From positions 173,140-237,139 of the forward strand of contig CAWJWQ010000011.1 in NCBI GenBank assembly GCA_963846615.1: a stretch of 64,000 nt of DNA. Direction: 5' to 3'. Origin of the DNA: an uncultured Actinomycetota bacterium (GTDB taxonomy: Bacteria; Actinomycetota; Actinomycetes; Actinomycetales; Microbacteriaceae). The notes below the pieces were generated by a model. The model was given only the letters and a program-made list of their open reading frames with translations, was not told the DNA's origin and searched no databases. How positions within the stretch are numbered: position 1 is the stretch's first letter; the number at the start of each line of letters is the position of its first letter. Below, piece by piece: positions 1 to 64,000 of this stretch. Position numbers and translations under genes: made by a program.

Positions 1-3000
1 AGTCCGATGATCGACGGCACACCGAGCGGGATGCCGGATGCGAGCTGGAGCAGCACGGCGCCGGTCGCTGCGAACGGGATCGACACCAGCAGCAGCAGCG
101 GCTGACGCAGGCTCCGGAACGTCGCGACCATGATCGTGTAGACGATGAGGATCGCCGCCAGCAGAGCCAGGAACAGCTGCGAGAACGCGGACGACTGGTC
201 GGCGGTCACGCCGCCGAGTTCCGCGGTCGCACCGTCGGGCAGGTCGAGCTTGTCGAGCTCGGCCTGAAGCGTGGCCGAGGCCGTCCCGAGGTCGGCGGTC
301 TCGGGCGTCACGGTGACGGTGGCGCTGCGCACCCCGCGGATCGTCGTGACGCTCGACGGCCCCTCGACCTGCTCGACGGTGGCGATCGTCGACAGGGCGA
401 CGGGACCCTGCGCGCTGGGGACCTTGAAGGCGCGCAGCTCCTCGATCGTGGTGGGCGCGCGCGGGTCGGTGATGTAGATGTTCAGGGTCTTGGAGTCGAT
501 GATCACCGAACCGACCGAGGCGGGCAGCATCGAGTCCGCGACGATGCCGCCGACCGCCACCTCGCTCAGACCCACCTCAGCCGCGGCATCCCGATCGACG
601 TCGATCGCGATGTACGGGAGGGTCTCCGACAGATTGCTCTCCGCCTGCTGGGTCACGTCGAGCCCGCGCACCATGGTCAGGATGTCGTCGGCGGCCCCCT
701 GCAGGGACTCCTGATCCGGCGCCGAGATCTCGATCTCGATGTCGCTGGAGAATCCGCCTCCACCGCTGGACACCGAGACCTCGCCGACCTCGTCCCGGTC
801 GAGACCGTCGATCACGTCACTGACCTCCGACCGCAGCGCATCCTGGTCGGCATCGGGGTCGGTGGTGATCGAGAAGGAGGTGTCGCTGCCGCCGCCGAGC
901 AACACCGCGAAGGAGTTGCCGCTCGAGCCGACCGACACCTGTACGGTCTCGACGCCCTCGACATCGCTCAGTGCGTCCTCGACCGTCTGGGCCGCGGAGT
1001 CCGCCGCTTCGAGGCTCGTTCCGGCCGGCATCGACTGCGAGACCGAGAGGGTGTTCTGCCCGCTGTTGCTGATGAAGTTGGTAGGCAGCCTGGTCGCGAG
1101 GAATCCGCTGCCGGCCAGGATGAGCAGCGCGGCGACGAGGACGACGGCCGGCGCCCGCAGCGTCCAGCGGATGATCGGCAGGTACGCGCGCTGCAGTCGC
1201 GTCGGCCGGTCGAGCTCGTCCTCGGCGTCGGCACGGCGCACCTCGGGCGCGATCGAGCCCTGGGCGGCCCAGCGACGGTGCAGATCGAGGCGCGACCCGA
1301 GAGCGAGCAGACGGATGACGCCGACCACGGTGGCGATCGCCACCAGCGCGAGGGCGCCGAGTCCGATCAGCGCCGGGACGCCGAGCGCGTCTGGCAGGCT
1401 CGACGGGTCGGCCAGAACGGCAGCGAAGTCGATGTCGCCCGCGAGCAACCAGGCCCCGGCGCCGACGGCCGCCAGCACGACCAGCTCGACGACGATCAAC
1501 AGCACGGGGTACCGCAGGAACGGACGCAGCATCCCGCTCGACGCGATGCGCTCCTCCGCGGGCGTCAGCGACTCGGGCACCTCGGTGACGGGAGACCGGA
1601 GGAACCAGTACGCGAGCACCGGCACGATCGTGAGCGCGACGAAGAGCGACGCGGCGAGCGCGATCGTGATGGTCAGCGCGAACGGCCGGAAGAGCTCACC
1701 CGTGATGTCGGTCACGAGCGCCAGCGGCAGGAACACCGCCACCGTCGTGACCGTGGAGGCGGTGACCGCCACCGCGACCTCGCGCACCCCGGACTTGATG
1801 GCATCCAGCTTGCTCTCGCCGAGGCCCAGGTGACGCTTGATGTTCTCGATGACGACGATCGAGTCGTCGACGACCCGGCCGATCGCGATCGTGAGCGCGC
1901 CGAGGGTGAGCACGTTGAGCGAGTAGCCGAACGCGAGCATGCCGATGAAGGTGAGCAGGACCGAGACCGGGATCGAGACGGCGGTCACGATCGTCGAGCG
2001 CAACGAGATCAGGAAGACGAAGATGACGATCACCGCGAACAGCAGGCCGAGCAGGCCCTCCTGGGCGAGCGACTCGATCGACTGCTCGATGAACGGCGCC
2101 TGGTTGAAGACGACCGTGAACTCCGCGCCGTCACCGAGCGCCTCGGCGAGGCCGGGCAACGCGTCACGCACGGCGTTGGAGACCTCGACCGTGTTGCCGG
2201 CCGGGGTCTTGGTGATCGAGATGGTCAGCGACGGCTCGCCGTTCACGCGCGAGAAGCCGGTGACGGGCTCGTCCGCCACCACGACGTCCGCGACGTCGCC
2301 GATCGTCGTCACGGCGGAGCGAGACCGTCCCGTCCTCATCGATCACGGGGTCGGCCGAACCGCCGAGCAGCGGGATCGCTGCGATGTCCTCGGCCGAGGT
2401 CAGACGCGTGCCGCCCTGCACGATGAGCGTGCTGTCGCCCTCGGTGATGGTGCCCTCGGGCAGCAGCACGCCGTTGGCGTCGATCGCGTCGCGGATCGAC
2501 TGGTTGCTGAACCCGCCCTCGGCGAGCGCGTCGGTGTCGGGCGTGATCTCGATGCGCTTCGCGGTGGTGCCGAGCAGCGTCGCATCGCGGACGTCGTCGA
2601 TCTGCTGCAGGTCGCTGAGGGTCGACGCCTCGAGGCGTGCTGACAGGTCGTCCTGGTCGAGGTCGCTCGTCACCGCGACGACCAGGACCGGAAGGTCGGC
2701 GAGCGATCCCGGTGATCACCCGAGGGTCGACCGATTCCGGCAGCGTGCCGATGCGGTTGATCGCGAGCTGCACCTTCTGCTCGACCGACGTGAGGTCGGT
2801 GCCGTAGGCGAACGACGCGGAGACGCTGGACAGCCCAGAGGTCGAGGTCGCCGTGGTCGACTCGAGCCCCGGCACCCCGCGGATCGCCGACTCGATCGGA
2901 GTCGAGACGTCTGCCTCGACGACGTCGGGGCTCGCGCCCGGGTACTGGGTGACGACGACGAGCTGCGGCAGAGTGACCGACGGGAAGAGCTCCTGCTTGA

Positions 3001-3098
3001 GCGTCGTCAGCGCGATACGCGCCGAAGATGCCGACGACGATCGTCAGCAGGGCGATGAGCGCGCGGTTGCGCAGGCTGAAGACGGACAGCAGGTGCAC
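1..3098 (-). CDS. RND/MMPL-type efflux transporter permease (AcrB-like). The 3' end runs off the left edge. Frame breaks near 3020, 2700 and 2330.
   Basis: GTG at 3098 is preceded by GAGGAG. N-terminus reads VHLLSVFSLRNRALIALLTIVVGIFG. Loop text reads GLESTTATSTSGLSSVSASFAYGTDLTSVEQKVQLAINRIG. At the window edge the translation reads DQSSAFSQLFLALLAAILIVYTIMVATFRSLRQPLLLLVSIPFAATGAVLL. All of this is typical RND permease text. Confidence 0.85.
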
Positions 3099-3227
3099 GG
3101 GTCTCCTCGTGGTGAAGGGGGAAATTGGCACACCGCTGTGCACTCGCAGTTCAGTATCCCAACGGCGTCCGGCGGAACCGTACTCCCGTGGGATGAAAGC
3201 GCGCCAGGAAAACTGCCGGTGAGACGG

Positions 3228-4664
3228 CTAGACGACGGACGCGAGCTCCTCGTCGCCGACCGGCATCGGGGTGCGCGCGACATCGCCCCAGGCCGCCGTC
3301 GAGCGCGTCGACGGCGCGGTCGATCAGGTCGGCCGGATGACTGAACGGGATGCGGATGAAGCGCTCGAAGACGCCGTCGATGCCGAAGCGCGGGCCGGCC
3401 GCGATCACCAGACCGTGGTTGCGGGCGGCGAGCGCGAGCTGCGAGCTGACCGGGGCGCCGAGGTTCGCCCACACCGTCAGGCCGCCCTCGGCGTGCGGCA
3501 CCTTCCACTGCGGGAAGGCGCTCGGCGAGGCGGGCGACGAGGTGGTCGCGGCCGTCGCGCAGGTAGGCGCGACGGTCCTCGAGGATGCGGTCGTACTCGG
3601 GCAGCAGCTCGAGCAGGATGAGCTGCTCGAGGATCGGGGTGCCGAGGTCGAGCGCGAACCGCACGCGGGACGCGCGCTGGATGAGCTCGCGGTCGGCGCG
3701 GATCCAGCCGATCCGCAGGCCGCCCCAGACGGTCTTGCCGACCGACCCGACGGTGACGGCGCGGCCGGCGGTCGCGAACGGGGCACGGGCATCCTGACCG
3801 TCGAGGCCCAGCTCGCCCATCGTCTCGTCGACGACCAGCGTGGTGCCCTGGCGCGCGGCGAGGTCGACCGTGCGCTCGCGCAGCTCTGGCGACATCGAGC
3901 GACCGGTCGGGTTGTGGTAGTCGGGCATGAGGTAGCCGAGCGTCGGGACTGGTGCGCTGGAACGCCTGCTCGAGCGCGAGCTCGTCCCAGCCCTCGTCGG
4001 TCGTCACCGGCACCGGCACGAGCCGCGCGCCGCTCGCGCGCAGCGCCTCGAACGCGTGCGGGTAGCTCGGGGTCTCGACGAGCGCGCGGTCGCCGCGCGA
4101 CAGGAGGGTGCGGGCGAGCAGGCCGATCGCGTGCTGGGCGCCGATCGTGATCATGATCTCGTCGGCATCGGTCGGCAGGCCGCGCGCCGTGTAGCGGTCG
4201 GCGAGCGCCTGCCGCAGCACGCGCAGGCCGAGCGGGTCGAACCCGGACTCGCCGAGGAAGCGACGGCAGCAGTGCGGCGGCGCGCTCGGCCGCGGCCGCG
4301 ACCGCCGGCACCGCGGGCAGGGTGGCCTTGCTGAAGTCGAGGAGGTCGGGCGCGCCGACCGGGTCGGGCAGCGCCGGCGGGACCGCGCGACGGCAGGCGG
4401 ACGACACTCCCCGAGCCGCGCATGCTGTCGAGGTAGCCCGGATTCGCGCAGGTCGGCGTAGGCGGCGGAGACCGTGGTGCGGCTGAGACCGAGGTGCGGC
4501 GGCGAGCTCGCGTTCGGCGGGCAGGCGGGTGCCGAGCGGCGAGCCGGCCGTCGAGCACGAGCAGCCGGATCCGGTCGGCGAGCGCCGCATACGCGGGGCC
4601 GGTGACCGGAGGTGCGCCAGTTCTGGATGAGGGTGCCGAGTGCGCGAGCGGAGAGCGATGTCAC
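3228..4664 (-). CDS. MocR/PdxR-like GntR-family regulator with a PLP aminotransferase-fold domain. Several frame breaks.
   Basis: HTH text reads LGLSRTTVSAAYADLRESG. Aminotransferase text reads DADEIMITIGAQHAIGLLARTLLSRGDRALVETPSYPHAFEALRASGARLVPVPV and MPDYHNPTGRSMSPELRERTVDLAARQGTTLVVDETMGEL. The pieces are spread over ORFs 3477..4715, 3151..4590 and 3044..3928. Confidence 0.85.
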
Positions 4665-4680
4665 GCGAGCCACCCTACCC

Positions 4681-4741
4681 GGATTGGCCTCTTGTGAGAA
4701 GTCCAATTCCGCCATTGGATAGCCGCATGTCCGAATTGGCC
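4681..4741. promoter_or_regulatory. ATTGG/CCAAT repeat cluster in the MocR-YczE divergent intergenic region (candidate MocR operator)
   Basis: GGATTGGCC at 4681-4689 and GAATTGGCC at 4733-4741 form direct repeats. They flank the inverted pair CCAAT-N6-ATTGG at 4703-4718. Confidence 0.45.
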
Positions 4742-4767
4742 GCCTCGCCGCTTCCGCGGGCCCGCGC

Positions 4768-5409
4768 GTGATCTGGACGCGCCGGATCGCGCAGCTGCTG
4801 ATCGGCCTGTTCCTCTACGGCATCGCGATCGCGCTCATGGTGCGCGCCGGCATCGGCGTCTCGCCGTGGGACGTGCTCACCCAGGGCGTCTCGTCGTCCA
4901 GACCGGGCTGCCGTTCGGGCTGCGTCACCAACCTCATCGGCGTCGTCGTGCTGCTGCTGTGGATCCCGATCCGGCAGAGGCCCGGCGTCGGCACCGTGCT
5001 CAACGTGCTGCTGATCGGACCGAGCGCCCAGCTCGGGCTGTGGCTGATCCCGCAGCAGACCGTCCCCGTGGATCCAGGGCCTCGTGTTCGCCGCCGGCCT
5101 CGTGCTGCTGGCGATCGCGACCGGCCTCTACATCGGCGCACGCCTCGGCCCCGGCCCGCGCGACGGCCTGATGACCGGCCTGCACAAGCGCACCGGCTGG
5201 AAGATCTGGATCGTCCGCACCGCGCATCGAGGTGACCGTGCTCACGATCGGCTGGATCCTCGGCGGCCAGGTCGGCATCGGAACGCTCGCCTTCGCGCTG
5301 CTGATCGGCCCGATGGTCAACGTCACGCTGCCGCTGCTCGTCGTACCGTGGGCCCGCATCCGGCGGGCCCCGGAAGAACCCGACGAACCCGAAGGAGGTG
5401 ACCGCATGA
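4768..5409 (+). CDS. YczE-like integral membrane protein. About three frame breaks.
   Basis: N-terminal text reads MIWTRRIAQLLIGLFLYGIAIALMVRAGIGVSPWDVLTQGV. It continues in other frames as GLVLLAIATGLYIGARLGPGPRDGLMTGLHKRTGWKIWIVRT and LTIGWILGGQVGIGTLAFALLIGPMVNVTLPLL. The proposed end is the TGA of an ATGA overlap at 5406-5409. Confidence 0.7.
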
Positions 5410-5516
5410 TCGTCCTGATCGCCGCGGTCGCGCTGGCCGCCTGGGGCGTGATCGCCACCATCGTGAGCCGTCCCGCGACGGCTACCGCCGCATCCCGACG
5501 CACGATCGCTCGCTGA
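5406..5516 (+). CDS. Possible small single-pass membrane protein (36 aa as read)
   Basis: ATG at 5406 lies 7 nt after GGAGG. Translation reads MIVLIAAVALAAWGVIATIVSRP... The 3' frame is uncertain. Confidence 0.3.
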   Translation: MIVLIAAVALAAWGVIATIVSRPATATAASRRTIAR

Positions 5517-5569
5517 CCACCGAGAGCCCGCCCCCGATCGCTCCGGGGACGGGCTCTTCGCATGCGCTG

Positions 5570-6338
5570 CTACAGGTTGCGCTCGGCGAACTCCAGCATC
5601 GCGTCGCGCACGAAGGTCGCGCCTTCGACGCCGCCGTAGTTCTTCGCGAACCGGTCGTCGGCGACGTACATCTCGGCCAGGCCGGTGAAGTAGTCCTTCG
5701 ACGCGCGGCCGTCGGGCGTCCGCGGGGTACCCGGGATGCCGCTCAGCCAGTCGTACTGGCGCTGCGCGAGCGCCTGCGCCTCGTCGCTGTCGGGCGCGAC
5801 GCCGCTCGCGGCCGCGGCGATCCAGTCGTCGCCGAGCTCGGCCGCCGCGAGCATGAAGTCGTCCTTCCCGCTCTGCGACAGCGAGCTCCACCAGGCGTCG
5901 CTCTTCGCGTAGGCCTCCTTGCCCCAGCGCTGCTCGACCTCGTCCTTGTACTGCGTGTGGTCGAAGCCGTCGAACATCTTCTCTGCCATCGGTTTCTCAC
6001 CTCCTTCCAGTTCCGTGATGGTGCGCTCGACGCTGGCGCGTTGCCGCGCGATGCGCTCCTGTTCGTGAGTCGAGCCACTCGAGGTGCGTGCGCAGCGCGG
6101 CGCTGTCGTCGCGCTGCCCGGCCAGCACCTCGCCGATCGCGGGGATGCCGAGGCCGAGCTCGCGCAGCAGCAGCACGCGCTGCAGCCGCACCAGGGCGTC
6201 GGCGTCGTAGTAGCGGTACCCGTTGCCGCCGATGCGGCTCGGCTTCACGAGGCCGACGTCGTCGTAGTGACGCAGCGTGCGGCTCGTGGTGCCGGCCAGG
6301 CGCGCGATGTCCTGGATGCTCCAGTCCGGTCCTGCCAT
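5570..6338 (-). CDS. TipAL-like MerR-family regulator (MerR HTH plus TipAS effector domain). One frame break near 6070.
   Basis: N-terminal text reads MAGPDWSIQDIARLAGTTSRTLRHYDDVGLVKPSRIGGNGYRYYDADALVRLQRVLLLRELGLGI. C-terminal text reads MAEKMFDGFDHTQYKDEVEQRWGKEAYAKSDAWW...FAKNYGGVEGATFVRDAMLEFAERNL. The linker HEQERIARQRASVERTITELEGGEKP is readable in the shifted frame. Confidence 0.85.
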
Positions 6339-6370
6339 GGCTCTCTCCTTTCCGGATTCGACGCTACGGG

Positions 6371-6385
6371 TTGACGTTACGTCAA
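6371..6385. promoter_or_regulatory. Perfect 7-1-7 palindrome TTGACGT-T-ACGTCAA upstream of the MerR/TipAL gene (candidate MerR-type operator/promoter)
   Basis: Read directly from the sequence, 33-47 nt upstream of the ATG at 6338. It contains TTGAC on both strands. Confidence 0.55.
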
Positions 6386-6498
6386 GGTCAAGCGCGGCAT
6401 CGGTCGCATCGCGTGGACATCGTGGCGGCACCCGCCGTCCGGCCACTGGACTGCGAAACATCGCGAGTGCATCGATCGTGAGCAGTTGCGTACGGCAC

Positions 6499-6539
6499 TC
6501 GCGATATATCGTGACTTGACCACACGCGATATATCGCGT
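6499..6539. promoter_or_regulatory. Two copies of the AT-cored palindrome CGCGATATATCG(CG) upstream of the DUF4097-PadR operon (candidate PadR operators)
   Basis: TCGCGATATATCG lies at 6499-6511. The perfect 16-bp palindrome ACGCGATATATCGCGT lies at 6524-6539. Centre-to-centre distance is about 26 bp. Confidence 0.5.
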
Positions 6540-6563
6540 TCAGCGACACGGACGGAGGCCGAG

Positions 6564-7369
6564 ATGGCCCAGGAGAAATGGCTCGTCGACGGCCCCAAGA
6601 CGATCGACATCGACAGCGCCCGCACGCTCAAGGTCGGCCTCATCGGAGGGCAGATCGACATCGTCGCCCACGACGAGCCCGGCGTCCGCGTCGAGGTGCA
6701 CTCGGTCAGCGGCAAGGAGCTCAAGGTGAGCGTCGACGGCGACACCGTCGAGATCGACCACCCGCAGCTCGGCTGGGACAACTGGATCGACGTCTTCCGC
6801 TGCGTGGACCGGCAAGGCGCGCGCCGACGTCAGCGTCATGGTGCCCCGCGACATCCGGATCAAGCTCGGCGTCGTCAGCGCGACCGCGCTGCGTCAGCGG
6901 CGTGAACGAGGACGCCAGCCTCAGCACCGTCAGCGGCGACCTGGTCATCGACAGCGTCAGCGGCGACCTGTCGCTCAACACGGTCAGCGGCGAGATCACC
7001 GTCCGCAACCACAACGGCAAGATCGACGCGCACAGCGTCAGCGGCGACATCACCGCCGCCGGCACGGCTGCACTCGTTCTCCTCCGACAGCGTCAGCGGC
7101 GGCGTCATGCTCGACACCGCCGACATCGCCGACGAGATCAGGGTCAACACCGTCAGCGGCGCGCGTCACCGTGCGGCTCGAGGCCGACGTCCCCGCGTCG
7201 TACGCGCTCAACACCGTCGGCGGCAAGCTGCAGCTCGACGACGCCAGCATCACCGGCATCAAGGGCCGCTACACCGGCAAGTGGGGCGACGCTCGACAAG
7301 CGCTGGACCGACGTGCGCGTCAACACGGTCGGCGGCGACGTCAACGTGCTGCGCGCGGTGCAGGCATGA
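6564..7369 (+). CDS. DUF4097-like beta-strand-repeat protein. Several frame breaks.
   Basis: ATG at 6564 follows GGAGG. Text reads MAQEKWLVDGPKTIDIDSARTLKVGLIGGQIDIVAHDEPGVRVEVHSVSGKELKVSVDGDTVEIDH. The repeats VSGDLVIDSVSGDLSLNTVSGEITVRNHNGKIDAHSVSGDIT follow. The end reads VRVNTVGGDVNVLRAVQA. Confidence 0.75.
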
Positions 7370-7999
7370 GTCCGGCCGTCTTCGCGCACGGACACCTGCG
7401 GCTCTACCTGCTCAGCCTGCTGGCCGAGCGCTCGATGCACGGATACGAACTCATCCAGGCGCTGAGCGACCGGTTCGGCGGCACCTACGTCCCGAGCGCG
7501 GGCACCATCTACCCGCGGCTCGCGAAGCTCGAGGAGGAGGGGCTCGTGACCAAGGAGGCCGACGGCCGCAAGACCGTCTACGCCATCACCGACGCCGGCC
7601 GCGCCGAGCTCGACGCCGCGGTCCGGCGACCTCGACGGCATCGAGACCGAGCTCAGCGACTCGGTGCGCCGGCTCGCCGACGAGGTGCGCGCACCTCGGT
7701 CACCGACGCGATGAAGACGCTGCGCGCCGACCTCGCGGCGGCGGCGCGCGACGCGCGCGACGAGCGCCGAGGCGCAACGGCGTCGACGCAGTCGGCCGAC
7801 GCCAACGACCCCGCGTCCAGGCGCGCGCCCAGCTGCACGAGGCCGAGGCGGCGCTCGCCGAGTTCCGCGCCGAACTGCGCGCCGAGCTGCGCATCGACGC
7901 GCGCGCAGCACCGAGCTGCCCGCAGGAGGTCGTCGACCTGCTCACCGACGCGGCCTGCGCGACCTGCGTCGCGACGTGATCGCGGCACTGCGCCGCTAG
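7366..7999 (+). CDS. PadR-family transcriptional regulator with a C-terminal helical extension. Frame breaks after about 7625.
   Basis: ATGA overlap with the upstream gene. Text reads MSPAVFAHGHLRLYLLSLLAERSMHGYELIQALSDRFGGTYVPSAGTIYPRLAKLEEEGLVTKEADGRKTVYAITDAGRAELD. Confidence 0.85.
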
Positions 8000-8787
8000 G
8001 CGCGCAGCACGCCGACCACGGCGGTCGCCGTCGACCTCGTCGTCGTGCACGGCATGGGCGGTCGAGCCCGGCGCGCGCGCATCAGCGCGACGGTCGCCGG
8101 CGCCTGGCGGACGCTCGTCTCGATGAGCAGCGACGCCGCCCGGCGCCAGCCACTCGCGGCGCGCCGGCGATCACGCGGCGCTGCACGTCGAGCCCGTCGG
8201 CCCCGCCGTCGAGGGCGACGCAGCGGCTCGTGCTCGCGCGCCTCCGGCGGCATGCAGCGCGATCTCGGCGGTGGGGACGTACGGCGCGTTGGCGATCAGG
8301 ATGTCGACCCGGCCCGCGCAGGGCGGCCGGCAGCGCGTCGTAGAGATCGCCCTCGAACACCGCGGCTCGCCACGCGAGGTTGCGGCGGGCGACCGCGACC
8401 GCGGCCGGGATCGAGCTCGGCGGCGTACACCTCGGCGCCCGGCACCTCGGCGGCGAGCGCCGCGGCGACCGCCGCGACGCCCGCAGCACAGCTCGACGAC
8501 GACCGGTGCCCGGGCGCGGCGAGCGCCGACGCGCCTGCGACACCAGCACCTCGGTGCGGCGCCGCGGCACGAACACGCCCGGCGTGCGACCGCGACCCGC
8601 AGCGCCGCGGAACTCCGCCCAGCCGACGATCACCTCGAGCGGCTCGCCCGGCCACCCGGCGCGCGACCATCGACTCGAGCTCGCCGCATCCGCCGGCCGC
8701 CTCGAGCAGCAGCGCCGCCTCGTCTTCGGCGAAGACGCAGCCCGCCGCCCGCAGTCGCGCGACGACCGCGTCGGCGGCCGACGTCAT
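7996..8787 (-). CDS. HemK/PrmC-like protein N5-glutamine methyltransferase family protein. Frame breaks.
   Basis: Text reads MTSAADAVVARLRAAGCVFAEDEAALLLEAAGG, IVGWAEFRG, PGVFVPRRRTEVLV, AEVYAAELDP, AVAVARRNLA, VFEGDLYDALP and LDGGADGLDVQRRVIAGA. The fragments are spread over three frames. Confidence 0.7.
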
Positions 8788-9430
8788 CCGGCGAAGCCGA
8801 CCGGGATGTAGAGGTCCTGCACGCGGTCGCTCGCGGCGGTGTGGTCGTTGCGGGTGTAGATGGCGCAGGCGACCGCCGCGGCAGTCGACGTGGTCGTCGG
8901 CGCCGTCGGGCACCTCGAGGTAGGCGGTGAAGGTGCCGGCCTCGCGGTCGTCGTAGCTGCGGGCGCCGAACAGCTTCCACGCCCAGTCGTCGTTGATCCA
9001 GTTGCTCGGGGCGTACTGGATCGTGCCCTCCTCGACCGTCCTGCTCGCCGCCGCTCGGCACGCCGCCGAGGCACGGGCCCGGCTTCGTCGTCGGGTCGTC
9101 GGGGATCGCGCAGATCGCGACGTAGATGCCGCGCTCGGGGTCGTACCCGCTGCCGCTGACGACGAATCGGTCGCCGGGCGCGAGCGCGGAGGTGTCGAGC
9201 TCGCCGGTGCCGTCGACGGGCGGTGACCTCGATGGTGCGCTCGCGTCCGTCGTCGCCGGTCGCGGACGCGCGTGAGCGGCCACTCCTCGCCGGTCGGCTC
9301 CTGGTTCGAGAGCGCCCTGGTTCTGGTGCGTGAGGATCGGGACGGCGATGACCGCGACGACGGGACGAGGAGCGCGACGAGCGACGGCCGCGACGCCCCA
9401 CAGCCACCACCGCCGCCGCGTTGTCTCACA
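8784..9430 (-). CDS. Hypothetical membrane-anchored or secreted protein. Frame breaks; start uncertain.
   Basis: Text reads GTGELDTSALAPGDRFVVSGSGYDPERGIYVAICAIPDDPTTKPGPCLGGVPSGG and EGTIQYAPSNWINDDWAWKLFGARSYDDREAGTFTAYLEVPDGADDHVDC. The end reads AIYTRNDHTAASDRVQDLYIPVGFAG. ATGA overlap with the methyltransferase gene. Confidence 0.5.
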
Positions 9431-9485
9431 CCGCGCGATCCTAGAAGTTGACGGCGCGCCGCGCCGGGAGTACAGCTCATCCCTC

Positions 9486-11589
9486 GTGACTGACGAGCTC
9501 CGGAGAAACCGGGACGAACACCGACCCGATCACGACACCCGCCCCGGCACTCCGGTCAAGCACTGGCTGATCGGCGAACCGCTCCCCTCCGACAAGCTCG
9601 AGGGGCAGCTGCTCCCCAAGCATCTCGCGCTCCCGATCTTCGCGAGCGACCCGCTCTCGTCCGTGGCCTACGCGCCGCAGGAGCTGCTGATGATCCTGCT
9701 GATCGGCGGGCTCGGCCTGCTCGCCGCCGGGCCGTGGGTCGCGCTCGCGGTCGTCGTGCTGCTGCTCGTCGTGGTGCTCTCGTACCGGCAGCTGATCAAG
9801 GCGTACCCGTCGGGCGGCGGCGACTACGAGGTCGCGAGCAAGAACCTCGGCGAGAAGGCCGGGCTCGTCGTCGCGGCGGCGCTGCTCGTCGACTACGTGA
9901 TGACGGTCGCGGTGTCGGTCGCGTCCGGCGTCGACAACATCATCTCGGCGATCCCGGTGCTGAACCCGTTCCGCGTCGAGATCGCGGTCGGGTTCATCGT
10001 GCATCCTCGCCGCCGTCAACCTGCGCGGGGTGCGCGAGTCGAGCAAGGCGTTCGCCATCCCGACCTACCTCTTCATCGCCAGCATCGCGGTGATGATCGT
10101 CGCCTACCTCGTCCGCGCCGCTCTCCGGCGACGTGCCGATCGCCGAGAGCGCCGAGCTCGAGGTGCAGGCCGAGAGCCTGACGCCAGGCGGCGTTCGTCC
10201 TGCTGCTGCTGCGCGCCTTCGCGAGCGGATGCGCCGCGCTCACCGGCGTCGAGGCGATCTCGAACGGCGTGCCCGCGTTCCGCCGCCCGAAGATCCAGAA
10301 CGCGCAGAAGACGCTGATGGCGATGGGCGGCGATCGCGATCGTGCTGTTCTCGGGCCTGGTCGTCGTCGCCCTGCATGGCGCAGCGTGCACTACATCGAC
10401 TGCACCGAGTTCGTCGAGTTCGCCGACTGCGGCGACGGCGACGACCCGCAGCGCAGCCTGATCGCGCAGATCGCGTCGGCCACGTTCGGCAACAACTCGA
10501 TCCCGTTCTTCATCATCCAGGCGGCGACCGCGGCGGTGCTGCTGCTCGCGGCGAACACGGCGTTCAACGGGTTCCCGCTGCTCGGCTCGGTGCTCGCGAC
10601 CGACCGCTACGCGCCGAAGGCGCTCGCCACCCGCGGCGACCGGCTGATCTTCTCGAACGGCGTCATCGCGCTGTCGATCACGGCCATCGTCATCCTGGTC
10701 GTGTTCCAGGCCGACGTCACCACGCTCATCCAGCTCTACATCATCGGCGTCTTCGTGTCGTTCACGCTCGGGCAGACCGGCATGGTCCGGCACTGGCTCC
10801 GGATCCTGCGTGGCGGCACGCGACGACCGAGGCGCGGTCTGGCGCGGCCTGGCCATCAACGCGGTCGGCGCCGTCATGACCTTCAGCGTGCTCATCATCG
10901 TGACGGTGACCAAGTTCACCCACGGCGCGTGGATCGTCTTCGTCGTCATGCCGATCCTGTTCTCGCTCATGCTCGGCGTGAACCGGTACTACCGCGACGT
11001 CGACAAGGAGATCGAGGTCGACCCGCGCGAGACGTTCGGCTCGAAGGGCGACCACGCGATCGTGCTCGTCGGCCGCATGCAGAAGCCGGTGCTCAAGGCG
11101 CTCGACTACGCGATCGCCGCGCGGCACGACTCGCATCGAGGCGGTGCACGTCTCGATCGACGACGACGGCGACCGCGAAGCTCGAGACGCGAGTGGGCAG
11201 GCGATGAACATCAAGGTGCCGCTGCGCGTGCTCGAGTCGCCGTACCGCGACATCAGCATGCCGCTGATCAAGTACATCAAGAAGCACCGGGCCGAGCACG
11301 GCTCCGAGGTCGTCACCGTCTACACGCCGCACTACATCGTCGGCCACTGGTGGGAGACGTTCCTGCACAACCACAAGGCGCGCCGCATCCGCCACAAGCT
11401 CGCGCTCGTGCACGGCGTCGTCATCGCGCTGGTGCCGTGGCTGCTCGACTCGTCGACGCTCATCTACGGCCGCCGCTCGCGACCGCTGCCCGGTCAGGAC
11501 CGCCGTGGCGAGCCGGTGCGCCCGGTGCTGCGCAAGCCGATGCCGCCCGCGCGCGCCGCGAAGAAGCCGACGCCAGCGGTAAGCGCTGA
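9486..11589 (+). CDS. APC-superfamily permease with a long cytoplasmic C-terminal domain. Several frame breaks; 3' end uncertain.
   Basis: Text reads HWLIGEPLPSDKLEGQLLPKHLALPIFASDPLSSVAYAPQELL, YRQLIKAYPSGGGDYEVASKNLGEKAGLVVAAALLVDYVMTVAVSVASG, NTAFNGFPLLGSVLATDRYAPKALATRGDRLIFSNGV and KVPLRVLESPYRDISMPLIKYIKKHRAEHGSEVVTVYTPHYIVGHWWETFLHNHKARRIRHKL. Confidence 0.8.
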
Positions 11590-11985
11590 TGATCGTGCTC
11601 GCCGTCCTCGCGGTCTGGTCGGCGGCCTCGTCGGCACCGGCCTGCGGCTCGGCATCGACGCGCTGCTCCCGCACGGTGACGACGGCTTCCCGCTGTCGAC
11701 CCTGCTCATCAACGTGGCCGGCTCGTTCGCGCTCGGGATGCTGGTCGAGCCGGGTCTGGCCGGTGGCGCCGGAGTGGCTGCGCGCGGGCCTCGGCACCGG
11801 CCTGCTCGGATCGTTCACGACCTTCTCGGCGGTGGTCGCCTCCGGGTTCACCCTCAGCCCGCGAGCAGGAGACCGGTCTCGCGGTCGGCTACCTCGTGAT
11901 CACCCTCGCAGCCGGATGGCTCGCAGCCGCCGGCGCCATCCGGCTGGGCGCGGGGCGCCCGACGCAGATCGGCCCGGAGGAATGA
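11589..11985 (+). CDS. crcB: Fluoride channel CrcB/FEX family protein, copy 1. Frame breaks.
   Basis: Text reads LRLGIDALLPHGDDGFPLSTLLINVAGSFALGML and GLGTGLLGSFTTFSAVV. Confidence 0.8.
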
Positions 11986-12342
11986 CCGTCCTCATCGTCG
12001 TGGTCGCCCTGGGCGCCGGCGCCGTCGCCGCTCTCGCGCGCTACGCCGTAGCGCTCCGGTTCGCCGGCGACGCGCTCCCCGTGGGCGGTGCTGATCGTCA
12101 ACGTCGCGGGCTCACTTGTCGCGGGCGTCGCGATCGGCCTCTCCGAGATGCTCGGAACCGGGGATCTGCCCCTCGTGCTCCTGAGCGGCGTCGCAGGAGG
12201 GCTCACCACGTTCAGCACGTTCAGCGTCGAGACGGTGCAGCTCGTGATGGTCCGCCGGGTGCGCGCCGCCGTCATCTCGGTCGCGGCCAACCTGGCCGGA
12301 GGGCTGCTCGCGGTGATCGCGGGCTGGTCCCTGACGGTCTGA
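11982..12342 (+). CDS. crcB: Fluoride channel CrcB/FEX family protein, copy 2. One frame break.
   Basis: ATGA overlap with copy 1. Text reads MTVLIVVVALGAGAVAALARYAV and LIVNVAGSLVAGVAIGLSEMLGTGDLPLVLLSGVAGGLTTFSTFSVETVQL. Confidence 0.85.
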
Positions 12343-12378
12343 TGCTCGGCGGCTTCTGAGTCAGTCTGGCCGGCGCAG

Positions 12379-12519
12379 TCAGGCCGGGCGGCCCCGGCGC
12401 GAACGGGGGCGCAGGCGAACGGCGGCGATGCCGAGGACGATGGCGGCCGCGAACGCGACGACCGCGAGGACGAGGTAGCTGCTCTCGCCCGTGGCGAGAA
12501 GTTCTGCGAAGGTCTCCAT
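12379..12519 (-). CDS. Possible 46-aa single-pass membrane protein
   Basis: Hand translation gives METFAELLATGESSYLVLAVVAFAAAIVLGIAAVRLRPRSRRGRPA. It is below the length cut-off of the supplied ORF track. Confidence 0.3.
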   Translation of the reverse strand: METFAELLATGESSYLVLAVVAFAAAIVLGIAAVRLRPRSRRGRPA

Positions 12520-12620
12520 GTCATACCGACGCGTCTACCCCCCGATCGGGTTGACATCTCGCCCCGAAATGGGGTGCGCGCGATTCACCCGGGGATTCCT
12601 AGGGTCGTTGTGGACACGGA

Positions 12621-13517
12621 TTGGGGGATGACGCAGTGTCAGCGACTCTATTGACGCACCGCCGCCGGCTGGTACCACGACCCGAGCGACTCGGGCGCGT
12701 GGCGCTGGTGGGACGGCGTGACCTGGACGGCGAACGTGCGCCCGAAGGAGGAGACGGCCCCGGTCGCCGTCGTCGCCGCTGCGCCCCGAGCGCGTACGTC
12801 GAGCCGCCCGCGATGTCCACCCCGTCTGCCCCAGGCCAGCACCGGTCGCTCGCGCCCGAACCCGCCACCGGCGCGCCCGTCCAGCCCGTCACGCTGACGC
12901 CCGCCACTCCGCCGTCCGAGCAGATCTACTGGCACTCCGCGGAGGCTGAGGTCGTCAAGATCCCCGGCCGCTCGGCGAAGACGGCCGGCGCCGTCTTCCG
13001 CAGGGGCGGCGATCGCGACGTCTCCGGCCTACGCCCGCTTCTGGGGTGAGGTCGGATCGCCGCAGACCGTCGGCATCTGGCTGCTCGCGTTCCTGCCGAT
13101 CATCGCCTCCGTGCTGTCGTCGGTCGCGCTCTTCGTGCTGCAGTCGCTGGTCGGCCCAGGCGGCATCGCCGACAGCCCGGCAAGCGCCCTGCAGGCCGCC
13201 AACACGGTCGTCGTCGGCTACGCCCTCGTCGTGACCATCTCGGCCTGGATCTTCGCCGGAAGCGACATCAAGGCGCTCCGCGTGCGCGGTTACGACCCGC
13301 CCAAGATCTGGTGGATGCTGCTGCCGCTCTCGCCGCTCGGCTACTTCATCGCGCGCGGCAAGGTGGTCCGCGCCGAGGGCAAGCGCGCCTGGCCACCGGA
13401 GCTGCTCTTCTTCCTGAGCATCATGGTCCCGATTCTCCTCGACGGTCGCCGGCATGATCTTCGCGGCGTCGATGCTCGCAGGCCTCGCCGGTCAGCTCCG
13501 CCGGCATCCCGGTCTAG
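12621..13517 (+). CDS. DUF2510-like N-terminal domain fused to a multi-pass membrane region. Frame breaks; ends approximate.
   Basis: The shifted frame reads PPAGWYHDPSDSGAWRWWDGVTWTANVRPKEE. Membrane text follows: IWLLAFLPIIASVLSSVALFVLQSLVG and GYALVVTISAWIFAGSDIKALRVRGYDPPKIWWMLLPLSPLGYFIARGKVV. Confidence 0.6.
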
Positions 13518-13543
13518 GTTTCGACACGCCGCTACGCGGCGAC

Positions 13544-14659
13544 TCAACCACCGCCGCCGTGCAGGGTGCTCAGCGTCGCGACGACCTGGCGCGCGATGGT
13601 GCGACCCGCGCGGTTCGCGCCGATGGTGGATGCGGTGGGCCCGTACCCGGCGAAGAAGACGCGCTGGTTGCGCCACGACGCGCCCTGCCCGACGGTGATG
13701 CCGCCCTCCTTCTCGCGCAGCTTGAGCGGCGCGAGGTGCCGCAGCTCGGGCCGGAACCCGGTCGCCCAGATGATGGCGTCGGCGTGCTGGAATGCGCCGT
13801 TGCGACCAGCGCACGCCCGTCGGGTTCGATCGACGAGAACATCGTGCGTCACGCTCAGCAGGCCCCGCTCGATCGCGGCCTGGATGCGGCGGGTGCGCGG
13901 CACCCCGGTCGTCGAGACGATCGACGGCAGGGCGCGGCCTTCGCGAGCCGCCTCATCCTGAAGCGCGACCGCGTTCACGCCGGACTCGATGTTCAGCTCC
14001 TGGTCTTCGAGGAACTCGACCGGACGGCGCGCGACCCAGGTGATGCTGGCGGCCACGTTCTCGAGCTCCATGAGGAAACCGATCGCGCTGGTGCCGCCGC
14101 CCGACCACGATGACGTCCTTGTCGCGGAACTCCTCGGCGTCGCCGTAGTCGACCGTGTGCAGGTGCCGGCCCGTGAAGTCGTTCATGCCCCGGATACCAC
14201 GGGATGAAGGGCGACCCCCAGGTGCCGGTCGCGTTCACGAGGATCTCGGTGGACACGTCGCGCGACCCGAACTCGCCCTCGAAGCTGACCACGAACCCGT
14301 CGAGCCCCTGCTCGACCTTCGTGACGGTCGCCGGACGCACCACCTTCAGGTCGAAGTGCTCCTCGTAGCGGGCGTAGAAATCGGCGACGACGTCCTTCGC
14401 GGGAAGCTGCCGGTCGGCGGTGTCGAAGCTGACACCGAGCTCCTCCATGCCGGGCAGGTCGTTGACCCGGTGGGCGTACCCGAGGCGCAGCGCCTCCCAG
14501 CGGTGCTGCCACGCGCCCCCGGTTCCGGGCCCGCGGTCGAGCATGACGAAGTCGTTGCCCGGGTCGAGCCCGAGGCGCCGCAGGTAGTACCCGACGGACG
14601 AGACCCGCCTGTCCGGCACCGATCACGACGACGGAGGTGTCGGTGGAACGGTCAGTCAC
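13544..14659 (-). CDS. FAD/NAD(P)-dependent oxidoreductase (flavin monooxygenase-like). Several frame breaks.
   Basis: Text reads MTDRSTDTSVVVIGAGQAGL, GTGGAWQHRWEALRLGYAHRVNDLPGME, ILVNATGTWGSPFIPWYPG, DFTGRHLHTVDYGDAEEFRDKDVIVVG and IIWATGFRPELRHLAPLKLREKEGGI. Confidence 0.8.
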
Positions 14660-14752
14660 GGGACAAGGTTACTCGGCCACCCGGGTGATAGACTTTCGCG
14701 CAGTCTTTCTCACACCCTGTTCGCCATTTCTCGACACATGAGGGGGTCACGC

Positions 14753-14957
14753 ATGGGGCGCGGCCGTCAAAAGGCTAAGCACACGAAGGTCGCACGCGAC
14801 CTCAAGTACTTCAGCCCTGACACGAACTACGGTGCACTCGAAGAGGAGCTGGCCGGCAACCCTCGTCTCGACGAGGACCTCAGCAAGTGGCCCGAGTACG
14901 TGGCCTCGGCAGACGTCGTCGACGAACGACGACGAGGACGAGTCGAAGAGCGCCTAG
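14753..14957 (+). CDS. DUF3073-like small conserved actinobacterial protein. One frame break near the 3' end.
   Basis: Text reads MGRGRQKAKHTKVARDLKYFSPDTNYGALEEELAG. An acidic tail ending DEDESKSA is readable in the shifted frame. Confidence 0.75.
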
Positions 14958-14980
14958 GCGATAGCTCGACACGGGCTCGA

Positions 14981-16091
14981 TCACCGGCGGTAGGCGCCGA
15001 CCAACCTGACGGCGCCGCCGTCGACACCCTTCGCACCCTGCACGAAGCCGTCTCGCCGTCGTGCGCGCCGACCGTCACGCGTCCGGCGACCCAGGCGGGC
15101 AGCCCGGATGCCGTGAGGGCATGCGTGACAGAGCTCGCGGCATCCGGCGTCCACGACCGCGATCATCCCGACGCCGAGGTTCCAGGTGCCCTCGGTCTCT
15201 TCGAGCGACAGGCCGCCCCACTCCGCGAGCACCCGGAACACCGGCTGCGGGCTCCAGGTCGAGCGGTCGAGCTCGACCCACGAGCCGTGCGGCAGCACGC
15301 GCGCCAGGTTGGCGGCGATGCCGCCGCCGGTGACGTGGCTGAGGGCGTGGACGGCGTCCGGGCAGGTCGTCGAGCAGCCGCACCAGCTGCTTCGCGTAGA
15401 GCCGGGTCGGTTCGAGCAGCGCGGCGCCGATCGGGCCGCCGAACTCGTCGACGCGGTCGGTGTAGCGCGACTCCGCGTCTTGGCGAGGATGCTGCGCACC
15501 AGCGAGAAGCCGTTGCTGTGCAGTCCGCTCGACGCGATCGCGACCACGACGTCGCCGTGCTGCACCCGCTCGGGGCCGAGCACGGCATCCGCCTCGACCA
15601 CTCCGACCGCGGCGCCCGCGACGTCGTAGTCGTCGGGCTGCCATGACGCCGGGATGCTCGGCCGTCTCGCCGCCGACCAGCGCGGTGCCGGTGTCGGAGC
15701 AGGCGCGCGCGATGCCCTCGACGATGGTGGCGATGCGCTCGGGGACGACCTTGCCGCACGCGATGTAGTCGGTCATGAACAGCGGCTTCGCGCCGACCAC
15801 GACGATGTCGTCGACGACCATGCCGACGAGGTCCTGGCCGATCGTGTCGTGCTTGTCGAGGGCGATCGCGATGGCGATCTTGGTGCCGACCCCGTCCGTG
15901 CTGCTCGCGAGCAGCGGCTTGCGGTAGTCGCGCAGCGCGCTGACGTCGAACAGCCCGGCGAAACCGCCGACGCCGCCGAGCACCTCGCGGCCGTGCGTGC
16001 GGGCGACCGCGGCCTTCATCAGCTCGACGGCGCGGTCACCGGCCTCGGTGTCGACGCCGGCCTCGGCATAGCTGTCGGATGCGGCGGTCAC
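14981..16091 (-). CDS. purM: Phosphoribosylformylglycinamidine cyclo-ligase (AIR synthetase). Several frame breaks.
   Basis: Text reads [113 protein letters not shown] and [19 protein letters not shown]. Confidence 0.95.
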
Positions 16092-16194
16092 CGGTCCAGC
16101 GTATCGGCGCGGGTCCGGCAGCTCGGCCCCGCGCATGAGAGACTGAGTCGTACCTCTCGGGTACGACCCTCGACATCCTGGAGTCCTCCGCAGC

Positions 16195-17652
16195 ATGTGC
16201 GGCATCGTCGGCATCGTCTCCTCGACTCCGGTCAACCAGCAGGTCTACGACGCGCTGTCGCTGCTCCAGCACCGCGGCCAGGATTCGACCGGCATCGCGA
16301 CGAGCGACGGCTCGATCATCCACATGCAGAAGGCCAAGGGCCAGGTGCGCGAGGCGTACCGCACGCGCGACATGCGCAGCCTGCTCGGCACCATGGGGCT
16401 CGGCCACGTGCGCTACGCGACCCGCGGCGACGCGAGCAAGGAGCAGGAGGCGCAGCCGTTCTACGTGAACGCGCCGTACGGCATCGTGCTGGTGCACAAC
16501 GGCAACCTGACGAACACGCGCGAGCTCACCGAAGAGCTGTTCCACATCGACCGCCGTCACCTCAACACCAACTCCGACACCGAGCTGCTCGTCAACGTGC
16601 TCGCCAACGAGCTGCAGGCGCAGGTGCGCGGGACCGACCTCGACCCCGACCAGGTGTTCGACGCGATCACCCGCCTGCACGAGCGCGTCGAGGGGTCGTA
16701 CGCCGCGATCGCGCTGATCGCCGGCCAGGGCCTGCTCGCCTTCCGCGACCCGTTCGGCATCCGGCCCCTCGTGCTCGGCAAGCGCTCGGCGGGGCTGGTC
16801 GGCGAGGAGTGGGTCGTCGCCAGCGAGTCGCTCGTGCTCGAGTCGGCCGGCTACGAGCTGGTGCGGGATGTGGCGCCCGGTGAGGCGATCTACATCGCCC
16901 GCAACGGGGAGATGTTCTCGAGGCAGTGCGCGAAGAATCCGGTGCTGATCCCGTGCTCGTTCGAGTACGTCTACCTCGCGCGGCCCGACTCGATCATGAA
17001 CGGGATCTCGGTGTACGAGGCGCGGCTGCGGCTCGGCAACCGGCTCGCCGACACCATCGCCGAGTACGTGCCCTCGGGTGCGATCGACGTGGTGATGCCG
17101 ATCCCCGACTCGTCGCGTCCCGCCGCGATGCAGGTCGCGCAGAAGCTCGGGATCGAGTACCGCGAGGGCTTCTACAAGAACCGCTACGTCGGCCGGACGT
17201 TCATCATGCCCGGCCAGGAGCAGCGCCAGCGGAGCGTGAAGCAGAAGCTGAACGCGATGGGCTCGGAGTTCAAGGGCAAGAACGTGCTGATCGTCGACGA
17301 CTCGATCGTGCGCGGCACCACCTCGAAGGAGATCGTCGACATGGCGCGCGTCGCCGGCGCCAACTCGGTGACGTTCACGTCGGCCGCGCCGCCGGTGCGC
17401 TTCCCGCACGTCTACGGCATCAACATGCCGTCGCGGCACGAGCTCGTCGCGTCGGGCCGCAAGATCCCCGAGATCGCGCGCGAGCTCGGCGCCGACTACC
17501 TGATCTACCAGGAGGTCGCGGACATGCAGGCCGCGATCCTCGAGGGCTCGCCGATCGAGCGGCTCGACATGAGCTGCTTCGACGGCGAGTACGTGACGGG
17601 CACGGTCACCGAGGAGTACCTCGCCTGGGTCGAGGCGAACCAGCTGAGCTAG
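16195..17652 (+). CDS. purF: Amidophosphoribosyltransferase. Intact 485 aa.
   Basis: Text reads [39 protein letters not shown]...[22 protein letters not shown]. The reading frame is single and unbroken. Confidence 0.97.
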
Positions 17653-17717
17653 CGCGACATCCGGTGCGGCGTTTGCGATCCAGTCGAGGTCGGAACTGGC
17701 CGCCTGAGTGCACACAG

Positions 17718-17731
17718 CGAGTCTAGACTCG
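17718..17731. terminator. Perfect 14-bp palindrome CGAGTCTAGACTCG between convergent purF and the TfoX-like gene (possible bidirectional terminator stem or protein site)
   Basis: Read directly from the sequence. It lies in the 81-nt gap between the stop codons at 17652 and 17734. No U-tract follows it. Confidence 0.3.
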
Positions 17732-17733
17732 GC

Positions 17734-18069
17734 TCAGCCCTTCGGCGCCTTCGGCTTCTTCGGCTTCGGAGGCGGCAGCGCGTCGGCCGTCGCGCGGATC
17801 GCCTTCTGCAGCCAGTCGGCGTCCTCGAGCAGGTCGCCCGGCACCGAGTGGTACAGCTTCGATCCCGGATACGCCGGCGCCATCACGGTCCCGGTCAGCA
17901 CCGCGGGGTCGACCTCGCTCGGCTTGATGAACAGGGTGTCATCGCAGATGAACCCGACGACCTTGTCGTCGAAGTACATGCCGTACTCGCCGAACATCGG
18001 CTTGGTGCGGATCGGCAGCCCGGCGAGCTGGTCCTCGATGAACGCGATGGTCTCTTTGCTCGTCGCCAT
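17734..18069 (-). CDS. TfoX/Sxy N-terminal-domain protein. Intact 111 aa.
   Basis: Text reads MATSKETIAFIEDQLAGLPIRTKPMFGEYGMYFDDKVVGFICDDTLFIKPS. Confidence 0.75.
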   Translation of the reverse strand: MATSKETIAFIEDQLAGLPIRTKPMFGEYGMYFDDKVVGFICDDTLFIKPSEVDPAVLTGTVMAPAYPGSKLYHSVPGDLLEDADWLQKAIRATADALPPPKPKKPKAPKG

Positions 18070-18102
18070 CGGCAGCCCTCGCGACGACCTCGCGCTCGAC
18101 GG

Positions 18103-18357
18103 TCACGCGTGCGCGACCGGGCGAGCGAGACGCGGTCGATGATCAGGCCGATCACCGCGCCGAGCGACCGCACCGGCAGGCGCCCCGAACAGGAGGAAGT
18201 AGCCGAACGACGCGGCGAATCCGATCGCGGGGTCGGCGTGGAACATGCTGTCAGGATCAGGGTGACCAGCGCGCCGACGACCGCCCCGAGCAGGAGGAAC
18301 ACGCCGAGCTTGGGCGCACGCCGGATGCGGACCTCGGACGCTCCCGTGTTCGCTCAC
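18103..18357 (-). CDS. Small hypothetical membrane protein. Frame breaks.
   Basis: GTGA overlap with the upstream gene. Hydrophobic segments KLGVFLLLGAVVGALVTLILT, DPAIGFAASFGYFLLFGAP and LGAVIGLIIDRV lie in different frames. Confidence 0.35.
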   Translation of the reverse strand: MSEHGSVRGPHPACAQARRVPPARGGRRRAGHPDPDSMFHADPAIGFAASFGYFLLFGAPAGAVARRGDRPDHRPRLARPVAHA

Positions 18358-18731
18358 CCCTCCATCCTCTCCCACGCGAGCGGGAGGTACGGTCGCGCAG
18401 ATCCGCACGCGGATCCGGATGCCGACGACCCGGTTCTCCGCGATCGCCTCGTCCCAGCGCGAGCGAGCCGGTCGCCAGCGCGAGCCAGGTCGCGGCATCC
18501 ATCTCGACCACGTTGGGCGGCGTGCCGCGGGTGTGCCGCGGGCCCTCGACGACCTGCGCGGCCCCGAACGGCGGCACCCGCACCTCGAGGGTGTTGCCGG
18601 GTGCCGCATCGCTCAGCACCTGCAGCAGGTAGCGCGCCGCGAGCGCCGAGGGCGTCGCGATCGTCCGCCCCGGCGAGCGCCGCGCGGACGGCCGCGTCGC
18701 CGTCGGCGGCAGCGATCCGCACCCTCGGCAT
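18354..18731 (-). CDS. Sterol-carrier-family (SCP-like) protein. Frame breaks.
   Basis: Text reads ALAARYLLQVLSDAAPGNTLEVRVPPFGAAQVVEGPRHTRGTPPNVVEMDAATWLALATGSLAW. Confidence 0.6.
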   Translation of the reverse strand: MPRVRIAAADGDAAVRAALAGADDRDALGARGALPAAGAERCGTRQHPRGAGAAVRGRAGRRGPAAHPRHAAQRGRDGCRDLARAGDRLARAGTRRSRRTGSSASGSACGSARPYLPLAWERMEG

Positions 18732-18763
18732 GACGCCACGCTAGCCGCAGGTACCCTGGTCCG

Positions 18764-20051
18764 GTGAGAATCCTCGTGCTCGGGTCCGGAGCACGCGAGC
18801 ACGCCATCGTCACCGCCCTCCTGCGCGAGGACGCGGGGCACGAGATCGTCGCCGCGCCCGGCAACGCCGGGCTCGCGGCCGTCGTCGAGACGGTCGCGCT
18901 CGACCCGTCGAACGGCTCGGTCGTCGCCCGGTACGCAGCCGACAACGACATCGAGCTCGTCGTCATCGGGCCGGAGGCGCCGCTCGTCGCGGGGGTCGCG
19001 GATGCCGTGCGCGCCAAGAAGATCCCGGTCTTCGGCCCCGGCAAGGCGGCCGCCGCCCTCGAGGGATCGAAGGCCTTCGCGAAGCGCATCATGGACGCGG
19101 CGAACGTGCCCACCGGCCGCGCCATCCGGGCCGCCGACCTCGATGCCGTGGCCGCCGCCCTCGACGAGCTGGGCGCTCCGCTACGTCGTCAAGGCCGACG
19201 GGCTCGCCGCCGGCAAGGGCGTGCTCGTCACGGACGACCGCGACGCGGCGCTCGCGCACGCCGAGCACTACCTGCAGCAGGGCCCGATCCTGATCGAGGA
19301 GTTCCTCGACGGCCAGGAGATCTCGCTGTTCTTCCTCTCGGACGGGCACGATGTCGTACCGCTGAGCCCGGCCCAGGACTACAAGCGGGTCGGCGACGGC
19401 GACACCGGCCCGAACACCGGCGGCATGGGCGCCTACTCGCCGCTGCCCTGGCTCACCGATCGCTGGGGCTCCGAGGCTTCCTTCGTCGACGAGGTGCTCG
19501 ACAGCATCGCGCTTGCCGACCGTGCGCGCACTGGAGGCCGAGCGCACGCCCGTTCATCGGGCTGCTCTACTGCGGACTGATCGTGACCTCCGCGGGCATC
19601 CGGGTCATCGAGTTCAACGCGCGGTTCGGCGACCCCGAGACGCAGGTCGTGCTCCCGCGCCTCGAGACGCCGCTGTCGGACCTGCTGCTCGCGGCCGCGA
19701 CCGGCGGGCTCGGCCGCATGCCGTATCCCGACGTTCTCGAACGACGCGTGCGTCATCGTCGTGCTCGCCAGCGAGGGCTACCCCGACGAGCCGGTCACCG
19801 GCCGGCCGATCGAGGGCCTGGATGCCGCGGCCGCGGTCGACGGCGTCACGATCGCCCACGCCGCCACCCTGCTCGTCGATGGCGAGTACATCGCGACCGG
19901 GGGCCGCGTGCTCGGCGTCGTCGCCCGCAAGGCGGACTTCACCTCCGCCCGCCGCGCCGCGTACGACGCGATCGAGCACATCCACCTCGAGGGATCGTTC
20001 TACCGCCGCGATATCGCCGAGCGGGTCAGCCATGCGGAGGATCGACGATGA
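18764..20051 (+). CDS. purD: Phosphoribosylamine-glycine ligase. Four +1 frame breaks near 19181, 19515, 19552 and 19733.
   Basis: Text reads [93 protein letters not shown] and [19 protein letters not shown]. Confidence 0.95.
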
Positions 20052-20954
20052 CAGCCATCACGAGCAACCACCCGACGAACGGCGACCCGCGCATGCTCGC
20101 GCTGCGCTGGACGCACGTGTACTCCGGCAAGGTGCGCGACCTCTACACCTCCGATGCCGCGCCCGGCCGCGTGCTCGTCGTGGCATCCGACCGGGTCAGC
20201 GCCTTCGACCACATCCTGGAACCGGCGATCCCCGGCAAGGGCGCCCTGCTCACGCAGCTGAGCCTCTGGTGGTTCGCCCGTCTCGGGATGCCGCACCACC
20301 TCGCGGCGGCGCACCCGTCGCTCGGCGAGCACCTGCCTCCGGGCGTCGCCGAGCGGTCGATGCTGGTGCACGAGCTCGACATGTTCCCGCTGGAGTGCGT
20401 CGTGCGCGGCTACCTGGCCGGCTCGGGCTGGGCGGAGTACCAGGCGTCGCAGAGCATCTGCGGCATCCCGCTGCCCGCCGGGCTGGAGCAGGGCGACCGG
20501 CTCCCCGAGCCGATCTACACCCCCGCCACCAAGGCGCCGCTCGGCGAGCACGACGAGAACATCACGCTACGAGCAGACGGTCGAGCTGGTCGGAGCCGAC
20601 GACGCTGCGGCCCTGCGCGACGCCTCGCTCGCGGCCTTCACCACCGCCTCGGAGATGACCGAGAAGCGCGGCGTGATCCTCGCCGACACGAAGTTCGAGT
20701 TCGGGCGCGATCCCGAGAACGGCGAGCTCACGCTGGCCGACGAGGTGCTCACCAGCGACTCGAGCCGCTACTGGGATGCGACTACGTATGCCGCGGGCGG
20801 CATCCATCGGATCGACAGCTTCGACAAGCAGATCGTGCGCGACTGGCTGGCCGCGAACTGGGACCGGACAGGCGATCCCCCGGAGCTCCCCGCGGACATC
20901 GTCGAGCGCACGGCCGAACGCTATCGGGAGCTGATCGACCGGATGACGAAATGA
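20048..20954 (+). CDS. purC: Phosphoribosylaminoimidazole-succinocarboxamide synthase. One frame break near 20565.
   Basis: ATGA overlap with purD. Text reads VYSGKVRDLYTSDAAPGRVLVVASDRVSAFDHIL, ECVVRGYLAGSGWAEY, IYTPATKAPLGEHDENIT and RGVILADTKFEFG. Confidence 0.93.
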
Positions 20955-21409
20955 CCTTCGAAGTCCGCGCCGTCCACTGGGACCACCCCGGCGGTGTCGC
21001 GTTGCGCGAGGCGCAGCAGGTCGAGATCCGCGAGCTCTACTATCCCGAGCTCGAGGACTCCGAGCCGGGGACGAAGCCGTCCGTCGCCGACATCGCCGTG
21101 TTCTACCTGGCGTTCGACGGCGACCGCGCCATCGCGACCGGCGGGCTCCGTGCGATCGACGCGCACCACGGCGAGTTGAAACGGATGTACGTGGACCCCG
21201 CCTATCGCGGCAGCGGGGTGGCGACCCTCATGCTCCGCACCCTCGAAGACGATGCGCGCGCACGCGGCTGGGACCGTCTCGTGCTCGAGACCGGAGACAC
21301 GATGCTCCCCGCTCAGCGGTTCTACGCGCGCGAAGGATTCACCCCCATCCCCTTGTTCGGTCACTACGTGGACTCCGACCTGTCGCTGTGCTACGAGAAG
21401 GTGCTGTGA
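20951..21409 (+). CDS. GNAT-family N-acetyltransferase. Intact.
   Basis: ATGA overlap with purC. Text reads AIATGGLRAIDAHHGELKRMYVDPAYRGSGVATLMLRTLEDDARARGWDRLVLETG. Confidence 0.85.
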   Translation: MTFEVRAVHWDHPGGVALREAQQVEIRELYYPELEDSEPGTKPSVADIAVFYLAFDGDRAIATGGLRAIDAHHGELKRMYVDPAYRGSGVATLMLRTLEDDARARGWDRLVLETGDTMLPAQRFYAREGFTPIPLFGHYVDSDLSLCYEKVL

Positions 21410-22282
21410 GCGACCTGCTCGCCGACGACACCGCGATGGGCGCGGTGACTCTCAACGTCTCGGACCTCGACGCCATGACCGCGTATTACCGCGATGCGGT
21501 CGGGCTCGACGTGCTCGCGCAGGAGGGTCCGCGGACGACCCTCGGACGCGCGCACCCCGACGGCACCGGGCGCGCCATCGTCATCCTGGAGCACACGCCC
21601 GCGCTGAAGCACGCGGCCCCGCACGAGGCCGGGCTGTTCCACACCGCCATCCTGTTCGACACCCAGGAGGCTCTCGCGGCCGCCGTCTACTCGGTCGCCC
21701 AGAAGCACCCCGGCCGGTTCACCGGGTCGAGCGATCACCTGGTGAGCAAGGCGTTCTACTTCGACGACCCGGAGGGCAACGGGGTCGAGCTCTACTGGGA
21801 CCGCGATCGCAGCGAATGGTCCTGGGCGCACGGCACCATCGAGATGGGCACGATCTTCCTCGACCCGAACCGGTTCCTGCAGGAGCACATGACCGAACGC
21901 GCGCTCGAAGGCGCGGGATTCGGCGCCGCCCAGGTCGGGCACGTGCACCTCTCGGTGGGCGACACCGCGAGCGCCGCCGAGTTCTACGTCGACGAAGCTC
22001 GGATTCGAGCGCACGATCGAGATCCCCGGCCAGGCCGTCTTCGTGAGCGCCGGCGGGTACCACCACCACATGGCGATGAACGTCTGGAACAGCAAGGGCG
22101 CCGGTCGCCGCCAGCGGACGCTCGGCCTCGGCCAGATCGACATCGTCGTGCCGACGGGCGACGACCTCGGCGAGCTGGGCGAGCGGATGCGGCACTACGG
22201 CGTCGAGGCACGGGACGACGGGCAGACGGTCGCCTTCGACGACCCGTGGGCCAATCTGATCCGAGTCACCGCAAGCGCGTAG
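21406..22282 (+). CDS. VOC/glyoxalase-family protein (two-domain, catechol dioxygenase-like). One frame break near 22000.
   Basis: GTGA overlap with the GNAT gene. Text reads MGAVTLNVSDLDAMTAYYRDAVGL, HEAGLFHTAILF, SDHLVSKAFYFDDPEGNGVELYWDR, VGHVHLSVGD and SAGGYHHHMAMNVW. Confidence 0.8.
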
Positions 22283-22292
22283 GCTCCCGCAG

Positions 22293-23051
22293 GTGACCGA
22301 CCGACGACCCGGGATGCTCCGCGCGAGCAGGCCGCTCGCCGTCCTTCAGGGGCCGGTCGTGCTGCCGCAGGGCAGGTTGCTGCGACGCACCACGCCGAGG
22401 CTGCCGGATGCGGCCCAGCCCTGGGAGGGCGACCTCGCCGGGCCCGATCCGCTGCGCCTTCTGGTGCTGGGCGACTCGACCGCGGCGGGAGTCGGGGCTC
22501 CGACCCAGCAGGTCGCTCTGCCCGGTCGGCTCGCCGACGCCCTGCACGCTCGCACCGGGCGCGGGGTCGCCTGGCGCTCGGTCGGCGAGAACGGCGCCAC
22601 GGCACGCGACCTGCACGAGCGGTTCCTCGACGAGGCACTCTCGGCTCCGGCCGACCTGCTGTTCCTGACGGTCGGGGCCAACGACTCGCTGGCCATGCGC
22701 TCGGCGCGGGCGTTCGCGGCGGACGTCCGCCACATCCTGGACGCCTTCGACGACCGCAACCCCGGTGCCTTCGTGCTCATGTCGTCGTTGCCGGTCTTCG
22801 GCCGGTTCGCCCTGCTGCCGCAACCCCTGCGTACGGCGCTGTATCGCCACTCGCTCGCGCTCGAGGGGGCGGCGCGGGCCCTGGTGGAGGCGCGACCGAA
22901 CGCGGTCATGTCGAGCGACCCGCCTCCGTACTCGACCGACTTCTGGGCCACCGACCTGTTCCACCCGAGCGCCAGCGGCTACCGCGACTGGGCCGACTGG
23001 GCGGTCGACGAGGCCTGGGAGCGCGGGCTGCGGGCTGCCACGGCAGAATGA
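22293..23051 (+). CDS. SGNH/GDSL-family hydrolase, paralog 1. Intact 252 aa.
   Basis: Text reads LRLLVLGDSTAAGVGA, FLTVGANDS and DLFHPSASGYRDWA. Confidence 0.85.
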   Translation: MTDRRPGMLRASRPLAVLQGPVVLPQGRLLRRTTPRLPDAAQPWEGDLAGPDPLRLLVLGDSTAAGVGAPTQQVALPGRLADALHARTGRGVAWRSVGENGATARDLHERFLDEALSAPADLLFLTVGANDSLAMRSARAFAADVRHILDAFDDRNPGAFVLMSSLPVFGRFALLPQPLRTALYRHSLALEGAARALVEARPNAVMSSDPPPYSTDFWATDLFHPSASGYRDWADWAVDEAWERGLRAATAE

Positions 23052-23055
23052 GCGC

Positions 23056-23509
23056 ATGCGCCGAGCCGTCCCCGTCATCGCCGTGGCCGCGGTACTGCTC
23101 GCGATCGTCCTGATCCTCGTGGTCAACGCGCTCCGCGGGAGCGGCGAGGCGGGCCTCAACATCCCGACCGAGAACCTGGTGAAGGCGCCCGGCGATCCAG
23201 CGGAACCGATCGAAGGGTCGGATGCACACGGCGAGCAACGGCTGCTTCCACGTGATCGTCGACGACGTGTCCTACCTCGTGGTGTGGCCGGAGGGCTTCC
23301 GCCAGGACGGCGCCGTCGTCATCGGCACGGACGGCTCGCGGTACTCCGGCGGCAAGCCACTCGACGGTTCGGGCTGGCTGCGCTCGGTCGACGAGGTGGT
23401 GGCCGCCGCCGACGGGCCGGACGGGTACCTGGATGCGGTGACCGGTTACTGTGCAGAGGACGGCGAACTCGTGGCCGTCTTCGAATCGCTGCAGCCCGAC
23501 CTGACGCCG
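23056..23509 (+). CDS. Hypothetical N-terminally anchored or secreted protein. Frame break near 23220. The boundary with the next gene is uncertain.
   Basis: Text reads MRRAVPVIAVAAVLLAIVLILVVNALRGSGEAGLNIPTENL and then NGCFHVIVDDVSYLVVWPEGFRQDGAVVIGTDGSRYSGGKPLDGSGWL. There is no in-frame stop before the SGNH domain. Confidence 0.45.
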
Positions 23510-24181
23510 ATGACCCGCCTCCCGGCCTTCGTCCTGGCGCCCGTGGTGCTCGTGCAGGGGCGCGCGCTGAGCCGGCGCATCCCGCGGATGGCCCCGGCCT
23601 CACCGCGGTCGGGTGGTTCGCATTCGCCGGACGCCCTGCGGCTGCTCGTGTTCGGCGACTCGACTGCGATCGGCACCGGCGTCGAGCAGATGGCGGATGC
23701 GATGGTCGGCCAGCTGGCGCGGCGCCTCCCCGAGTCGGTCGCCTGGCGCGCGGTCGGAGAGAACGGCGCCACGTCTGCGGAGGTCCGAGAGCGGCACCTG
23801 CCGGAGGCACTGTCCGACCCGGCCGACGTCGCGGTCGTTCTCGTCGGCTGGAACGACGCGCTCCAGCTGCGATCGGCCGTCGCATACGCCGCCGACCTCG
23901 GCGCCCTGCTCGACGCGCTCCGCACCCGCAACCCCGACGCCTGGCTTGTCGTCGTCGGCCCGCCGGCGTTCGGGGACTTCGCCGTGCTGCCGCAGCCGCT
24001 GCGGCTCGCCCTGGGAGCGCACGCGCGCGGGCTGGCGCGAGCCGCGACCCGCGTCGCCGCCGAGCGCGGCGCGCTCTTCGTGCCGGGGTTCGACGGGCGC
24101 TCGGTCGCCTCCGACGGATTCCATCCCGACGCGACCGGGTACGCGACCCTCGCCGAGCGGGTCGCCGCTGCCCTCGGCTGA
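23510..24181 (+). CDS. SGNH/GDSL-family hydrolase, paralog 2
   Basis: Text reads [44 protein letters not shown] and [14 protein letters not shown]. It is collinear with paralog 1. Confidence 0.8.
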
Positions 24182-24237
24182 CTGGCCTCTCCCCGTAGAC
24201 TTGCGGCATCCAACCGCCGACATCCCGGGAGTCGCAC

Positions 24238-24483
24238 GTGCCCACCATCGTGGTCGAGGTCATGCCCAAGGCCGAACTCCTCGACCCGGCCGGCAAGGCC
24301 GTCGCGGGCGCACTGTCCCGGCTCGGCAAGAGCGAGTTCAGCGCGGTCCGCATCGGCAAGCGCTTCGAGCTGACCGTCGACGGCGAGGTGACGGATGCCG
24401 TGCTCGCCGAGGCGCGCGCTCTCGCCGACGACATGCTCAGCAACGCGGTGATCGAAGACGTCGTGAGCGTGACCGTCGAATGA
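24238..24483 (+). CDS. purS: Phosphoribosylformylglycinamidine synthase subunit PurS. Intact.
   Basis: Text reads [47 protein letters not shown]. Confidence 0.9.
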
Positions 24484-25180
24484 GAATCGGCGTCGTCACC
24501 TTCCCCGGATCGCTCGACGACCGCGACGCGCAGCGCGCCGTGCGGCTGGCCGGCGGCGAGCCGGTCGCCCTCTGGCACGGCACCCACGACCTGGAGGGCG
24601 TCGAGGCGATCGTGCTGCCCGGGCGGCTTCAGCTACGGCGACTACCTGCGCTGCGGCGCCATCGCGGCGCGCTCGCCGATCATGGCCGAGGTCATCGACG
24701 CGGCGAACGCGGGAGTGCCGGTGCTCGGCATCTGCAACGGCTTCCAGATCCTGGTCGAGGCGCACCTGCTGCCGGGCGGGCTGATCCGCAACGACCACGG
24801 CGACTTCATCTGCCGCGACCAGGTGCTGAGCGTCGAGAACAACCACGACCGCGTGGACCAACGGCTTCGACGTCGGGCAGGAGATCACGGTCCCGCTGAA
24901 GAACGGCGAGGGCGGGTTCATCGCCGACGAGGAGACCCTCAAGCGCCTCGAGGGCGAGGGTCAGGTCGCGTTCCGCTACGTCGACGTCAACCCGAACGGA
25001 TCGCTCGACGACATCGCGGGCCTCACCAACGCCCGCGGCAATGTCGTCGGTCTCATGCCGCATCCGGAGCACGCGTCGGAGGCCGGCTTCGGGCCCGACA
25101 CCCGGGTCGCGATGCGGTCCGGCACCGACGGGCTGACCTTCTTCACCAGCGTGCTCCAGCACGCGATGGCCACGGCGTAG
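24480..25180 (+). CDS. purQ: Phosphoribosylformylglycinamidine synthase glutaminase subunit PurQ. Frame breaks.
   Basis: ATGA overlap with purS. Text reads [48 protein letters not shown] and [12 protein letters not shown]. Confidence 0.93.
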
Positions 25181-25187
25181 CGAGCGC

Positions 25188-26114
25188 ATGTCGGTCCAAG
25201 CCCCGGGCGCCGTCGTCTTGATCCGCCCGCACCACTTCGCTTCGAACCCCGAGACCGCAGCGGACAACACGTTCCAGCGCACGGATGCCGCGCGGGCGGC
25301 AGCGGACATCGCGAAGGCCGCATACGACGACGCGACGCGCCTGGCCGAGGCGCTCGAGGGTGCGGGCATCACCGTGCACCTCTTCGAGGACGAGGAGGAG
25401 ACGCGGCCGGACAGCGTCTTCCCCAACAACTGGTTCTCGACTCACGCCGGAGGCCGCATCGCGGTCTACCCGATGTACTCGCCGAACCGACGGCTCGAGC
25501 GCCGCGGCGACGTGCTCGAGCTGCTCAAGCAGCAGTACCGCGTCCAGGAGGTCGTGGACTACTCGGGCCTCGAGGTGGACGGCCTCTACCTCGAGGGCAC
25601 CGGGGCGATGGTGCTCGACGGGCTGAACCGCGTCGCCTACGCGGTGCGATCGCACCGGGCCGATCCCATCGTGCTGGAGCGATTCTGCACCGCGTTCGGC
25701 TACGAGCCGATGGTCTTCGATGCCGAGCTCGATGGCGTCCCGATCTATCACACCAACGTCATGATGTGCATCGGCACCGACTTCGCGCTGGTCGGGCTCG
25801 ACCTCATGACCAACCCGGAACGCCGGGCAGAGATCGCCGAGCGGCTGGTCGAGCCGGGGCGCGAGCTCATCGAGCTGAGCATCGAGCAGATCGGCGACTT
25901 CGCCGGCAACGCGATCGAGTTGCACGGCACGCAGGGCCGCGTGCTCGCGCTCTCCGAGCGGGCGGATCGCAGCCTGACGCCCGCCCAGCGCGCGATCATC
26001 GAGAAGAGTGCGCGCATCCTGGCCGTCGACGTCTCGACGATCGAGCTGGAGGGCGGCTCCGTGCGGTGCATGATCGCCGGAATCCACCTCGACCGGCGGC
26101 ACCTGGATCACTAG
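25188..26114 (+). CDS. Amidinotransferase / arginine-deiminase-fold protein (CtlX-like). Intact 308 aa.
   Basis: Text reads [42 protein letters not shown] and [13 protein letters not shown]. Confidence 0.7.
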
Positions 26115-26186
26115 CCAGACGGTCGGCAGGCTCCGTTCGCGTCATCCGACGCCCGCACCAGGCGGGCCACCCGATAGCCTCGCTGA

Positions 26187-27560
26187 ATGGGCACTTCGTC
26201 ATTCGCGCGACGCCGGAACGCCTTCCTTCGTCAGTTCGCGAGAGTTCGCGAGGGAGTCGCCACCCAGTTGTGGCCCGGACCCGCCGCTGCGATCGCGCTG
26301 GGCGTCGCGCTGGGCGTCTTCCTGCCGGTCGTCGATGCCAACGTCGACTCCTCGCTTCCTCCCGAGGTGCGTTCGGTGTTGTTTTCCGGGGGAACGGATG
26401 CGGCGCGAGCCGTGCTCACCGCGATCGCGGGTTCGCTCATCTCCGCGACCACCCTCACGTTCTCTCTCACGGTCGTCGCGCTTCAGCTCGCGAGCAGCCA
26501 GGCGAGTCCGCGCCTGCTCCGGGTGTTCTCCCGTGACCGCGCCGTCCAGGGTACGCTCGCCCTCTTCCTCGGCACGTTCGCTTTCGCCCTGGTCGTGCTT
26601 CGCACCGTCCGCGACGCGACGGACACGGCGGACCGGACCGTACCGAGCATGTCGATCACGCTCGCCGTTCTGCTGACCCTCGCGAGCGTGGTGGCGCTCA
26701 CCCTGTTCCTGGCACATCTCGCCCGCCAGCTCCGGGTCGAGACGATGTTGAAGCAGGTCCACAAAGAGACCGACCGCACGATCGACCTGCTCGAGCAGAC
26801 CGCGAGCGCCGAGAAGTCGAGTCCGATCGAGCGGCCGGATCATTACGCGCAGGTGAACGCCGTCCGATCGGGCTTCGTCGGATTCATCGACCACGAGCGC
26901 CTCGCCGAGATCGCCGGAGACCTGGGAATCGTCATCGTCGAGGAGGTGACGGTCGGCTCGAGCCTCATCGCAGGCACCCCGGTGGCCAGTTGGTGGAGGG
27001 CCGACGACGGGCCGACCGTCACCGATGAGGGGCGGGAGAGAATCGACCGCGTGGTGAACGCAGCCCATCACGTCGGTTACGAACGGACGTCGAGCCAGGA
27101 CATCGGTTTCGGCATCCGGCAGTTGGTGGACATCGCGACGAAGGCACTCTCGCCCGGGATCAACGATCCCACCACCGCGGTGCACGCGCTCTCCCATGTC
27201 TCCGCGATCATGTGTCGGATAGCCGTGTCGCCGGTCGACAACGGGATCACCCTCACCGATCACCAGGGGCGCAGGCTCGTGATCGGCCGGGCGCACGAAT
27301 TCGCGGCTTTGCTCGACCTCGCCATGACCCAGCCACGCAGGTACGGACGAACCGATCCCGACGTCGTCGCCCGGCTGTTCGCGATGCTGCGGGAGATCGC
27401 CTACGTGACGAACCGACCCGATCACCGACGATCGATCGCCGACCAGCTCGACCGGCTCGAGGCATCGGCTCAGGACAGCGGGTTCGATCCCACGGAACTC
27501 CAGAGCTTCGATCGGGCCGGGAAGGCCGTCCGCGCGGCGCTGGAAGGCACCTGGGACTAG
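26187..27560 (+). CDS. DUF2254-like membrane protein. Intact 457 aa.
   Basis: Text reads AVLTAIAGSLISATTLTFSLTVVALQLASSQASPRLLRVFSRDRAVQGTLALFLGTF and SSQDIGFGIRQLVDIATKALSPGINDPTTAV. Confidence 0.75.
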   Translation: MGTSSFARRRNAFLRQFARVREGVATQLWPGPAAAIALGVALGVFLPVVDANVDSSLPPEVRSVLFSGGTDAARAVLTAIAGSLISATTLTFSLTVVALQLASSQASPRLLRVFSRDRAVQGTLALFLGTFAFALVVLRTVRDATDTADRTVPSMSITLAVLLTLASVVALTLFLAHLARQLRVETMLKQVHKETDRTIDLLEQTASAEKSSPIERPDHYAQVNAVRSGFVGFIDHERLAEIAGDLGIVIVEEVTVGSSLIAGTPVASWWRADDGPTVTDEGRERIDRVVNAAHHVGYERTSSQDIGFGIRQLVDIATKALSPGINDPTTAVHALSHVSAIMCRIAVSPVDNGITLTDHQGRRLVIGRAHEFAALLDLAMTQPRRYGRTDPDVVARLFAMLREIAYVTNRPDHRRSIADQLDRLEASAQDSGFDPTELQSFDRAGKAVRAALEGTWD

Positions 27561-27570
27561 CCGGCCACGG

Positions 27571-27980
27571 TCAGGACTTCTTCGCGCGATCCCACGCCGC
27601 CCGCACCAGCGTCTCGAGCACGCTCGAGGTCGATGCCGTCGAGCGACTTCAGATAGAGGCAGCCCTTGCCGGTGGTGTGCGGGCCGAGGTCGTCGAACAG
27701 CGGCACCACGGGACCGTAGTCGTTGTACACGCCGTAGATCGTCACGGCGGCCTTGCGGGGTGAGAGTCCGACCACCATCCACTCGCCCGACGCTCGACGT
27801 GCCCTGGTAGTGCATGGTGCCGAACCCGATGATGGACGTCCCCCACATCACGGCGGGCGCCCCGGTCACGCGGGCCATCAGATCGCGCACCGTCTGTGCC
27901 TGTCCGCGCCGGGGCTCGGGCACGTCGGCGAGGAACGCGTCGACGTCGTCATCGGTGGGTCGCGTCTTGATCTCGGCCAT
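27571..27980 (-). CDS. DUF1801-like protein. Two frame breaks.
   Basis: Text reads [54 protein letters not shown] and [44 protein letters not shown]. Confidence 0.7.
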
Positions 27981-28039
27981 GGCGGGAGGCTAGCCCGGGC
28001 CGCCGACCAGCGGTAGTGCGCGCCGGTAGGATCGGAGGC

Positions 28040-30336
28040 GTGGCCGTGCCTTTCGTCGACTCTGTGAGCAACGCCGCCGCCACCCCCGAGAAGGAGCAGC
28101 CGTACGCCGCGCTCGGGCTGAAGCCCGACGAGTACGAGCGCATCCGCGAGATCCTCGGCCGCCGCCCGACGAGCGGCGAGCTCGCCATGTACTCGGTGAT
28201 GTGGAGCGAGCACTGCTCCTACAAGAGCAGCAAGGTCTGGCTGCGGCAGTTCGGGCAGAAGGTCAGCCCCGAGATGACGAAGAACCTCATGGTCGGCATG
28301 GGCGAGAACGCCGGGGTGGTGGATATCGGCGAGGGCTGGGCGGTCACGTTCAAGATCGAGAGCCACAACCACCCGAGCTACGTCGAGCCGTTCCAGGGCG
28401 CGGCCACCGGCGTCGGCGGCATCGTGCGCGACATCATCTCGATGGGCGCCCGCCCGGTCGCCGTCATGGACGCCCTGCGCTTCGGCGCCATCGACCACCC
28501 CGACACCGCCCGCGTGCTGCCGGGCGTGGTGAGCGGCATCAGCTTCTACGGCAACTGCCTCGGACTGCCGAACATCGGCGGCGAGACCTGGTTCGATCCG
28601 GTGTACCAGGCGAACCCGCTGGTCAACGCGCTCGCGGTCGGTGTGCTGCGCCACGAGGACCTGCACCTCGCCAACGCGCGCGGCGTCGGCAACAAGGTGG
28701 TGCTCTTCGGCGCACGCACCGGGGGCGACGGGATCGGCGGCGCCAGCATCCTGGCCAGCGAGAGCTTCGAGGACGGGGAGGACGACCAAGCGCCCGGCCG
28801 TGCAGGTCGGCGACCCGTTCGCCGAGAAGGTGCTCATCGAGTGCTGCCTCGAGCTGTTCGCGGGCGACCTGGTCGAGGGCATCCAGGATCTCGGCGCGGC
28901 CGGCATCTCGTGTGCGACGAGCGAGCTCGCGGCCAACGGCGAGGGCGGCATGGCGGTCGAGCTCGACGCCGTGCTGCTGCGCGACTCCGACGCTCACGGC
29001 GGAGGAGATCCTGATGTCCGAGAGCCAGGAGCGCATGATGGCGATCGTGCAGCCCGGCAAGCTCGAGGGCTTCCTCGCCGTCACCGACAAGTGGGACGTC
29101 GAGACCAGCGTGCTCGGCGAGGTCACCGACACCGGCCGGCTCGTCATCACCTGGCGCGGCGAGACGATCGTCGATGTCGACCCGAGCACTGTCGCCGTCG
29201 ACGGACCCGTCTACGAGCGACCGCTCGCGTACCCGACCTATCAGGACAAGCTGCAGGCCGACACCGCATCCGGCCTCAAGCGGCCCGAGGGCGGCGTCGA
29301 CCTGCGCGACCAGGTGCTCCGGCTCATGGGCTCGCCGAACCTGGCCGACAAGAGCTGGATCACCAACCAGTACGACCGGTACGTGCTCGGCAACACCGCC
29401 CTGAGCTACCCCGACGACGGCGGGATGGTGCGGGTCGACGAGAACAGCGGGCTCGGTTTCGCGGTGGCGACCGATGCGAACGGCCGGTACTGCTACCTCG
29501 ACCCGTACCGCGGAGCGCAGCTCGCCCTCGCCGAGGCGTACCGCAACGTGGCCGTCACGGGCGCGACCCCGGTCGCGGTGAGCGACTGCCTGAACTTCGG
29601 CAGCCCCGAGAACCCCGAGGTCATGTGGCAGTTCTCGCAGGCGGTCGAGGGACTGGCCGACGGCTGCCTCGAGCTCGGAATCCCGGTGACCGGCGGCAAC
29701 GTCAGCTTCTACAACCAGACCGGCGACGTGCCGATCCACCCGACCCCGGTCGTCGCGGTGCTCGGCACCATCGACGACGTGGCGCGCCGCGTGCCGTCGG
29801 GCTGGCAGGACCAGGGCGACAACGTCTACCTGCTCGGCACCACATCGCTCGAGCTCGACGGCTCGGCGTGGGCCGGCGTCGTGCACGACCACCTCGGCGG
29901 GATGCCGCCCGCCGTCGATCTCGAGCGCGAGAAGGCGCTGGGCGCACTGCTGGCGGCCGCGGCTCACGAGGGGCTCTTCAACTCCGCGCACGACCTCGCC
30001 GACGGTGGGCTCGCGGCCGCGCTCGTCGAGAGCTCTCTGCGGTTCGGCGTCGGGGTGCGGGTCTTCCTCGACGACGTGCTGCAGCGCGACGGCATCGACC
30101 TGGCGACGGCGCTCTTCAGCGAGTCGACCGGCCGCGTGCTGGTCGCAGTCCCGCGCGAGGAGGACGTCAAGTTCACCCGGCTCTGCGAGGGGCGTGGGTA
30201 CCCGGTGCTGCGCATCGGGGTCACGGATGCCGGCGGTCCCGACGGCGCGGCCGTCGAGGTGCAGGACTCGTTCACGATCCCGCTCGAGGAGCTGCGCACC
30301 GCGAACCGCGCACCCTTCGCCGAGGTCATGAGTTGA
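28040..30336 (+). CDS. purL: Phosphoribosylformylglycinamidine synthase subunit PurL. Two +1 frame breaks near 28787 and 28986.
   Basis: GTG at 28040 follows GGAGG. Text reads [67 protein letters not shown] and [11 protein letters not shown]. The C-terminal half is unbroken. Confidence 0.95.
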
Positions 30337-30337
30337 C

Positions 30338-31172
30338 GTGAGGATCCTGCGGCGCGTCTTCGTCGAGTCGGCCGTGGCTCTCGGCGCCGTCGCGATCGCC
30401 GGGTCGGTGATTCTCGCCACGTCGGGAGCCGGTTCTGCCTGGCTCGGGGTCGGACTCGCCTGGCTGCCGATCGTCGGCTATCTGCTCTACCTGCTGGTCG
30501 CAAAGCCGTCGACGAGGACCCGTCACCTGTGGATCCTGTACGTGATCGCCCTCGCCGGTCTGGTGATCTCGGCGTTCGCGGGACTGCTCGCCGTCGCGAT
30601 CGCGGCGGCGGGACTCGCCACATTGCTGGCCTACCCCTACTGGTTCTCGCGTCAGCACATTCCGGCCGCGACGTTCACAGGTGGGCACGAAGGTCCCCCG
30701 GTTTCCGCTGGTCGGTCTCGACGGCTCCGAGGTGTCCAGCGACGTTTTCGCCACGGGCTCCCGCGTGATCATGTTCTATCGGGGCAACTGGTGCCCGTTC
30801 TGCATGGTGCAGGTGCGCCAGCTGGCGGAACAGTATCGGCAGCTCGAACGACGTGGCGTCGGCGTCGCGCTGATCAGCCCGCAGCGGCCCGACGAGACGG
30901 TCGAGTTGGCGAGTCGGTTCGACATCCCCATGGAGTTCTATGTCGACCGGGATGGGGCGGCAGCTCGCGTGCTCGACCTGGTCCAATCGGGTGGGGTGCC
31001 CGCCATCTACGGTGCCGGCACCAACGGCGACACCGTGGTTCCGACCGTGGTGATCACGGGGCGGGACGGAAACGTGCTGTGGGTGGCACACGCCGACAAC
31101 CACCGGATCCGCCCGGAGCCGGCAACCTTTCTCGATGTACTCGACCGCGCCGGGATCGTCGCGCCGTCCTGA
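30338..31172 (+). CDS. Membrane-anchored thioredoxin-fold protein (AhpC/TSA-redoxin family). One frame break near 30675.
   Basis: An N-terminal hydrophobic region (about 110 aa) reads [43 protein letters not shown]. The redoxin domain follows: [40 protein letters not shown]. Confidence 0.75.
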
Positions 31173-31178
31173 CCGGGC

Positions 31179-31658
31179 TCAGACCACCGGCCGGTCGGCC
31201 CACGGGCGCACCACGCCCAGCATCCGAAACGCGCCGTCGTCGAACACCTCGATGGCGGCGCGGGAGATCTCCTCGCGCGTGTGCCAGCGGGTGCCGCCTG
31301 AGCCGTCGTCCGTCCAGCCGAGCTGCAGGACGTTGGGCCGGGATGTGGGCTCGCCACGCGCGGGGTCGGCCGCACCGCTCGTCCGGACGAGCACGAGCCT
31401 GCCCTCGACGCGCAGCTCGATCTCGGGCAGCGACTCGACTCGCACGACGTTGCGGTAGACGATCGCCCTGTCCCAGTGCCGTCCGCCCAGGGTCGCGGCG
31501 AGGGCATCGCGGTCGCGAGCGTCCACGGCGAGAGCGCGGACGCCATCCGGGATGCCGGCCACCCCGCGCGACACGCCCGTCACGTCATCGCCGCGGGCCG
31601 CCAGCGTGGCCACGGCGGGACGCAGGATGCCGGTGGCACCGACGACGAGCACGCGCAT
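31179..31658 (-). CDS. Short NAD(P)-binding Rossmann-type protein. Intact 159 aa.
   Basis: Text reads MRVLVVGATGILRPAVATLAARGDDVTGVSR. Confidence 0.5.
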   Translation of the reverse strand: MRVLVVGATGILRPAVATLAARGDDVTGVSRGVAGIPDGVRALAVDARDRDALAATLGGRHWDRAIVYRNVVRVESLPEIELRVEGRLVLVRTSGAADPARGEPTSRPNVLQLGWTDDGSGGTRWHTREEISRAAIEVFDDGAFRMLGVVRPWADRPVV

Positions 31659-31718
31659 CCGCCAAGGATGCCGGACGGGGTCACCCCGCGCTAGTGGTCT
31701 CGATGCGCCGCTCCGCGG

Positions 31719-32658
31719 CTACTCGACCGCCGGGATCGTGAACGTCACGCCCGTCTTCTCCTCGGCGAGCGCCCAGAGGTAGGCCGCCGAACTCCGGCGA
31801 GGCGCTGGAGGTGACGGGTGCGAGAGGCGTCGGTGGCCCGGTGAGCAGCATCCGCGCCGGGCCGAAGAACGTCCCGCTCTCCGCGTCGGGGTCGATGGCG
31901 GCGCGCACCGAGCTCCATGCCCCGTCGTCCTTGCCCTGGCCGACGATCGAGAACAGCACGATCTCGCTCAGCCGCCGCCAGCGCGGCTGGTCGGTCACGC
32001 CTGGCCGCTTCCCAGCGAGGCCGGTGACCGCGAATCCCGGATGGGCGAGCAGCGACTTCCGCGAGTCGCCCGCAGTGCGGAGGCGGCGATCGAGCTCGAA
32101 GGCGAAGCCGTGCACGGAATGCTTCGAGAAGGCGTAGGCACGAAACGGCCGGTAGCGCCGCTCGGACAGCAGATCGGACGGGACGAGCCGCACCATCCGG
32201 GTCGACATGCTGCCGAGGCCGACGACCCGGCCGGCGGCGGTGAGGGCGGGGAAGAGCTGTGCCGTCAGGGCGAAGTGCCCGAGCGCGTTGCCGCCGACGA
32301 GCAGCTCGAGGCCGTCGGCGGTGACCCGACGACGCCGGGGCGGGATCACCAGGCCCGCGTTGTTGACGAGCGCGTCGATCGGGCCGAGAGCGGCGATCAC
32401 CGCGGCTGCCTCGCGAATCGAGTCCAGGGAGGCCAGGTCGAGGTGCGCGAACCCGACGTCGGCGTGAGGAACGCGGCTGCGGATGGACCCCATCGCGGCA
32501 TCGGCCTTGTCGCGGGATCGCGCCGCGATGATCACCCTCCCGCCGGCGGAGGCCAGCTGCTCGCTCGTGAAGTACCCGACGCCGGCGTTGCCGCCCGTGA
32601 CCACGAACGTCTTGCCGGCCTGCGAGGGCAGGTGCCGGGGGTCCCACACCGCGGTCAC
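31719..32658 (-). CDS. SDR-family oxidoreductase. One frame break near the 3' end.
   Basis: Text reads KTFVVTGGNAGVGYFTSEQLASAGGRVIIAARS, VNNAGLV and YAFSKHSV. GTGA overlap with the chorismate mutase gene. Confidence 0.85.
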
Positions 32659-32978
32659 GAGGCGGGGTGCGAGTCCGTGGTGATCGATCCCGTCGCGAAG
32701 CGCTCGTGGTGGTGGATGACCTCGGCGACGACGAAGTTGAACCACTTCTCGGCGAAGGCCGGATCCAGCTGCGCCTCCTCGGCGAGGGCCCGCAACCGTG
32801 CGATCTGGGTGCGTTCGCGCTCCGGATCGGAGGGCGGCATCCCGTTCGCGGCCTTGAGTCGTCCGACCTGCTGCGTGAATTTGAACCGCTCCGCGAGCAG
32901 GTGCACGAGGGCGGCGTCGATGTTGTCGATACTGAGCCGCAGACCGGCCAGATCAGCGGCTACATCCTGCTCAGGCAT
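32655..32978 (-). CDS. Chorismate mutase (AroQ class). Intact 107 aa.
   Basis: Text reads LAGLRLSIDNIDAALVHLLAERFKFTQQVGRLKAANGMPPSDPERERTQIARLRALAEE. Confidence 0.85.
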   Translation of the reverse strand: MPEQDVAADLAGLRLSIDNIDAALVHLLAERFKFTQQVGRLKAANGMPPSDPERERTQIARLRALAEEAQLDPAFAEKWFNFVVAEVIHHHERFATGSITTDSHPAS

Positions 32979-33046
32979 GAAGCGAGACTACCGGGTGTAC
33001 AGCCTTGTCTGTCCCCACAAGTGGGAGGGGTGATAAGTCCTCAGGG

Positions 33047-33082
33047 GGGTTCCCGAGGGGGTGAGAGCGCGGGTTAATGGAG
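33047..33082. promoter_or_regulatory. GGGTTAA-family array R1: three 12-bp-phased units (GGGTTCCCGAGG, GGGTGAGAGCGC, GGGTTAATGGAG)
   Basis: GGGT starts fall at 33047, 33059 and 33071. The array sits between the divergent chorismate mutase (start 32978) and LuxR (start 33183) genes. Confidence 0.5.
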
Positions 33083-33182
33083 GAAGTCGTACGCACCGGG
33101 TCCTCTCAGCCGGTGATCCCCGCCGTACCGACATCGGGCTGCTTGCCGCACCCAGGTCGGTCATCCCCCTCAGGAGTACCCG

Positions 33183-35723
33183 GTGCCGAACCCGCTTCAC
33201 CACGGCATCCCGGTCGCGCGCGGACCGATCGCCACCACCGCGTTCTCGCCTCCTGCACTCGACACCCGCATCACGATCGTCCCCGACCTGCCGCTCGTGC
33301 CCGTCCGCGCCGTCGTCGCGACCGCGCTCGCCGCCGACAAGAGCGCGCGCGACATCGTCTGGGCGGAACTGCCCGCAGCGCCCGCCGACGACCGTGAGGC
33401 GTGGGACGCGATCCGCAGCGCGCTGGCCGCGGCGACCGGGTCCCCTGACGGCGGCGAGCCCGATGAGGCCGTGGCCGCTCAGCTCTCCGCTCTCAAGCGA
33501 CCGCTGCTCCTGGCTCTCGAGCTCGCGCCGGGCGTCTCGCACGAAGTCGACGCAGGCCTGCTCGCGCTGCTCACCGACGCTCCGCACTTCTCGATCCTCG
33601 CGATCTGCTCCGGTCGCCGCATGCTCGAGGTCATGGGGCGTGGCGAGCACGGCGCGCAGCTGGTCTCCCCGGTATCCCTCGTCGTCGAGGCGGCCGAGAT
33701 CCGACGGTTCGCGGGCAAGCTCGGCGTGAAGCTCAGCGACGAGGACGCGCTCGCGCTCGCCCACTCGCCGATGATGCTGCCCGACGTGCTGCCGGCGGTG
33801 ATCGCCTCCGCGAGCCTCGAGGAGATCGAGACCCAGGGCGACGCCGTGTCCTACCTCCTCGACGAGTGCGAGAACTATCTGACGATGCGGTTCCGCGCCT
33901 CCTCCGACGGATCGGTGACCGGGCTGCTGCCGCTGGCCGTGCCCTCGACGCTCACCGCCGACATCCTGGAGATCGTCGCTCCGGAGATCGCCGCCCGCAC
34001 GCCGCTCGACCGGGCGGCGCTCTCCCGCATCATGATCCGCGAGAGCGCCGCGGGCGACGGGCGTTACCGCATGGAGCCGATGCTCCGCCGCATCTTCATC
34101 CTCGAGCTCAAGCTGCGCGACCCCGCGCTCGCCCGACGGCTGAGCTCGTCGCTCGGCGAGCACTTCCGCGAGCGCGGCGAGGTCTTCGAGTCGATCGCCC
34201 ACTTCTCCGACGCAGAGGACTGGGACTCGGTCATCGAGACGCTCGACAGCGAGATGTTCCGGCTGCTCGCCGAGGATCCGCTGCGGGTACACGACGCGAT
34301 CCTCGCGCTGCCCCGCAAGGTGCGCGACGACAACCCGCGCTTCACGCTCTGCCTCGAGGTCGGATGGCAGCCGCGCGAGGGGCTCGCACAGGCGTATCTC
34401 ACGATCGCCCGCCGTGCGGCCGGCATCTTCGCGCGGCTGCCCCGCGAGATGTCGCCGTGGGATCTGCTCCACGTGCTGCTCATCAAGTCCATCGTGTTCC
34501 GGCTCAAGGGCGACTTCGCGGCTGCGCTCGAGGCGGCCCGCGCTCTGGACGCGCTCCTCGACGGCGATGACGACATCGCCGGACGCCCGATCGGCACGCT
34601 CGCCGAGGCGCACTACCAGTCCGGGATGACGCGGCTGCTCGGCCTGGACATGGTCGGTGCCCGCGAGAGCTTCACGCGATCCTTCACGCTCACGCAGAAT
34701 CGCGGTGAGGCAACCGACACGCTCGCCGAGCGCGCCGCGGAAGCCACCGCGCTCGTGCGTGCGCTCGAGGGCGAGACCGATCACGCCTCCACCTGGCTCG
34801 GTCTCGTCGCCGAGACATCGCTCGGGACCGCGGGTCTCGTCGCGCACGCCCTGATCGCGATGGGTCGGCTCGAGCCGGCCGAGGCCCGGCACTGGCTCGC
34901 GTCGCTCGCCGATCCGAGCACCCACGACGAGCTCTGGCCGTTCGCGGTGCACGCGGCGAACCGGTACGGCCTCTACTGGGGCGACCCGGTCGAGACCGAC
35001 GGCGCGCTCGACCGCACCTGGGCGGAGCACGGCGAGCAGCTGGTCGCGGGATCGACCGCGCAGGTGCTGCTCACCAGCGACGCCGCCGACCTGGCGCTCC
35101 TGCTCGGGCAGCTGTCCCGCGCTGAGGCCGCTCTCGACGGGGTCCCCTCGCGCAACACCTGGATCGCCGTGCCGCGGGCGCGACTCGCGCTGCTCGGCGG
35201 CAACCCCAAGCACGCGCTCCTCTTCATCCTCGAGGGGCAGCGCCGCGGACGCACCGAGCGGTACGGGCAGCTCGACCTCGCCGTCCTGCGCGCGGCTGCC
35301 GAGCTCGCGCTCGGTCGCGAGGACGACGCCACGGCATCCCTGCTCCGCGCGGTCAACCAGGCCGACAAGTCCGGCGTGATCGTCGCCTTCCACCTGCTGC
35401 CGCACGAGACTCTCCAGTCGCTCGCCGGTCTCTCGCCCGAGGCTGAGCGCTTCGTCGAGCGGCACGACCTGCAGGGCACCAGCTATCTCGCCCCGTACAC
35501 GGCCGTCGCCGGTGCCCTGAGCGAGCGCGAACTGATCGTGCTGCGCGCGCTCGAGCCGGGGGCGACCGTCGAACAGATCGCGAAGAAGCTGTTCGTCGCG
35601 TCGAACACCGTCAAGGCGCAGCTTCGGTCGATCTACCGCAAGCTCAACGTGTCGACGCGCACCGAGGCGCTGCTCGTCGCGGCCGAACTCGGCCTGCTCG
35701 ACGCGGACTCGCGCTCCGCGTAG
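33183..35723 (+). CDS. Large LuxR-family transcriptional regulator (MalT/LAL-like architecture). Intact 846 aa.
   Basis: The C-terminal HTH reads LSERELIVLRALEPGATVEQIAKKLFVASNTVKAQLRSIYRKLNVSTRTEALLVAAELGLL. A long helical, TPR-like middle region precedes it. I could not find a GxxxxGK[ST] P-loop. Confidence 0.85.
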   Translation: MPNPLHHGIPVARGPIATTAFSPPALDTRITIVPDLPLVPVRAVVATALAADKSARDIVWAELPAAPADDREAWDAIRSALAAATGSPDGGEPDEAVAAQLSALKRPLLLALELAPGVSHEVDAGLLALLTDAPHFSILAICSGRRMLEVMGRGEHGAQLVSPVSLVVEAAEIRRFAGKLGVKLSDEDALALAHSPMMLPDVLPAVIASASLEEIETQGDAVSYLLDECENYLTMRFRASSDGSVTGLLPLAVPSTLTADILEIVAPEIAARTPLDRAALSRIMIRESAAGDGRYRMEPMLRRIFILELKLRDPALARRLSSSLGEHFRERGEVFESIAHFSDAEDWDSVIETLDSEMFRLLAEDPLRVHDAILALPRKVRDDNPRFTLCLEVGWQPREGLAQAYLTIARRAAGIFARLPREMSPWDLLHVLLIKSIVFRLKGDFAAALEAARALDALLDGDDDIAGRPIGTLAEAHYQSGMTRLLGLDMVGARESFTRSFTLTQNRGEATDTLAERAAEATALVRALEGETDHASTWLGLVAETSLGTAGLVAHALIAMGRLEPAEARHWLASLADPSTHDELWPFAVHAANRYGLYWGDPVETDGALDRTWAEHGEQLVAGSTAQVLLTSDAADLALLLGQLSRAEAALDGVPSRNTWIAVPRARLALLGGNPKHALLFILEGQRRGRTERYGQLDLAVLRAAAELALGREDDATASLLRAVNQADKSGVIVAFHLLPHETLQSLAGLSPEAERFVERHDLQGTSYLAPYTAVAGALSERELIVLRALEPGATVEQIAKKLFVASNTVKAQLRSIYRKLNVSTRTEALLVAAELGLLDADSRSA

Positions 35724-35729
35724 CCGCGA

Positions 35730-38376
35730 CTACCGGGTCTGCCCGTCGTCGTCGCGCGGGTCGGAGAACCGCGGGTCGGCGGCACGGCGGTCGGGGAGTC
35801 CGATCGGACGCAGCACGGTGTCTTCGAGCCGGTTGTCGAGCACCGACTCGAGCTCCCGCTTGTCGTGGGCGAGCTGCTCCCGGATGCTGACCGCCAGCCG
35901 CTGCTGCTCGCGCATCAGGCGGTCGTGCGCGACCCGCTCGAGTTCGCGGGAACGCAGCTCGTAGCTCTCGCGCGCCTGGCGCTCGGGGTTCGGCCCGGAG
36001 TCGGTCACGGCACCCTGACGTGCGGCCCGCACCTCGACCCGCGGGAGTCCGCCGATCTCGCCGAGCAGGCTCCCGGCGACCGCGACGGTTTCGCGCTCGC
36101 GCTCGGGGGCGAGATCGGCGGTGTCGGCGGTGTCCGGCTTCCGCGCGGCCGTCGAGAACCTTCGGGGGGATCGTCGACGAGGTCGGGGCGGGCAGGATGT
36201 GGCGGATCGGCGGCGGGATCGTCGCGGCCTCCTTCGCGTCCTTCTGCATCCGGATGGAGACGGTGTTCACGACCGTGCCGGTGACGGCGGGCTCGCGCAC
36301 CCTGCCCTGGGTTCCGATCGACGGGGCGGGGGCGTTGGCGTAGGCCGACGCGACGCTGGGGGTCAGCTTCGACGGGTCGGGGGCGAACCGCGACGACCGG
36401 CCTCGGCGGATCCGGCCGGATGACGATCGGCCGCTCGACGACCTTTTCGATGGCGCCGGGCGCGACTGCTCGATCTCGGGCACGATCGATCCCGCGCGCT
36501 GCTCGTCCGCCGTCGCCGTGGGCAGTGCGGCGAACGCGAAGTCGAGATCCTTCGCCGAGGTGAGGCTGTGCTCGACCGACGTCGGCAGAGGCTCGGGCTT
36601 CGGGGGCGTGGATGCGGCGGGCACCTTGGCGGGCTTGGCGCGGGCTTGGCGGGAGCCTTGGCGGGCTTGGCCGGCTCCTGCGAAGCCTCGAGCTCGGGCG
36701 GCCACGGGCGCCGCAGGGTCGGCCAGGTGGGTCGGCGCCTTCTCGACGACGGGCGGCGCGACGGGCTTCGGCTCCCGGGGCCGGCGGCACCTCCACGACC
36801 GGCTGCCGCCTCCCGCGCGGCGGGCTCCGCCGCGCGCCGGCACGTACCGGGGCACGAACTCGGGTGCCGCCGCGGAGACCGGCAGGTCGCGCCGGCGAGC
36901 GGGGCCGCGACCGAACAGCCGGCGGCGGGGAATCGCGTTGAGCACGATGCCGACCGGGATGCTTCCGCCCGACGCGAGCAGCGAGAGGGCGTCCTCGAGG
37001 CGCGGCCGGGTCGTGGTTCCCTCCGCGAGCACCAGCAGTGTCGAGCTGTCGAAGGAGCCGAGGACGGCCGCGTCCGTGACGGCCGAGATGGCGGGCGCGT
37101 CGATCAGCACGACCTCGAAGCGGCGGCGGAGCTCCGCGACCAGCTCGCGCATCGTCGGGGTGGCGAGCAGCTCGCCCGGGTTCGAAGGGCGAGCGCCTGC
37201 GGGCAGCACCGTCAAGCGGCCGCCGTCGCTGCTCTGCAGCGCAGCATCCAGAGACGCCCGGCCGGCGAGCACCTCGGTCAGCCCCAGCGCGCCGTGGATG
37301 CCGAACAGACGCGACAGAGCTGAGCTGCGCAGGTCGGCATCCACGACGACGATCGAGGTCGCCGTGTTGGCGAGAGCCACGGCGAGGTTGGCGGTGATGG
37401 TCGTGCTCCCCTGCCCCGGCCCGGCGGCGGTGATCACGAAGCTGTGCCGTCCGTCGCGGGTGCGCAGGTGGTCGATGTGAGCACGGAGGGCGCGGAACGC
37501 CTCCGCGATCGGAGCACCCGCCCCGCTGCGGGCGACCAGCGGCGTCGTCCACACGGTGCGGTCCGCCGGGATGTCTCCCAGGATCGGGATGCGGGCGACG
37601 GCCGCGATGTCCTTCGGCCCGCGCACTCGGGTGTCGAACGCCTCGCGCAGCGACGCGGCGAGGAGGCCGACGGCCAGCCCGAGGACGCCTCCGACGAGGA
37701 GCAGCAGGCCGCCGTTCGACGGCAGCGGCGCGGTCGGCAGCGCGGCCTCTTCGATGTTGACGATGCGCACGGGGGCGATCGGCTTGCTGATCGGCACCAC
37801 CGTGCCGTTGGGCAGCTTGGTCGTCGACGGGGTCGGGGTCGGCGCCGCGCCCGCCGTGGCACCGGGGGCCGGGGTGGGGTCGACCGTCGTGCCGTTCGTG
37901 GTCTCGAGCTGGTTCGCCACGACGTCGCTGAACTCGGCGCTCACGGCGTTCGCGAGGTCGCGCGCCAGCTCGGCGCTGGCCGCCGTCGCGGTGATCTCGA
38001 TGATGAACGTTGCCGGTGGCGCCGTCACGGTGATCTGCCGAGCGAGGTCCTCGACCGTGGTGTCGAGCCCGAGGTCGTCGATGACCGGCTGGAGCACGAG
38101 ACCGCTGGATGCGACGAGCACGTAGGAGGCGATCCGCGACTCCGTGAAGTTGCTGGCCTGCAGCCACTCGGTGAGGTCGCCCGAGGTCTTGTTGGTGACG
38201 AGATCCCGCGAGGTGGCCGAGTAGCTCGGGCCCTCCATCGACTGGACGGCCGCGCCACCCAGGAGTCCGAGCACGACCCCGAGCACGATGAAGACCAGGC
38301 CGCGGCGCAGTACGCCGAGATACTCGTGGACGTCCATTGGGGGGATGGCTCCGGGGGGTGCGGGTTTCCCTGCCAC
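35730..38376 (-). CDS. Wzz-type chain-length determinant fused to a BY-kinase-like P-loop domain, with a long Pro/Ala-rich C-terminal extension and a coiled-coil tail. Frame break(s) near 36100. The start may instead be 38337.
   Basis: Text reads MDVHEYLGVLRRGLVFIVLGVVLGLLGGAAV, second TM LLLLVGGVLGLAVGLLAASL, FVITAAGPGQGSTTITANLAVALA, VVVDADLR, EVVLIDAPA and TLLVLAEGTTT. The tail in ORF 35730..36032 reads ERQARESYELRSRELERVAHDRLMREQQRLAVSIREQLAHDKRELE. Confidence 0.8.
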
Positions 38377-38452
38377 GCGGGGGGAGGACAGGTGTCTTCA
38401 GGCTAGAGAATCCGGGCCTTCTCCGACCCCGGAGGTTGCGGTGAACGCCTCA

Positions 38453-38486
38453 GGGTTGTTCGGGGTTAAGGGACGGGTTAAGGGAC
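38453..38486. promoter_or_regulatory. GGGTTAA-family array R2: GGGTTGTTCG followed by the exact tandem GGGTTAAGGGAC x2
   Basis: The exact 12-bp direct repeat lies at 38463-38474 and 38475-38486. The TTAA at 38478 supplies the TAA stop of the flippase gene. The array is 90-130 nt upstream of the Wzz/BY-kinase start. Confidence 0.55.
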
Positions 38487-39768
38487 CGTGGCGGGCACGG
38501 GCTCGACCCGTTCCGAGGGGGTCGGACTCGGTGCGGCGTCCCGGACTCCGCGCAGTGCGCTCCGCAGTGACAGGTACTGCCACACCGTGACCAGCAGGTT
38601 TCCGCTCACCAGCGCCCACACGGCGAATTCGGGCGCGAACGCCTCCACGAGCAGCAGCGCGACCAGGGTCACCAGCACTCCGACGGCGACGCTGAGGGCG
38701 ATCGTGCGCAGCCTCCCGAAGGTCATCAGCCCGATGTTGGTGAGATACGGCGAGACGATTGCCGTGGTCATGTTGATCCCGAACGCCATCGCGGCGGCGA
38801 CCGTGAAGGGGACCTGCCCGTGCGTGAGGAAGTCGCTGAACGACGGGAGGAACACGGTGTAGAGCAGCCCGCCGACGACAGCCGTGGCCAGCGTGACGGC
38901 GCCGGCGACGCGCATCCGGCGCACCAGCTCCGTCCCCGGATGCGGCGGGCACCCAGCCCTGGAACATCTGCAGCAGCGGCGAGACCGCCATCGCCACGAA
39001 CTTGCCGAGCCGCTCGGCCAGCACGAACATCGGCAGCAGGACCGGGGACAGCAGCGCGATGATCGCGAGCGCCGCGGGCATGTAGGCGGCGAGCAGGCCG
39101 GTCGCGACGACGCCGTGACGTTGCTCGACGAGGCTGCCCCAGATCCGCTGCCAGCGGGCGGCGGCGCGGAGGTCGAGCGGCTGGCCGCGAAAGATCGCAC
39201 CGCACGAGACGAGCAGCGCGACCAGTGCGCCGGCAAGCTGGCCGATGGCGAACATCAACAGCTGACCGGTGGAGGCGACGGCGATCACGCCCGCGACCGT
39301 GCCCGACACCCGCGGCACGGTTTCGAGCAACAGGAACCGGTCGGGGCGGCTCTCGCCGGTGAAGTACCAGTTCGCCGAGGCGCCCGCCATGGTCATGGCG
39401 GTGCCGGCGATGAACGCGACGAGCTTCTCCTGCGGCACGATCGCGAACGTCACGGCGGCCTGGATCGCGAGCACGGGGATGAGCAGCACAGCGCGGGCGA
39501 AGAGCGAGTCGAGGAACATGGCGGGCCGCCGCGCGGCGTCGGCCATCGCGATCGTGACCGGGCCGGTCAGGCCCCAGCCGAAGATGACGAACACGCCGAA
39601 CGATGCGCCGATCGCCTGCCCGGTGGCCATCGACGCCCAGGGGTCGGCGCCGACCACGGCCACGATCACGGGGATCGAGATCAGACTGACCGTTCCGTTC
39701 AACAGCACCGACAGGCCGAACAGGCCGATGCCGCGCGAACGCTCCACGAGCCCGGTCCGCCAGTTCAC
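38478..39768 (-). CDS. Wzx-like polysaccharide flippase (MOP/PST family). One frame break near 38930.
   Basis: The protein is multi-pass and hydrophobic throughout. Text reads GLFGLSVLLNGTVSLISIPVIVAVVGADPWASMATGQAIGASFGVFVIFGWGLTGP...ASANWYFTGESRPDRFLLLETVPRVSG. Confidence 0.75.
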
Positions 39769-39777
39769 GGCGTCATC

Positions 39778-40647
39778 TCAGCCCGCCGGGCATGCTCGAG
39801 CGCTCGGGAAAGCCTGCGCGGCGAGCTCGAGCACGTCGCGCAGCATCGCCGCGCGCACCTGGGCGCCGAACAGGGAATGGTCTCCGAAGGGGTAGTCGGT
39901 GACCCGCAGATCGGCACCGCGACGACGCAGCCGCTCGACGGCGCCGGGGCCGCGGTGGTGGGCGAAGTTCTCGGTGTCATCCGGCGTGAGCATCAGTGCG
40001 ACGACGGTGCCGGGACGCCGGGTCGCCGGCTCGAGCAGCGTCTGCGGGTCGTGGAAGAGCTGGAGCCGCGCGGCGACGCGCCAGACCCAGCCGGGGGTGC
40101 GTTCGCGGATCCGCGCCTTCAGTTCGCGGAACGGCATCCGACCCTCGATGTCCTGCCGGGTGAGTTCGGCGTACCCGTCGGCGGGCAGCCCGTGCAGCTT
40201 GAAGTACGTGGGACTGAGCAGGACGGTGAGCCGGGTCGGCCGGAGATCGGCGATGCGGGCAGCCACCCAGGCGCCGGAGCACAGCCCGACGTGGGCGATC
40301 GGGACGTCGGCCGCCAACTCGCCCACCAGCGCATCGACGTCGTCGATCCACGCCTCCGCGAAGATCAGGTTCGGTTCACCCACCCGCACCGGCGTGCTGT
40401 CGCCGGTGATGCGCCGGTCGAACCGGATCGCGCGGATGCCCCGGGCCGCCAGCTCACGCGCCGCGACGACCTGGAAGCGGCCGGGCCCGACGCGGTGCTC
40501 GGCGGCCCCGGGCTGCAGCACGACCACACCCGCCTCGGCGTCTGCCTCGTGGTGGTCTTCGCGCACGCTCTCGATCGCGAACAGGCGCTCGGGGCCGAAG
40601 CGCAGCAGCCGCTCCACGACGGCCACGCCGTCGGGCGCCGTCGCCAC
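39778..40647 (-). CDS. Alpha/beta-hydrolase-fold module 2 (nucleophile elbow GLCSG). It may be fused to module 1.
   Basis: Text reads GVVVLQPGAAEHRVGPGRFQVVAARELAARGIRAIRFDRRITGDS and IAHVGLCSGAWVAARIA. The 289-aa frame is intact and paralogous to module 1. Confidence 0.7.
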   Translation of the reverse strand: MATAPDGVAVVERLLRFGPERLFAIESVREDHHEADAEAGVVVLQPGAAEHRVGPGRFQVVAARELAARGIRAIRFDRRITGDSTPVRVGEPNLIFAEAWIDDVDALVGELAADVPIAHVGLCSGAWVAARIADLRPTRLTVLLSPTYFKLHGLPADGYAELTRQDIEGRMPFRELKARIRERTPGWVWRVAARLQLFHDPQTLLEPATRRPGTVVALMLTPDDTENFAHHRGPGAVERLRRRGADLRVTDYPFGDHSLFGAQVRAAMLRDVLELAAQAFPSARACPAG

Positions 40648-40649
40648 CC

Positions 40650-41449
40650 GGGCCTCCGCGCTGGATCCGCGGCCGGACGATCGTCCGTGCCAGCGGCATC
40701 CTGCGATCGACCCACTCGACGATCTCGCGGACGGCGCCGGCCGGAAGCACCGCGAGGGCGCTCGGCGCCTCGATCCACTCCGCGTGCCCGTCGAGCGGAG
40801 AGACCGTCGATCCGGCGGGCAGCGCGGCGGCGAACCGGGTCACCGCAGGTGCGTCGAGCTCGGCCCGGCGGACGAGGGCGAGGGTGTCGAGGGCGATGGG
40901 CGTGATCTCGACGCCTTCGAGCCACGCGATGGAGTCGGGATGAAGGGCGAGCGACAGCAGCGTGAGCCGCTCGGGGTCGGTGGCCTCCTCGCCGACCGTC
41001 AGGTCGAAGAGCGACTTCTGCCGACGGAGGAACCGGTGTCCCGACAGCGCCGGATCCCACAGCACCAGGCCGTCGAGGTCCGGGATGCGGCGCGCGGCCT
41101 CGGCGGCGAGGAGCGCCCCAGCCGCAAGGCCCGCGAGCACGATGCGCTCCACCCCCGCGGATCGGAGGGCGGTGACCGCCTGCTCGATCGTCGCCAGCCA
41201 GAGCTTCGCCGCATCCGGGACCGCCGTGTCGCCGCTGGCATCACCCTCGCCGACGTAGTCGAAGCGCAGCGATGCGATGCCGCGGGCCTCGAGCTCCTGG
41301 CTGAGCAGCCGCAGCCCGCGATAGCCGAGCACCTGCTCGTAGCCGAGCGGCGGACAGATCACGACACCGCCGCGGGCACCGCCGTCCGGCACGTGCAGGA
41401 ACCCGAGGCTCGGAGCGTCCGGGTCGCCGAACCAGGTGTCGTGCATCAT
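40650..41449 (-). CDS. Alpha/beta-hydrolase-fold module 1 (elbow reads GLAAG). No stop is found before module 2.
   Basis: Text reads MMHDTWFGDPDAPSLGFLHVPDGGARGGVVICPPLGYEQVLGYRGLRLLSQELEARGIASLRFDYVGEGDS and ERIVLAGLAAGALLAAEAA. A GGAAAGG RBS precedes the start. Confidence 0.65.
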
Positions 41450-41472
41450 CTCGGGGTCAGCGCCTTTCCGTG

Positions 41473-42418
41473 TTACAGGCCGAGGCGGGCGCGCACGCCG
41501 ACGGGCCAGCCGTCGACATCGAGACCGTGAGTGCGAAGCAGCGCGAGCGTGGTGCGCTCCATGCCGAAGGCGAGGCAGGCGGCGTGGGCGACATCGCCGT
41601 CGGCGGTGCGGATGCCGAAAGCCGCGGTGAGGTGGTCGCGCTGGCAGTTGGCGCTCGCGATCGCGGTGCCCTCGGCGAGGTCTCCGTACATCGGGACGAC
41701 GATCTCGATCTTGAGGTTCTCGCGCAGCTGGGCGCTGATCAGCATCTTGCCCGCGCGCCCGAAGAACGGGTCGTTGGCGGCCACGGCGTCGACCGGCAGG
41801 CCGAGCGACCTGCAGCGTCTCGATCGCGTTGTCCAGCCAGGTATCGCGGTACTCCTGCGCGCCGTCCGGGTCGCCGACGTACACGAACTCGTGCATCCGG
41901 AACGACTGCATGCGCATCGGATCGAGCGACGGCTCGTGGCGGAAGCCGTAGCCGAAGATGTCGAAGACGCCACCGCCCTCGGGGAGCCGTCCCTCCAGGG
42001 TGGCGTAGAGCGGGTGGCAGATCGCGTTGGTGAGCACGATCTCGCTGGGGTCGAGCCAGCCGTCCCAGGCGCTCGCCCTGCTCGCGCGCCGCGAGGAGCT
42101 GCGCGGTGCTCGCGGTCGCCGCGCTCGAAGCTGGAGACGATGCCGCTCAGGTCGGGGAACGAGGCGATGTAGTCGGTGCGCTCGAAGTCCGCGCGCGGGT
42201 ACACCGGCGGGAAGCGCAGCGCGGTCGCGCCGAGCGGCTCGGCCATCTCGACCAGCACGCGGTCGAGGCCGGTGAGGATCGCCTCGAACGTCGCGGAGCG
42301 CCCGTAGATGCCGGGCACGGACGTGCCGATCAGGAGCCCGGCGTCGAGCAGGTCGGACGCGGAACTCCAGGCGTGCGCGGTCGAGCGGGCTCAGTTCCGT
42401 TTCGAGGATGTCTGTCAT
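41473..42418 (-). CDS. Class II aminoacyl-tRNA-synthetase-like amino acid:[carrier protein] ligase (catalytic core only). At least four frame breaks.
   Basis: Text reads SVPGIYGRSATFEAILTGLDRVLVEMAEPLGATALRFPPVYPRADFERTDYIASFPDL, VLTNAICHPLY, FDIFGYGFRHEPSLDPMRMQSFRMHEFVYVG (motif 2-like) and HAACLAFGMERTTLALL (motif 3-like). The gene encodes about 315 aa and leaves no room for a tRNA-binding domain. Confidence 0.8.
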
Positions 42419-42672
42419 GCCGTCTGTCCTTCCAGGGTCAGCTGCTCCACCGCATCCCGGATCGTCGCCACGGAGGAGAAGGTCTGCTTCGTCAGCAGGT
42501 CGTCGGGGAACTCGACGTCGAAGGCGTCCTCGAGGGCGAGCATCACGTTGACGCTCGCGTGCGAGGTCATGCCGGCCGAGTACAGGTCGTCCACCTCGGG
42601 GAGGCCGGCGGCGGGCGCGCGCAGTTTGGCGTGCGCGTCGAGCACGGCCCGGATGCGGTCGTCGGTGGTCAT
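42415..42672 (-). CDS. Acyl/aminoacyl carrier protein (85 aa)
   Basis: Text reads MTTDDRIRAVLDAHAKLRAPAAGLPEVDDLYSAGMTSHASVNVMLALEDAFDVEFPDDLLTKQTFSSVATIRDAVEQL. There are ATGA overlaps on both sides. Confidence 0.8.
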   Translation of the reverse strand: MTTDDRIRAVLDAHAKLRAPAAGLPEVDDLYSAGMTSHASVNVMLALEDAFDVEFPDDLLTKQTFSSVATIRDAVEQLTLEGQTA

Positions 42673-43124
42673 GCCGTCGCCCCCTGCCGCGATGGCGAGC
42701 TGCGGTTCGGCCGGGATCGCGGCGGCGACCGCCATCGCGATGCCGCCGTCGTGGCTGAGGGAGATGTCGATGCGCGTCGATGCCCTGCCGCTCGGCGATC
42801 GCCTGCGCGGTCGCCGGTCAGCACGACACGGGGACGCCGTTGCGACCGGTGCGTACCTCGATCGACTGCCACGGCACGGCCGCCGTGCTCGGCACCCGCA
42901 GCACCTTGAGCACCGCCTCCTTGGCGGCGAACCGCCCGGCGAGGCGTTCGAGCGCCATCGGCCCCGCGGTCTGCTTTCGCTCGACGCGGGGTGAACACGC
43001 GCGCGAGGTAGCGCTCGCCGAAGAGCTCGATGCTCTCGGCGATCTCGGAGATCGGGTGGACGTCGCAGCCGATCCGGATGCGCGGGGCATGTCTCGGCGC
43101 GGCGCGCTCGGGGGTGCGCTGCAT
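42669..43124 (-). CDS. 4'-phosphopantetheinyl transferase (AcpS-like). Frame breaks.
   Basis: Text reads IRIGCDVHPISEIAESIELFGERYLARVFTP, LAGRFAAKEAVLKVL, WQSIEVRTGRNGVP and ISLSHDGGIAMAVA. Confidence 0.75.
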   Translation of the reverse strand: MQRTPERAAPRHAPRIRIGCDVHPISEIAESIELFGERYLARVFTPRRAKADRGADGARTPRRAVRRQGGGAQGAAGAEHGGRAVAVDRGTHRSQRRPRVVLTGDRAGDRRAAGHRRASTSPSATTAASRWRSPPRSRPNRSSPSRQGATA

Positions 43125-43221
43125 GGGGAGTCCTTCGGCGGACGCGACGGGGGGAACGCACGTCCGTACTCAACCTAGGGACGGGGCGCCGCCACGTCGC
43201 CGGGGAGGCCGACCGAAGCGG

Positions 43222-43246
43222 GGGATTAACCGGGGGGTTAACGCGG
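43222..43246. promoter_or_regulatory. GGGTTAA-family array R3: GGGATTAACCGG followed by GGGGTTAACGCGG
   Basis: TTAA lies at 43226 and 43238, exactly 12 bp apart. The array sits in the divergent gap between the PPTase operon (start 43124) and the GT2 gene (start 43267). Confidence 0.5.
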
Positions 43247-43266
43247 CCCTGTGAAAAGCTGGGCCC

Positions 43267-44155
43267 GTGCCCCGGCTGAGCGTCCTCATCCCCGCGCGTA
43301 ACGCCGCCGGCACGATCGGAGTCCGCTCTCCGCTCGACCCTGCGCGATCTGCCCGACGACGCCGAGATCCTGGTCCTCGACGATGCGTCGAGCGATGGCA
43401 CGGCCGAGCTCGTCCGCCGTATCGGCGATCGACGCATCCAGCTCACCGTCGCCCCTGAGAATCTCGGGGTCGCCCGCGCGCTGGCCCAGCTGCTCGATCA
43501 GGCGGAAGGCGACCTGGTAGCCCGGATGGACGCCGACGACGTCTGCCTGCCCGGCCGGTTCCGCGCCCAGCTCGCGCGCCGATCGAGCGCGGCGCCGACC
43601 TGGTCTTCTCCACGTTCCAGGTCATCGGCGCCGGGCTGCGGCTGCCGGCGCTGCCCGTACCCTTCGGGCCAGAGGCCGGTCGGCTCGCCCTGCTGCTCGA
43701 CTGCCCCTACCCGCATTCCACGGCTCTCGCTCGACGCAGCGCCCTCGTCGACGCCGGCGGCTACCGGATCGTCCGTCGCCGAGGACTACGACCTCTGGTT
43801 GCGCGCCGCCGCCGTCGGGCGCCCGCATCGTGCGGCTCGGCCGCGCCCGGCATCCTGCTGCGGGTCAGCGCCGGGCAGCTCACCGCCGATCCCGGATACC
43901 GGGTCGCGGCTCGCCGCCGATCCGCTCGTCGCCGAGTCCTACCGGGCTCTTGCGCACGAGCTGTGGGGCGTCGACGAGACGCCGTGGCTGCGGGAGCTGG
44001 CGTTTCTTCGCCAGGGACCGCTGAGCCCCGTTGGGAAGAGTCTTCTCGAGCCGTTCATCCATCGCTTCGTCACCTCACTCCGCGATCTCGGCGCGCTGGA
44101 GCGCTGGTACCTGACGCGTCGTGCCCGGCAGGAGCTCGGGCTGCGCGCTCGCTGA
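43267..44155 (+). CDS. Family 2 glycosyltransferase. Several frame breaks.
   Basis: Text reads MPRLSVLIPARNAAGTI. The shifted frame gives AEILVLDDASSDGTAELV and DLVARMDADDVCLPGRF. Later text reads VAEDYDLWLRAA. Confidence 0.8.
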
Positions 44156-44222
44156 CGAGCGGGCTCGGCAGGCCGCGCCGGAAGCACGGCGGGCACGAGG
44201 CACGCCGCGAGCCCGACCCAGA

Positions 44223-45473
44223 TCAGCGGCATCGACAGGTCGGGCACCGCGATGATCGCCCGACACCAGGATGCCGAGCAGCGCCCAGCCGGCCGGCACC
44301 GATGCGGGGCTGCGCTGCGCTGCGGCGACGCAGCGCGACGACGACGAGGGCGACCAGCAGGATCGTGCCGACGAGCCCGAGGCAGCTGAGCACGAGGAAG
44401 AACAGGCTCGACGGCCGGTGGCTGCCGAGCCCGACGCCGAGGCCGACGGTCTCGAGGAAGATCTCCCACGAGCGCTCGTTGGCGAGACCTCGGGCGAGGT
44501 AGCTGAACGACGACGCCTTGCGTTCCACCGACCCGATCGTCAGCTCGTAGAGGGCGGGCAGCTGCGTGATGCCGGCCGCGAGAGCCGCGGTGCCGAGCAC
44601 GACCATGACCGGGCTGATGCCGAACCGCGGCGAGCGCAGCTGGCGCACGAGCAGCACCGCGGCGCCCACCGCCGTCACGATGACGAGTCCGAGGAGCGCG
44701 GTGCCCGACGCGTTCGCGACGAACTCGATCCCGACGAGGACGAGGGCGACCACCGCAGCGAGACGGGCGCGCGGCGCGGCGCCGGGCCGGAACAGGCGCA
44801 CCCCGAAGTAGCAGGCCGCCGCGACGATGTAGAGGCCGAGCACCGACGGCTCGTAGAAGGTGCCCGAGAGCCGTTCGGGCGTCGCGTACGAGTAGCCGGG
44901 CATGTTCTGCAGGAGCGCGTGCGGCCACACCGGCTCTGCGACCAGCCGCACCGCCGCCAGCACGAGCGCCACCCAGAGCGCGCTGCCGAGCAGTCGGCGT
45001 GTCGACCGGGAACCGATCGCCCGGCGAGCAGCACGAAGAGCACGCCGAGGGTGAGGTATCCGAGCTGCGCGATGTTGCCGAGCGAGGGCTCGAGGAGCGC
45101 CATGTTGCCGACCTGGCCGTCGACGCCGAGCGCCGGGTCGAAGACGCGCGTTCCGGCGAAGATCCGCGGGCCGGCGATCGTGATGACCGCGGCCCAGACG
45201 ACGAGCGCGACCGCGAGCACGTCGCCGACGGAACCGCGCCGAGCCCGACCGGTCACGCACCGGGCGCGCGACCGCGATCAGCAGCCCCGGCACGCTCAGC
45301 ACCGCGAGCACGACGACCGCCAGGTAGAACAGCGGGAATCCGTTGTCGTCGACGACGAGCCCGGCGGTCTGCGGGAACGCGACGGTTGCGCCGACGACGA
45401 GCTGGGTCGAGCGGCGGTGCACGAGCCAGACGCCCACGACCGCGATGACGGTGACGATGCCGAGGAGGGTCAT
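44223..45473 (-). CDS. Wzy/O-antigen-ligase-like polysaccharide polymerase. Frame breaks. The true 3' end is uncertain and may extend to about 44100.
   Basis: The protein is multi-pass. Text reads MTLLGIVTVIAVVGVWLV, LGNIAQLGYLTLGVLFVLLAG, SGTFYEPSVLGLYIVAAACYFGV, ASGTALLGLVIVTAVGAAVLL and SWEIFLETVGLGVGLGSHRPSSLFFLVLSCLGLVG. Confidence 0.65.
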   Translation of the reverse strand: MTLLGIVTVIAVVGVWLVHRRSTQLVVGATVAFPQTAGLVVDDNGFPLFYLAVVVLAVLSVPGLLIAVARPVRDRSGSARFRRRRARGRARRLGRGHHDRRPADLRRNARLRPGARRRRPGRQHGAPRALARQHRAARIPHPRRALRAARRAIGSRSTRRLLGSALWVALVLAAVRLVAEPVWPHALLQNMPGYSYATPERLSGTFYEPSVLGLYIVAAACYFGVRLFRPGAAPRARLAAVVALVLVGIEFVANASGTALLGLVIVTAVGAAVLLVRQLRSPRFGISPVMVVLGTAALAAGITQLPALYELTIGSVERKASSFSYLARGLANERSWEIFLETVGLGVGLGSHRPSSLFFLVLSCLGLVGTILLVALVVVALRRRSAAQPRIGAGRLGAARHPGVGRSSRCPTCRCR

Positions 45474-45955
45474 CGGCCGGCCCGCTTCTTCTCAGGCGAA
45501 CGCAGCCCCTCCCGCTCGCGCAGGCCGACCCGCCGGGCCGGGATGCCGGCCCAGATCTCGTAGGGGCCGGTCGACTCGCGCAGCACCGCATTGGCGCCGA
45601 CGATGGTGCCCTCGGCGATGACGAGCTCCTGACCGGAGGCGAACAGCACCTTCGCGCCCGCGCCGACGGTCACGTCGTCACCGATGACGACGCGGCCGCC
45701 GAGGTGGGCGACCTGCTCCGGCGGGATCCAGGAGTCGGCGCGCCCGATGACGACGCCGGGCATCAGGATGACGTCGCGGCCGATCCGGGTCGAGCGGTGG
45801 ACGACGAGACCGACGGCGCCGTGGGCGAGCTCGAGCGGGCCCTCCCACTCGACCTCGCGCGGGAACTCGACGCCGAGGGCCTTCAGGGCGAGGTATGCGG
45901 CGCGCCCCACGATGCGCGAGCGCGTGGCCCGCAGCAGGCGGTCCTGGACGCTCAT
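45470..45955 (-). CDS. Hexapeptide-repeat (left-handed beta-helix) acetyltransferase. Intact.
   Basis: Text reads IGRDVILMPGVVIGRAD and GGRVVIGDDVTVGAGAKVLFASGQELVIAEGTIVGANAVL. ATGA overlap with the GT4 gene. Confidence 0.8.
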   Translation of the reverse strand: MSVQDRLLRATRSRIVGRAAYLALKALGVEFPREVEWEGPLELAHGAVGLVVHRSTRIGRDVILMPGVVIGRADSWIPPEQVAHLGGRVVIGDDVTVGAGAKVLFASGQELVIAEGTIVGANAVLRESTGPYEIWAGIPARRVGLREREGLRSPEKKRAGR

Positions 45956-47130
45956 GCGCGCACCCTCGCGAGCTCGTCGTACAGCCTCAGCACGCGCTCG
46001 CCGTGCACGTCGAAGTCGAGATCGCGGGCGCGCTCCCGTGCGCCCGCCGCGAGGCGGGATCGCAGGGCGGGATCGAGCAGGCGCGACATGCCCGCGCGGA
46101 TGGCCGCGGCATCCGGGGCCACCAGCACGCCGTTCGCCTCGGGCTCGACGACCGGCGGAGCGGCGACGGTCGTGCTGAGGATCGGCAGCCCGGCGAGCAC
46201 GCCCTCGGCCGCGGCGAGCGGGAAGTTCTCGGGCCAGATCGACGGGATGACGAGCACGCCGGCCGCGGCCAGCGCCGTCCGACGTGCCGTCTCGTCGAGC
46301 CAGCCGAGCTTGCGCACGCGTCCTGCCGCGGCGGCCGCGTCGACGGCGGGCTCCATCGGCCCGGAGCCGGCGATCCAGAGCTCGGCGCCGGGAAGCCCGT
46401 CGCCCCACGCCTCGAGCAGCAGCCCGACGCCCTTCGTGTCGAGCAGCTTGCCGAGGAACAGGAACACGACCGGGTCCGCGGCGCGGGTCGGGCGCGCGCC
46501 CGCGCCGCGACGGACGCGGCGCCCAGCCGCCAGCCGTGCGGCAGCACGGTCGTGCGCTCCGGCAGCGGCAGCCCCCACCGCGCGTGCTTGTCGCGCAGCC
46601 GCGCGTTCGGGAACACCAGGTGCGCCGCTCCGACCGTGCGGCTCACCACCGCCGTGCGCAGGCGCTGCACGAGCGGCGGCCGCGCGGCCTCGACGCCCCG
46701 GCGCAGCAGGGTCGAGCTGGTGTCGACGAGGGCGTAGTCGTGCACGGTGACGATGACGGGCGCGGGCGACGAGGCGAGCAGCGCGGAACCGAATCCGGCG
46801 ACGCGGTGCACGTGCACGAGGTCGAAGCCCGGCGAGCGCGCGGCGCACGGCGGTCGGGGTGCGGATGCTGCCCAGCAGGTCGAGCGCGTGGAACAGCACG
46901 GCCGCCGGACGCGATCCCTTGCGATCGGGCGGGTACGGCCGGCGGCTGCGCACGACGCGGACCGCGATGCCCTCGCCGGCGAGCTGCCCGGCGAGTCCGG
47001 GCGAGATCCAGCCGGTCACGATCGTGACCTCGTGCCCGTGATCGCGCAGCCAGCGGCTGAGCTCGAGGCAGTACTGCTCCGCCCCGCCCAGCGGCGCCAG
47101 CAACGAGCTCACGAACTGCGCGATCTTCAC
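45952..47130 (-). CDS. GT4-family glycosyltransferase (a). Frame breaks.
   Basis: Text reads VKIAQFVSSLLAPLGGAEQYCLELSRWLRDHGHEVTIVTG, HVHRVAGFG, VFLFLGKLLDTKGVGLLLEAW and VLVIPSIWPENFPLAAAEGVLAGLPIL. Confidence 0.8.
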   Translation of the reverse strand: MKIAQFVSSLLAPLGGAEQYCLELSRWLRDHGHEVTIVTGWISPGLAGQLAGEGIAVRVVRSRRPYPPDRKGSRPAAVLFHALDLLGSIRTPTAVRRALAGLRPRARAPRRRIRFRAARLVARARHRHRARLRPRRHQLDPAAPGRRGRAAAARAAPAHGGGEPHGRSGAPGVPERAAARQARAVGAAAAGAHDRAAARLAAGRRVRRGAGARPTRAADPVVFLFLGKLLDTKGVGLLLEAWGDGLPGAELWIAGSGPMEPAVDAAAAAGRVRKLGWLDETARRTALAAAGVLVIPSIWPENFPLAAAEGVLAGLPILSTTVAAPPVVEPEANGVLVAPDAAAIRAGMSRLLDPALRSRLAAGARERARDLDFDVHGERVLRLYDELARVRA

Positions 47131-48232
47131 GGCAGGCTCGGCTCCTGTCGCGGCCTCCGACGCGAACCGGCACGCGGGGCGTCGATCGCGAGGCCGAGCA
47201 GGATGGCGGCGGTGCGGTCCCACGAGAAGCGCTCGACGTTGCGGTGCCCGTGCGAGATGAGGCGGCGGCGCTCCGCCGGCGACGAAGCTCGCGCACGCGC
47301 GCGACCGCATCCTGCGGGCCGCAGCGGGTCGAAGTACAGGGCGCCCTCGCCGGCGACCTCGGGGATCGAGGCGCGCGTCCGACGCGATCACCGGGCAGCC
47401 GAGCGCCTGCGCCTCGACCAGCGGCAGGCCGAAGCCCTCGTAGAGCGACGGGAAGACGAGGGCGCGCGCGTTCCGCAGCAGCAGCGCGAGCTCGCCGTCG
47501 CTGAGCCGACCGGCGAGATGGATGCCGGGGGCGTCGAGCGCGCGACTCGTCGCGCGAACACGCGGCGGGCTCCGGCCGCGCCGACGACGACGACCGGGAT
47601 GCCGGCCTCGGCGAGCGCGCGGGTGACCGGGCCGAGGTTCTTGCTCGGCGTGAGGTTGCCGACGCAGAGCACGTAGTCGTCGGCGCGTGCGCGCCGCCAG
47701 CTCGGTGCCGAGGGTGAGCTCGGCGCGCGTCGGCGCGCGCCTCGAACGCGTGCTCGTGCCCGTTCGGCGCGAGGGCGAAGCGCGCCGGAGTCGACGCCGA
47801 GCACGTCGGCGAGCTCGCCGCGGCTGAACTCCGACACCGTCGCCAGGTGACGGGCGCGCCGTGCGAGCACCCGGTACAGCACCGAGTACCAGAGCACGAA
47901 GCGCCGCGAGAAGGTGCGGGGGAAGCGCGCCGGCGTCACGTCGTGCATCACGACGAGCTGGTCGCGCTTCAGCGATCGGCGCCGGTCCGGCGAGGTTGAG
48001 CAGCATCGCGCCGCGGGCGCGCCACGGCAGCGCGAGCTGCTCGAACGCGATGCCGCGCGAGCCGGGACCGCAGCACGCGCGCCGGCGGGAAGCCAGTCCG
48101 GCAGCGACCGCGTCGCGCGGGACGACGACACGCGCCGCCGGGATCGAGGTCGAGCACGCGTCGTGCGACCTCGCCCGCGTAGCGCTGCATGCCGCTCGCC
48201 TGCGCGCTCAGCCACTTGCCGTTGATCAGCAC
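47127..48232 (-). CDS. GT4-family glycosyltransferase (b). Many frame breaks.
   Basis: Text reads LINGKWLSAQASGMQRYAGEVARRVL, LVVMHDVTPARFPRTFSRRFVLWYSVLYRVLARRARHLATVSEFSRGELA, DYVLCVGNLTPSKN and ALVFPSLYEGFGLPLVEAQALGCPVIAS. GTGA overlap with GT4 (a). Confidence 0.8.
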
Positions 48233-49350
48233 CGGCTGTCGGCCGCCACCGCGGTAGCCGGCTCGAGGGTCGCGCTGCCTGGCGTTCGGCGTGTTCCCGC
48301 CAGGACGCCGCTGCCAGGCGGCGAGGTTCGCGCTGCCGGGCGGCCTCGCCGCCGCGCAGCAGCTCCTCGGCGGCGGCCGCCATCTCCTCGGGCGTCGTGA
48401 TGCCGGGGGTCGCGGTCGCACCGGCCATGCGTCGGCACCTCGCGGGCGATCACCGGGACGCCGAGCTCGATCGCCTCGAGGATCGACGACCGGGAAGCCC
48501 TCCCAGCGCGCGGTGTGCAGGTAGACGCCCGCCTGCGCCGAGCGCGCGGTGCGCGTCGAACGACGACAGCCAGCCGCGTGACCGGGATGCCGGCGCGCTC
48601 GAGGCCGCACCGCGCGATCCGGTCGTCGCCGTCGCCGATCCAGCGGGCGTCGAGGTCGGGGCGGCCGTTGCGGCGCAGGTGCAGCACGGCGGCGCGGAAG
48701 AAGTCGGGGTCCTTCTGCGCGCCGATGCGCCCGACCGCGACGACCCGGTTCGGGTCGCGGTGCTCGAGCATCGCGAGCGCGGGGACGCGGGCGACGTTCG
48801 GCACGTGGATGACGCGCGCCGACGCCGCGTGCCAGCTGCGGCGATGCCGGTGCGCGCCTCCCCGGGCGAGCAGGCGGCGATCGTGTCGGTGTTGCGGGCG
48901 AGCAGCGCGCTCGGCGAGCGCGGATCGCGAGCCGGACGCGCCGGCGACAGGTCGCGGCGCTCGAACGCGAAGCAGTGCGGGCTGTAGACGAGTCGGCGGT
49001 CGGGGCGGCGTGCGCAGCGCGGTGCGCACGAAGAATCCGGCGTACGACGAGTGCGCGTGCACGACGTCGGGCTCGCACGGCCACGACACCGCGGCGGATC
49101 GCGCGGCGCGCGGCGCGCGGTCCCGCGGGCAGCACGCCGACGCTCGCGAAGCCCTGCTCGTCCTCGGCGGCGAACTCCGACGCGGCGGACGCCGCGCAGC
49201 AGGTGGTGTTCGATGCTCGGGGGTCGCGGCGACGAACTGCAGCACGGCGGCGCGCACTCCGGCGCCCCAGCTCTCGACGACGTGCAGCACGACCACCCGG
49301 TCGCCCGGACCAGTCGGAGCGCCGCCCTCGTGCGCTGTCGACACGGTCAT
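48226..49350 (-). CDS. GT4-family glycosyltransferase (c). Many frame breaks.
   Basis: Text reads MTVSTAHEGGAPTGPGDRVVVLHVVESWGAGV, VVHAHSSYAGFFVR, VAVGRIGAQKDPDFF and YLHTARWEGFP followed by ILEAIELGVPVIA. Confidence 0.7.
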   Translation of the reverse strand: MTVSTAHEGGAPTGPGDRVVVLHVVESWGAGVRAAVLQFVAATPEHRTPPAARRPPRRSSPPRTSRASRASACCPRDRAPRAARSAAVSWPCEPDVVHAHSSYAGFFVRTALRTPPRPPTRLQPALLRVRAPRPVAGASGSRSALAERAARPQHRHDRRLLARGGAHRHRRSWHAASARVIHVPNVARVPALAMLEHRDPNRVVAVGRIGAQKDPDFFRAAVLHLRRNGRPDLDARWIGDGDDRIARCGLERAGIPVTRLAVVVRRAPRARRRRASTCTPRAGRASRSSILEAIELGVPVIAREVPTHGRCDRDPRHHDARGDGGRRRGAAARRRGRPAARTSPPGSGVLAGTRRTPGSATLEPATAVAADSRC

Positions 49351-50884
49351 CAGTAGGCCCCGTCCGCTCCGACGACGGCGCGCGCGGTGCGCAGCAGGAT
49401 GATGATGTCGTTCGTGATCGACCAGTTCTCGACGTAGTACAGGTCGAGCCGGATGCTGTCCTCCCACGACAGGTTCGACCGGCCGCTGACCTGCCACAGC
49501 CCGCTCATGCCGGGCTTCACGACGAGCCGGCGTCCGGCCTTCGAGTCGTAGAGCCGCACCTCGCCGTCGCGCTGCGGCCGCGGGCCGACCAGGCTCATGT
49601 CGCCCTTCAGCACGTTGAGCAGCTGAGGCAGCTCGTCGATCGAGTAGCGACGCAGGACACGGCCGACCGGCGTGACGCGCGGGTCGTCTTTGACCTTGAA
49701 CAGGGGCCGTATCGCCCGTGCCCTGCGCGGCCAGCAGCTCGGCCAGGTGGGCGTCGGCGTCCGTCACCATGCTGCGGAACTTGAGCATCGTGAACGGCTC
49801 GCCCGACAGCCCGATGCGCTCCTGGCCGTAGAACACCGGGCCGCGCGAGCTGAGCCTTGATCAGCACGGCGACGACGACGAAGAGCGGCGACGAGCACGA
49901 CCAGCAGCCCGATCGCGAACACCAGGTCGAACGCCCGCTTGGCGAAGCGCTTCGGCCCGTCGTACGACGGCGTCTCGACGTGGATGAGCGGCAGCCCGGC
50001 GACCGGCCGGGTGTGGATGCGCGAGCCGGCCACGCCGACCAGCTGCGGCGCGACGACCAGCTGCTGTCCCGGGATCGAGGCGCCAGCTCAGCTCGTTGAT
50101 GCGGCTCGACGACGCGTCGGACCCGACGACGATCACGGTGTCCGGGCTCGGGCCGCCAGGCAGCGAGCACCGCGGTGTTCGAGAGGTCGTCGGCCGCCGC
50201 GTACACCGGAACGTCGTCGATCGCCGTCGCCTGCGCGTCGTCGGTGACGACGACGGCGACGACCCGGTAGCCGGCATCGGTGCGCAGTCGCGAGCGAGTC
50301 GATCAGCTCGCGCACCGCGACGCGCGCTGCCGATCAGCAGCACGCGGAAGCGACAGCTCGCCGCGACGACGACGGGCGTGCAGCCAGCGCCGCCACGACC
50401 AGCGCGAGCCAGCAGCAGCAGCGTGCCGAGCGGGAACGCGGTGACCAGGTACCCGCGGGCGAAGTCGGTCTGGGTCATCGCGGCGAAGACCGCGATCGTG
50501 CCGAAGAGCAGCAGGGTCGCGTTGATGATGCGGCGGTACTCGGTCGAGTCGGTGCCCAGGATGCGGCTGTCGCGCGTTCCGGCGACGGCCAGCGCCAGCA
50601 TCCAGGCCACCACCAGCGCGATCGAGAACGTGACGTAGTCGACGCCGAAGTCGGTCGGCAGCGCGGTGCTGACGAACGACGTGGCTGAAGCCGAACCAGA
50701 GCGTGTGCGTGCTGGCGGTCGCGAACACGACGACCACGGCATCCGTCAGTGTCACGTACCGCTGGAAGCGCTTGACCCAGTCGGTGGCGTGCGCCCGCAC
50801 GCGCTGCACCGACCAGCCCTGGGCGCCGGAGAGCTGCCACGGGTAGCCGCGGTCGGCGGTGTGCGTCACGGGGGATGACTCCAC
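49350..50884 (-). CDS. Polyprenyl-phosphate sugar-1-phosphate transferase (WbaP/CpsE-like priming enzyme). Many frame breaks; start uncertain.
   Basis: Text reads FYGQERIGLSGEPFTMLKFRSMV and LKGDMSLVGPRPQRDGEVRLYDSKAGRRLVVKPGMSGLWQVSGRSNLSWEDSIRLDLYYVENWSITNDIIILLRTA. An N-terminal TM block reads YVTFSIALVVAWMLALAVAG. Confidence 0.85.
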
Positions 50885-51005
50885 TCACCCCACCGGCGAC
50901 ACTGAGAGAGACGCCGGTGGGGTCATCGGGTTTGCGGGGGAGATGCCGGGGGGATGCGGCACTGCCCACGTTAGGAACCCGGTGGCGCCCGCGTCCCCCA
51001 TCCGG

Positions 51006-51079
51006 GGGTCGGAAACGCGGGCTAACCCGTGAACACGGCCCAGGGGATGGGACGCGGGTTAAGCCGCGGGTTAAGCCCG
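51006..51079. promoter_or_regulatory. GGGTTAA-family array R4: degenerate phased units followed by the exact tandem CGCGGGTTAAGC x2
   Basis: GGGTC is at 51006, GGGCTAA at 51019 and GGGAT at 51044. The exact 12-bp repeat lies at 51054-51065 and 51066-51077. The TTAA at 51071 supplies the TAA stop of the GNAT gene. The array is about 175 nt upstream of the priming transferase ORF start. Confidence 0.55.
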
Positions 51080-51730
51080 CAGCCCGCTCGCGCTGCGGAA
51101 CAGCACCGGCCGGTCGCCGTACGCGGCGAGGCGGCGCCTCGAGCCCGGCCGCACGTCCGGCCACTCGTCGTCAAGGATCGAGAAGACGGCGGAGTCGCGC
51201 CACGAGCCGTCGGCGCGCAGCGCTCTCGCGGCGCACGATGCCCTCGAAGCTGCGCGCCGAGCTTCTCGATCGCGCGCGCGCGACCGCTCGTTGCGCGTCG
51301 TCGGCCTGCAGCTTCACCCGGCCGAACCCGCGCGCGAAGGCGAGCCCCAGCATCAGCAGCTTCGTCTCGGGGTTCACCTGCGTGCCCCAGACGCGCGGGT
51401 CGTAGCCGGTCCAGCCGATGTGGGCGTGCTCGCGCTTCCTCGTCGAGGTCGCCGAGCGTCGACGCGCCGACGATCTCGCCGTCGTGGGGACCGCCGACCA
51501 GCCGCACGACGTAGCGATGCGGTTGGCGCCGGCGTCGTACGCGATCGACCCAGCGTCGAACGCCTCGCGATCGCGCGGCAGCCCGGCCGGACCGCCGCCG
51601 TAGCCGCCCGCGAACACCGCGGGATGCCCGAGCGCCGTCGCACAGGCCGGGGTAGTGCTCGGGCGTCATGCGGCTCGAGGCGCACGAAGCGCCCCTCGAG
51701 CACGGCGGGTTCGGGTCGCACGGCGGTCAT
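51071..51730 (-). CDS. GNAT-family (RimJ/RimL-like) N-acetyltransferase. Several frame breaks.
   Basis: Text reads MTAVRPEPAVLEGRFVRLEP, HAHIGWTGYDPRVWGTQVNPETKLLMLGLAFARGFGRVKLQ and DSAVFSILDDEWPDVRPG. Confidence 0.75.
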
Positions 51731-51781
51731 CGCTCCATCCTCGCATCCGTGCGCTGCGCCATTCCACGTACCGTGGCGGCC

Positions 51782-52424
51782 ATGAACCGAATCACCGGAC
51801 CGGGCTGGCGCCTCGCGGGGCGATCGCGGTCCTGGGTGCTCTTCACCTTCTGCTTCACGCTGCTCTACCAGGCGACGGCGGTCGTGTCCGGGCTCGGCGG
51901 CTTCTGCGCCAGCGGCGGCCCGTACGTCATCGAGACGGAGTGCCCCGACGTCGGTCATCTGGTCGTTCGCGCCGCTCAGCATCCTCGGCGGGTTCTCTCG
52001 CGGTCGCGATCGGCCTGTTCTTCGCCGCGCGGGTTCGCGGCGCCGCTCGTCGTCTGGGCGTGGCCGATCCTGTTCGTCGGCCTCGGCATCCAGTTCTCCA
52101 TCTCGGCATCCAGCCCGGCGGGTCGTCTTCGTCGGCTTCCTCGCGCGTCGCTGTTCGTCGCTCATGGGGCTCGCTCCGCTGATCTTCGAGCTGCGCGCCG
52201 GGCCGCGGCGCATCGTCCTCGGCAAGACGAACGTGCAGGGCGTGCGCTTCCGCGACCGGGAGGGGGCGCCGCGCACCTTCTACGCGTTCGGGCGGGACGA
52301 TCCGAGCGAGACCGTCCCGCCGACGCCCGGCGACTGGCTGCTCGGGCTCGTCATCTGGATCGGGTCGATCGCCGTCGGCGTCTGGCTCGGCGTCCACGCG
52401 TTCATCGCGGTGGCGGGCGCATGA
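51782..52424 (+). CDS. Uncharacterised multi-pass membrane protein, paralog A. Frame breaks.
   Basis: Text reads [57 protein letters not shown] and LIFELRAGPRRIVLGKTNVQGVRFRDREGAPRTFYAFGRDDPSETVPPTPGDWLLGLVIWIGSIAVGVWLG. Confidence 0.6.
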
Positions 52425-53085
52425 GCAGCCCGGGGGCCGGCATCATGACCCGCTTCGTCGTCGCCGCTCTGGCGGGTGCTCGGCTCGTTCGTGGGCTGGT
52501 TCGGCTTCACGTTCTGCTTCACGCTGCTGTACCTGGCAGCCGCCGTCGTGATGGGTCTCGGCGGATACTGCGCGTCCGGCGGCCCCTACGTCATCGAGAC
52601 CGAATGCCCGGATGCGGTGGTCGCCACGTCGCCGCTGTCGATCTTCGGCGGGCTCGGCGGCCGTCGCGCTCGGCGCGCTCTTCGCGCGCGGCTTCGGCAC
52701 CCCGCTGGTCTCGTGGGCGTGGCCGATCCTGTTCGTCGGACTCGGCGCCGCGTTCCTCATCGCGTCGACTCAGCCCGGCGGGATCACCTTCCTCATCGTC
52801 GGCGTGGTGTTCGTGGTGATGGGACTCGTCCCGCTGGTGCTCGAGGTGCGGGCGAGCATCCGGAACGTGCTCCTCGGGACGGTCAACGTCGCCGGGGTGA
52901 GGTTCGAGCTGACCGGGCGAGGCAGGCCGTCGCCCCTGCAGTTCGGCCGCTGGGACAGGTCCGGCTCCGACGAATCCGTCACCCCGACCGCCGGGGACTG
53001 GACCCTGGCGCTCGGGATCACCATCGTGGCGATCGGGCTCGGGATCTACCTCGCCGACCAGTTGTTCCGCGCCCTCGGCGGGTAG
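52421..53085 (+). CDS. Uncharacterised multi-pass membrane protein, paralog B. Two frame breaks.
   Basis: ATGA overlap with paralog A. Text reads [57 protein letters not shown] and [73 protein letters not shown]. Confidence 0.6.
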
Positions 53086-53106
53086 ACCCGGACCTCCCCC
53101 GGCGGC

Positions 53107-54394
53107 TCAGCCCAGCAGGTCGTGCCGCACGACGATCGCGTCGCGGCCCGGGCCGACGCCGATCGCCGAGATGCGCGAGCCGCTCATCGCCTCGAGCGCG
53201 AGCACGTAGTCCTGCGCGTTCTTCGGCAGGTCGTCGAACTCGCGGGCGCCGGTGATGTCCTCGGTCCAGCCGGGGAACTCCTCGTAGATCGGGGTCGCGT
53301 GGTGGAAGTCGGTCTGGTTCACCGGCACCTCGTCGAAGCGCACGCCGTCGACGTCGTAGGCGACGCAGACCGGGATGCGTCTCGAGACCGGTGAGCACGT
53401 CGAGCTTGGTGAGCACGAAGTCGGTGACGCCGTTGATGCGCGCCGAGTAGCGGGCGATCGGGGCGTCGTACCAGCCGGTGCGGCGCGGGCGGCCGGTCGT
53501 CGTGCCGAACTCGAAGCCGGCGGCCCGCAGGAACTCGCCCGACTCGTCGAACAGCTCGGTCGGGAACGGGCCGGAGCCGACGCGCGTCGTGTACGCCTTG
53601 ACGATCCCGATGACGCGGTCGAAGCGGTTCGGTGCGACGCCGGATCCGGTGGCGGCGCCCCCGCTCGTCGCGTTCGAGCTCGTGACGAACGGGTAGGTGC
53701 CGTGGTCGACGTCGAGCATCGTCGCCTGGCCGCCCTCGAACAGCACGGTCTTGCCGGCGTCCAGCGCCTGGTTCAGCACGAGGCCGGTGTCGGCGACCAT
53801 CGGCCGCAGCCGGTCGGCGTAGGAGAGCAGGTCGTCGACGACCTCGTCGACCTTGATCGCGCGGCGGTTGTAGACCTTCACCAGCAGGTGGTTCTTCTGG
53901 TCGAGGGCGCCCTCGACCTTCTGGCGCAGGATGTTCTCGTCGAACAGGTCCTGGATCCGGATGCCGACCCGGTTGATCTTGTCGGCGTACGCCGGGCCGA
54001 TGCCGCGGCCGGTCGTGCCGATCTGCCGCTTGCCGAGGAAGCGCTCGGTCACCTTGTCGAGCGTGCGGTGGTACTGGGTGATGACGTGCGCGTTCGCGCT
54101 GACGAGCAGGCGGGACACGTCGACGCCGCGGGCGGCGAGCGCGTTGAGCTCGTCGAACAGCACCTCGATGTCGACGACGACGCCGTTCGCGATGACCGGC
54201 ACGACGCCGGGGCTCAGGATGCCGGACGGCAGCAGGTGCAGCGCGTACTTCTCGTCGCCGATGACGACGGTGTGGCCGGCGTTGTTGCCGCCGTTGAACT
54301 TGACGACGTAGTCGACGCGGCTGCCGAGCAGGTCGGTCGCCTTGCCCTTGCCTTCGTCGCCCCACTGGGCGCCGATCAGAACGATGGCGGGCAT
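53107..54394 (-). CDS. purA: Adenylosuccinate synthase. One frame break near 53370.
   Basis: Text reads [71 protein letters not shown] and [11 protein letters not shown]. Confidence 0.95.
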
Positions 54395-54438
54395 GTGACT
54401 TCTCCCTCGGTGGCGGGTCGGTGGGATTACACCCCAGT

Positions 54439-55054
54439 CTATCGACGCGTCGTGACTGACGAGGACGGATCGCTAGCGGCGTGCTGCGCGATCCAGGCGT
54501 GCATGACGATCGCGGCCGCCGCCGCCGCGTTGATGCTGCGCGTGCTGCCGTACTGCCGGATGCTGACGGTCGCGTCGGCGGCGGCGAGCGCCTCGGCGCT
54601 GAGCCCGGGGCCCTCCTGCCCGAACAGCAGCACGGCATCCCGGGGAAGTCGTACTCGGTCGACATCGACGCTGCCCTCGACGTTGTCGACCGCGACGATC
54701 GGGCGGTGCGTGCGCGTGCGCCCACGCGGCGAGGTCGGCGATCGTGTCGTGGTGCAGCACGTGCTGGTAGCGGTCGGTGACCATGGCGCCGCGCTTGTTC
54801 CAGCGGCGGCGGCCGACGATGTGCACCGTCCCGGCCAGGAACGCGTTCGCGGTGCGCACGATGCTGCCGATGTTGAGGTCGTGCTGCCAGTTCTCGATCG
54901 CGACGTCGAAGCCGTGCCGGCGGGAGTCGAGGTCGGCGACGATCGCGTCCATGGTCCAGTAGCGGTAGGCGTCGACGACGTTGCGGGTGTCGCCGTGCGC
55001 GAGCAGCTCGGGGTCGTAGCGCGGGTCGGTGGGCCAGCGGCGGCCCCCGGCCAC
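54439..55054 (-). CDS. SpoU/TrmH-family RNA methyltransferase. One frame break; ends approximate.
   Basis: Text reads [51 protein letters not shown] and [23 protein letters not shown]. Confidence 0.8.
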
Positions 55055-55186
55055 GGGCCGACGCCGACCTCACGCTCGCTCCATGCGCTCACGCTAACGC
55101 GCGTCGAGCGTCGACGTGCACGGTCGCGCCGAGCGCTCCACGTCGAGCGGTCGCCGACCGTCGCGACGCGCTGTTAATCTCGGCCC

Positions 55187-56066
55187 GTGACGGCGACCTG
55201 GGAGCGCAGCGGCCTGGGCTCGCCGACGCGCCCGACGCCGCCATCGTGCACGGCGACAACCTCGCGGTCACCGCGACCCTGCCCGACGCGTCGCGTGCGG
55301 CTCATCTACCTCGACCCGCCGTTCAACACCGGGCCGCACGCAGCGGCTGCAGACCATCTCGCACGACCCGCAGACCGACCGGCGGCGACCGCACCGGATT
55401 CAAGGGCCACAGCTACGACACCGTCAAGGGCGCGCTCACCCGGTACGACGACACGGTTCGACGACTACTGGGCGTTCCTCGAACCGCGGCTCGCCGAGGC
55501 CTGGCGCCTGCTCGACGAGCGCGGCACGCTCTACCTGCACCTCGACTACCGCGAGGCCCACTACGCCAAGGTCGCCCTCGACGCGCTGTTCGGCCGCGAC
55601 AGCTTCCTCAACGAGCTGATCTGGGCGTACGACTACGGCGCCAAGCGCACCCGGCGCTGGCCGGCCAAGCACGACACGATCCTCGTCTACGTCAAAGACC
55701 CTGCCCGCTACCACTTCGACAGCGCCGCGGTCGATCGCGAGCCGTACATGGCGCCCGGCCTCGTCACGCCCGAGAAGGCCGCGCGCGGCAAGCTGCCGAC
55801 CGACGTCTGGTGGCACACCATCGTGACCACGAACGGCGCCGAGCGCACCGGATATCCGACCCAGAAGCCGCGACGGCATCCTGCGCCGCATCGTGCAGGC
55901 GAGCACCGAGCCGGGCGACCTGGTGCTCGACTTCTTCGCCGGCTCGGGCACGACCGGCGCCGCCGCCGCCGCGCTCGGTCGCCGCTACCTGCTCGTCGAC
56001 GAGAGCCCGGATGCCGTGGCCGTCATGCGCAAGCGCCTCTCGACGGCGGTCGTCTACAGCGTCTAA
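55187..56066 (+). CDS. DNA methyltransferase (N6-adenine/N4-cytosine type, beta-class motif order). Frame breaks.
   Basis: Text reads RLIYLDPPFNTG, FDDYWAFLEPRLAEAWRLLDERGTLYLHLDYREAHYAKVALDALFGRDSFLNELIW, GYPTQKP and LVLDFFAGSGTTGAAAAALGRRYLLVDESPDAV. Confidence 0.8.
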
Positions 56067-56180
56067 ACTCGCCGAGGCACGCAGCGTGCCCGCACGAGCG
56101 AGAGGAGTGGTACCGATGACAACCGTCTTTGTCGCGCCTTCTGCCGACCACATCCACTCCGGGGTCGCCGCCCGCTAGCA

Positions 56181-57046
56181 ATGCATCCGGTGGCCTCGCT
56201 TCTCGAAAGCCACCTGAATTGCACTGCACTCACCTTCTCGACCGTCGAACCCGGCGACGACCAGCGATGGTCGACCTGGACCGCCATCACCCCCAGCCAG
56301 CGCGGCCCCGAGCCGTGGCCGGACTGGGTCATCACCTCCGCCGGGGCGATCGACACCGAACTCGGCGTCGTCAAGACCGGCAAGGAGGCCGACCTCTGCC
56401 TGATCGAGCGAGCCGCGCCCGGCCTCACGCTCGACGACCCGCCCGCGCGGCGTCAGCATCCTGGCGGCGAAGCGCTACCGCACGACCGAGCACCGCGACT
56501 TCCACCGCTCGTCCGAGTACCAGGAGGGACGCCGCACCCGCCGCAGCCGCGACGCCCGCGCGCTCGAGAAGGGCACCGCCTACGGCCGCGCGTTCGCCGC
56601 CGACCATGTGGGCGTTCGCCGAGTTCGAGGCGCTCAGCGTCATGTACGAGCGCGGCGCCCCGGTGCCGTACCCGGTGCAGGTCGACGGCACCGAGCTGCT
56701 GATGGAGTTCATCGGCCACGGCACCGTCGCCGCACCCCGGCTCGCGCAGTCGCGCGACGATCCGCGCCGAGCTGCGGCCGCTGCTCGAGCAGGTGATCGA
56801 CGCGATGCACCTGTTCGCGCGCGCCGGCTACGTGCACGGCGACCTCTCGCCGTACAACCTGCTCGTGCACGACGGCCGCGTCGTCGTCATCGACCTGCCG
56901 CAGATCGTCGACGCCGTCGCGCAACCCGAACGGCATCGCGCCTGCTGCACCGCGACTGCGTCAACATCGCCGACTGGTTCACCCGCAAGCGGGTCGAGGT
57001 CGACGCCGAGCAGCTCTTCGCCGACCTGCTGGCGGAGCTGTTCTGA
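56181..57046 (+). CDS. RIO-type atypical protein kinase. Frame breaks; start uncertain.
   Basis: Text reads VVKTGKEADLCLIERA, FAEFEALSVMYERGAPVPYPVQVDGTELLMEFIG and YVHGDLSPYNLLVHDGRVVVIDLPQ. Confidence 0.75.
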
Positions 57047-57099
57047 GCCGCGCATCAAGCCCGAAACATTCGGTCGCTACGATGACGCCATGACCAGGC

Positions 57100-57912
57100 G
57101 TGAGCGGCGCGTGCATGAGCGACCGCGGCGAGGTCGAGTGCTGGCTCACCGACATGGACGGCGTGCTCGTCCACGAGAACTCGCCGCTGCCCGGCGCCGC
57201 CGACCTCATCCGCCAGTGGACCGACCGCGGCACCCCGTTCCTGGTGCTCACGAACAATTCGATCTTCACGCCGCGCGATCTGGCGGCGCGGCTGCGCGCA
57301 TCCGGTCTCAACGTGCCCGAGGAGTCGATCTGGACCAGCGCCCTCGCCACCGCCGACTTCTGCGCCTCGCAGATCCCGGGCGGCAGCGCGTTCGTGATCG
57401 GCGAGTCCGGGATGACGAACGCGCTGCACGAGGTCGGCTTCATCATGACCGAGAACAACCCCGACTACGTCGTCGTCGGCGAGACCCGCAACTACTCGTT
57501 CGAGGCGATCACCAAGGCGATCCGCCTGATCAACGACGGGGCGCGCTTCATCGCCACGAATCCGGATGCGACGGGGCCGAGCGCGGACGGCGTGCTCCCC
57601 GCGACGGGTGCGATCGCCGCCCTGATCACGAAGGCGACCGGCAAGGATCCGTACGTCGTGGGCAAGCCGAACCCGATGATGTTCCGCTCGGCGATGAACA
57701 AGATCGGCGCACACAGCGAGAACACCGCGATGATCGGCGACCGCATGGACACCGACATCGTGGCCGGCATCGAAGCCGGGCTGCACACGGTGCTCGTCCT
57801 CACCGGGATCAGCGATCAGGCCGAGATCGAGCGGTACCCGTTCCGGCCGGACGAGATCCTGCAGGGCGTGTGGGAGCTCGTCGAGAAGGACGCCGACGAG
57901 AGCGACCTGTAG
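57100..57912 (+). CDS. HAD-IIA (NagD-like) phosphatase. Intact. The start may instead be 57115.
   Basis: Text reads WLTDMDGVLVHENSPLPGAADLI, FLVLTNNS, GKPNPMMF and MIGDRMDTDIVAGIEAGLHTVLVLTG. Confidence 0.85.
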   Translation: MSGACMSDRGEVECWLTDMDGVLVHENSPLPGAADLIRQWTDRGTPFLVLTNNSIFTPRDLAARLRASGLNVPEESIWTSALATADFCASQIPGGSAFVIGESGMTNALHEVGFIMTENNPDYVVVGETRNYSFEAITKAIRLINDGARFIATNPDATGPSADGVLPATGAIAALITKATGKDPYVVGKPNPMMFRSAMNKIGAHSENTAMIGDRMDTDIVAGIEAGLHTVLVLTGISDQAEIERYPFRPDEILQGVWELVEKDADESDL

Positions 57913-57934
57913 GCGAGGTCGAACGGCCGTCAGA

Positions 57935-59884
57935 TCAGGGCGTCGGCGTGGGCGTCGGCGCAGGCTCGGCGCCACCTGCGGAAGCGACGATGCTTCCCGT
58001 GATCAGCTCCCCCGACGACCGGGTCACGAAGCAGAAGTAGTCGCGTCCGCCCTCGCCCCACACCTGCTCGGTCGGGTAGCTCGCCTGCGACGACCGCGTC
58101 GGTGATCTTGCCCACGACCGCCGGGTCGAAGATGCCCGGGCCGCGGCAGAACGCGAGCGACCTGCGTCTGCAGCACCTCCTCGCCCGGATAGAGGTCGAC
58201 GCCCGGTGCCGGTCTCGGGGATCACACCACGGACGCACCATCTGCGCGGGGTGCGGGACGGCGCAGTCGACGACGGTGTAGGCCGTCCTGCCACGGGCTC
58301 TGGTACGGATCGAGGCACTCGCCGCCGAGCAGCTCGTCCCAGCGCGTACTCGCCGGGTGCGACCGGACCGAGCGGGATCGTGGGCGATGCCGACGGACTC
58401 GGCGTGCCGCTCGGGCCGGCGACGGTAGGTGACGGGCCGAGGAGGTCGGGCAGCCGCATCCCGACGAAGAAGAGCGCGACGAGCGCGAGGATCGCCAGAG
58501 CACCGCCCGAGGACGATCAGCAGGACGCGCTGCAGCCGCGAGATCGCCGGAGGCGGGCCTGGCGGAACGATCGGGCCGGCCGGATCGCCGGGACGGCGCC
58601 GCCGTTCGCGGCGGCCTCGGCCTGCCGCACGAACGGGTTCTGGCTCGGGTCGAGGCCCTCGGTGTACTCCCGGAACTGGCTCTCGCCGAACAGCGCATCG
58701 ATCGCCGAGACCTGCTCGTCGTCGCCGCCGAGGCCGAACGCGTCGGTCGTCGGCGCAGCGGGCTGCTCGCGGTCCGGTGCCCTGCGGGAACACCGACGTC
58801 GGCTGCGCCTGGGGGACCCGGGCGGGCGGATCGGGCTCCAGGTCGACGGCATCCATCATCTGCGTCGGTTCGGGCTCCCAGAACGGCGGGGCGTCGGCCG
58901 AATCGGGGGCGACGTCGGGCAGCACGGTGGTCTCGAACGGCATCGCGGATGCGGGAGGCTCGGCCTCGGCGCTCGGCCCGCCCTCGAACGCGGGATCGAG
59001 TGGCGCCGGCTCGTGTGCGACGGGACGGTAGAACGGGGCGGGTGGCGCGACGGGCGCGGGGGGCGTGGGCGCGGCTGCGGGGGGCTGGGCCGGAGGCTGG
59101 GCGGCGGAGGCTGGGCGGCGGGCGCGGGGGCCGGAGGCTGCGCGGGCGGGACGCCGGCGCGCGGCGGGAGGCGGGCGCCGGCGGAGCGACCGGTGCGCGG
59201 GTGACGGCGGGGCGCGGCGGAGTGGCGGCGCGGGGTGACCGGCGGCGGCCGCGGGCTGACGGGTGCGCCCGGGGTCAATCCCCAGGAGAAGCCGCCTGGC
59301 TCGGCAGGCGGCGGGGCGCAGGCGCGGCAGGCGGCGCAGCCGGGGGAGCCGTGGGCTGGGGCGGGTCGCTGGTGCGGCGGGCGGGAACGCGGGCTGCGCA
59401 GGCTGCGCCGGTGGCAGCGCGTTGACCCGGATCGAGCGGCGGGAACGGCGACGCAGGCGGCTGCGCGGATGGCAGGGGGCGCGGCTGCGGCGGAGCGGGA
59501 ATGCGGGCGCGGCGGCTGCGCCGGCGGCGCGACCGGCTGCGCGGCGGGCGCGACCGGCCGCTGCGGTGCCGCGGCGCCGGCGGCATCTGCGGTGGGAGCG
59601 GCGCCGCGGGCGGCTGCGGCTGGAGCGGGCGGCTGCGGCTGCAGCGGCGGCTGCGGCTGGAGCGGCGGCTGCGGCCGGAGCGGGCGGCTGTGCGGCCTGC
59701 GCGGGCGCAGCCGGCGGCGCAGCGGGCGCAGCGGCGCAGCGGGCGCCGCGGGCGCAGCCGGCTGAGCAGGCGCCGCCGGCTGCTCCGGCACCGCCTCCTG
59801 CTTCGGCAGCTCGCCGGTCGGGTCGAACTGCGAGGCGAGCCAGTCGGCCGCCTCCTGCTCGTCGTCCTGATCGCGATCGGTCAT
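57935..59884 (-). CDS. Septum-formation-domain-like protein with a very long Pro/Ala-rich repetitive N-terminal half. Frame breaks; the frame through the repeat is uncertain.
   Basis: Text reads MTDRDQDDEQEAADWLASQFDPTGELPKQEAVPEQPAAPAQPAAPAAPAA, TM LAILALVALFFVG, YTVVDCAVPHPAQMV and YPTEQVWGEGGRDYFCFVTRSSGELITGSIV. Confidence 0.6.
58950..59800. repeat. Degenerate GC-rich tandem repeats (GGCTGCGGC / GCGGCGG type units) encoding the Pro/Ala-rich region
   Basis: One example at about 59620-59690 reads ggctgcggctggagcgggcggctgcggctgcagcggcggctgcggctggagcggcggctgcggccggagcggg. Every reading frame in this stretch is open. Confidence 0.7.
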
Positions 59885-60437
59885 TGCGGCTCGAGTCCCA
59901 GGTCGGACAGGTCGATCGCGGCGAGGTACCGGTATCCCGCCGCCTCGATGACCTCGCGGGCTCCGGTCGCGCGGTCGACGACGACCGCGACGGCGGCGAT
60001 CTCGGCACCGACCGCGAGCAGCGCCTCGATCGCCTTCAGCGGCGAGCCGCCGGTGGTCGAGGTGTCCTCGAGCACGATCACGCGCTTGCCCGCCAGGTCG
60101 GGCCCCTCGACCTGCTTGCCGCGCCCGTGGTCCTTCGGCTCCTTGCGCACGACGAACGCGTCGTACGCCAGTCCCGCGCGCGACGCCCTGGTGCAGCACG
60201 GCCGCCGCGACCGGGTCGGCGCCCATGGTGAGGCCGCCCGACCGCATCCACGTCGGGAACGTCCGCGATCAGGTCGACCATCACCTGGCCGATGAGCGGC
60301 GCGACGCGGTGGTCGAGGCTGACCTTGCGCAGGTCGATGTAGTAGGTGGCCTTCTTGCCGCTCGTCAGCGTGAAGTCCCCGTGGAAGACGGCTTCGCCCG
60401 AGATGAACTCGATGAGCTGCTGGCGTGCGTCCGTCAC
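59881..60437 (-). CDS. pyrE: Orotate phosphoribosyltransferase. Two frame breaks.
   Basis: Text reads MTDARQQLIEFISGEAVFHGDFTLTSGKKATYYIDLRKVSLDHRVAPLIGQVMVDLI and GKRVIVLEDTSTTGGSPLKAIEALLAVGAEIAAVAVVVDR. Confidence 0.92.
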
Positions 60438-60505
60438 CCGTCCACATTACGGCAGGCTCCATGTGAGCCGGGCCGCACATCGGAGGCGCCCGGTACTTTT
60501 GACGC

Positions 60506-61350
60506 ATGCGCATCGCCACGTACAACGTGAACTCCGTCCGCAGCCGGTCGGGCCGCATCCTGGACTGGATGGTGCGCGAAGACATCGACGTCGTCGCGAT
60601 GCAGGAGATCAAGTGCACCGAGGCGCAGTTCCCGTTCGACGCCTTCGAAGCGGCCGGCTACGAGGTGGTGCTGCACGGCCTCAGCCAGTGGAACGGCGTC
60701 GCCATCGCGAGTCGGCAGCCGATTCAGGATGTCCAGATCGGCTTCGACGGCATGCCCGGCTTCGCGAAGGGCCAGGAGGGCCCCGACCAGCCGATCGAGG
60801 CGCGAGCGATCGGCGCGACCGTCGGCGGCATCCGGATCTGGAGCCTCTACGTCCCCAACGGACGCGCCCTCGGCGATCCGCACCTCGACTACAAGCTCGA
60901 CTGGTTCGCCGCGCTCGCCGACGTCGACGAGCCGGTGGATGGCGGCCAACCCCGACCAGCCGATCGCCCTGACCGGCGACTTCAACGTCGCGCCCCTCGA
61001 CGTCGACAACGGCGACCCGACCGTCATCGAGGGCCTGACGACCCACGTGTCGCCCGAGGAGCGCGCGGCGTTCCACGAGCTCGAGCGCATCGGCCTCACC
61101 GACGTCGTGCGCCCGCTCGTGCCCGAGGGCCTGTTCACGTACTGGGACTACAAGCAGCTGCGCTTCCCGCGCAACGAGGGCATGCGCATCGACTTCATCC
61201 TCGGATCGCCGTCGTTCGCCGAGCAAGGTCGTTGCCGCGAAGATCCACCGCGAGGAGCGCAAGGGCGACGGGCCGAGCGACCACGTGCCGGTCACGGTCG
61301 ACCTGCAGGTCGACGAGGCGGATGACGACGACCGCCCGATGATCTTCTGA
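60506..61350 (+). CDS. xthA: Exodeoxyribonuclease III. Frame breaks.
   Basis: Text reads MRIATYNVNSVRSRSGRILDWMVREDIDVVAMQEIK, IALTGDFNVAPLDVD, FTYWDYKQLRFPRNEGMRIDFIL and PSDHVPVTVDL. Confidence 0.92.
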
Positions 61351-61372
61351 TCGCGGCGGCAGCGATCACCGG

Positions 61373-62302
61373 TCAGCCCGGCGCCAGGAGCGCAGCGATC
61401 GCGACGAGCGAGACGATCGAGAGCGCGGTCGTCACCAGCACCGTGTCGCGGGCGATGACGACTCCTCGCGCGTAGCGCTGGGCGAAGGTGAAGACGTTCT
61501 GCGCGGTCGGCAGCGCGGCCAGAACGACGACGGCGAACAGCGTCTGGCCGTCCAGTCCCCACACGAAGTGCGCGAGCAGCCAGGCGACCACCGGCATCGC
61601 GATCAGCTTCAGGACCGAGGCGAGGATGACGTCCTTCCGCTCCGGCCCCGGCGCGAGCGGCCGGCGACCGTGCAGCGACATCCCGAAGGCGATCAGGACG
61701 AGCGGGATGCCGGCCGCCCCGATGAGCTCGAACGGCGCCAGGACCGGGGCCGGCAACTCGATCCCGGTGACCGACACCACGAGGCCCAGCGCCGACGCGA
61801 TGATGAGCGGGTTGCGCACCGGCTGCAGCAGGATCCGCCCCAGAGACACCTTCCCCCTCGTGGTCGGCGTCGAGGATGGTCAGCGCGATCGGCGCGATGA
61901 CGACCACCTGCAGGAGGAGGACCGGCACGGCGACGGTCGCATCACCCAGCACGTAGAGCGAGACCGGCAGCCCGATGTTGTTCGCGTTGACGTAGCCGGA
62001 GCCGAGCGCTCCGATCGTCGTCTCGGGAACCGGCCGCCGCCACACGGCGAGCGCGACGACGGCGAACACCGCGAACTGGGTAGGCGGCCGCGATCGCCGA
62101 GATCGGCAGCAGCTCGGAGAACAGCCGTCCGGCGTCCGCCTCGGCCAGCACGGTGAACAGCAGCGCCGGCATGAGCACGAAGAACGCCAGCCTCGACAGC
62201 ACCGTGTTGGAGCCCTCGGCGAGCAGCCCGATCCGGGCGATGAGGTAGCCCGACGCCGATCACAGCGGCGATGATCGCGAATCCGATGAGCACGCCGCCC
62301 AT
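61373..62302 (-). CDS. AEC-family (auxin efflux carrier) transporter. Frame breaks.
   Basis: Text reads MGGVLIGFAIIAAVIGVG, LSRLAFFVLMPALLFTVLAEAD, GSGYVNANNIGLPVSLYVLGD and ILLQPVRNPLIIASALGLVVS...AALPTAQNVFTFAQRY. Confidence 0.8.
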
Positions 62303-62338
62303 GGCCACAGCGTAGGACGCGCGCGCTACCGTGGGCGC

Positions 62339-63153
62339 ATGCCGGTCCTCGAGGTCCCTGGAGCACGGCTCGCCTACGACGCCGCGCGGCGACCCGTCGC
62401 ATCCCGCCCTGCTCTTCGTGCACGCCGGGGTCGCGACGCGCGCCATGTGGGATCCGCAGTTCGACGATCTCGCCGCCGACCATTTCGTGGTCCGGTACGA
62501 CACCCGCGGGTACGGCGAGTCACCCGGCGAGGACGAGGAGTTCGCCGACCGGCACGACCTGATCGCGGTGCTCGACGCCGTCGGCGTGGAGCGGGCGACG
62601 CTGATCGGCGCCTCTCGCGGCGGCCGGATCGCCATCGACGTCCTGCTGGACGCGCCCGATCGCGTGACCGGCCTCGTGACGGTCGGGTCGACCCCGGGCG
62701 GACAGCACGACGGCGACGCCACCCCGCGCGAGCAGGAGATGATCGCGCAGATGGAGGCGGCGAGCGAGGCCGGCGACTACGAGGAAGCTGGTCCGCATCG
62801 AGGTGGCGTTCTGGGACCTCGGCCCCACCCGCGACGTCGGCGACGTCGACCCCGCGTTCCTCACCCGGGCGATCGAGCTGAACGTCGGTGCCGCGCACTG
62901 GGACTTCGCCGGACTCGACCAGCCGCTCGAGCCGGCCGCCATCTCGCGGCTCGGCGAGGTGACGGTGCCGACGCTGGTCGTCGTCGGCGACCACGACGAG
63001 ACCGACTCGCGCGCCGGATACGACCTGCTGGTGAACGGCATCGCCGGTGCGGAGGGCTTCCGGTTCGCCGACTCGGCGCACCTGCCGAGCGTCGAGCACC
63101 CCGAGCGGTTCACCGCGCGGCTGCGGGAGTTTCTGGCGAAGAACGGGCTGTAG
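62339..63153 (+). CDS. Alpha/beta-fold hydrolase. Two frame breaks.
   Basis: Text reads PALLFVHAGVATRAMWDPQFDDLAADHFVVRYDTRGYGES, ATLIGASRGGRIAIDV, PTLVVVGDHDE and SAHLPSVEHPERF. Confidence 0.85.
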
Positions 63154-63256
63154 CTGTAGAACCGTGCACGAATCGTGCATCCACGCAACTTTCTAGCGTA
63201 GGTCGCAAAGCAACGCGTCGTCCACGTCCGTAGGCTCGGAGGTGAAAGGAGGCGTC

Positions 63257-64000
63257 ATGACCACGCTCACGCAGGCCACCACATCCATCATCGGAGAACC
63301 GGAGGTCGTCGAGGACGCCTCCACCGCTGCAGCACTCATCGGCGACGGCGCGCCTGGCTCGACCTGAAGGCCGCCGTCATCGCCCTGCAGCCGCTGCAGA
63401 CGCAGGATGGCAGCATCCCGAAGAAGACCGACCACGCGGCAGCGAAGAAGCTCGTCGCGCGCATCACCGCCGGCATCCGTGCCCTGGCGCCCGCCTTCCC
63501 GCACGACGCCGCCTACCTCGAGGCGGCCGTCGCCGACTTCGAGCGCTGGGTCGCCGCCGGATTCGGGGTGCCCGACTTCTACGACTCCCTCGTCGCGTTC
63601 GCCCCGGCCGCCGATCGCGTCGACAAGAAGCGCCACCTGGTGATCTTCCCGATGTACACGCAGAACGGGTCGACCGACCGTCTCGTCGAGGCGCTCATCG
63701 TCGAGGTCATCTGGCCGGAGTTCATCGCCAAGGTCGAAGAGACGTACACGAACAAGCTGTTCCTGTCGCTGCGGCTCGTCGACTTCACGCCCGGCTACGA
63801 CACCAACTCGGCGGTGCTGTTCCCCGAGACGGTCGCGATGCGCGAGATCCCGGCCTTCACCTGGGGCGCGCTCTTCGAGGACCGCGAGGCCGCCCGTTTC
63901 CGCCGAGTGGTGCGCGAAGCCGCCCGGATCACGAAGCTCGAGCTGCTGCCGTCGCAGCAGGACCTGCTCGCCGATCAGGCGACCGCGGAGGAGACCTTCG
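63257..64000 (+). CDS. Conserved hypothetical protein running off the right edge (possibly a DUF6421-like family; recalled from memory and unverified). Frame break near 63360.
   Basis: ATG at 63257 follows AGGAGG. Text reads KKRHLVIFPMYTQNGSTDRLVEALIVEVIWPEFIAKVEETYTNKLFLSLRLVDFTPGYDTNSAVLFPETVAMREIPAFTWGALFEDREAARFRRVV. Confidence 0.5.

Follow-up and report, generated by a model that had tools for sequence, protein, structure and literature searches.

The ops element of RfaH-dependent polysaccharide operons lies in the transcribed leader, where it is read on the non-template strand by a paralogue of NusG. The E. coli regulator MalT recognises asymmetric boxes in direct repeat (PMC7567727). 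MilO, a LuxR-family, cluster-situated activator of mildiomycin biosynthesis, has been shown to bind upstream of a biosynthetic operon's promoter, at three imperfect direct repeats that have a period of 13 bp and all contribute to binding (PMC11784345). In Actinoplanes sp. SE50/110, an actinobacterial MalT-like LuxR regulator is encoded inside a large co-regulated region, and a conserved motif upstream of many transcription units, the palindrome TCATCC-N5-GGATGA overlapping the -35 element, is common to related genomes (PMC7567727).

The locus compared with these systems here is a surface-polysaccharide/glycolipid cluster of a Microbacteriaceae genome, contained in a 64-kb stretch of DNA (hereafter the window); the comparison also covers pieces of about 20 kb from other genomes. 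Four arrays of the heptamer GGGTTAA and its variants (R1 to R4), stepped at 12 bp, lie in it, together with a gene for a large LuxR-type protein. On the strength of sequence comparison, we consider it probable on balance that the arrays are operators of a locus-specific transcription factor, most probably the adjacent MalT-like regulator, which would activate the cluster.

GGGTTAA arrays and their conservation

Pfam matches and comparison with orthologues place a short-chain dehydrogenase (31681-32745) and a chorismate mutase (32655-32978) on the minus strand, next to the candidate binding protein, an 846-aa LuxR-type regulator (33183-35723), on the plus strand. The minus strand further carries a Wzz/BY-kinase gene of the long type (35644-38337; Pfam Wzz/CbiA/AAA_31), whose start at ATG 38337 is backed by the conserved N-terminus MDVHEYLGVLRRG; a unit made up of a flippase-like gene, a hydrolase gene, an unknown gene and the genes for ACP and ACPS (about 38505-43124, ACPS starting at 43124); a glycosyltransferase unit with an acyltransferase gene, GT4 genes and a sugar-transferase fragment, the first gene of which starts at GTG 50869; and purA (53018-54394). 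A GT2 gene (about 43298-44176) lies on the plus strand. Relative to its orthologues the BY-kinase gene shifts frame near 36150 (tblastn frames), many genes of the window's locus likewise shift reading frame against intact orthologues, and the acyl-CoA dehydrogenase of relatives is missing. These features point to assembly indel errors or to gene decay.

The window is GC-rich (71.5%), and TTAA occurs in it only eight times, seven of them inside the four arrays. GGGTTAA is found six times, always on the plus strand (33071, 38463, 38475, 43235, 51056 and 51068), against an expectation of 0.28 from dinucleotide shuffles, none of 100 of which reaches six; these counts cover 64 kb of the genome. When the pair pattern GGGTTAA-N5-GGGTTAA is searched with up to two mismatches, its matches in the window are the four arrays only (expected 0.00). 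R1 (33047..33077, plus strand) is a triplet of GGGTTCC (33047), GGGTGAG (33059) and GGGTTAA(TGG) (33071) in 12-bp steps, situated 106-136 nt upstream of the regulator start at 33183. R2 (38453..38486, plus strand) consists of GGGTTAAGGGAC twice in tandem at 38463-38486 (units at 38463 and 38475; TRF: period 12, 2.0 copies, 100% match), preceded at 38453 by GGGTTGTTCG with its degenerate unit GGGTTGT. R3 (43223..43241, plus strand) pairs GGATTAA (43223) with GGGTTAA (43235), and R4 (51056..51074, plus strand) comprises GGGTTAA at 51056 and at 51068. TTAA cores stand exactly 12 bp apart at 38466/38478, 43226/43238 and 51059/51071. The exact tandem with its degenerate neighbour, the rare TTAA cores in 12-bp pairs, the phased triplet and the common strand of GGGTTAA are therefore all as first described. 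The 12-bp period differs from the helical repeat, so that successive units lie on different faces of the helix.

Start codons were corrected against orthologues before distances to the arrays were measured. The proximal unit of R1 lies 69 nt from the chorismate mutase ATG (32978), R2 116-126 nt from the BY-kinase start, taken as ATG 38337 instead of GTG 38376, R3 99 nt from the ACPS ATG at 43124 and R4 187 nt from the GTG at 50869. The initial annotation placed R3 ahead of the PPTase (ACPS) operon, but the region is divergent, since the array sits between that operon on the minus strand and the GT2 gene on the plus strand. The flippase gene, the open reading frame ending at 38478, does take its TAA stop from the distal TTAA of R2, and gene calls in the related loci L002, L006 and L007 end in the same way. 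A stop codon inside an array needs no special explanation, because TTAA is nearly the only stop-containing sequence in such GC-rich spacers, where any TTAA has a one-in-three chance of terminating a reading frame. Because several arrays run into the 3' end of the gene ahead of them, they also occur in RNA.

Orthologous loci were gathered in three ways, namely through homologues of the regulator, through a metagenome scan with a regulator alignment and through a homologue of the long BY-kinase. The arrays are common to about 16 related Microbacteriaceae loci, whose regulators are 56-93% identical, and they recur at the heads of the corresponding units; the initial annotation's idea of a shared cis-element, for which it had named orthologous loci as a check, is strongly supported by this conservation. 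In every regulator-bearing locus that reaches these intergenic regions, GGGTTAA-N5-GGGTTAA pairs with a constant orientation, on the regulator's strand, are found at the heads of these units, upstream of the BY-kinase gene, the ACPS operon and the glycosyltransferase unit. Pairs orthologous to R2 are present in L001, L002, L004, L006, L007, L074, L132-135 and L144, and arrays are kept even in L001 and L007, in which the gene content from the regulator to purA is quite different. The triplet GGGTTCC/GGGTGAR/GGGTTAATGG is always found upstream of the LuxR-type regulator gene; in its fuller form, GGGTTYC-N5/6-GGGTGAR-N5-GGGTTAATG, it precedes every regulator orthologue.

Across 264 kb of regulator-anchored loci, GGGTTAA occurs 56 times on the regulator strand and four times on the other, with about five expected per strand from composition. 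The same 264 kb contain 18 pairs at exactly 12 bp and, among the positions listed, no other short spacing. The core heptamer is invariant across loci, with 5-nt spacers and flanks that vary. A scan of reference genomes for the pair pattern gave, among the matches listed, mostly chance occurrences in low-GC genomes together with at least four in Microbacteriaceae, all in this type of locus (Leifsonia SCN 70-46, Salinibacterium G-O1, Rhodoglobus RYN_77 and the L001 contig). In two EPS loci of Microbacteriaceae that have ordinary BY-kinases of 450-480 aa but lack the regulator, neither GGGTTAA nor TTAACCC occurs in 21 kb each. Literature searches returned only primers and unrelated sequences for GGGTTAA and nothing relevant for EPS regulation in Microbacteriaceae.

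Register with predicted promoters

Read along the coding strand, every array is followed downstream by one well-placed TANNNT hexamer, two arrays having one extra candidate each. The hexamer usually occurs in the context CC(G/C)TAGNNTG, and its position is kept among orthologues in which the surrounding sequence has diverged. When distance is taken from the first T of the proximal strong TTAACCC unit to the first T of the hexamer, 24 arrays at non-homologous promoters give values of 51/52, 63/64, 76 or 89 nt, a lattice with a step of about 12.3 bp. The distal unit stands 12 further from the hexamer, and unit positions overall are 51/52, 63/64, 76, 89 and 101 nt; L144 adds two arrays, at 63 and 76. 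Orthologous promoters differ from one another by whole lattice steps (51/64 for R2, 52/64/76 for R3 and 51/76/89 for R4). At this base composition TANNNT is expected about 0.25 times per 85 nt, yet it occurs with all arrays at lattice positions, and its placement is therefore not due to chance. We infer that these hexamers serve as -10 elements, and they are treated below as predicted ones.

In the window, the predicted -10 of the BY-kinase promoter is TAGCCT (38400..38405, minus strand), the TANNNT being kept in 11 orthologous promoters; the TTAACCC units of R2 lie 64 and 76 nt upstream of its first T on the minus strand, which gives a lattice value of 64. For the ACPS/ACP operon the predicted hexamer is TAGGTT (43172..43177, minus strand), with R3 units 52 and 64 nt upstream (lattice value 52); in orthologues it reads TAAGTT, TACCCT, TAACGT, TAGCCT or TAGATT, again at lattice distances. 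The glycosyltransferase unit, with its first gene at GTG 50869, would be served by TAACGT (50968..50973, minus strand), which is TAACGT also in L007 and L046 and TAGCGT in L001. Here the strong units of R4 lie 89 and 101 nt upstream (lattice value 89), and a promoter-proximal degenerate unit, GGGCTAA (51019..51025, plus strand; TTAGCCC on the minus strand), occupies the position 52 nt upstream of the -10 T. A degenerate unit in the 52-nt slot accompanies a distant strong pair elsewhere as well, being TTAGCCC in L007, as in the window, and TTACCCC in L046.

If the hexamer is indeed the -10 element, with its first T at -12, the centres of the units fall near -61, -73, -85 and -98. The -35 regions downstream of the arrays are weak and variable. 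The arrays have the features of the direct-repeat operator class, that is, repeated asymmetric half-sites at a fixed spacing and at a fixed place with respect to a predicted core promoter, all of them conserved. The register with the predicted -10 is held in non-homologous promoters and across indels, which argues that the arrays act on DNA at the promoter. An alternative assignment, in which two TTAA cores form the -35 and -10 of a single promoter, was rejected since the 12-bp spacing is too short. An E. coli-type scan of 32500-52000 found no promoters, and terminators at or below chance frequency, a result that is uninformative for activator-dependent actinobacterial promoters. CCCCC-N4-GGGGG palindromes are seen near -40 in R4 promoters and adjoining R1.

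The regulator and the competing readings

The 846-aa regulator carries a C-terminal GerE helix-turn-helix (HTH) domain (residues 779-833, Pfam E=1.2e-13), as LAL/MalT-type regulators of the LuxR/GerE kind do, and this domain is invariant in all 12 aligned orthologues. Its sequence matches in the PDB are confined to GerE-type DNA-binding domains, and the Pfam match to TPR_MalT is weak (E=0.066). An AlphaFold model built from a 12-sequence alignment (pLDDT 78) lays out an N-terminal alpha/beta domain with strands at 30-34, 57-61, 108-114 and 136-142, then a helical arm bearing a small beta hairpin, followed by a long alpha-solenoid and the HTH. The best Foldseek matches in the PDB are the STAND-TPR protein 6mfv_A (E 1e-7) and MalT (8bob_C, E 5.8e-7), both with low TM-scores of 0.2-0.4. 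The N-terminal alpha/beta domain of the model may be a degenerate NTPase fold. Walker A (GxxxxGK[ST]) and Walker B motifs are absent, by regular-expression search, from the N-terminal half in 12 of 12 orthologues, isolated C-terminal matches being found in one orthologue each, and no Pfam AAA or NB-ARC match is obtained even at E<=1. In its modelled architecture the protein may resemble MalT-type regulators, but it lacks the ATP-binding motifs that mark the LAL family. Without Walker A and B, ATP-driven oligomerisation in the manner of MalT is uncertain. The closest relatives of the protein are annotated as Pseudolysinimonas, Rhodoglobus, Schumannella and other Microbacteriaceae.

R1, the array that accompanies the regulator gene in all cases, was assigned by the initial annotation to the chorismate mutase operon. 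This assignment does not stand. Where chorismate mutase is not next to the regulator gene (L006, L132-139 and L144), R1 is still found with that gene, and the leaderless -10 of chorismate mutase (TAGTCT-N6-ATG) is 72, 75, 87, 98 or 109 nt away, off the lattice. Because R1 follows the regulator gene and the chorismate mutase promoter is off the lattice, R1 is best read as an autoregulatory site of the regulator gene. Relative to that gene its units have the opposite orientation to those of the target promoters. Its middle unit (GGGGGTGAGAG) alone among all units bears a loose resemblance to the MalT box. A search near R1 for the regulator's own promoter gave no convincing candidate; a conserved 'TACCG' 54 nt after R1 was rejected as the -10, as it is without the final T and is absent in L134.

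The initial annotation had offered two forms of the shared element, a DNA-site array for a direct-repeat regulator, with the adjacent LuxR-type protein as the candidate, or an RNA-level signal. The 12-bp lattice, the presence of R1 at the regulator gene and the absence of the motif from loci without the regulator favour the former. We have high confidence in the arrays being sites on DNA for a transcription factor; that this factor is the neighbouring 846-aa protein, and that it activates rather than represses, are each proposed with moderate confidence. Each array would offer two or three directly repeated heptamer half-sites in 12-bp steps, which read TTAACCC along the direction of target transcription. 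The regulator would oligomerise through its STAND/TPR body and set its C-terminal GerE HTH domains head-to-tail on successive units (two to four heptamers). From about -61 upward it would recruit RNA polymerase to three poor promoters, those of the BY-kinase/Wzz unit, the ACPS-ACP-hydrolase-flippase unit and the glycosyltransferase unit, and through the oppositely oriented R1 triplet upstream of its own gene it would regulate itself. Points that count against this model are the 12-bp period, which is no helical repeat, the reversed R1 and the failure to find a convincing promoter for the regulator gene, the overlap of several arrays with transcribed gene ends, and the missing Walker motifs.

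A different protein encoded elsewhere, for example a response regulator or another LuxR/GerE-type protein, might instead bind the arrays, the adjacent regulator using other sequences. Motif and regulator are linked by co-occurrence only, a measure that does not separate the regulator from other parts of the locus, since wherever it is found the long BY-kinase is found too. Half-sites containing GGG serve as targets for many GerE-type proteins, and the C-rich palindromes near -40 at R4 and beside R1 could be the regulator's real sites. However, the motif is seen only in regulator-bearing loci and always upstream of the regulator gene, no other regulator gene is conserved in the locus, where this protein is the only conserved DNA-binding one, and motif and HTH are both invariant over the same range of divergence. 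A foreign binding protein is accordingly judged unlikely, though with a chance worth keeping in mind.

It is distinctly unlikely, in our estimate, that the regulator binds the arrays in order to repress or block, whether as a roadblock or terminator against read-through or as a signal-released repressor. Such a role would agree with the position of arrays across or right beside the stop codon of the co-directional gene ahead of them, and with the L006 group, in which R1 separates the regulator gene from a co-directional gene upstream. On the other hand, sites at -61 and beyond, weak -35 regions and phasing locked to the predicted -10 are typical of activators, and a roadblock needs no fixed register with a downstream -10.

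The second form offered by the initial annotation, an RNA-level signal akin to ops/JUMPStart, fits the arrays poorly. Here the readers of UUAACCC-N5-UUAACCC repeats would be an RNA-binding protein, Rho (through YC-rich sites spaced by about 12 nt) or an antitermination factor like that of ops/JUMPStart. Transcription of upstream genes does include the arrays in their 3' ends, and an inverted TTAACCC of the L133-135 group could pair with R1. The leaders themselves, from predicted -10 to start codon in the three target units, are C-rich (C 42%, G 25%), and (A/U)ACCCG occurs in them 34 times on the sense strand and never on the antisense strand; a first-order Markov model of these leaders predicts 3.1 copies, which makes an enrichment of about 11-fold in the leaders of all units. 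Yet the strong units lie upstream of the conserved predicted -10 of the unit that they head and in register with it, and R1 has the opposite orientation relative to its gene. Rfam 15 gives no match at gathering score in the whole window and none relevant at E<=1 in 32800-51300. Consensus folds of the BY-kinase leaders and of the region after R1 are weak (-3.5 and -0.5 kcal/mol) with almost no covariation, and the three copies of the ops consensus GGCGGTAG, at 5482, 14986 and 20000, all fall outside the locus and are as frequent as chance predicts. We therefore regard RNA-level repeats as improbable. In the L006 group alone, a local hairpin that follows R1 has some compensatory changes.

The leader motif is a separate matter from the arrays. 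It could be the RNA-level signal that the initial annotation had in mind, and it might represent Rho-loading sites, sites of an RNA-binding protein or further weak DNA sites. Some (A/U)ACCCG copies fall in hairpin loops in the L006 group, and similar sense-strand motifs occur in the regulator's own leader in most loci. A long shot is that a P-loop-less STAND-LuxR protein, or a partner of it, reads both the TTAACCC lattice of the promoter and ACCC-type signals of the leader. It would first bind duplex DNA to start transcription, and an ACCC-type signal in the non-template strand or the nascent RNA would then keep polymerase going through long operons. If true, this would give actinobacteria a functional equivalent of ops/RfaH that draws on another protein family.

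A chance or compositional origin, or descent from a small mobile or repetitive element, might be entertained because short tandem repeats are common in the GC-rich window (126 low-score TRF rows), but it is effectively refuted already by the shuffle counts (0.28 expected for GGGTTAA, 0.00 for pairs) and by the strand bias of 56 to 4 and the spacing in the 264 kb. With a core conserved across genera but spacers and flanks that vary from array to array, the arrays are not copies of a single element; a mobile-element (MITE) origin was likewise rejected, the flanks of the four arrays being unrelated.

Comparison with described systems

Operators of an adjacent MalT-like activator, the reading preferred here, would give a testable regulon for a surface-polysaccharide/glycolipid cluster in soil Microbacteriaceae (Pseudolysinimonas, Rhodoglobus, Salinibacterium and Leifsonia-like lineages), with one candidate regulator, a 7-bp half-site, three target promoters and the regulator's own. 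The 12-bp register tied to the -10 predicts how the DNA-binding domains of the regulator are arranged, and promoters and operon boundaries in these GC-rich, mostly uncultured genomes can be annotated with the help of the motif. As far as the literature searched shows, motif and regulon are previously undescribed.

Among the described systems, ops/JUMPStart shares with the arrays the principle of a short conserved element heading each long polysaccharide unit. It differs in kind, as the GGGTTAA arrays are phased repeats upstream of the predicted -10 and have no match to the ops consensus. OmpR/PhoB- or SARP-type sites are heptamer or hexamer repeats with a period of 10-11 bp that a winged-helix regulator encoded nearby binds, whereas every pair here is spaced at 12 bp, and the gene tables of the loci examined contain no winged-helix or SARP gene.

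The likeness to MalT of E. coli and Klebsiella is closer. Both regulators are large and end in a LuxR/GerE HTH, and the present one may share the STAND type of MalT, whose structure is one of the two that best match the model. Asymmetric sites in direct repeat, several to a promoter, occur in both systems, at activator-dependent promoters for MalT (PMC7567727) and at presumably activator-dependent ones here, and in both a divergent regulatory region carries an array. However, the MalT box is GGGGA(T/G)GAGG, from which GGGTTAA differs, and one such box overlaps the -35, whereas the units described here lie at least 51 nt upstream of the predicted -10, near -61/-73/-85. Further differences are the strict 12-bp spacing, the absence of Walker A and B motifs from the regulator and the nature of the targets, which are polysaccharide/glycolipid genes here and maltodextrin genes in the case of MalT.

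The Actinoplanes regulator matches the present one in type, in its setting within the genome and in having a conserved motif at many transcription units that related genomes have in common; its palindrome overlaps the -35, in contrast to the direct repeats further upstream found here (PMC7567727). With MilO the locus shares a LuxR-type HTH protein and phased direct repeats upstream of the promoter of a biosynthetic operon (PMC11784345). It differs from the MilO system in having several promoters, each with an array on a register tied to the -10, and, whereas binding by MilO has been shown (PMC11784345), we infer binding here. Set beside these systems, the arrangement is ordinary in kind, a cluster-situated LuxR/MalT-type regulator with direct-repeat operators. 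What goes beyond the ordinary is the strict 12-bp register tied to the predicted -10, a regulator that has no Walker motifs and a second motif in the leaders.

C-rich leaders and (A/U)ACCCG motifs

The leaders of the three target units, taken from the predicted -10 (a TANNNT hexamer downstream of the GGGTTAA arrays) to the start codon, lie on the minus strand at 38338-38399, 43125-43171 and 50870-50967. Together with the equivalent regions of the related Microbacteriaceae loci L001-L007, L046, L074, L091 and L132-135, these leaders are C-rich (42% C vs 25% G) and contain 34 sense-strand copies of (A/U)ACCCG against 3.1 expected, with none on their antisense strand. The motif occurs as TTACCCG, TACCCG and AACCCGA, is in some cases held in a hairpin loop, and in most loci is also found in the leader of the MalT-like, LuxR-type regulator gene. 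It may represent an RNA-level or Rho-related signal, separate from the upstream arrays.

Further elements around the promoters

A C/G palindrome of the form (G)ACCCCC-N3-4-GGGGG(AC) is present in the promoter downstream of R4, the array of the glycosyltransferase unit (50993-51010, minus strand), and such palindromes also occur in the R4 promoters of L001, L007 and L046. Its centre is ~40 nt upstream of the unit's predicted transcription start. R1, the array upstream of the regulator gene, has a similar palindrome, ACCCC-N4-GGGGT, that overlaps its distal unit, and most loci have one beside R1. Such palindromes might serve as another site for a protein, or form a hairpin in DNA or RNA.

One lineage carries TTAACCC in inverted orientation 36 nt downstream of the GGGTTAA of R1 (L133, position 2830; L134, 1230; L135, 9931; L139, 364). 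The two are separated by a short hairpin with compensatory changes across loci (AGGTCG/CGACCT vs ATGCCG/CGGCAT); the consensus fold of the region is weak overall.

From its sequence, the chorismate mutase gene looks leaderless: on the minus strand at 32978-32995, TAGTCT is followed after 6 nt by ATG, with GGGACA 18 nt upstream. This layout is kept in L002, L004 and L128-131, and in L001 and L007 with TATCGT or TATTCT.

Integrity and content of the locus

Most locus genes (35644-50869) show reading-frame changes relative to intact orthologues, namely the BY-kinase (near 36150), the flippase-like gene (near 38940), the hydrolase (near 40660), an unknown gene and the ACPS gene (three pieces each) and the GT4 genes, while the regulator gene is intact. 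The pattern suggests indel errors in a long-read MAG assembly, or pseudogenisation. In L002, L004 and L006 an acyl-CoA dehydrogenase gene (L002, 12312-13475) separates the unknown 318-aa gene from the ACP gene; it has no counterpart at ~42357-42448 of the window and is also absent from the L144 gene table.

The regulator and the BY-kinases

Neither Walker A nor Walker B was found in the N-terminal region of the regulator (33183-35723) in any of 12 orthologues. The structure model nevertheless keeps an N-terminal alpha/beta domain. One possibility is a regulator of the STAND type in which nucleotide binding has been lost. The locus-type BY-kinases (35644-38337 in the window) are unusually long: they span 650-1130 aa, and their C-terminal extension varies. 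They form a clearly separate group, with at least 44% identity vs at most 39% for the ordinary 450-510-aa BY-kinases of Microbacteriaceae.

Follow-up and report, generated by a model that had tools for sequence, protein, structure and literature searches.

A fused double alpha/beta-hydrolase with one cysteine triad and one domain lacking a nucleophile: a candidate carrier-protein-to-glycan acyltransferase

On sequence evidence, positions 39778 to 41449 (minus strand) of the window, the 64,000-nucleotide stretch of Microbacteriaceae DNA analysed here, correspond to one gene, whose product of ~556 amino acids has two alpha/beta-hydrolase domains. The C-terminal domain carries an almost invariant Cys-His-Asp triad and the N-terminal domain has no nucleophile, a combination that recurs throughout a large protein family, commonly beside genes for an acyl carrier protein (ACP), its ligase and polysaccharide synthesis. 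Gene context and precedent incline us to regard the protein as a cytoplasmic Cys-thioester acyltransferase that would move an aminoacyl group from aminoacyl-S-ACP to a glycan intermediate; this is the best explanation at hand, and we put it at slightly better than an even chance.

One gene interrupted by an indel

Both modules are read from the minus strand: the N-terminal one (module 1) begins at ATG 41449, the open reading frame of the C-terminal one (module 2) occupies 40647-39778, and the stop codon of the double hydrolase is 39778-39780. The preliminary description of this DNA had noted that no stop codon separates the modules and had suggested that an indel divides a single two-domain protein, and both statements hold. 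The module 1 frame is open to 40454 and the module 2 frame is open from 40839, giving an overlap from 40839 to 40454, and GC3 frame tracking places the frame switch at ~40625-40650. When an intact ortholog was used as tblastn query, its residue 268 fell at 40661 and its residue 270 at 40656, in the next frame. Four bases (40657-40660) thus stand for one residue, and the window copy has one extra base (Table 1).

Every ortholog examined is fused. The copies in seven genomes of the same genus, the 83 database proteins that were aligned and the copies in 80 GTDB loci are each a single open reading frame, all are continuous across the point at which the window copy shifts, and the fused orthologs are ~520-660 amino acids long. 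An intact protein of 560 amino acids, 92% identical, is present in metagenomes. Frameshifts occur at ~16 places within 13.5 kb of the cluster, and purL, a gene of purine synthesis, is also shifted; because frameshifts are dense across the window, purL included, the extra base at 40657-40660 is most likely an assembly indel. The source genome (2.6 Mb in 11 contigs) has a marker completeness of only 60%. A programmed frameshift is ruled out, as none of the orthologs has a shift at that site. In the read-through reconstruction CGAC was set to R, which produced nine wrong residues (265-273) in the linker only and left the domains unaffected; CGCG, CAGC and ATCC were unusable for this purpose, since each recurs in frame. 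The practical warning is that, with an indel-rich assembly, apparent split genes here are not to be taken as biology.

Table 1. Features of the double-hydrolase cassette (positions in the window)
Feature	Position	Strand	Evidence
Multi-pass membrane protein, frameshifted, downstream	38398..39768	-	tblastn with L013 441-aa protein: 2 pieces, 2 frames
C-terminal module, hydr1_PEP-like alpha/beta-hydrolase, predicted Cys-His-Asp triad	39778..40656	-	conservation, AF2, TIGR03100
Frameshift site, 'cgcg' in place of one ortholog codon	40657..40660	-	tblastn, sequence
N-terminal module, hydr2_PEP-like alpha/beta-hydrolase, predicted pseudo-enzyme	40661..41449	-	Pfam Hydrolase_4, TIGR03101, conservation, AF2
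Amino acid:[carrier protein] ligase, class II aaRS-like, Bll0957 family; 2 or 3 frameshifts	41473..42418	-	NF005479, tblastn
Acyl carrier protein, 85 aa	42415..42672	-	NF005480, Pfam PP-binding
4'-phosphopantetheinyl transferase (ACPS), frameshifted	42739..43124	-	tblastn with L013 ACPS: 3 pieces, 3 frames

Fold and catalytic residues

The AF2 model (pLDDT 95, pTM 0.94) consists of two canonical alpha/beta-hydrolase domains with elbows at 108-110 and 389-391, and Foldseek matches it with probability 1.0 to many esterases and lipases. Pfam Hydrolase_4 recognises module 1 at 30.9 bits (cut-off 27) and module 2 at 25.2 bits, slightly under. Searches of the PDB by sequence and by fold matched nothing more specific than Ser esterases, lipases and PETase-like enzymes of generic type, and none of the solved relatives shows the two-domain build. 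No signal peptide or transmembrane segment was seen in the protein, the maximum KD19 value of 1.66 falling on the core beta5-elbow segment, and the double hydrolase is predicted to be soluble and cytoplasmic.

The elbow of the C-module reads G-L-C-S-G-A, with the TGC codon of Cys390 at 40279-40281; Asp491 is encoded at 39976-39978 and His524 at 39877-39879. In the model these residues occupy the canonical post-beta5, post-beta7 and post-beta8 positions, and the triad that the alpha/beta-hydrolase superfamily requires is found in this module only. Cys390 and His524 are each kept in all 83 aligned proteins and in 79 of the 80 GTDB loci, while position 491 is Asp in 74 of the 83 and Glu in a further 7 (an acid in 81). 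A word-indexed search with module 2 alone returned proteins bearing GLCSGA, a result biased by the shared word; conservation of the Cys was therefore retested with an index-free HMMER search and against bona fide TIGR03100 genes that the family model had identified. Nearly all of the best 148 of 16102 HMMER matches have GxCxG.

The elbow of the N-module, between strand 103-108 and helix 110-119 of the model, reads G-L-A-A-G-A, and Ala109 (41123-41125) stands at the nucleophile position. The codons given for this Ala and for the C-module Cys in the preliminary description proved exact. Across the family the position is variable: Arg in 41, Ala in 14, Ser in 12, Gly in 11 and Thr in 5 of the 83 proteins, and Arg in 67, Ala in 7, Gly in 4 and Ser in 2 of the 80 GTDB loci. 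The window copy and those closest to it carry Ala, which is the state of this genus. His222 of the N-module is encoded at 40784-40786, a position that is mostly Gln in the family, and Ser and His occur together in only 1 of 83 proteins. The N-module also has a conserved Cys32 (41354-41356), within the motif ICPPLG. Having no nucleophile, no conserved His and no triad, the N-module is, judged by its residues, catalytically dead.

Conservation of the elbows had been proposed as the measure of the preliminary description's reading, and the two elbows fare differently. GLCSG is conserved in its Cys, and the lack of a nucleophile in module 1 is true family-wide, but GLAAG is not the conserved state: Arg is the family norm, and certain lineages have Ala, Gly, Ser or Thr instead. 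Orthologs with GxSxG in both modules, or a module 2 devoid of His and Asp, had been named as grounds for abandoning that reading. Neither applies: GxSxG is not present in both modules of the orthologs, and the His and Asp of module 2 are there.

Relationship to hydrolases 1 and 2 of the exosortase A system

Modules 1 and 2 align with 33% identity over 108 residues (E = 9e-6), with the elbows in register, which bears out the earlier suggestion that they are duplicates, however ancient the duplication. A recent local duplication is ruled out by the identity of only 33% over 108 residues and by the different curated families that the modules match. TIGR03101 (hydr2_PEP) matches at 3e-19; module 1 by itself scores 69.6 bits and the fused chain 86, against a cut-off of 202.75. 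TIGR03100 (hydr1_PEP) matches at 4e-9; here module 2 by itself scores 36.1 bits and the fused chain 66.5, against a cut-off of 168.45. Neither cut-off is reached. By sequence, module 1 is a remote relative of NCBIfam hydrolase 2 (TIGR03101) and module 2 of hydrolase 1 (TIGR03100), both 'exosortase A system-associated' hypothetical equivalogs of predicted function.

The resemblance extends to order and active site. Along the chain the match to TIGR03101 precedes that to TIGR03100, as in adjacent genes, a bona fide TIGR03101 gene being directly upstream of a TIGR03100 gene. Five bona fide TIGR03100 members have the elbow WGLCDAA, which aligns with GLCSGA of the window, and the His and Asp columns are common. 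Bona fide TIGR03101 members have the elbow GLR(L/S)G, with Arg in all five aligned, as in most fused proteins; the Ala of the window copy departs from this Arg-for-nucleophile pattern. Bona fide TIGR03100 was absent from five proteobacterial genomes carrying the fused protein and was found on sampling the order.

The surroundings are also alike: the bona fide pair has an ACP directly upstream and an adenylating enzyme near, in a polysaccharide locus. There are nevertheless clear differences. The window pair is fused into a single chain, and its N-domain has 'CPP' where bona fide hydrolase 2 has 'HPF'. In the exosortase-A locus (G070), ACP-hydr2-hydr1 lies beside an ANL ligase (TIGR03098), and a PLP decarboxylase (TIGR03099) is present; in the window the loader is instead a class II ligase of the aaRS-like kind, the cassette is without a PLP decarboxylase, and TIGR03098 and TIGR03099 do not accompany the ACP and the hydrolase modules. 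Exosortase A (TIGR03109) itself had no match in the source genome, whose completeness is 60%, nor in four genomes of the same genus with completeness of 97-98%.

The family of the fused protein numbers 4038 cluster representatives at E <= 1e-30. What had been described as an unusual arrangement is instead the hallmark of a very large family. The fusion suggests that the two 'exosortase-associated hydrolases' work together as a single enzyme, an active Cys subunit with a dead partner.

Gene context

The order in the window is ACPS-ACP-ligase-double hydrolase. The ACP matches NF005480 at 94.7 bits (cut-off 72) as well as Pfam PP-binding, and its TGA overlaps the ATG of the ligase gene (ATGA, 42415-42418). 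Ligase fragments in two different frames match NF005479 at 217.9 and 106.1 bits, under the cut-off of 357 solely because the gene is frameshifted; tblastn places the pieces in frames -2 and -1, and the intact ortholog matches PDB entries 4h2w/3mey, 'Amino acid--[acyl-carrier-protein] ligase 1', at 1.8e-64. An NF005479-type ligase and an adjacent NF005480-type ACP, the pair that marks an amino acid:[carrier protein] ligase operon, are thus both present. The Pfam ACPS assignment of the 4'-phosphopantetheinyl transferase (PPTase) was taken from the ortholog. No Pfam match was obtained for the downstream membrane protein, either with the window copy or with the intact ortholog; its position and hydrophobic sequence make it the probable Wzx-type flippase here.

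Of the 80 GTDB loci, 49, in several phyla, have a ligase and an ACP no more than 8 kb from the double hydrolase, usually directly upstream and co-directional; the other 31 have neither within that distance. From the ligase side, a double hydrolase occurs within ~7 kb in two of four other actinobacterial genomes that have the ligase. Glycosyltransferase, Wzx or Wzy genes flank the double hydrolase in the window and in 6 of 6 annotated loci, among them two with a GT4 gene alone upstream and another with a GT2 gene upstream, in which no ACP or ligase is in view. Proteobacterial operons have a papain-like DUF1839 protein between the ligase and the double hydrolase. The window cassette and its actinobacterial relatives are without DUF1839 or any other candidate transferase, and the window cassette also lacks the GH2 gene and the acyl-CoA-dehydrogenase-like (ACAD) gene, the latter being missing in this genome.

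Proposed function

In the reaction that we favour, the PPTase would convert the carrier protein to holo-ACP and the aaRS-like ligase would charge the ACP thiol with a small amino acid. Cys390 would then attack the aminoacyl-S-ACP thioester to give an aminoacyl-S-enzyme, and His524 and Asp491 would activate a hydroxyl or amino group of the acceptor. This acceptor, either a polysaccharide repeat unit on its lipid carrier or some other glycan intermediate, would take the aminoacyl group before flipping by Wzx. The dead N-domain may act as a constant partner to which the carrier protein or the acceptor binds. The preliminary description had proposed a Cys that receives the carrier-bound aminoacyl group as a thioester and a Ser-less copy that acts as docking or acceptor-binding partner, a scheme that is consistent with the context and with precedent.

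Precedent comes from transferases of the alpha/beta fold, CmaE, SyrC and CouN7, that move carrier-bound acyl groups (PMC8748450). The amino acid:[carrier protein] ligase system was predicted to aminoacylate sugars in a note added in proof in 2010 (PMC2922099), and a 2022 review describes the role of these ligases as unknown (PMC9437257). DUF1839 in the proteobacterial ligase operons (PMC2922099, PMC10318531) was the transferase predicted in 2010 (Atu2574); since it lies there between the ligase and the double hydrolase, the latter may act otherwise in those bacteria.

Alternative explanations

A Cys nucleophile also fits plain hydrolysis, as in dienelactone hydrolase, and two of the rival accounts are hydrolytic. 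The protein might be a thioesterase that cleaves aminoacyl- or acyl-S-ACP, freeing a product or clearing a mis-loaded carrier in the manner of type II thioesterase editing, with transfer left to another enzyme (DUF1839 where present). The fold, the esterases among the nearest structural matches and the co-occurrence of DUF1839 in proteobacterial operons speak for this, but the window and actinobacterial cassettes have no DUF1839 or other transferase candidate to do the transfer, and the constant link to glycosyltransferases, even where no ACP is near, is hard to square with editing. Editing thioesterases use Ser, and an invariant Cys with an obligatory dead partner is unlike them. We regard this account as unlikely. 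Still less probable is an esterase or deacylase that acts on the polysaccharide itself, for instance in removal or remodelling of O-acyl groups, and makes no direct use of the carrier protein. It would suit the strong generic esterase fold matches and the three annotated loci (two GT4, one GT2) that show no ACP or ligase, but not the 49 of 80 loci with both genes within 8 kb, nor the ACP that immediately precedes bona fide hydr2-hydr1; moreover, the protein has no export signal, whereas the mature polymer is outside the cell.

Two further possibilities concern the state of the gene and the nature of the product. Were the frameshift real, the locus would be a pseudogene or would have gone back to two separately translated proteins, module 2 starting from GTG 40647. 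The extra G does create 'GGAGG' four bases ahead of that GTG, bona fide hydr2/hydr1 functions as two proteins, and the cassette has changed in this genome, as the missing ACAD gene indicates. Against this, nearly every gene of the cluster is shifted along with purL, the few contigs contrast with a marker completeness of only 60%, the 92%-identical protein is intact in metagenomes, and module 1 would gain a 65-residue, out-of-frame, Arg-rich tail; a genuine frameshift is accordingly very unlikely, on a par with the deacylase. Polyhydroxyalkanoate synthases have a Cys-His-Asp triad and a GxCxG 'lipase box', and the triad type and box in common could point to a PhaC-like polymerase that strings carrier-bound units into an oligo-ester or oligo-amide chain on the polysaccharide. 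Pfam and NCBIfam searches gave no similarity to any PhaC family, however, each two-domain unit has a single active Cys-type site and the context gives no hint that the loaded unit is polymerised, so that this is the most improbable of the readings.

Significance

Structures of aaRS-like carrier-protein ligases were solved over a decade ago. The placing of ligase, ACP and PPTase directly ahead of one candidate unloading enzyme in a polysaccharide locus now offers a testable role, in a minimal system of four proteins that is free of the DUF1839, GH2 and dehydrogenase genes that complicate the proteobacterial operons. If the one-enzyme view is true, entries labelled 'alpha/beta hydrolase' would need new annotation by the thousand, the family having 4038 cluster representatives. 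A more tentative proposal, to which we give somewhat less than an even chance, is that the pair of dead and Cys hydrolase domains, fused here, is the missing downstream enzyme of the aaRS-like ligases, a role open since 2010, and more broadly a universal 'carrier-protein-to-glycan' acyltransferase module. Bacteria of many phyla would then add amino acids or small acyl groups to surface polysaccharides from inside the cell with it, a cytoplasmic counterpart of Dlt-type decoration.

Comparison with known systems

The likeness to CmaE, SyrC and CouN7 is one of mechanism only: a carrier-protein thioester yields its aminoacyl or acyl group to a nucleophile of the enzyme, which passes it on. CmaE and SyrC reportedly have an active-site Cys. 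Unlike the window protein, all three are single-domain enzymes of NRPS pathways without a dead partner. The acceptor of CmaE and SyrC is a second carrier protein; that of CouN7 is a sugar hydroxyl (PMC8748450).

The Bll0957/Atu2573 system is nearer in its components, the ligase being a clear homolog (the 1.8e-64 match to 4h2w) and the ACP exceeding the NF005480 cut-off, and the proteobacterial operons of this type likewise end in a double hydrolase. The work on that system (Mocibob et al. 2010, 2013), as recounted in the 2022 review, reaches the loaded carrier protein only (PMC9437257). It differs in that the transferase predicted in 2010 was DUF1839 (Atu2574) and not an alpha/beta hydrolase, and in that the window has no DUF1839, GH2 or acyl-CoA-dehydrogenase-like gene.

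In the Dlt system (DltA/DltC/DltB/DltD), which D-alanylates teichoic acids, an adenylating enzyme likewise charges a small carrier protein with an amino acid that is finally attached to a glycopolymer of the cell envelope. There, however, the loader is an ANL enzyme and not an aaRS-like one, and transfer takes place outside the cell through the membrane MBOAT protein DltB, whereas the candidate transferase of the window is predicted to be soluble and cytoplasmic; no DltB-like gene was seen in the window cassette. Dienelactone hydrolase shares a Cys nucleophile in an alpha/beta-hydrolase elbow, but it is a single-domain protein of another Pfam family (PF01738, precomputed for two listed proteins only), and its catabolic context is absent from the window. 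Some JGI records label orthologs of the double hydrolase as dienelactone hydrolase.

A single gene split by an extra base

The two hydrolase modules are paralogous, with 33% identity across 108 residues (E = 9e-6) and their elbows in register. The module-1 frame runs without a stop down to 40454 and the module-2 frame is open already at 40839, so that the frames overlap and no stop lies between them. Because frames, elbow codons and module alignment all agree, what the preliminary description had observed is correct in every part, both elbow codons being exact in the translated frames. Its suggestion of one two-domain protein broken by an indel is likewise borne out, all orthologs examined being fused in one continuous ORF. 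In same-genus genomes (n=7) the module-2 match lies inside an open frame of 551-889 codons, and the aligned proteins are continuous across both modules. Searched against 5.8 billion proteins, the read-through product P0006 found 134 relatives, nearly all 530-660 aa long and covering 94-100% of the query, among them an intact one with 92% identity; a scan of GTDB species genomes yielded >587 confirmed loci, with one long ORF in 80/80 retained loci.

Coordinates of the features in the window and at the loci compared
Feature	Position	Strand	Description
Module 1 (N-domain)	ATG at 41449	minus	~263 residues; elbow G-L-A-A-G-A; Ala codon GCG 41123-41125
Module 2 (C-domain)	40647-39778	minus	289 residues; elbow G-L-C-S-G-A; Cys codon TGC 40279-40281
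Cys32 codon	41354-41356		N-domain motif ICPPLG
ACP/ligase junction	42415-42418		ACP stop overlaps ligase start (ATGA)
purL frameshift	28985-28987		purine-synthesis gene
L013 genes 1-5			priming transferase; three GT4 modules; hexapeptide acetyltransferase; 476-aa membrane protein; GT2
L013 genes 6-10			PPTase (ACPS); ACP; acyl-CoA-dehydrogenase-like protein (7865-9049); aaRS-like aa:CP ligase; double hydrolase
L013 genes 11-13			441-aa membrane protein; Wzz/kinase-like protein; LuxR-type regulator
L080 operon	1809-9725		proteobacterial
L121 operon	1-11920		proteobacterial
L130	7619-10794		double hydrolase directly behind GT4
L131	7747-10707		double hydrolase directly behind GT4
G353, contig C1 (L126, L129)	729149-740311		two aa:CP ligase cassettes

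With the intact ortholog of L013, a same-genus locus, as tblastn query, residue 268 ends at 40661 and residue 270 resumes at 40656 in the next frame; therefore the four bases 40657-40660 represent one codon. Within 40645-40656 the extra base yields GGAGG four bases upstream of the GTG at 40647. With a genuine frameshift, module 2 could be initiated anew as a protein of its own, resembling the proteobacterial two-gene arrangement. From the sequence, an assembly indel is the most likely cause of the split, since ~16 frame changes fall within the 13.5 kb of the cluster around the gene (sites between 35800 and 49300), interrupting nearly every polysaccharide-cluster gene, purL in another part of the window is likewise shifted, and the 2.6 Mb source assembly has a marker completeness of 60% despite only 11 contigs (relatives of similar size reach 97-98%). 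Such frameshift density and completeness point to an indel-rich long-read assembly, and split genes in this genome are not to be taken as biology. The source, with a window G+C of 70-73%, is a Pseudolysinimonas-like member of the Microbacteriaceae, judged by its closest named relatives.

Gene neighbourhood

The window is collinear with L013, whose double hydrolase is a 69% identical ortholog. The ligase ortholog matches the Bll0957 crystal structures at 1.8e-64. In four same-genus genomes (L013, L118, L119 and L120) a dehydrogenase gene lies between ACP and ligase; in the window it is cleanly absent from that position, and no copy was found elsewhere in the whole 60%-complete genome. If this absence is real, the organism would transfer an unmodified aminoacyl group.

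Fold and conserved residues

With an alignment of 83 sequences as input, AlphaFold2 gives a very confident model (pLDDT 95, pTM 0.94) that predicts two complete alpha/beta-hydrolase domains, each matching esterases/lipases in Foldseek with probability 1.0; among the Foldseek matches no solved structure combines two domains in this way, and sequence-profile searches of the PDB agree. In the model, Cys390, Asp491 and His524 of the C-domain occupy the canonical post-beta5, post-beta7 and post-beta8 positions. The possibility that orthologs would bear GxSxG in both modules, or that module 2 would lack its His and Asp, did not materialize: Cys390 and His524 are each present in 83/83 aligned proteins, position 491 is Asp or Glu in 81/83, and across 80 independent GTDB loci Cys and His each occur in 79.

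Of the two elbow residues, then, the cysteine proved conserved and the N-domain alanine did not. Of the 83 proteins, 41 have Arg at the latter position, 14 Ala, 12 Ser, 11 Gly and 5 Thr, and Arg also stands there in 67/80 GTDB loci; the His position is mostly Gln, and Ser and His occur together in only 1/83, consistent with the description of module 1 as devoid of a nucleophile. Two same-genus, 51% identical orthologs (L007, L008) have Ser here (GLSSGA), which stands outside any triad because their His position is Gln; within this genus the position drifts among small residues. The N-domain is nonetheless a maintained pseudo-enzyme and not a decaying copy, since it is strongly conserved outside the nucleophile and His positions; Cys32, for example, is kept in 82/83 fused proteins and 73/80 loci. 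Cys32 occupies the dead domain's oxyanion-hole position, where stand-alone bona fide hydrolase 2 has His-Pro-Phe, and may act as another thiol site or have a purely structural role.

Relationship to hydrolases 2 and 1 of the exosortase A system

The nearest NCBIfam models are TIGR03101 (hydr2) for the N-domain and TIGR03100 (hydr1) for the C-domain, both scoring far below curated cut-offs, a pattern shared by distant fused relatives in mycobacteria, Curtobacterium and Paraburkholderia. Bona fide members were taken from Burkholderiales (TIGR03100 above cut-off in 13/81 sampled genomes). There hydr2 lies immediately upstream of hydr1, the order that the fusion keeps; the hydr1 elbow, W-G-L-C-D-A-A, has Cys as does the window's C-domain, whereas the hydr2 elbow, G-L-R-(L/S)-G, has Arg where the window's N-domain has Ala. 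One bona fide locus has a small ACP directly upstream, together with TIGR03098 (ANL ligase), TIGR03099 (PLP decarboxylase), a VanZ/Wzy-like membrane protein and an AsnB-like amidotransferase. The window's protein is a Rosetta-stone fusion of this family's two-protein unit. It is no member of the exosortase A system proper, and XrtA was found neither in this genome (60% complete) nor in any of four near-complete same-genus genomes.

The arrangement had been thought unusual. However, index-free HMMER with a module-2-type profile matched 16102 representative proteins (4038 with E <= 1e-30), and, as ~145 of the best 148 bear GxCxG, the elbow Cys is the hallmark of a very large family, as yet uncharacterised.

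A candidate acyltransferase

The analysis best supports reading the double hydrolase, in which no signal peptide or membrane segment was found, as a candidate cytoplasmic acyltransferase. Cys390 would accept, in thioester form, the aminoacyl group of aminoacyl-S-ACP, His524 and Asp491 would then promote its passage to a glycan intermediate, at a hydroxyl or an amino function, and the dead N-domain may hold the carrier protein or the acceptor. Residues, predicted fold, fusion and gene context are established; we infer the intermediate, acceptor and N-domain role from the precedent of CmaE, SyrC and CouN7 for carrier-protein-dependent alpha/beta-fold acyl transfer (PMC8748450) and from a 2010 prediction of cell-surface sugar decoration by the aa:CP ligase system (PMC2922099). 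A hydrolytic thioesterase is the main rival; it gains plausibility where the operon also encodes the papain-like DUF1839 (PMC10318531), but the window cassette is without it.

The system would be a variant of carrier-protein-dependent alpha/beta-fold acyltransferases and of the hydr2/hydr1 cassette. The literature searched assigns no function to a hydr2/hydr1-type pair, and a 2022 review called the role of aa:CP ligases unknown (PMC9437257). To these kinds of system the window adds covalent fusion of the two hydrolases, an aaRS-like loader as their partner, a minimal cassette that lacks DUF1839 and GH2 (and, in this genome, the dehydrogenase as well), and the Ala variant of the dead nucleophile site.

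Context in other genomes

Of the 80 GTDB loci, 49 have ligase and ACP no more than 8 kb from the double hydrolase, 43 the dehydrogenase and 33 the PPTase; these loci span Actinomycetota, Acidobacteriota, Gemmatimonadota and Pseudomonadota. Glycosyltransferase or Wzx/Wzy genes adjoin it in 6/6 annotated loci read. The link to the ligase is not obligatory, 31/80 loci having none within 8 kb. Only 4/300 sampled Actinomycetota genomes carry the ligase, with the double hydrolase at most ~7 kb away in two, 500 kb off in one and absent from one.

A proteobacterial operon (L080, L121) comprises, in this order, ACP (preceded in L080 by a ketoacyl synthase), dehydrogenase, ligase, DUF1839, a GH2-like glycosidase and the double hydrolase; its DUF1839 and glycosidase correspond to neighbours that Aravind and colleagues listed in 2010, in a note that leaves the hydrolase unmentioned. 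In the other proteobacterial version the double hydrolase sits in a divergent Wzy-GT4-GT4-Wzx operon. In L130 and L131, from two lineages, neither ACP nor ligase occurs in the 9 kb on either side, so the acyl donor would be encoded elsewhere or be different. In the actinobacterial genome G353, 10 kb separates the two ligase cassettes, of which only one includes a dehydrogenase, and the sole double hydrolase is 500 kb from them.

Follow-up and report, generated by a model that had tools for sequence, protein, structure and literature searches.

Many proteins with a LuxR-type helix-turn-helix domain bind inverted repeats as dimers and not direct repeats, and the SARPs, whose heptamer repeats stand at antibiotic-cluster promoters, combine an OmpR-type winged-helix domain with an 11-bp period. 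MalT, known from E. coli and Klebsiella, forms a multimer that binds cooperatively to arrays of asymmetric boxes, one of which overlaps the -35 region (PMC4381067; PMC7567727; PMC10427625). According to the work of Raibaud et al. (1989), as cited in PMC3161199, MalT drives the divergent malEp/malKp pair. In the actinobacterium Actinoplanes sp. SE50/110, the motif of a MalT-like regulator is TCATCC-N5-GGATGA (PMC7567727). MilO, from the mildiomycin cluster, is a LuxR-family activator that acts on three imperfect direct repeats composed of 11-bp units with 2-bp spacers, and SARP-LAL heptamers are mentioned in the same article (PMC11784345).

The site compared here with these systems, array B, is a pair of GGGTTAA-type boxes in the gap between an operon that begins with an AcpS-type phosphopantetheinyl transferase (PPTase) gene and a divergent glycosyltransferase (GT2) gene. 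We consider it probable that array B serves both the PPTase operon and the probably leaderless GT2 gene through a multimer of a MalT-like regulator, most likely by activating both. Like the Actinoplanes system, this would be an actinobacterial LuxR/MalT-like activator encoded inside the region that it controls, with a motif overlapping the -35 region of many local promoters; however, the Actinoplanes motif is a palindrome ending ~34 nt before mapped start sites, whereas the boxes described here are direct repeats, and the former system is backed by deletion, overexpression, and transcriptome data, whereas the present one is predicted from sequence comparison (PMC7567727). MilO is likewise a pathway-specific actinobacterial LuxR-family regulator, with tandem repeats that can lie far upstream of the start and each aid binding; it differs in motif, protein build, and period (13 bp versus 12 bp here), and its only site, 142 bp upstream of its promoter, does not serve a divergent pair (PMC11784345). 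The resemblance to SARP sites consists in heptameric direct repeats by the -35 of high-GC actinobacterial cluster promoters, with one repeat close to the -10 box. However, the period is 12 bp rather than 11 bp at all sites, and no SARP-type domains, such as the OmpR-type winged helix or BTAD, were detected among the scanned cluster proteins. The boxes also differ from a Lux box, an 18–20-bp inverted repeat for a dimer of the LuxR/TraR kind, since their units carry an asymmetric GGG arm and are repeated in the same direction; read on the reverse strand, array B reached 16.6 bits versus 29.6 bits in the forward direction.

The window, i.e., the whole stretch of 64,000 nucleotides that was analysed, comes from a metagenome-assembled genome (MAG) of Pseudolysinimonas (Microbacteriaceae), which is 59.8% complete and consists of 11 contigs. 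Single-base frame breaks occur throughout the assembly and affect the GT2 gene (43318), the PPTase gene (~42985), and many other genes. Since congeners carry intact copies, these breaks look like long-read indel error rather than real pseudogenes. The annotation was therefore taken from the clean congener G004. In the orientation of the window, the polysaccharide cluster is arranged as follows:

Minus strand: chorismate mutase gene, the first of the series.
33047, 33059, and 33071: array D, a 12-bp-phased triplet upstream of the LuxR regulator gene.
33183..35723, plus strand: gene of the LuxR-family regulator, 846 aa, MalT-like in build, the proposed box binder.
Minus strand: Wzz/tyrosine-kinase-like gene, with array A upstream.
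38463..38481, plus strand: sister array A, GGGTTAA-N5-GGGTTAA, upstream of the Wzz/tyrosine-kinase-like gene.
Minus strand: six-gene operon, with array B (the PPTase/GT2 site) upstream.
42669..43124, minus strand: AcpS-type PPTase gene, the first gene of that operon, with its frame broken in the assembly.
43122..43136, minus strand: PPTase start codon ATG (43124-43122) and Shine-Dalgarno sequence AAGGA (43135-43131).
43267..44155, plus strand: GT2 glycosyltransferase gene (Pfam Glycos_transf_2), start codon GTG at 43267, pointing away from array B.
Minus strand: second operon, whose last gene encodes a priming Bac_transf sugar transferase, with array C upstream.
51056..51074, plus strand: sister array C, GGGTTAA-N5-GGGTTAA, upstream of the priming sugar transferase operon.

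In the G004 copy, the PPTase operon encodes the PPTase, a carrier protein, a 394-aa protein, an amino acid-[carrier protein] ligase, fused alpha/beta hydrolases, and a 441-aa protein. The PPTase frame of the window is lost after ~45 codons, and its G004 orthologue is an ACPS-family protein. The combination of ligase, carrier protein, PPTase, and hydrolase fusion suggests an aminoacyl or acyl decoration of the polysaccharide. The fused hydrolases are of the two types that accompany exosortase A polysaccharide systems in Proteobacteria; the G004 loci of the operon are L044:1668-3359 and L044:713-1654, with the window equivalent at ~39800-42400. In the GT2 frame, the one extra base near 43318 appears in the alignment as an insertion in a single genome, and the G004 copy is intact. 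An in-frame TGA at 43252-43254 precludes any earlier GT2 start.

Positions 43220-43249 of the window read gggggattaa ccggggggtt aacgcggccc and contain the following units:

43222-43230 and 43234-43242: GGGATTAAC and GGGGTTAAC, the two members of the pair.
43223..43230, plus strand: box 1, GGATTAAC, a strong unit, distal to GT2 and proximal to the PPTase promoter.
43235..43242, plus strand: box 2, GGGTTAAC, exactly 12 bp from box 1.
43211..43218, plus strand: putative weak third unit, GACCGAAG, in the same 12-bp register as boxes 1 and 2.

The original prediction had placed two TTAA cores 12 bp apart in a 142-bp gap between divergent start codons, ~100 nt from the PPTase start and 25–40 nt from the GTG of GT2. 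Direct reading of the sequence bore out this geometry: the cores lie at 43226 and 43238, the 142-bp gap extends from the minus-strand ATG at 43124-43122 to the plus-strand GTG at 43267, the measured distance to the PPTase start is 102 nt, and the end of the motif is 25 nt from the GTG. On the PPTase side, the conserved distance is that from the pair to the -10 box and not that from the pair to the start codon.

Due to the 70% G+C content of the genome, TTAA is rare. The window contains eight copies, six of which make three pairs at exactly 12 bp (38466/78, 43226/38, and 51059/71). In the whole 2.6-Mb genome, 87 copies occur, and the only 12-bp TTAA pairs are these three, all located in the polysaccharide cluster; the expected number of pairs at one exact spacing is ~0.003 (87 x 87 / 2.6 Mb). 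A genome-wide position-weight scan, with a matrix built from orthologous units, assigned 29.6–32.3 bits to the three pairs, and the next-best separate site reached 14.6 bits; the reverse-strand readings of two of the three pairs scored 18.7 and 16.6 bits. Restriction avoidance of TTAA was ruled out, because all AT-only tetramers are rare and TTAA is 3x above the Markov expectation.

Comparison of the orthologous regions demonstrated that the pair is kept at this site in nine of nine Pseudolysinimonas genomes, and box 1 is found there in 9 congeners as well as in 4 genomes from outside the GTDB genus. In the alignment of the genus, the 140-bp spacer shows little conservation beyond the two -10 boxes and the region of the ribosome-binding site. 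A control scan with the reversed pattern gave 0–3 matches per genome (both strands summed) versus 7–9 for the real pattern. Outside the genus, the divergent PPTase/GT2 arrangement with boxes between the genes was found in two MAGs labelled Rhodoglobus, a Salinibacterium isolate, sp. G-O1, and an uncultured actinobacterium, in which the best-matching segment of the regulator is 56–64% identical. In all of these genomes (9 Pseudolysinimonas and 4 outside the genus), the pair is found together with the MalT-like LuxR regulator of ~846 aa. Perfect pairs occur in 10 of the 301 sampled Microbacteriaceae genomes, and both multi-pair genomes outside the genus (2/2) carry an orthologue of the regulator. 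The box pair between PPTase and GT2 is thus real and conserved and did not arise by chance. A literature search on the box sequence returned primers and unrelated matches only; the pair would be an ordinary pathway-specific gene switch, newly described for this lineage.

A sigma-70 consensus scan of positions 42900-43500 found no promoter-like site; that consensus is too E. coli-like for this genome, and promoters were therefore called by the actinobacterial TANNNT logic together with conservation. The following elements were predicted:

43172..43177, minus strand: -10 box of the PPTase operon, TAGGTT, with a predicted start site near 43165.
43195..43200, minus strand: possible weak -35 of the PPTase operon, GCGACG, 17 bp upstream of the -10 box, inside the conserved GTCGCCGGG block.
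43252..43260, plus strand: extended -10 of GT2, TG-a-AAAGCT.

On the PPTase side, each of the 13 orthologous regions (13/13) has a TANNNT hexamer at the aligned position. It is unique within the scanned upstream 170–200 nt in all but one of them, L068, where a second hexamer is found 193 nt away. The gap between the pair and this -10 box is 45 nt in six genomes, including the window, 56–57 nt in four, and 68–69 nt in three, and across arrays A, B, and C the gaps take the values 44/45, 56/57, 68/69, and 81/82. The vector strength of these gaps is 0.95 for a 12-bp period versus 0.54 for 10.5 bp, which makes helical phasing a poor explanation of the spacing steps. For a short block at 43211-43218 (CCGAA), the distance to the PPTase -10 box is constant at 33 nt, whereas the strong pair shifts by 12 or 24 bp; the block is recognised as a conserved G(A/C)CCGAA block in the alignment and as a peak at offset 33 in the weight-matrix profile anchored on the -10 box. 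This block may represent a weak third unit of the array, and at the PPTase promoter it would be the unit nearest to the -35 region, near -50 relative to the predicted start site. For array D, the chorismate mutase promoter was also considered as a target; its -10 distances (53–116 nt) do not follow the 12-bp steps, and it was therefore excluded.

On the GT2 side, the extended box TGnNANNNT follows box 2 at 13 nt in five Pseudolysinimonas genomes and at 14 nt in a sixth, and at 23–25 nt in the four genomes outside the genus. The distance from its end to the GT2 start is 6 nt in L064 as well as in the six Pseudolysinimonas genomes, and 7 nt in L069. Even with an N-terminus extended by 3 or 9 residues (G004, G007), the start codon keeps its place next to the TGn box. 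In the two genomes in which GT2 has a leader of 24–36 nt, with 36 nt in Salinibacterium sp. G-O1, a GAGGA ribosome-binding site is present. The arrangement in the window, TGaAAAGCT followed after 6 nt by GTG, has the hallmarks of leaderless genes, namely a -10 box ending 6–7 nt before the start codon and no Shine-Dalgarno sequence, and the same was observed in 7 orthologues. Throughout the genome, TANNNT boxes before good open frames number 228 at a gap of 6 nt and 100 at a gap of 7 nt, with a background of ~10 per offset, and TGn boxes whose hexamer does not start with T number 41 and 25 at these gaps, with a background of ~6. These counts suggest that leaderless genes are very common in this genome, with more than 300 showing the pattern. 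The chorismate mutase gene is one example, with TAGTCT, 6 nt, and ATG at 32978 (window 32976-32990).

The conserved gap between box and start codon, together with this genome-wide peak, indicates that GT2 is very probably leaderless, with the predicted start site at its GTG, 43267. The original prediction had pointed out that, if this mRNA is leaderless or short-leadered, as is common in actinobacteria, the motif would overlap the -35 region of GT2, and both points gain support, since with a leaderless reading the boxes would span -44 to -25 of the predicted promoter. The centre of box 1 (43226) is predicted at -41 from the GT2 start (43267) and at about -61 from the PPTase start (near 43165), and the centre of box 2 at -29 and about -73, respectively; box 2 would thus cover the GT2 promoter from -32 to -25. 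Outside the genus, the box at -39 to -41 of the predicted GT2 promoter is the proximal one in the four genomes concerned. With spacings of 23–25 nt outside the genus and 13–14 nt inside it, some unit is therefore always centred near -39 to -41, so that a box would overlap or abut the -35 region of the predicted GT2 promoter in all genomes that have GT2. As, within Pseudolysinimonas, the spacing is fixed on the GT2 side and shifts by 12 or 24 bp on the PPTase side, indels were tolerated on the PPTase side only.

Two genomes, G005 and G008, have no GT2 at the orthologous position and retain the perfect pair; thus, control of GT2 cannot be the sole role of the pair. In G006 (L033, orthologous site B), a 25-nt deletion has removed the GT2 -10 box, and the retained pair abuts the ATG of GT2. 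Taken together, these three genomes mark the PPTase operon as the constant target and GT2 as an additional one. In G006, a TAAGCT hexamer formed by box 1 and the spacer might replace the lost -10 box.

The protein proposed to bind the boxes is the 846-aa LuxR-family regulator of the cluster. Its best NCBIfam match is the MalT helix-turn-helix domain, its GerE helix-turn-helix domain occupies residues 779–833, and it is collinear with a canonical MalT-type protein across residues 295–839. The predicted structure has a pLDDT of 81 and an alpha/beta N-terminal domain, and the best Foldseek matches of this model are a STAND-TPR protein (6mfv), the MalT NOD (8bob_C), and MalT domain III (1hz4). In this protein, a helical-repeat (TPR/SUPR) sensor leads into the C-terminal LuxR/GerE helix-turn-helix domain, and its N-terminus is modelled as a NOD-like fold without an ATP-binding signature. 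The Walker A motif (GxxxxGK[ST]) was found in none of 11 regulator orthologues. The regulator is MalT-like in build but lacks the P-loop of the MalT-type NOD, and MalT-style ATP-driven multimerisation is therefore not to be assumed.

All loci of regulator orthologues with enough flanking DNA carry arrays. These eight loci belong to MAGs labelled Pseudolysinimonas or Rhodoglobus and to the Salinibacterium isolate, with 56–87% identity in the best-matching segment, and their arrays lie on one strand throughout, one of them upstream of the regulator gene itself. A paralogue of 861 aa in another genus (G023) is 30% identical and has an identical recognition helix, NTVKAQLR; a perfect pair (L075:9755-9773) is situated 15 bp beyond its stop codon. 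The same pair lies ~650 bp upstream of a giant open frame of at least 3031 residues. No other DNA-binding domains were found among the scanned cluster proteins. These data point to the neighbouring MalT-like LuxR regulator as the most likely box binder.

A highly conserved block was also observed in the leader of the regulator gene (33086-33135), just downstream of array D. It can be folded as a nested hairpin, GTCGTACG...CGTAC-CGAC around CACCGG...CCGGTG, and across nine congeners a compensatory change is seen at one base pair and wobble changes at several. The block has no Rfam match; it could function as an RNA structure of the leader or as another operator.

The system is similar to that of MalT in several respects. 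In both, the protein is large, with a NOD (NOD-like by model here), a helical-repeat sensor, and a C-terminal LuxR-type helix-turn-helix domain, and the boxes are short, asymmetric, G-rich, and in direct repeat; for MalT, one of them overlaps or abuts the -35 region of promoters that have no good -35, as predicted here for GT2. At every target promoter here, such boxes are present, as three strong pairs and the triplet of the regulator gene, on one strand, in 12-bp register, and conserved across genera. A single array for two divergent promoters, as proposed here, likewise has its counterpart at malEp/malKp (Raibaud et al., 1989; Vidal-Ingigliardi et al., 1991, both as cited in PMC3161199 and PMC8265627). 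Unlike in MalT, the boxes read GGGTTAA[G/C] rather than GGGGA(T/G)GAGG, they have a strict 12-bp period with pair-to-promoter distances in 12-bp steps, the control region is far more compact and shows no evident CRP-type co-activator site, the regulator is without a Walker A motif, and the targets are Microbacteriaceae polysaccharide genes, one of them predicted to be leaderless. The 12-bp steps in the distance from pair to promoter are compatible with inducer-dependent multimerisation and cooperative DNA binding. What is new for array B is the comparative evidence for two promoters, a predicted leaderless GT2 promoter, and the tolerance of indels on the PPTase side only.

The cross-genome comparison thus supports the original suggestion that one site could serve both divergent units. 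The array would consist of asymmetric 7–8-bp units with the consensus GGGTTAA[G/C], repeated directly with one unit per 12 bp, and we infer that the C-terminal helix-turn-helix domains of the MalT-like regulator bind these units head to tail, as a multimer. A single array would in this way feed two back-to-back promoters, whose predicted start sites are ~102 bp apart, although its orientation is opposite relative to the two targets. At the GT2 promoter, with its extended -10 at 43252-43260, box 1 would act from near -41 and box 2 from near -29; at the PPTase promoter, the boxes would stand near -61 and -73, with the weak unit near -50. Both units would be activated in concert with the other operons of the polysaccharide cluster that bear sister arrays. 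Activation is the most likely sign of regulation because both core promoters look weak, that of GT2 having no recognisable -35 and that of PPTase a poor one.

Other explanations of the pair were weighed against activation of both units. One of them, which we regard as rather unlikely, is that the pair serves the PPTase-carrier-ligase operon only, with GT2 transcribed from an independent promoter and the -35 overlap being incidental. It agrees with the perfect pairs kept in G005 and G008 without GT2, the pair kept in G006 without the GT2 -10 box, and the location of sister arrays A and C, both of which have only a minus-strand operon downstream. However, an incidental overlap does not account for the spacing between the pair and the GT2 -10 box, which within Pseudolysinimonas is fixed at 13 nt (14 in one genome) while the PPTase side shifts by 12 or 24 bp, nor for the four outside genomes, where the distance to that box is still 23–25 nt and a unit is near -40; moreover, GT2 lacks its own -35 in the core promoter. 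Alternatively, the bound protein may act as an operator-bound repressor that occludes the -35/spacer region of GT2 and may still activate the PPTase operon (dual control). In Pseudolysinimonas, box 2 would lie over the predicted GT2 promoter from -32 to -25, where repressors are more typically found, and an extended -10 could permit activator-independent initiation. In the four outside genomes, however, the end of the array lies near -36 to -38, where activators classically bind; the hexamer AAAGCT is weak, with its first T missing; and GT2 belongs to the same pathway as the operons to be activated. We judge repression of GT2 unlikely.

The remaining explanations concern the identity of the binder and the nature of the repeat. 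It is improbable that the boxes are bound by a transcription factor encoded elsewhere or by a nucleoid protein with a preference for AT-rich DNA. A few weaker box pairs conserved outside the cluster would fit such a broader regulator, but the strict co-occurrence with the LuxR regulator across genera, which extends to a site in front of the regulator gene, the perfect pair beside a distant paralogue with an identical recognition helix, and the lack of any other DNA-binding domain among the scanned cluster proteins argue for the neighbouring protein, and the strict GGGTTAA core speaks against a mere AT-rich preference. That the repeat is non-regulatory, whether a product of chance or slippage, a target of recombination or mobile elements, or an RNA-level element, is very hard to credit. 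TTAA is the target site of some transposons, and slippage could generate 12-bp tandem units. However, three pairs were observed where ~0.003 would be expected by chance, the core has been preserved among freely varying spacer bases, neither a transposase nor terminal repeats occur nearby, and Rfam gave zero family matches anywhere in the window. The boxes are located upstream of both predicted start sites and therefore would not be transcribed.

Within the preferred reading, activation of both units by the MalT-like regulator, a more specific form can be outlined, which is doubtful at present: the regulator, as a P-loop-less relative of MalT, might form a head-to-tail filament or an open ring on DNA, in which each 12 bp would be occupied by one DNA-binding domain. 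The strong pair would then be the nucleation site, from which protomers would spread over degenerate units to the promoter. If true, the filament would account for insertions of 12 or 24 bp being the sole ones tolerated between pair and promoter, and one nucleation site would feed a class II-like (-41) and a class I-like (-61) position together. For this class of regulators, nucleotide-independent, STAND-type assembly on a 12-bp DNA ruler would represent a novel mode.

The results provide a testable wiring diagram of a Microbacteriaceae surface polysaccharide cluster, with one regulator, one box sequence, and four to five arrays, in which array B is placed between a putative leaderless GT2 promoter and an operon probably involved in carrier-protein-linked aminoacyl decoration. 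The 12-bp stepping and the missing P-loop may offer a compact model for how MalT-like multimers read DNA. The box pair may also be used as a specific annotation marker of the regulon, given its occurrence in 10/301 sampled genomes of the family.

One conserved pair, GGGTTAAGGGACGGGTGAG, was observed outside the cluster, at L054:1109-1127 in G004 and at the orthologous site of G000 (contig C8, 276268; L052). It is followed after 44 nt by a TAGTGT box and, 6 nt further, by the GTG of a 159-aa open frame. This frame has no Pfam match, and a tRNA-Val gene lies on the opposite side; the frame may be an additional member of the regulon.

Follow-up and report, generated by a model that had tools for sequence, protein, structure and literature searches.

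What does a short repeat of the unit GGGTTAA do in front of the operon of a priming glycosyltransferase, where it overlaps the stop codon of the neighbouring gene and recurs at further operons of the same polysaccharide cluster? We addressed this question for a stretch of DNA of 64,000 nucleotides (the whole stretch is referred to as the window), which has a GC content of 71% and is placed by its protein relatives in the Microbacteriaceae, the nearest MAGs being named Pseudolysinimonas, Rhodoglobus and Schumannella. With a probability of roughly 55%, we propose that the pair of boxes at 51056-51074 is an upstream activator site of the priming-transferase operon, which would be bound by a cluster-situated MalT-like LuxR regulator without a P-loop, and that this regulator would also control the other operons of the cluster as well as its own gene.

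The tandem in front of the priming transferase, here called site D, comprises 25 nt (51053-51077), i.e. 2.08 exact copies of CGCGGGTTAAGC located at 51053-51064 and 51065-51076, and was reported by TRF as a 100% period-12 array. An earlier note on this DNA had already described an exactly repeated 12-mer, which holds for the repeat itself but not for its position, since the string given there had been placed at 51054-51065 and 51066-51077, one base too far right; the string that occupies these positions is GCGGGTTAAGCC, whose two copies are also exact. The units listed in the same note as preceding the tandem, GGGTC (51006), GGGCTAA (51019) and GGGAT (51044), are all present in the sequence, and together with the two copies of GGGTTAA they show start-to-start spacings of 13, 25, 12 and 12. 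GGGCTAA is kept as a third box in relatives, GGGTC belongs to a conserved C5/G5 inverted repeat in the -35 region, and GGGAT shows no conservation among relatives.

GGGTTAA occurs six times in the window, where 0.28 copies are expected, and none of 100 shuffled sequences reached this number. All six copies are intergenic, lie on the plus strand and are distributed over four sites, namely A (33071), B (38463 and 38475), C (43235) and D (51056 and 51068); at site C the second box is a GGATTAA variant at 43223. Two-copy exact 12-mer tandems are not rare in the window by themselves (TRF lists others, e.g. at 26293), which would be in line with a neutral local 12-bp duplication that arose by chance and has no function. 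The significance of the tandem, however, derives from the shared 7-mer, the fixed 5-nt spacing and the conservation in relatives, and not from the duplication of a 12-mer as such. With the box count reached by none of the shuffles and the boxes invariant in ten genomes amid diverged intergenic sequence, a chance origin is refuted by the comparative data and retains practically no probability. The claim that the motif is not a product of chance is thus borne out by the enrichment of the 7-mer as well as by its conservation.

Read along the minus-strand genes that lie downstream, the element is TTAACCC-N5-TTAACCC, with 12 bp from centre to centre, and the motif is found about 95-185 bp in front of the start codon of each minus-strand transcription unit within 31-51 kb. 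The array therefore precedes not only the priming-transferase operon, as had been noted before, but likewise each minus-strand operon of the cluster. Based on frame analysis and Pfam, the minus strand encodes chorismate mutase and an SDR (from 32978 leftwards), a Wzz/BY-kinase (from 38337 leftwards), an operon with AcpS, ACP, a class-II-aaRS-like ligase, hydrolases and a flippase (43124 to 38478), the operon with the priming transferase, GT4s, an acetyltransferase and Wzy (50884 to 44150), a GNAT (about 51700 to 51071) and purA (from 54394 leftwards), while an intact 846-aa regulator with a LuxR/GerE-type HTH (33183-35723) and a GT2 (from a GTG at 43267 rightwards) are encoded on the plus strand. 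Site B serves the Wzz/BY-kinase gene, which starts at 38337, and consists of a proximal box at 38463-38469 and a distal box at 38475-38481 (minus strand), in which the upstream flippase ORF ends, its stop being the TTA at 38478-38480. The boxes of site C (minus strand) lie where the AcpS operon and the GT2 gene diverge, with a proximal TTAATCC at 43223-43229 and a distal TTAACCC at 43235-43241. At site A (33047-33077, plus strand), three boxes follow each other in 12-bp phase, GGGTTCC at 33047, GGGTGAG at 33059 and GGGTTAA at 33071; the regulator gene begins about 105 nt downstream of this array, and the start of the divergent chorismate mutase gene is 93 nt away from it.

Using the stitched priming transferase as a query, 80 loci were fetched, two of which are syntenic with the window, i.e. 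L054 (about 85% nucleotide identity) and L001 from a Rhodoglobus MAG (about 73%); the remaining 78 served as a comparison set. The tandem is present in both syntenic loci at the counterparts of sites D and C. Comparison of the orthologous junctions in front of the priming transferase revealed that the tandem is kept in L054 and also in L001, where purA replaces the GNAT gene upstream, and a check for absence of the repeat from close relatives with the same genes found it conserved there instead. In addition, the neighbourhoods of about 20 kb around the genes of regulator homologues with 52-85% identity were covered on ten contigs (L201-L210), which share a recurrent layout with one GGGTTAATG(G/A) box upstream of the regulator gene, a tandem before a Wzz-like gene and a further tandem before each additional operon. 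The element is conserved at orthologous promoters in ten related Microbacteriaceae genomes of the Pseudolysinimonas/Rhodoglobus type.

Within 217 kb of sequence from these relatives we found 39 boxes, all of which fall at the three or four recurrent promoter regions, and 14 exact tandems with a 5-nt spacer, with no tandem at any other spacing between 0 and 39; 39 of the 54 TTAA tetranucleotides in the relatives' loci are located inside boxes. The 78 other Microbacteriaceae loci (1.5 Mb) contain 23 scattered boxes, no tandem at spacings of 0-39 and no regulator homologue. Among the 28 boxes of the 14 aligned tandems, 26 read TTAACCC and two TTAATCC, and the sequences of the 5-nt spacer and of the flanks are unconstrained. 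The box is asymmetric and non-palindromic, and the palindrome GGGTTAACCC, which we had considered as the recognition unit, was dropped because GGG precedes just 1 of the 28 boxes. When the diverged intergenic regions were aligned, only three kinds of island turned out invariant, namely the boxes, a TANNNT hexamer and the RBS/start; the regulators of the ten compared genomes are 52-100% identical, and the intergenic sequence outside the islands has diverged. The array of three boxes at site A is kept in six genomes (the window and L201-L205), and L206 retains the GGGTTAATGG box alone. Two consensus boxes are constant at the B, C and D sites of the ten genomes, with one site C (L210_C) as the exception, where one consensus box and one degenerate box are found. 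A variable-number tandem repeat or contingency locus is ruled out, since the copy number does not vary between strains.

The recurrence of a TTAA-containing box at stop codons had led to the suggestion of a unit-boundary element, which could operate at the RNA level, e.g. as a terminator, an antiterminator or a processing site that uses the TTAA or the stop codon together with a hairpin. Indeed, the TAA stop of the GNAT gene (...FRSASGLRA) corresponds to TTA at 51071-51073 within the right-hand box, as described before, the GNAT frame being frameshifted in the window; the upstream ORF ends on the TAA of the distal box at seven of about ten co-directional junctions, and the window copy folds with a z score of -2.1. 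These seven junctions, however, represent two inherited ones, flippase/site B and GNAT/site D. In L001 the upstream gene at site D is purA, whose TAG stop lies 6 nt before the boxes, and the GNAT gene is absent, from which we conclude that the element follows the downstream operon and not the stop codon. In L209 and L210, an ORF runs through the boxes, so that the link to stop codons is incidental. The TAA stops and the over-long ORF calls at the junctions are explained by the box being the first stop-containing sequence that an ORF meets at 71% GC. The hairpin GCGGG-TTAAG-CCCGC, which had been put forward for the repeat unit, is specific to the copy at site D, as the spacers vary freely and other sites fold differently or not at all; the eight box sites tested have no common RNA structure (z scores from +1.1 to -2.5, with different pairings). 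Furthermore, neither a T-run nor an intrinsic terminator-like site was detected in 50700-51300, no Rfam match reached the gathering threshold in the whole window, and the element also occurs in the divergent promoter region of site C and in reversed orientation at site A. We therefore see only a slim chance for a signal acting in the RNA. The idea of a boundary element holds insofar as the boxes mark the 5' boundary of transcription units; the evidence does not point to a termination, restart or boundary signal and favours a protein-binding upstream promoter element. A G-quadruplex was rejected as well, because four G3 runs are found at site B only and the sites in L202 and L203 have two. At junctions other than the seven with a TAA, the upstream ORF ends earlier or continues through the boxes.

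A role as a promoter element is suggested by the position of the boxes relative to the conserved hexamers. For 20 sites in the ten genomes, we determined by script the spacer between the promoter-proximal consensus box and the conserved TANNNT hexamer, which reads TAACGT/TAGCGT, TAGGTT, TAGCCT/TAGTTT or similar. Half of the sites (10/20) show a spacer of 56-57 nt, five have 44-45 nt, two have 69 nt and three have 82 nt. At site B, the proximal box is located 57 nt upstream of TAGCCT (38400-38405), and at site C the corresponding distance to TAGGTT (43172-43177) is 45 nt. Site D of the window belongs to the class with 82 nt; for the priming-transferase operon the predicted -10 hexamer is TAACGT (50968-50973, minus strand), part of a conserved TA(A/G)CGT island in five genomes, and 82 nt separate it from the end of the proximal box that lies upstream (51056-51062, minus strand). 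The distal box (51068-51074, minus strand) is 5 nt away from the proximal one and has orthologues in L054, L001, L202 and L203. In the classes with 69 and 82 nt, each of the five sites has a third, degenerate box (TTAGCCC, TTAGTCC or CTACGCC) at a spacer of 45 nt. At site D this third box is TTAGCCC (51019-51025, minus strand), located 45 nt upstream of the -10 hexamer and centred near -61, and it is found with equal spacer in relatives, as TTAGCCC in L054 and L203 and as TTAGTCC in L001.

If the hexamer is the -10 element, every promoter would have a box centred near -61 or -73, upstream of a weak -35 (GGGACG or TGGAC-like), and transcription of the three operons would be inferred to start near 50961, 43165 and 38393 on the minus strand. 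The sequence between the boxes and the hexamer is poorly conserved and its length is kept, which speaks for a bound protein that is spatially constrained with respect to RNA polymerase. Successive classes differ by 12-13 bp, i.e. by the period of the boxes rather than a helical repeat; hence, a simple same-face class I model explains the distances incompletely. The step may hint at an in-register protein array, with few independent events underlying it. A promoter scan with an E. coli-type consensus returned nothing at site D, the predicted starts being based on the conserved TANNNT, and no -10 element of the regulator's own gene could be assigned downstream of site A. When the B and C sites were inspected by eye for in-phase degenerate boxes between the pair and the -35, only an unconvincing AACCC at a 10-bp offset was seen in three genomes. 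Two further conserved features accompany the promoter of the priming transferase. A C5-N4-G5 inverted repeat (50995-51008, minus strand), which overlaps the weak -35-like GGGACG (50992-50997), is a conserved island in the alignment of site D and is also present at L202_D and L203_D. Directly before the RBS of the priming transferase, a 5'UTR stem-loop, CCCCACCGGCG...CGCCGGTGGGG (50888-50922, minus strand), comprises 16 pairs, six of which show compensatory changes across five genomes. Candidate starts of the transferase lie at 50867-50884 (minus strand), with the ORF opening at a GTG (50884) and a second GTG (50869) aligning with an ATG in L001.

A different promoter architecture would result if GGGTTAA on the plus strand were itself the -10-like element of an alternative sigma factor of the sigB/sigF type, whose consensus GTTT-N15-17-GGGTAT it may resemble; site A would then read GGTTCC-N17-GGGTTAAT and drive the regulator gene. 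GGTTCC is indeed found 17 nt upstream of GGGTTAAT at site A in seven genomes, and in L203 the gap between box and start codon is only 37 nt. At sites B and D, however, such promoters would fire antisense into the 3' end of the flippase, GT, GNAT or purA gene. Moreover, the middle unit GGGTGA of site A, which is not required by a -35/-10 arrangement, is also conserved, paired -10 elements at a distance of 12 bp have no promoter role, and the conserved TANNNT hexamers sit at fixed distances on the other side of the boxes. Taken together, this makes an alternative sigma factor very unlikely.

The gene content between the box sites differs strongly, from one GT in L202 and L203 to more than 15 kb in the window, and in L208 the D operon is deleted, yet the boxes and the leader persist. 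Such a pattern could arise if polysaccharide cassettes between purL and purA were gained and lost through the boxes, acting as recombination or cassette-boundary sites, which would leave a promoter remnant in L208. On the other hand, no recombinase is associated with the locus, we know of no recombination core-site architecture consisting of direct 7-mers with a 5-nt spacer, and the fixed distance to the -10 hexamers would remain unexplained. Since variable cassettes that each bring their own regulated promoter give the same pattern, we consider boundary sites for recombination highly improbable.

As regards the protein that might read the boxes as promoter elements, the best candidate is the 846-aa regulator encoded next to site A (33183-35723, plus strand). 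It is composed of a MalT-like NOD fold without Walker A, a winged-helix domain, a TPR-like sensor and a C-terminal GerE/LuxR HTH, of which sequence searches detect only the last one (PF00196, residues 779-833, 50.9 bits at a cut-off of 23.5, E=1.2e-13). The best match of this HTH is the C-terminus of MalT, followed by CsgD (5e-9), EpsA (1e-8), ComA and VpsT (1.8e-6), and the PDB matches ComA, VpsT and DosR cover the HTH residues 779-833. All 22 homologues, whose overall identity goes down to 54%, have the recognition helix NTVKAQLRSIYRKL unchanged, which matches the invariance of the box. Relatedness to MalT beyond the HTH is indicated by several lines of evidence. A profile search with the regulator retrieved 61 close relatives and, after a gap, canonical MalT/LAL proteins. 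One of these canonical proteins (P0062), which carries AAA_16, TPR_MalT and GerE domains, aligns with the regulator over about 600 aa in BLASTP (26% identity, E=1e-12), an alignment that spans the winged-helix domain, the TPR sensor and the HTH; the Pfam TPR_MalT match of the regulator itself is under the cut-off (12.9-18.5 bits at a cut-off of 45). The AlphaFold model has a mean pLDDT of 74, with residues 1-390 being confident, and the top Foldseek match of this N-terminal part is the MalT NOD (8bob_C, E=2e-7, 390 columns), followed by NLR, CED-4 and RuvB; the low global TM-scores are what one would expect of a model with several domains. A Walker A motif, [GA]xxxxGK[ST], is absent from 21 of the 22 homologues over their entire length, the sole match (P0049, residue 720) being located far outside the NOD, and the regulator has no AAA_16 or AAA_22 match in Pfam. 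At the position of the P-loop, a variable acidic loop follows the corresponding beta-strand, with LPAAPADD in the window copy. As judged from these comparisons, the regulator is a P-loop-less derivative of the MalT/LAL proteins and not a canonical LAL. Because Walker A is lacking, ATP-driven oligomerisation as in MalT cannot be assumed for it.

The regulator is adjacent to the cluster in every genome examined. Nevertheless, the evidence from conservation and position does not name the binder, and it is the co-occurrence that ties the regulator to the boxes. The boxes could therefore also be real upstream promoter elements that are read by an unlinked transcription factor, or by the alpha-CTD, which would use TTAA as UP-like subsites; the TTAA is the sole A/T-rich patch in the box regions of this genome with its GC content of 71%. 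The CCC of the box, however, is as invariant as the TTAA and would not be needed by a reader of A/T tracts. Likewise, the motif is confined to the regulator-bearing cluster, all genomes have a box array in front of the regulator gene, and no second conserved DNA-binding protein was found in the neighbourhood when the regions of about 20 kb were searched in relatives. We thus consider a different reader unlikely, and the cluster-situated regulator is inferred to be the binder, probably acting by activation and not by repression.

Several known systems share individual features with the proposed switch. Many GerE-type HTH proteins bind inverted rather than direct repeats, and the operators of NarL/NarP and other GerE-type proteins are mostly inverted pairs, e.g. 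7-2-7. The present element resembles the operators of NarL/NarP, DosR, ComA and GerE in combining a 7-bp unit with a GerE/LuxR-type HTH, the HTH described here matching ComA, VpsT, DosR and NarL, but its pairs are strictly direct (7-5-7). Control of surface polysaccharide genes by a GerE-HTH regulator, as proposed here, is known for VpsT, CsgD, EpsA and RcsA/RcsB; these, however, are small proteins (response-regulator or c-di-GMP types) with other boxes and without a MalT-like N-terminal region of 770 aa. SARP/OmpR-type activators, some of which (AfsR) are of the STAND type, are cluster-situated and use heptamer direct repeats upstream of cluster promoters. The boxes described here share this arrangement, whereas the SARP/OmpR-type repeats recur every 11 bp, reach up to or into the -35 and are read by a winged helix rather than a GerE HTH. 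Similar to JUMPstart/ops, which is linked to antitermination of the RfaH/LoaP type, a short conserved element stands before long polysaccharide operons; ops, in contrast, is a single copy in the transcribed leader and acts on the elongating polymerase, whereas the boxes lie upstream of the predicted promoters. A search for the ops/JUMPstart motif GGCGGTAG yielded three occurrences in the window (at 5.5, 15.0 and 20.0 kb), a count not above chance, and none in the cluster at 31-52 kb.

The closest parallel is MalT of E. coli and Klebsiella. MalT recognises an asymmetric G-rich box, which also occurs in direct-repeat pairs, and its oligomerisation is needed for cooperative binding to several sites per promoter (PMC7567727; PMC10427625); the consensus of the box is GGGGA(T/G)GAGG with the core GGA(T/G)GA (PMC7567727). 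As in the MalT system, a short asymmetric G-rich box is present in several copies per promoter and in direct-repeat pairs, and the proposed binder, a homologue of the MalT family, has a large NOD, a WHD, an arm/TPR sensor and a C-terminal LuxR HTH. The boxes here do not correspond to the MalT consensus; they read GGGTTAA, lie at about -61/-73 and further upstream and do not overlap the -35. Further differences are the lack of Walker A and the target, a polysaccharide locus in an actinobacterium.

Based on these considerations, the two boxes at 51056-51074 are most likely asymmetric 7-bp units for recognition by a protein, as predicted from their conservation. We propose that the regulator would bind such boxes head-to-tail as an oligomer, with one box always ending 44-45 or 56-57 nt upstream of the -10, i.e. 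with its centre near -61 or -73, and that from this position it might aid RNA polymerase at promoters with a good -10 (TANNNT) and a poor -35. The tandem at site D could represent the high-affinity part of the activator site. In this way, the whole polysaccharide locus would be switched on together, and the regulator would control its own gene too. Most likely, the locus thus harbours a gene switch of an ordinary kind, with operator boxes and a cluster-situated LuxR/MalT-type regulator, which would be new for this bacterial lineage. Less usual are the strict 7-5-7 direct repeat with a quantised promoter distance and the regulator derived from STAND proteins without a P-loop.

A literature search for the motif string returned primers and unrelated sequences only and no description of the motif or of a regulon. 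Scanning of metagenomes for CTTAACCCNNNNCTTAACCC gave 120 matches, nearly all of which are telomere-like CCCTAA arrays of eukaryotes, and the high-GC matches that were inspected (L134 and L160) stem from unrelated proteobacterial contexts. Other genera (L037, L064 and L079) also have repeats of period 12 in front of their priming transferases, which turned out to encode the GYGYGY tails of BY-kinases.

If the proposed switch exists, a cell-surface polysaccharide locus of poorly studied Microbacteriaceae from soil and freshwater would have a regulon that is complete and open to testing, with a named cis-element, a set of rules for it (direct 7-5-7 repeat, fixed distances to the -10) and a probable trans-factor. 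Variable glycan cassettes would stay co-regulated, since each carries the same promoter boxes. For a MalT-like STAND protein that lacks a nucleotide-binding loop, one has to ask how it is switched on. More speculatively, and with rather low odds in our estimation, the P-loop-less regulator might be part of an undescribed module in which it assembles head-to-tail in a register of 12-13 bp, nucleated by two consensus heptamers, so that the box pair would be allowed only in discrete slots (near -61, -73, -85 and -98), and each horizontally exchanged polysaccharide cassette would carry such a promoter. Strain-variable surface glycan loci could then be plugged into one switch.

In L201 and L204 the left neighbour of site A is a co-directional gene for a membrane protein, so that in these two genomes the site can serve no gene other than that of the regulator. 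With respect to the regulator gene, the boxes of site A have the reverse orientation, and in L203 they lie only 37 nt from the start codon, which would fit autorepression better than activation.

The RNA leader of the operon that begins with the priming transferase (50884 to 44150, minus strand) contains a stem-loop at 50888-50922 of the minus strand, which is located immediately 5' of the ribosome-binding site of the priming-transferase gene. This stem-loop is conserved, and a comparison of five genomes revealed compensatory changes at six of its base pairs; it may play a role in the control of translation or mRNA stability. A remnant of the same hairpin was also found in L208, one of the contigs of relatives encoding a homologue of the LuxR-family regulator, where it accompanies a second tandem pair of TTAACCC boxes (18580-18816) immediately past purA. 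L208 has no priming-transferase operon; the cassette has evidently been lost there, with its promoter remaining. In two further contigs of relatives, the open reading frames upstream of the boxes, i.e. those of the flippase and Wzy, cross both boxes in frame (L210, 6008-6091; L209, 13654-13860) and reach a stop codon only within or past the next promoter. From this we conclude that both genes have been over-extended by the gene callers.

Next to site A, the three-box array at 33047-33077 upstream of the regulator gene, the stretch CTTGTCTGTCCCCACAAG is located between the start of the chorismate mutase gene (32978) and the array (window 33004-33021). It is kept in L202, L203, L205 and L206 and missing from L201 and L204, whose left neighbour is not the chorismate mutase operon. 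In the latter two contigs, the gene immediately upstream of the regulator is a homologue of two paralogous membrane-protein genes with a common 12-residue motif, which are encoded in the window between GNAT and purA (51668-53085, plus strand). The Wzz/BY-kinase carries a proline-rich C-terminal extension of about 400 aa (35644-36900) with a conserved coiled-coil segment at its end; in L206, this segment forms a separate ORF adjoining the regulator (4649-5629).

The polysaccharide cluster also includes an operon (38478-43124) encoding AcpS, an acyl carrier protein, a class-II aminoacyl-tRNA-synthetase-like ligase, alpha/beta hydrolases and a flippase. In relatives, the position of the ligase is occupied by an acyl-CoA-dehydrogenase-like gene. 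Taken together, this gene content and the replacement suggest that the glycan is decorated with acyl or aminoacyl groups in a carrier-protein-dependent manner.

In the regions 44150-51700 and 53018-54394, numerous frameshifts (about 27 in 5.2 kb) interrupt the polysaccharide genes, with about 10 in the priming transferase, and the reading frames of GNAT and purA are likewise disrupted. The 2.5-kb regulator ORF (33183-35723) is unbroken and identical to a database protein. The frameshifts look like the result of a poor consensus of the metagenome assembly in a strain-variable region rather than true pseudogenes. Further along the window, the region 59000-59800 has a GC content of 78%, and numerous degenerate tandem arrays overlap there, their periods ranging from 6 to 35.
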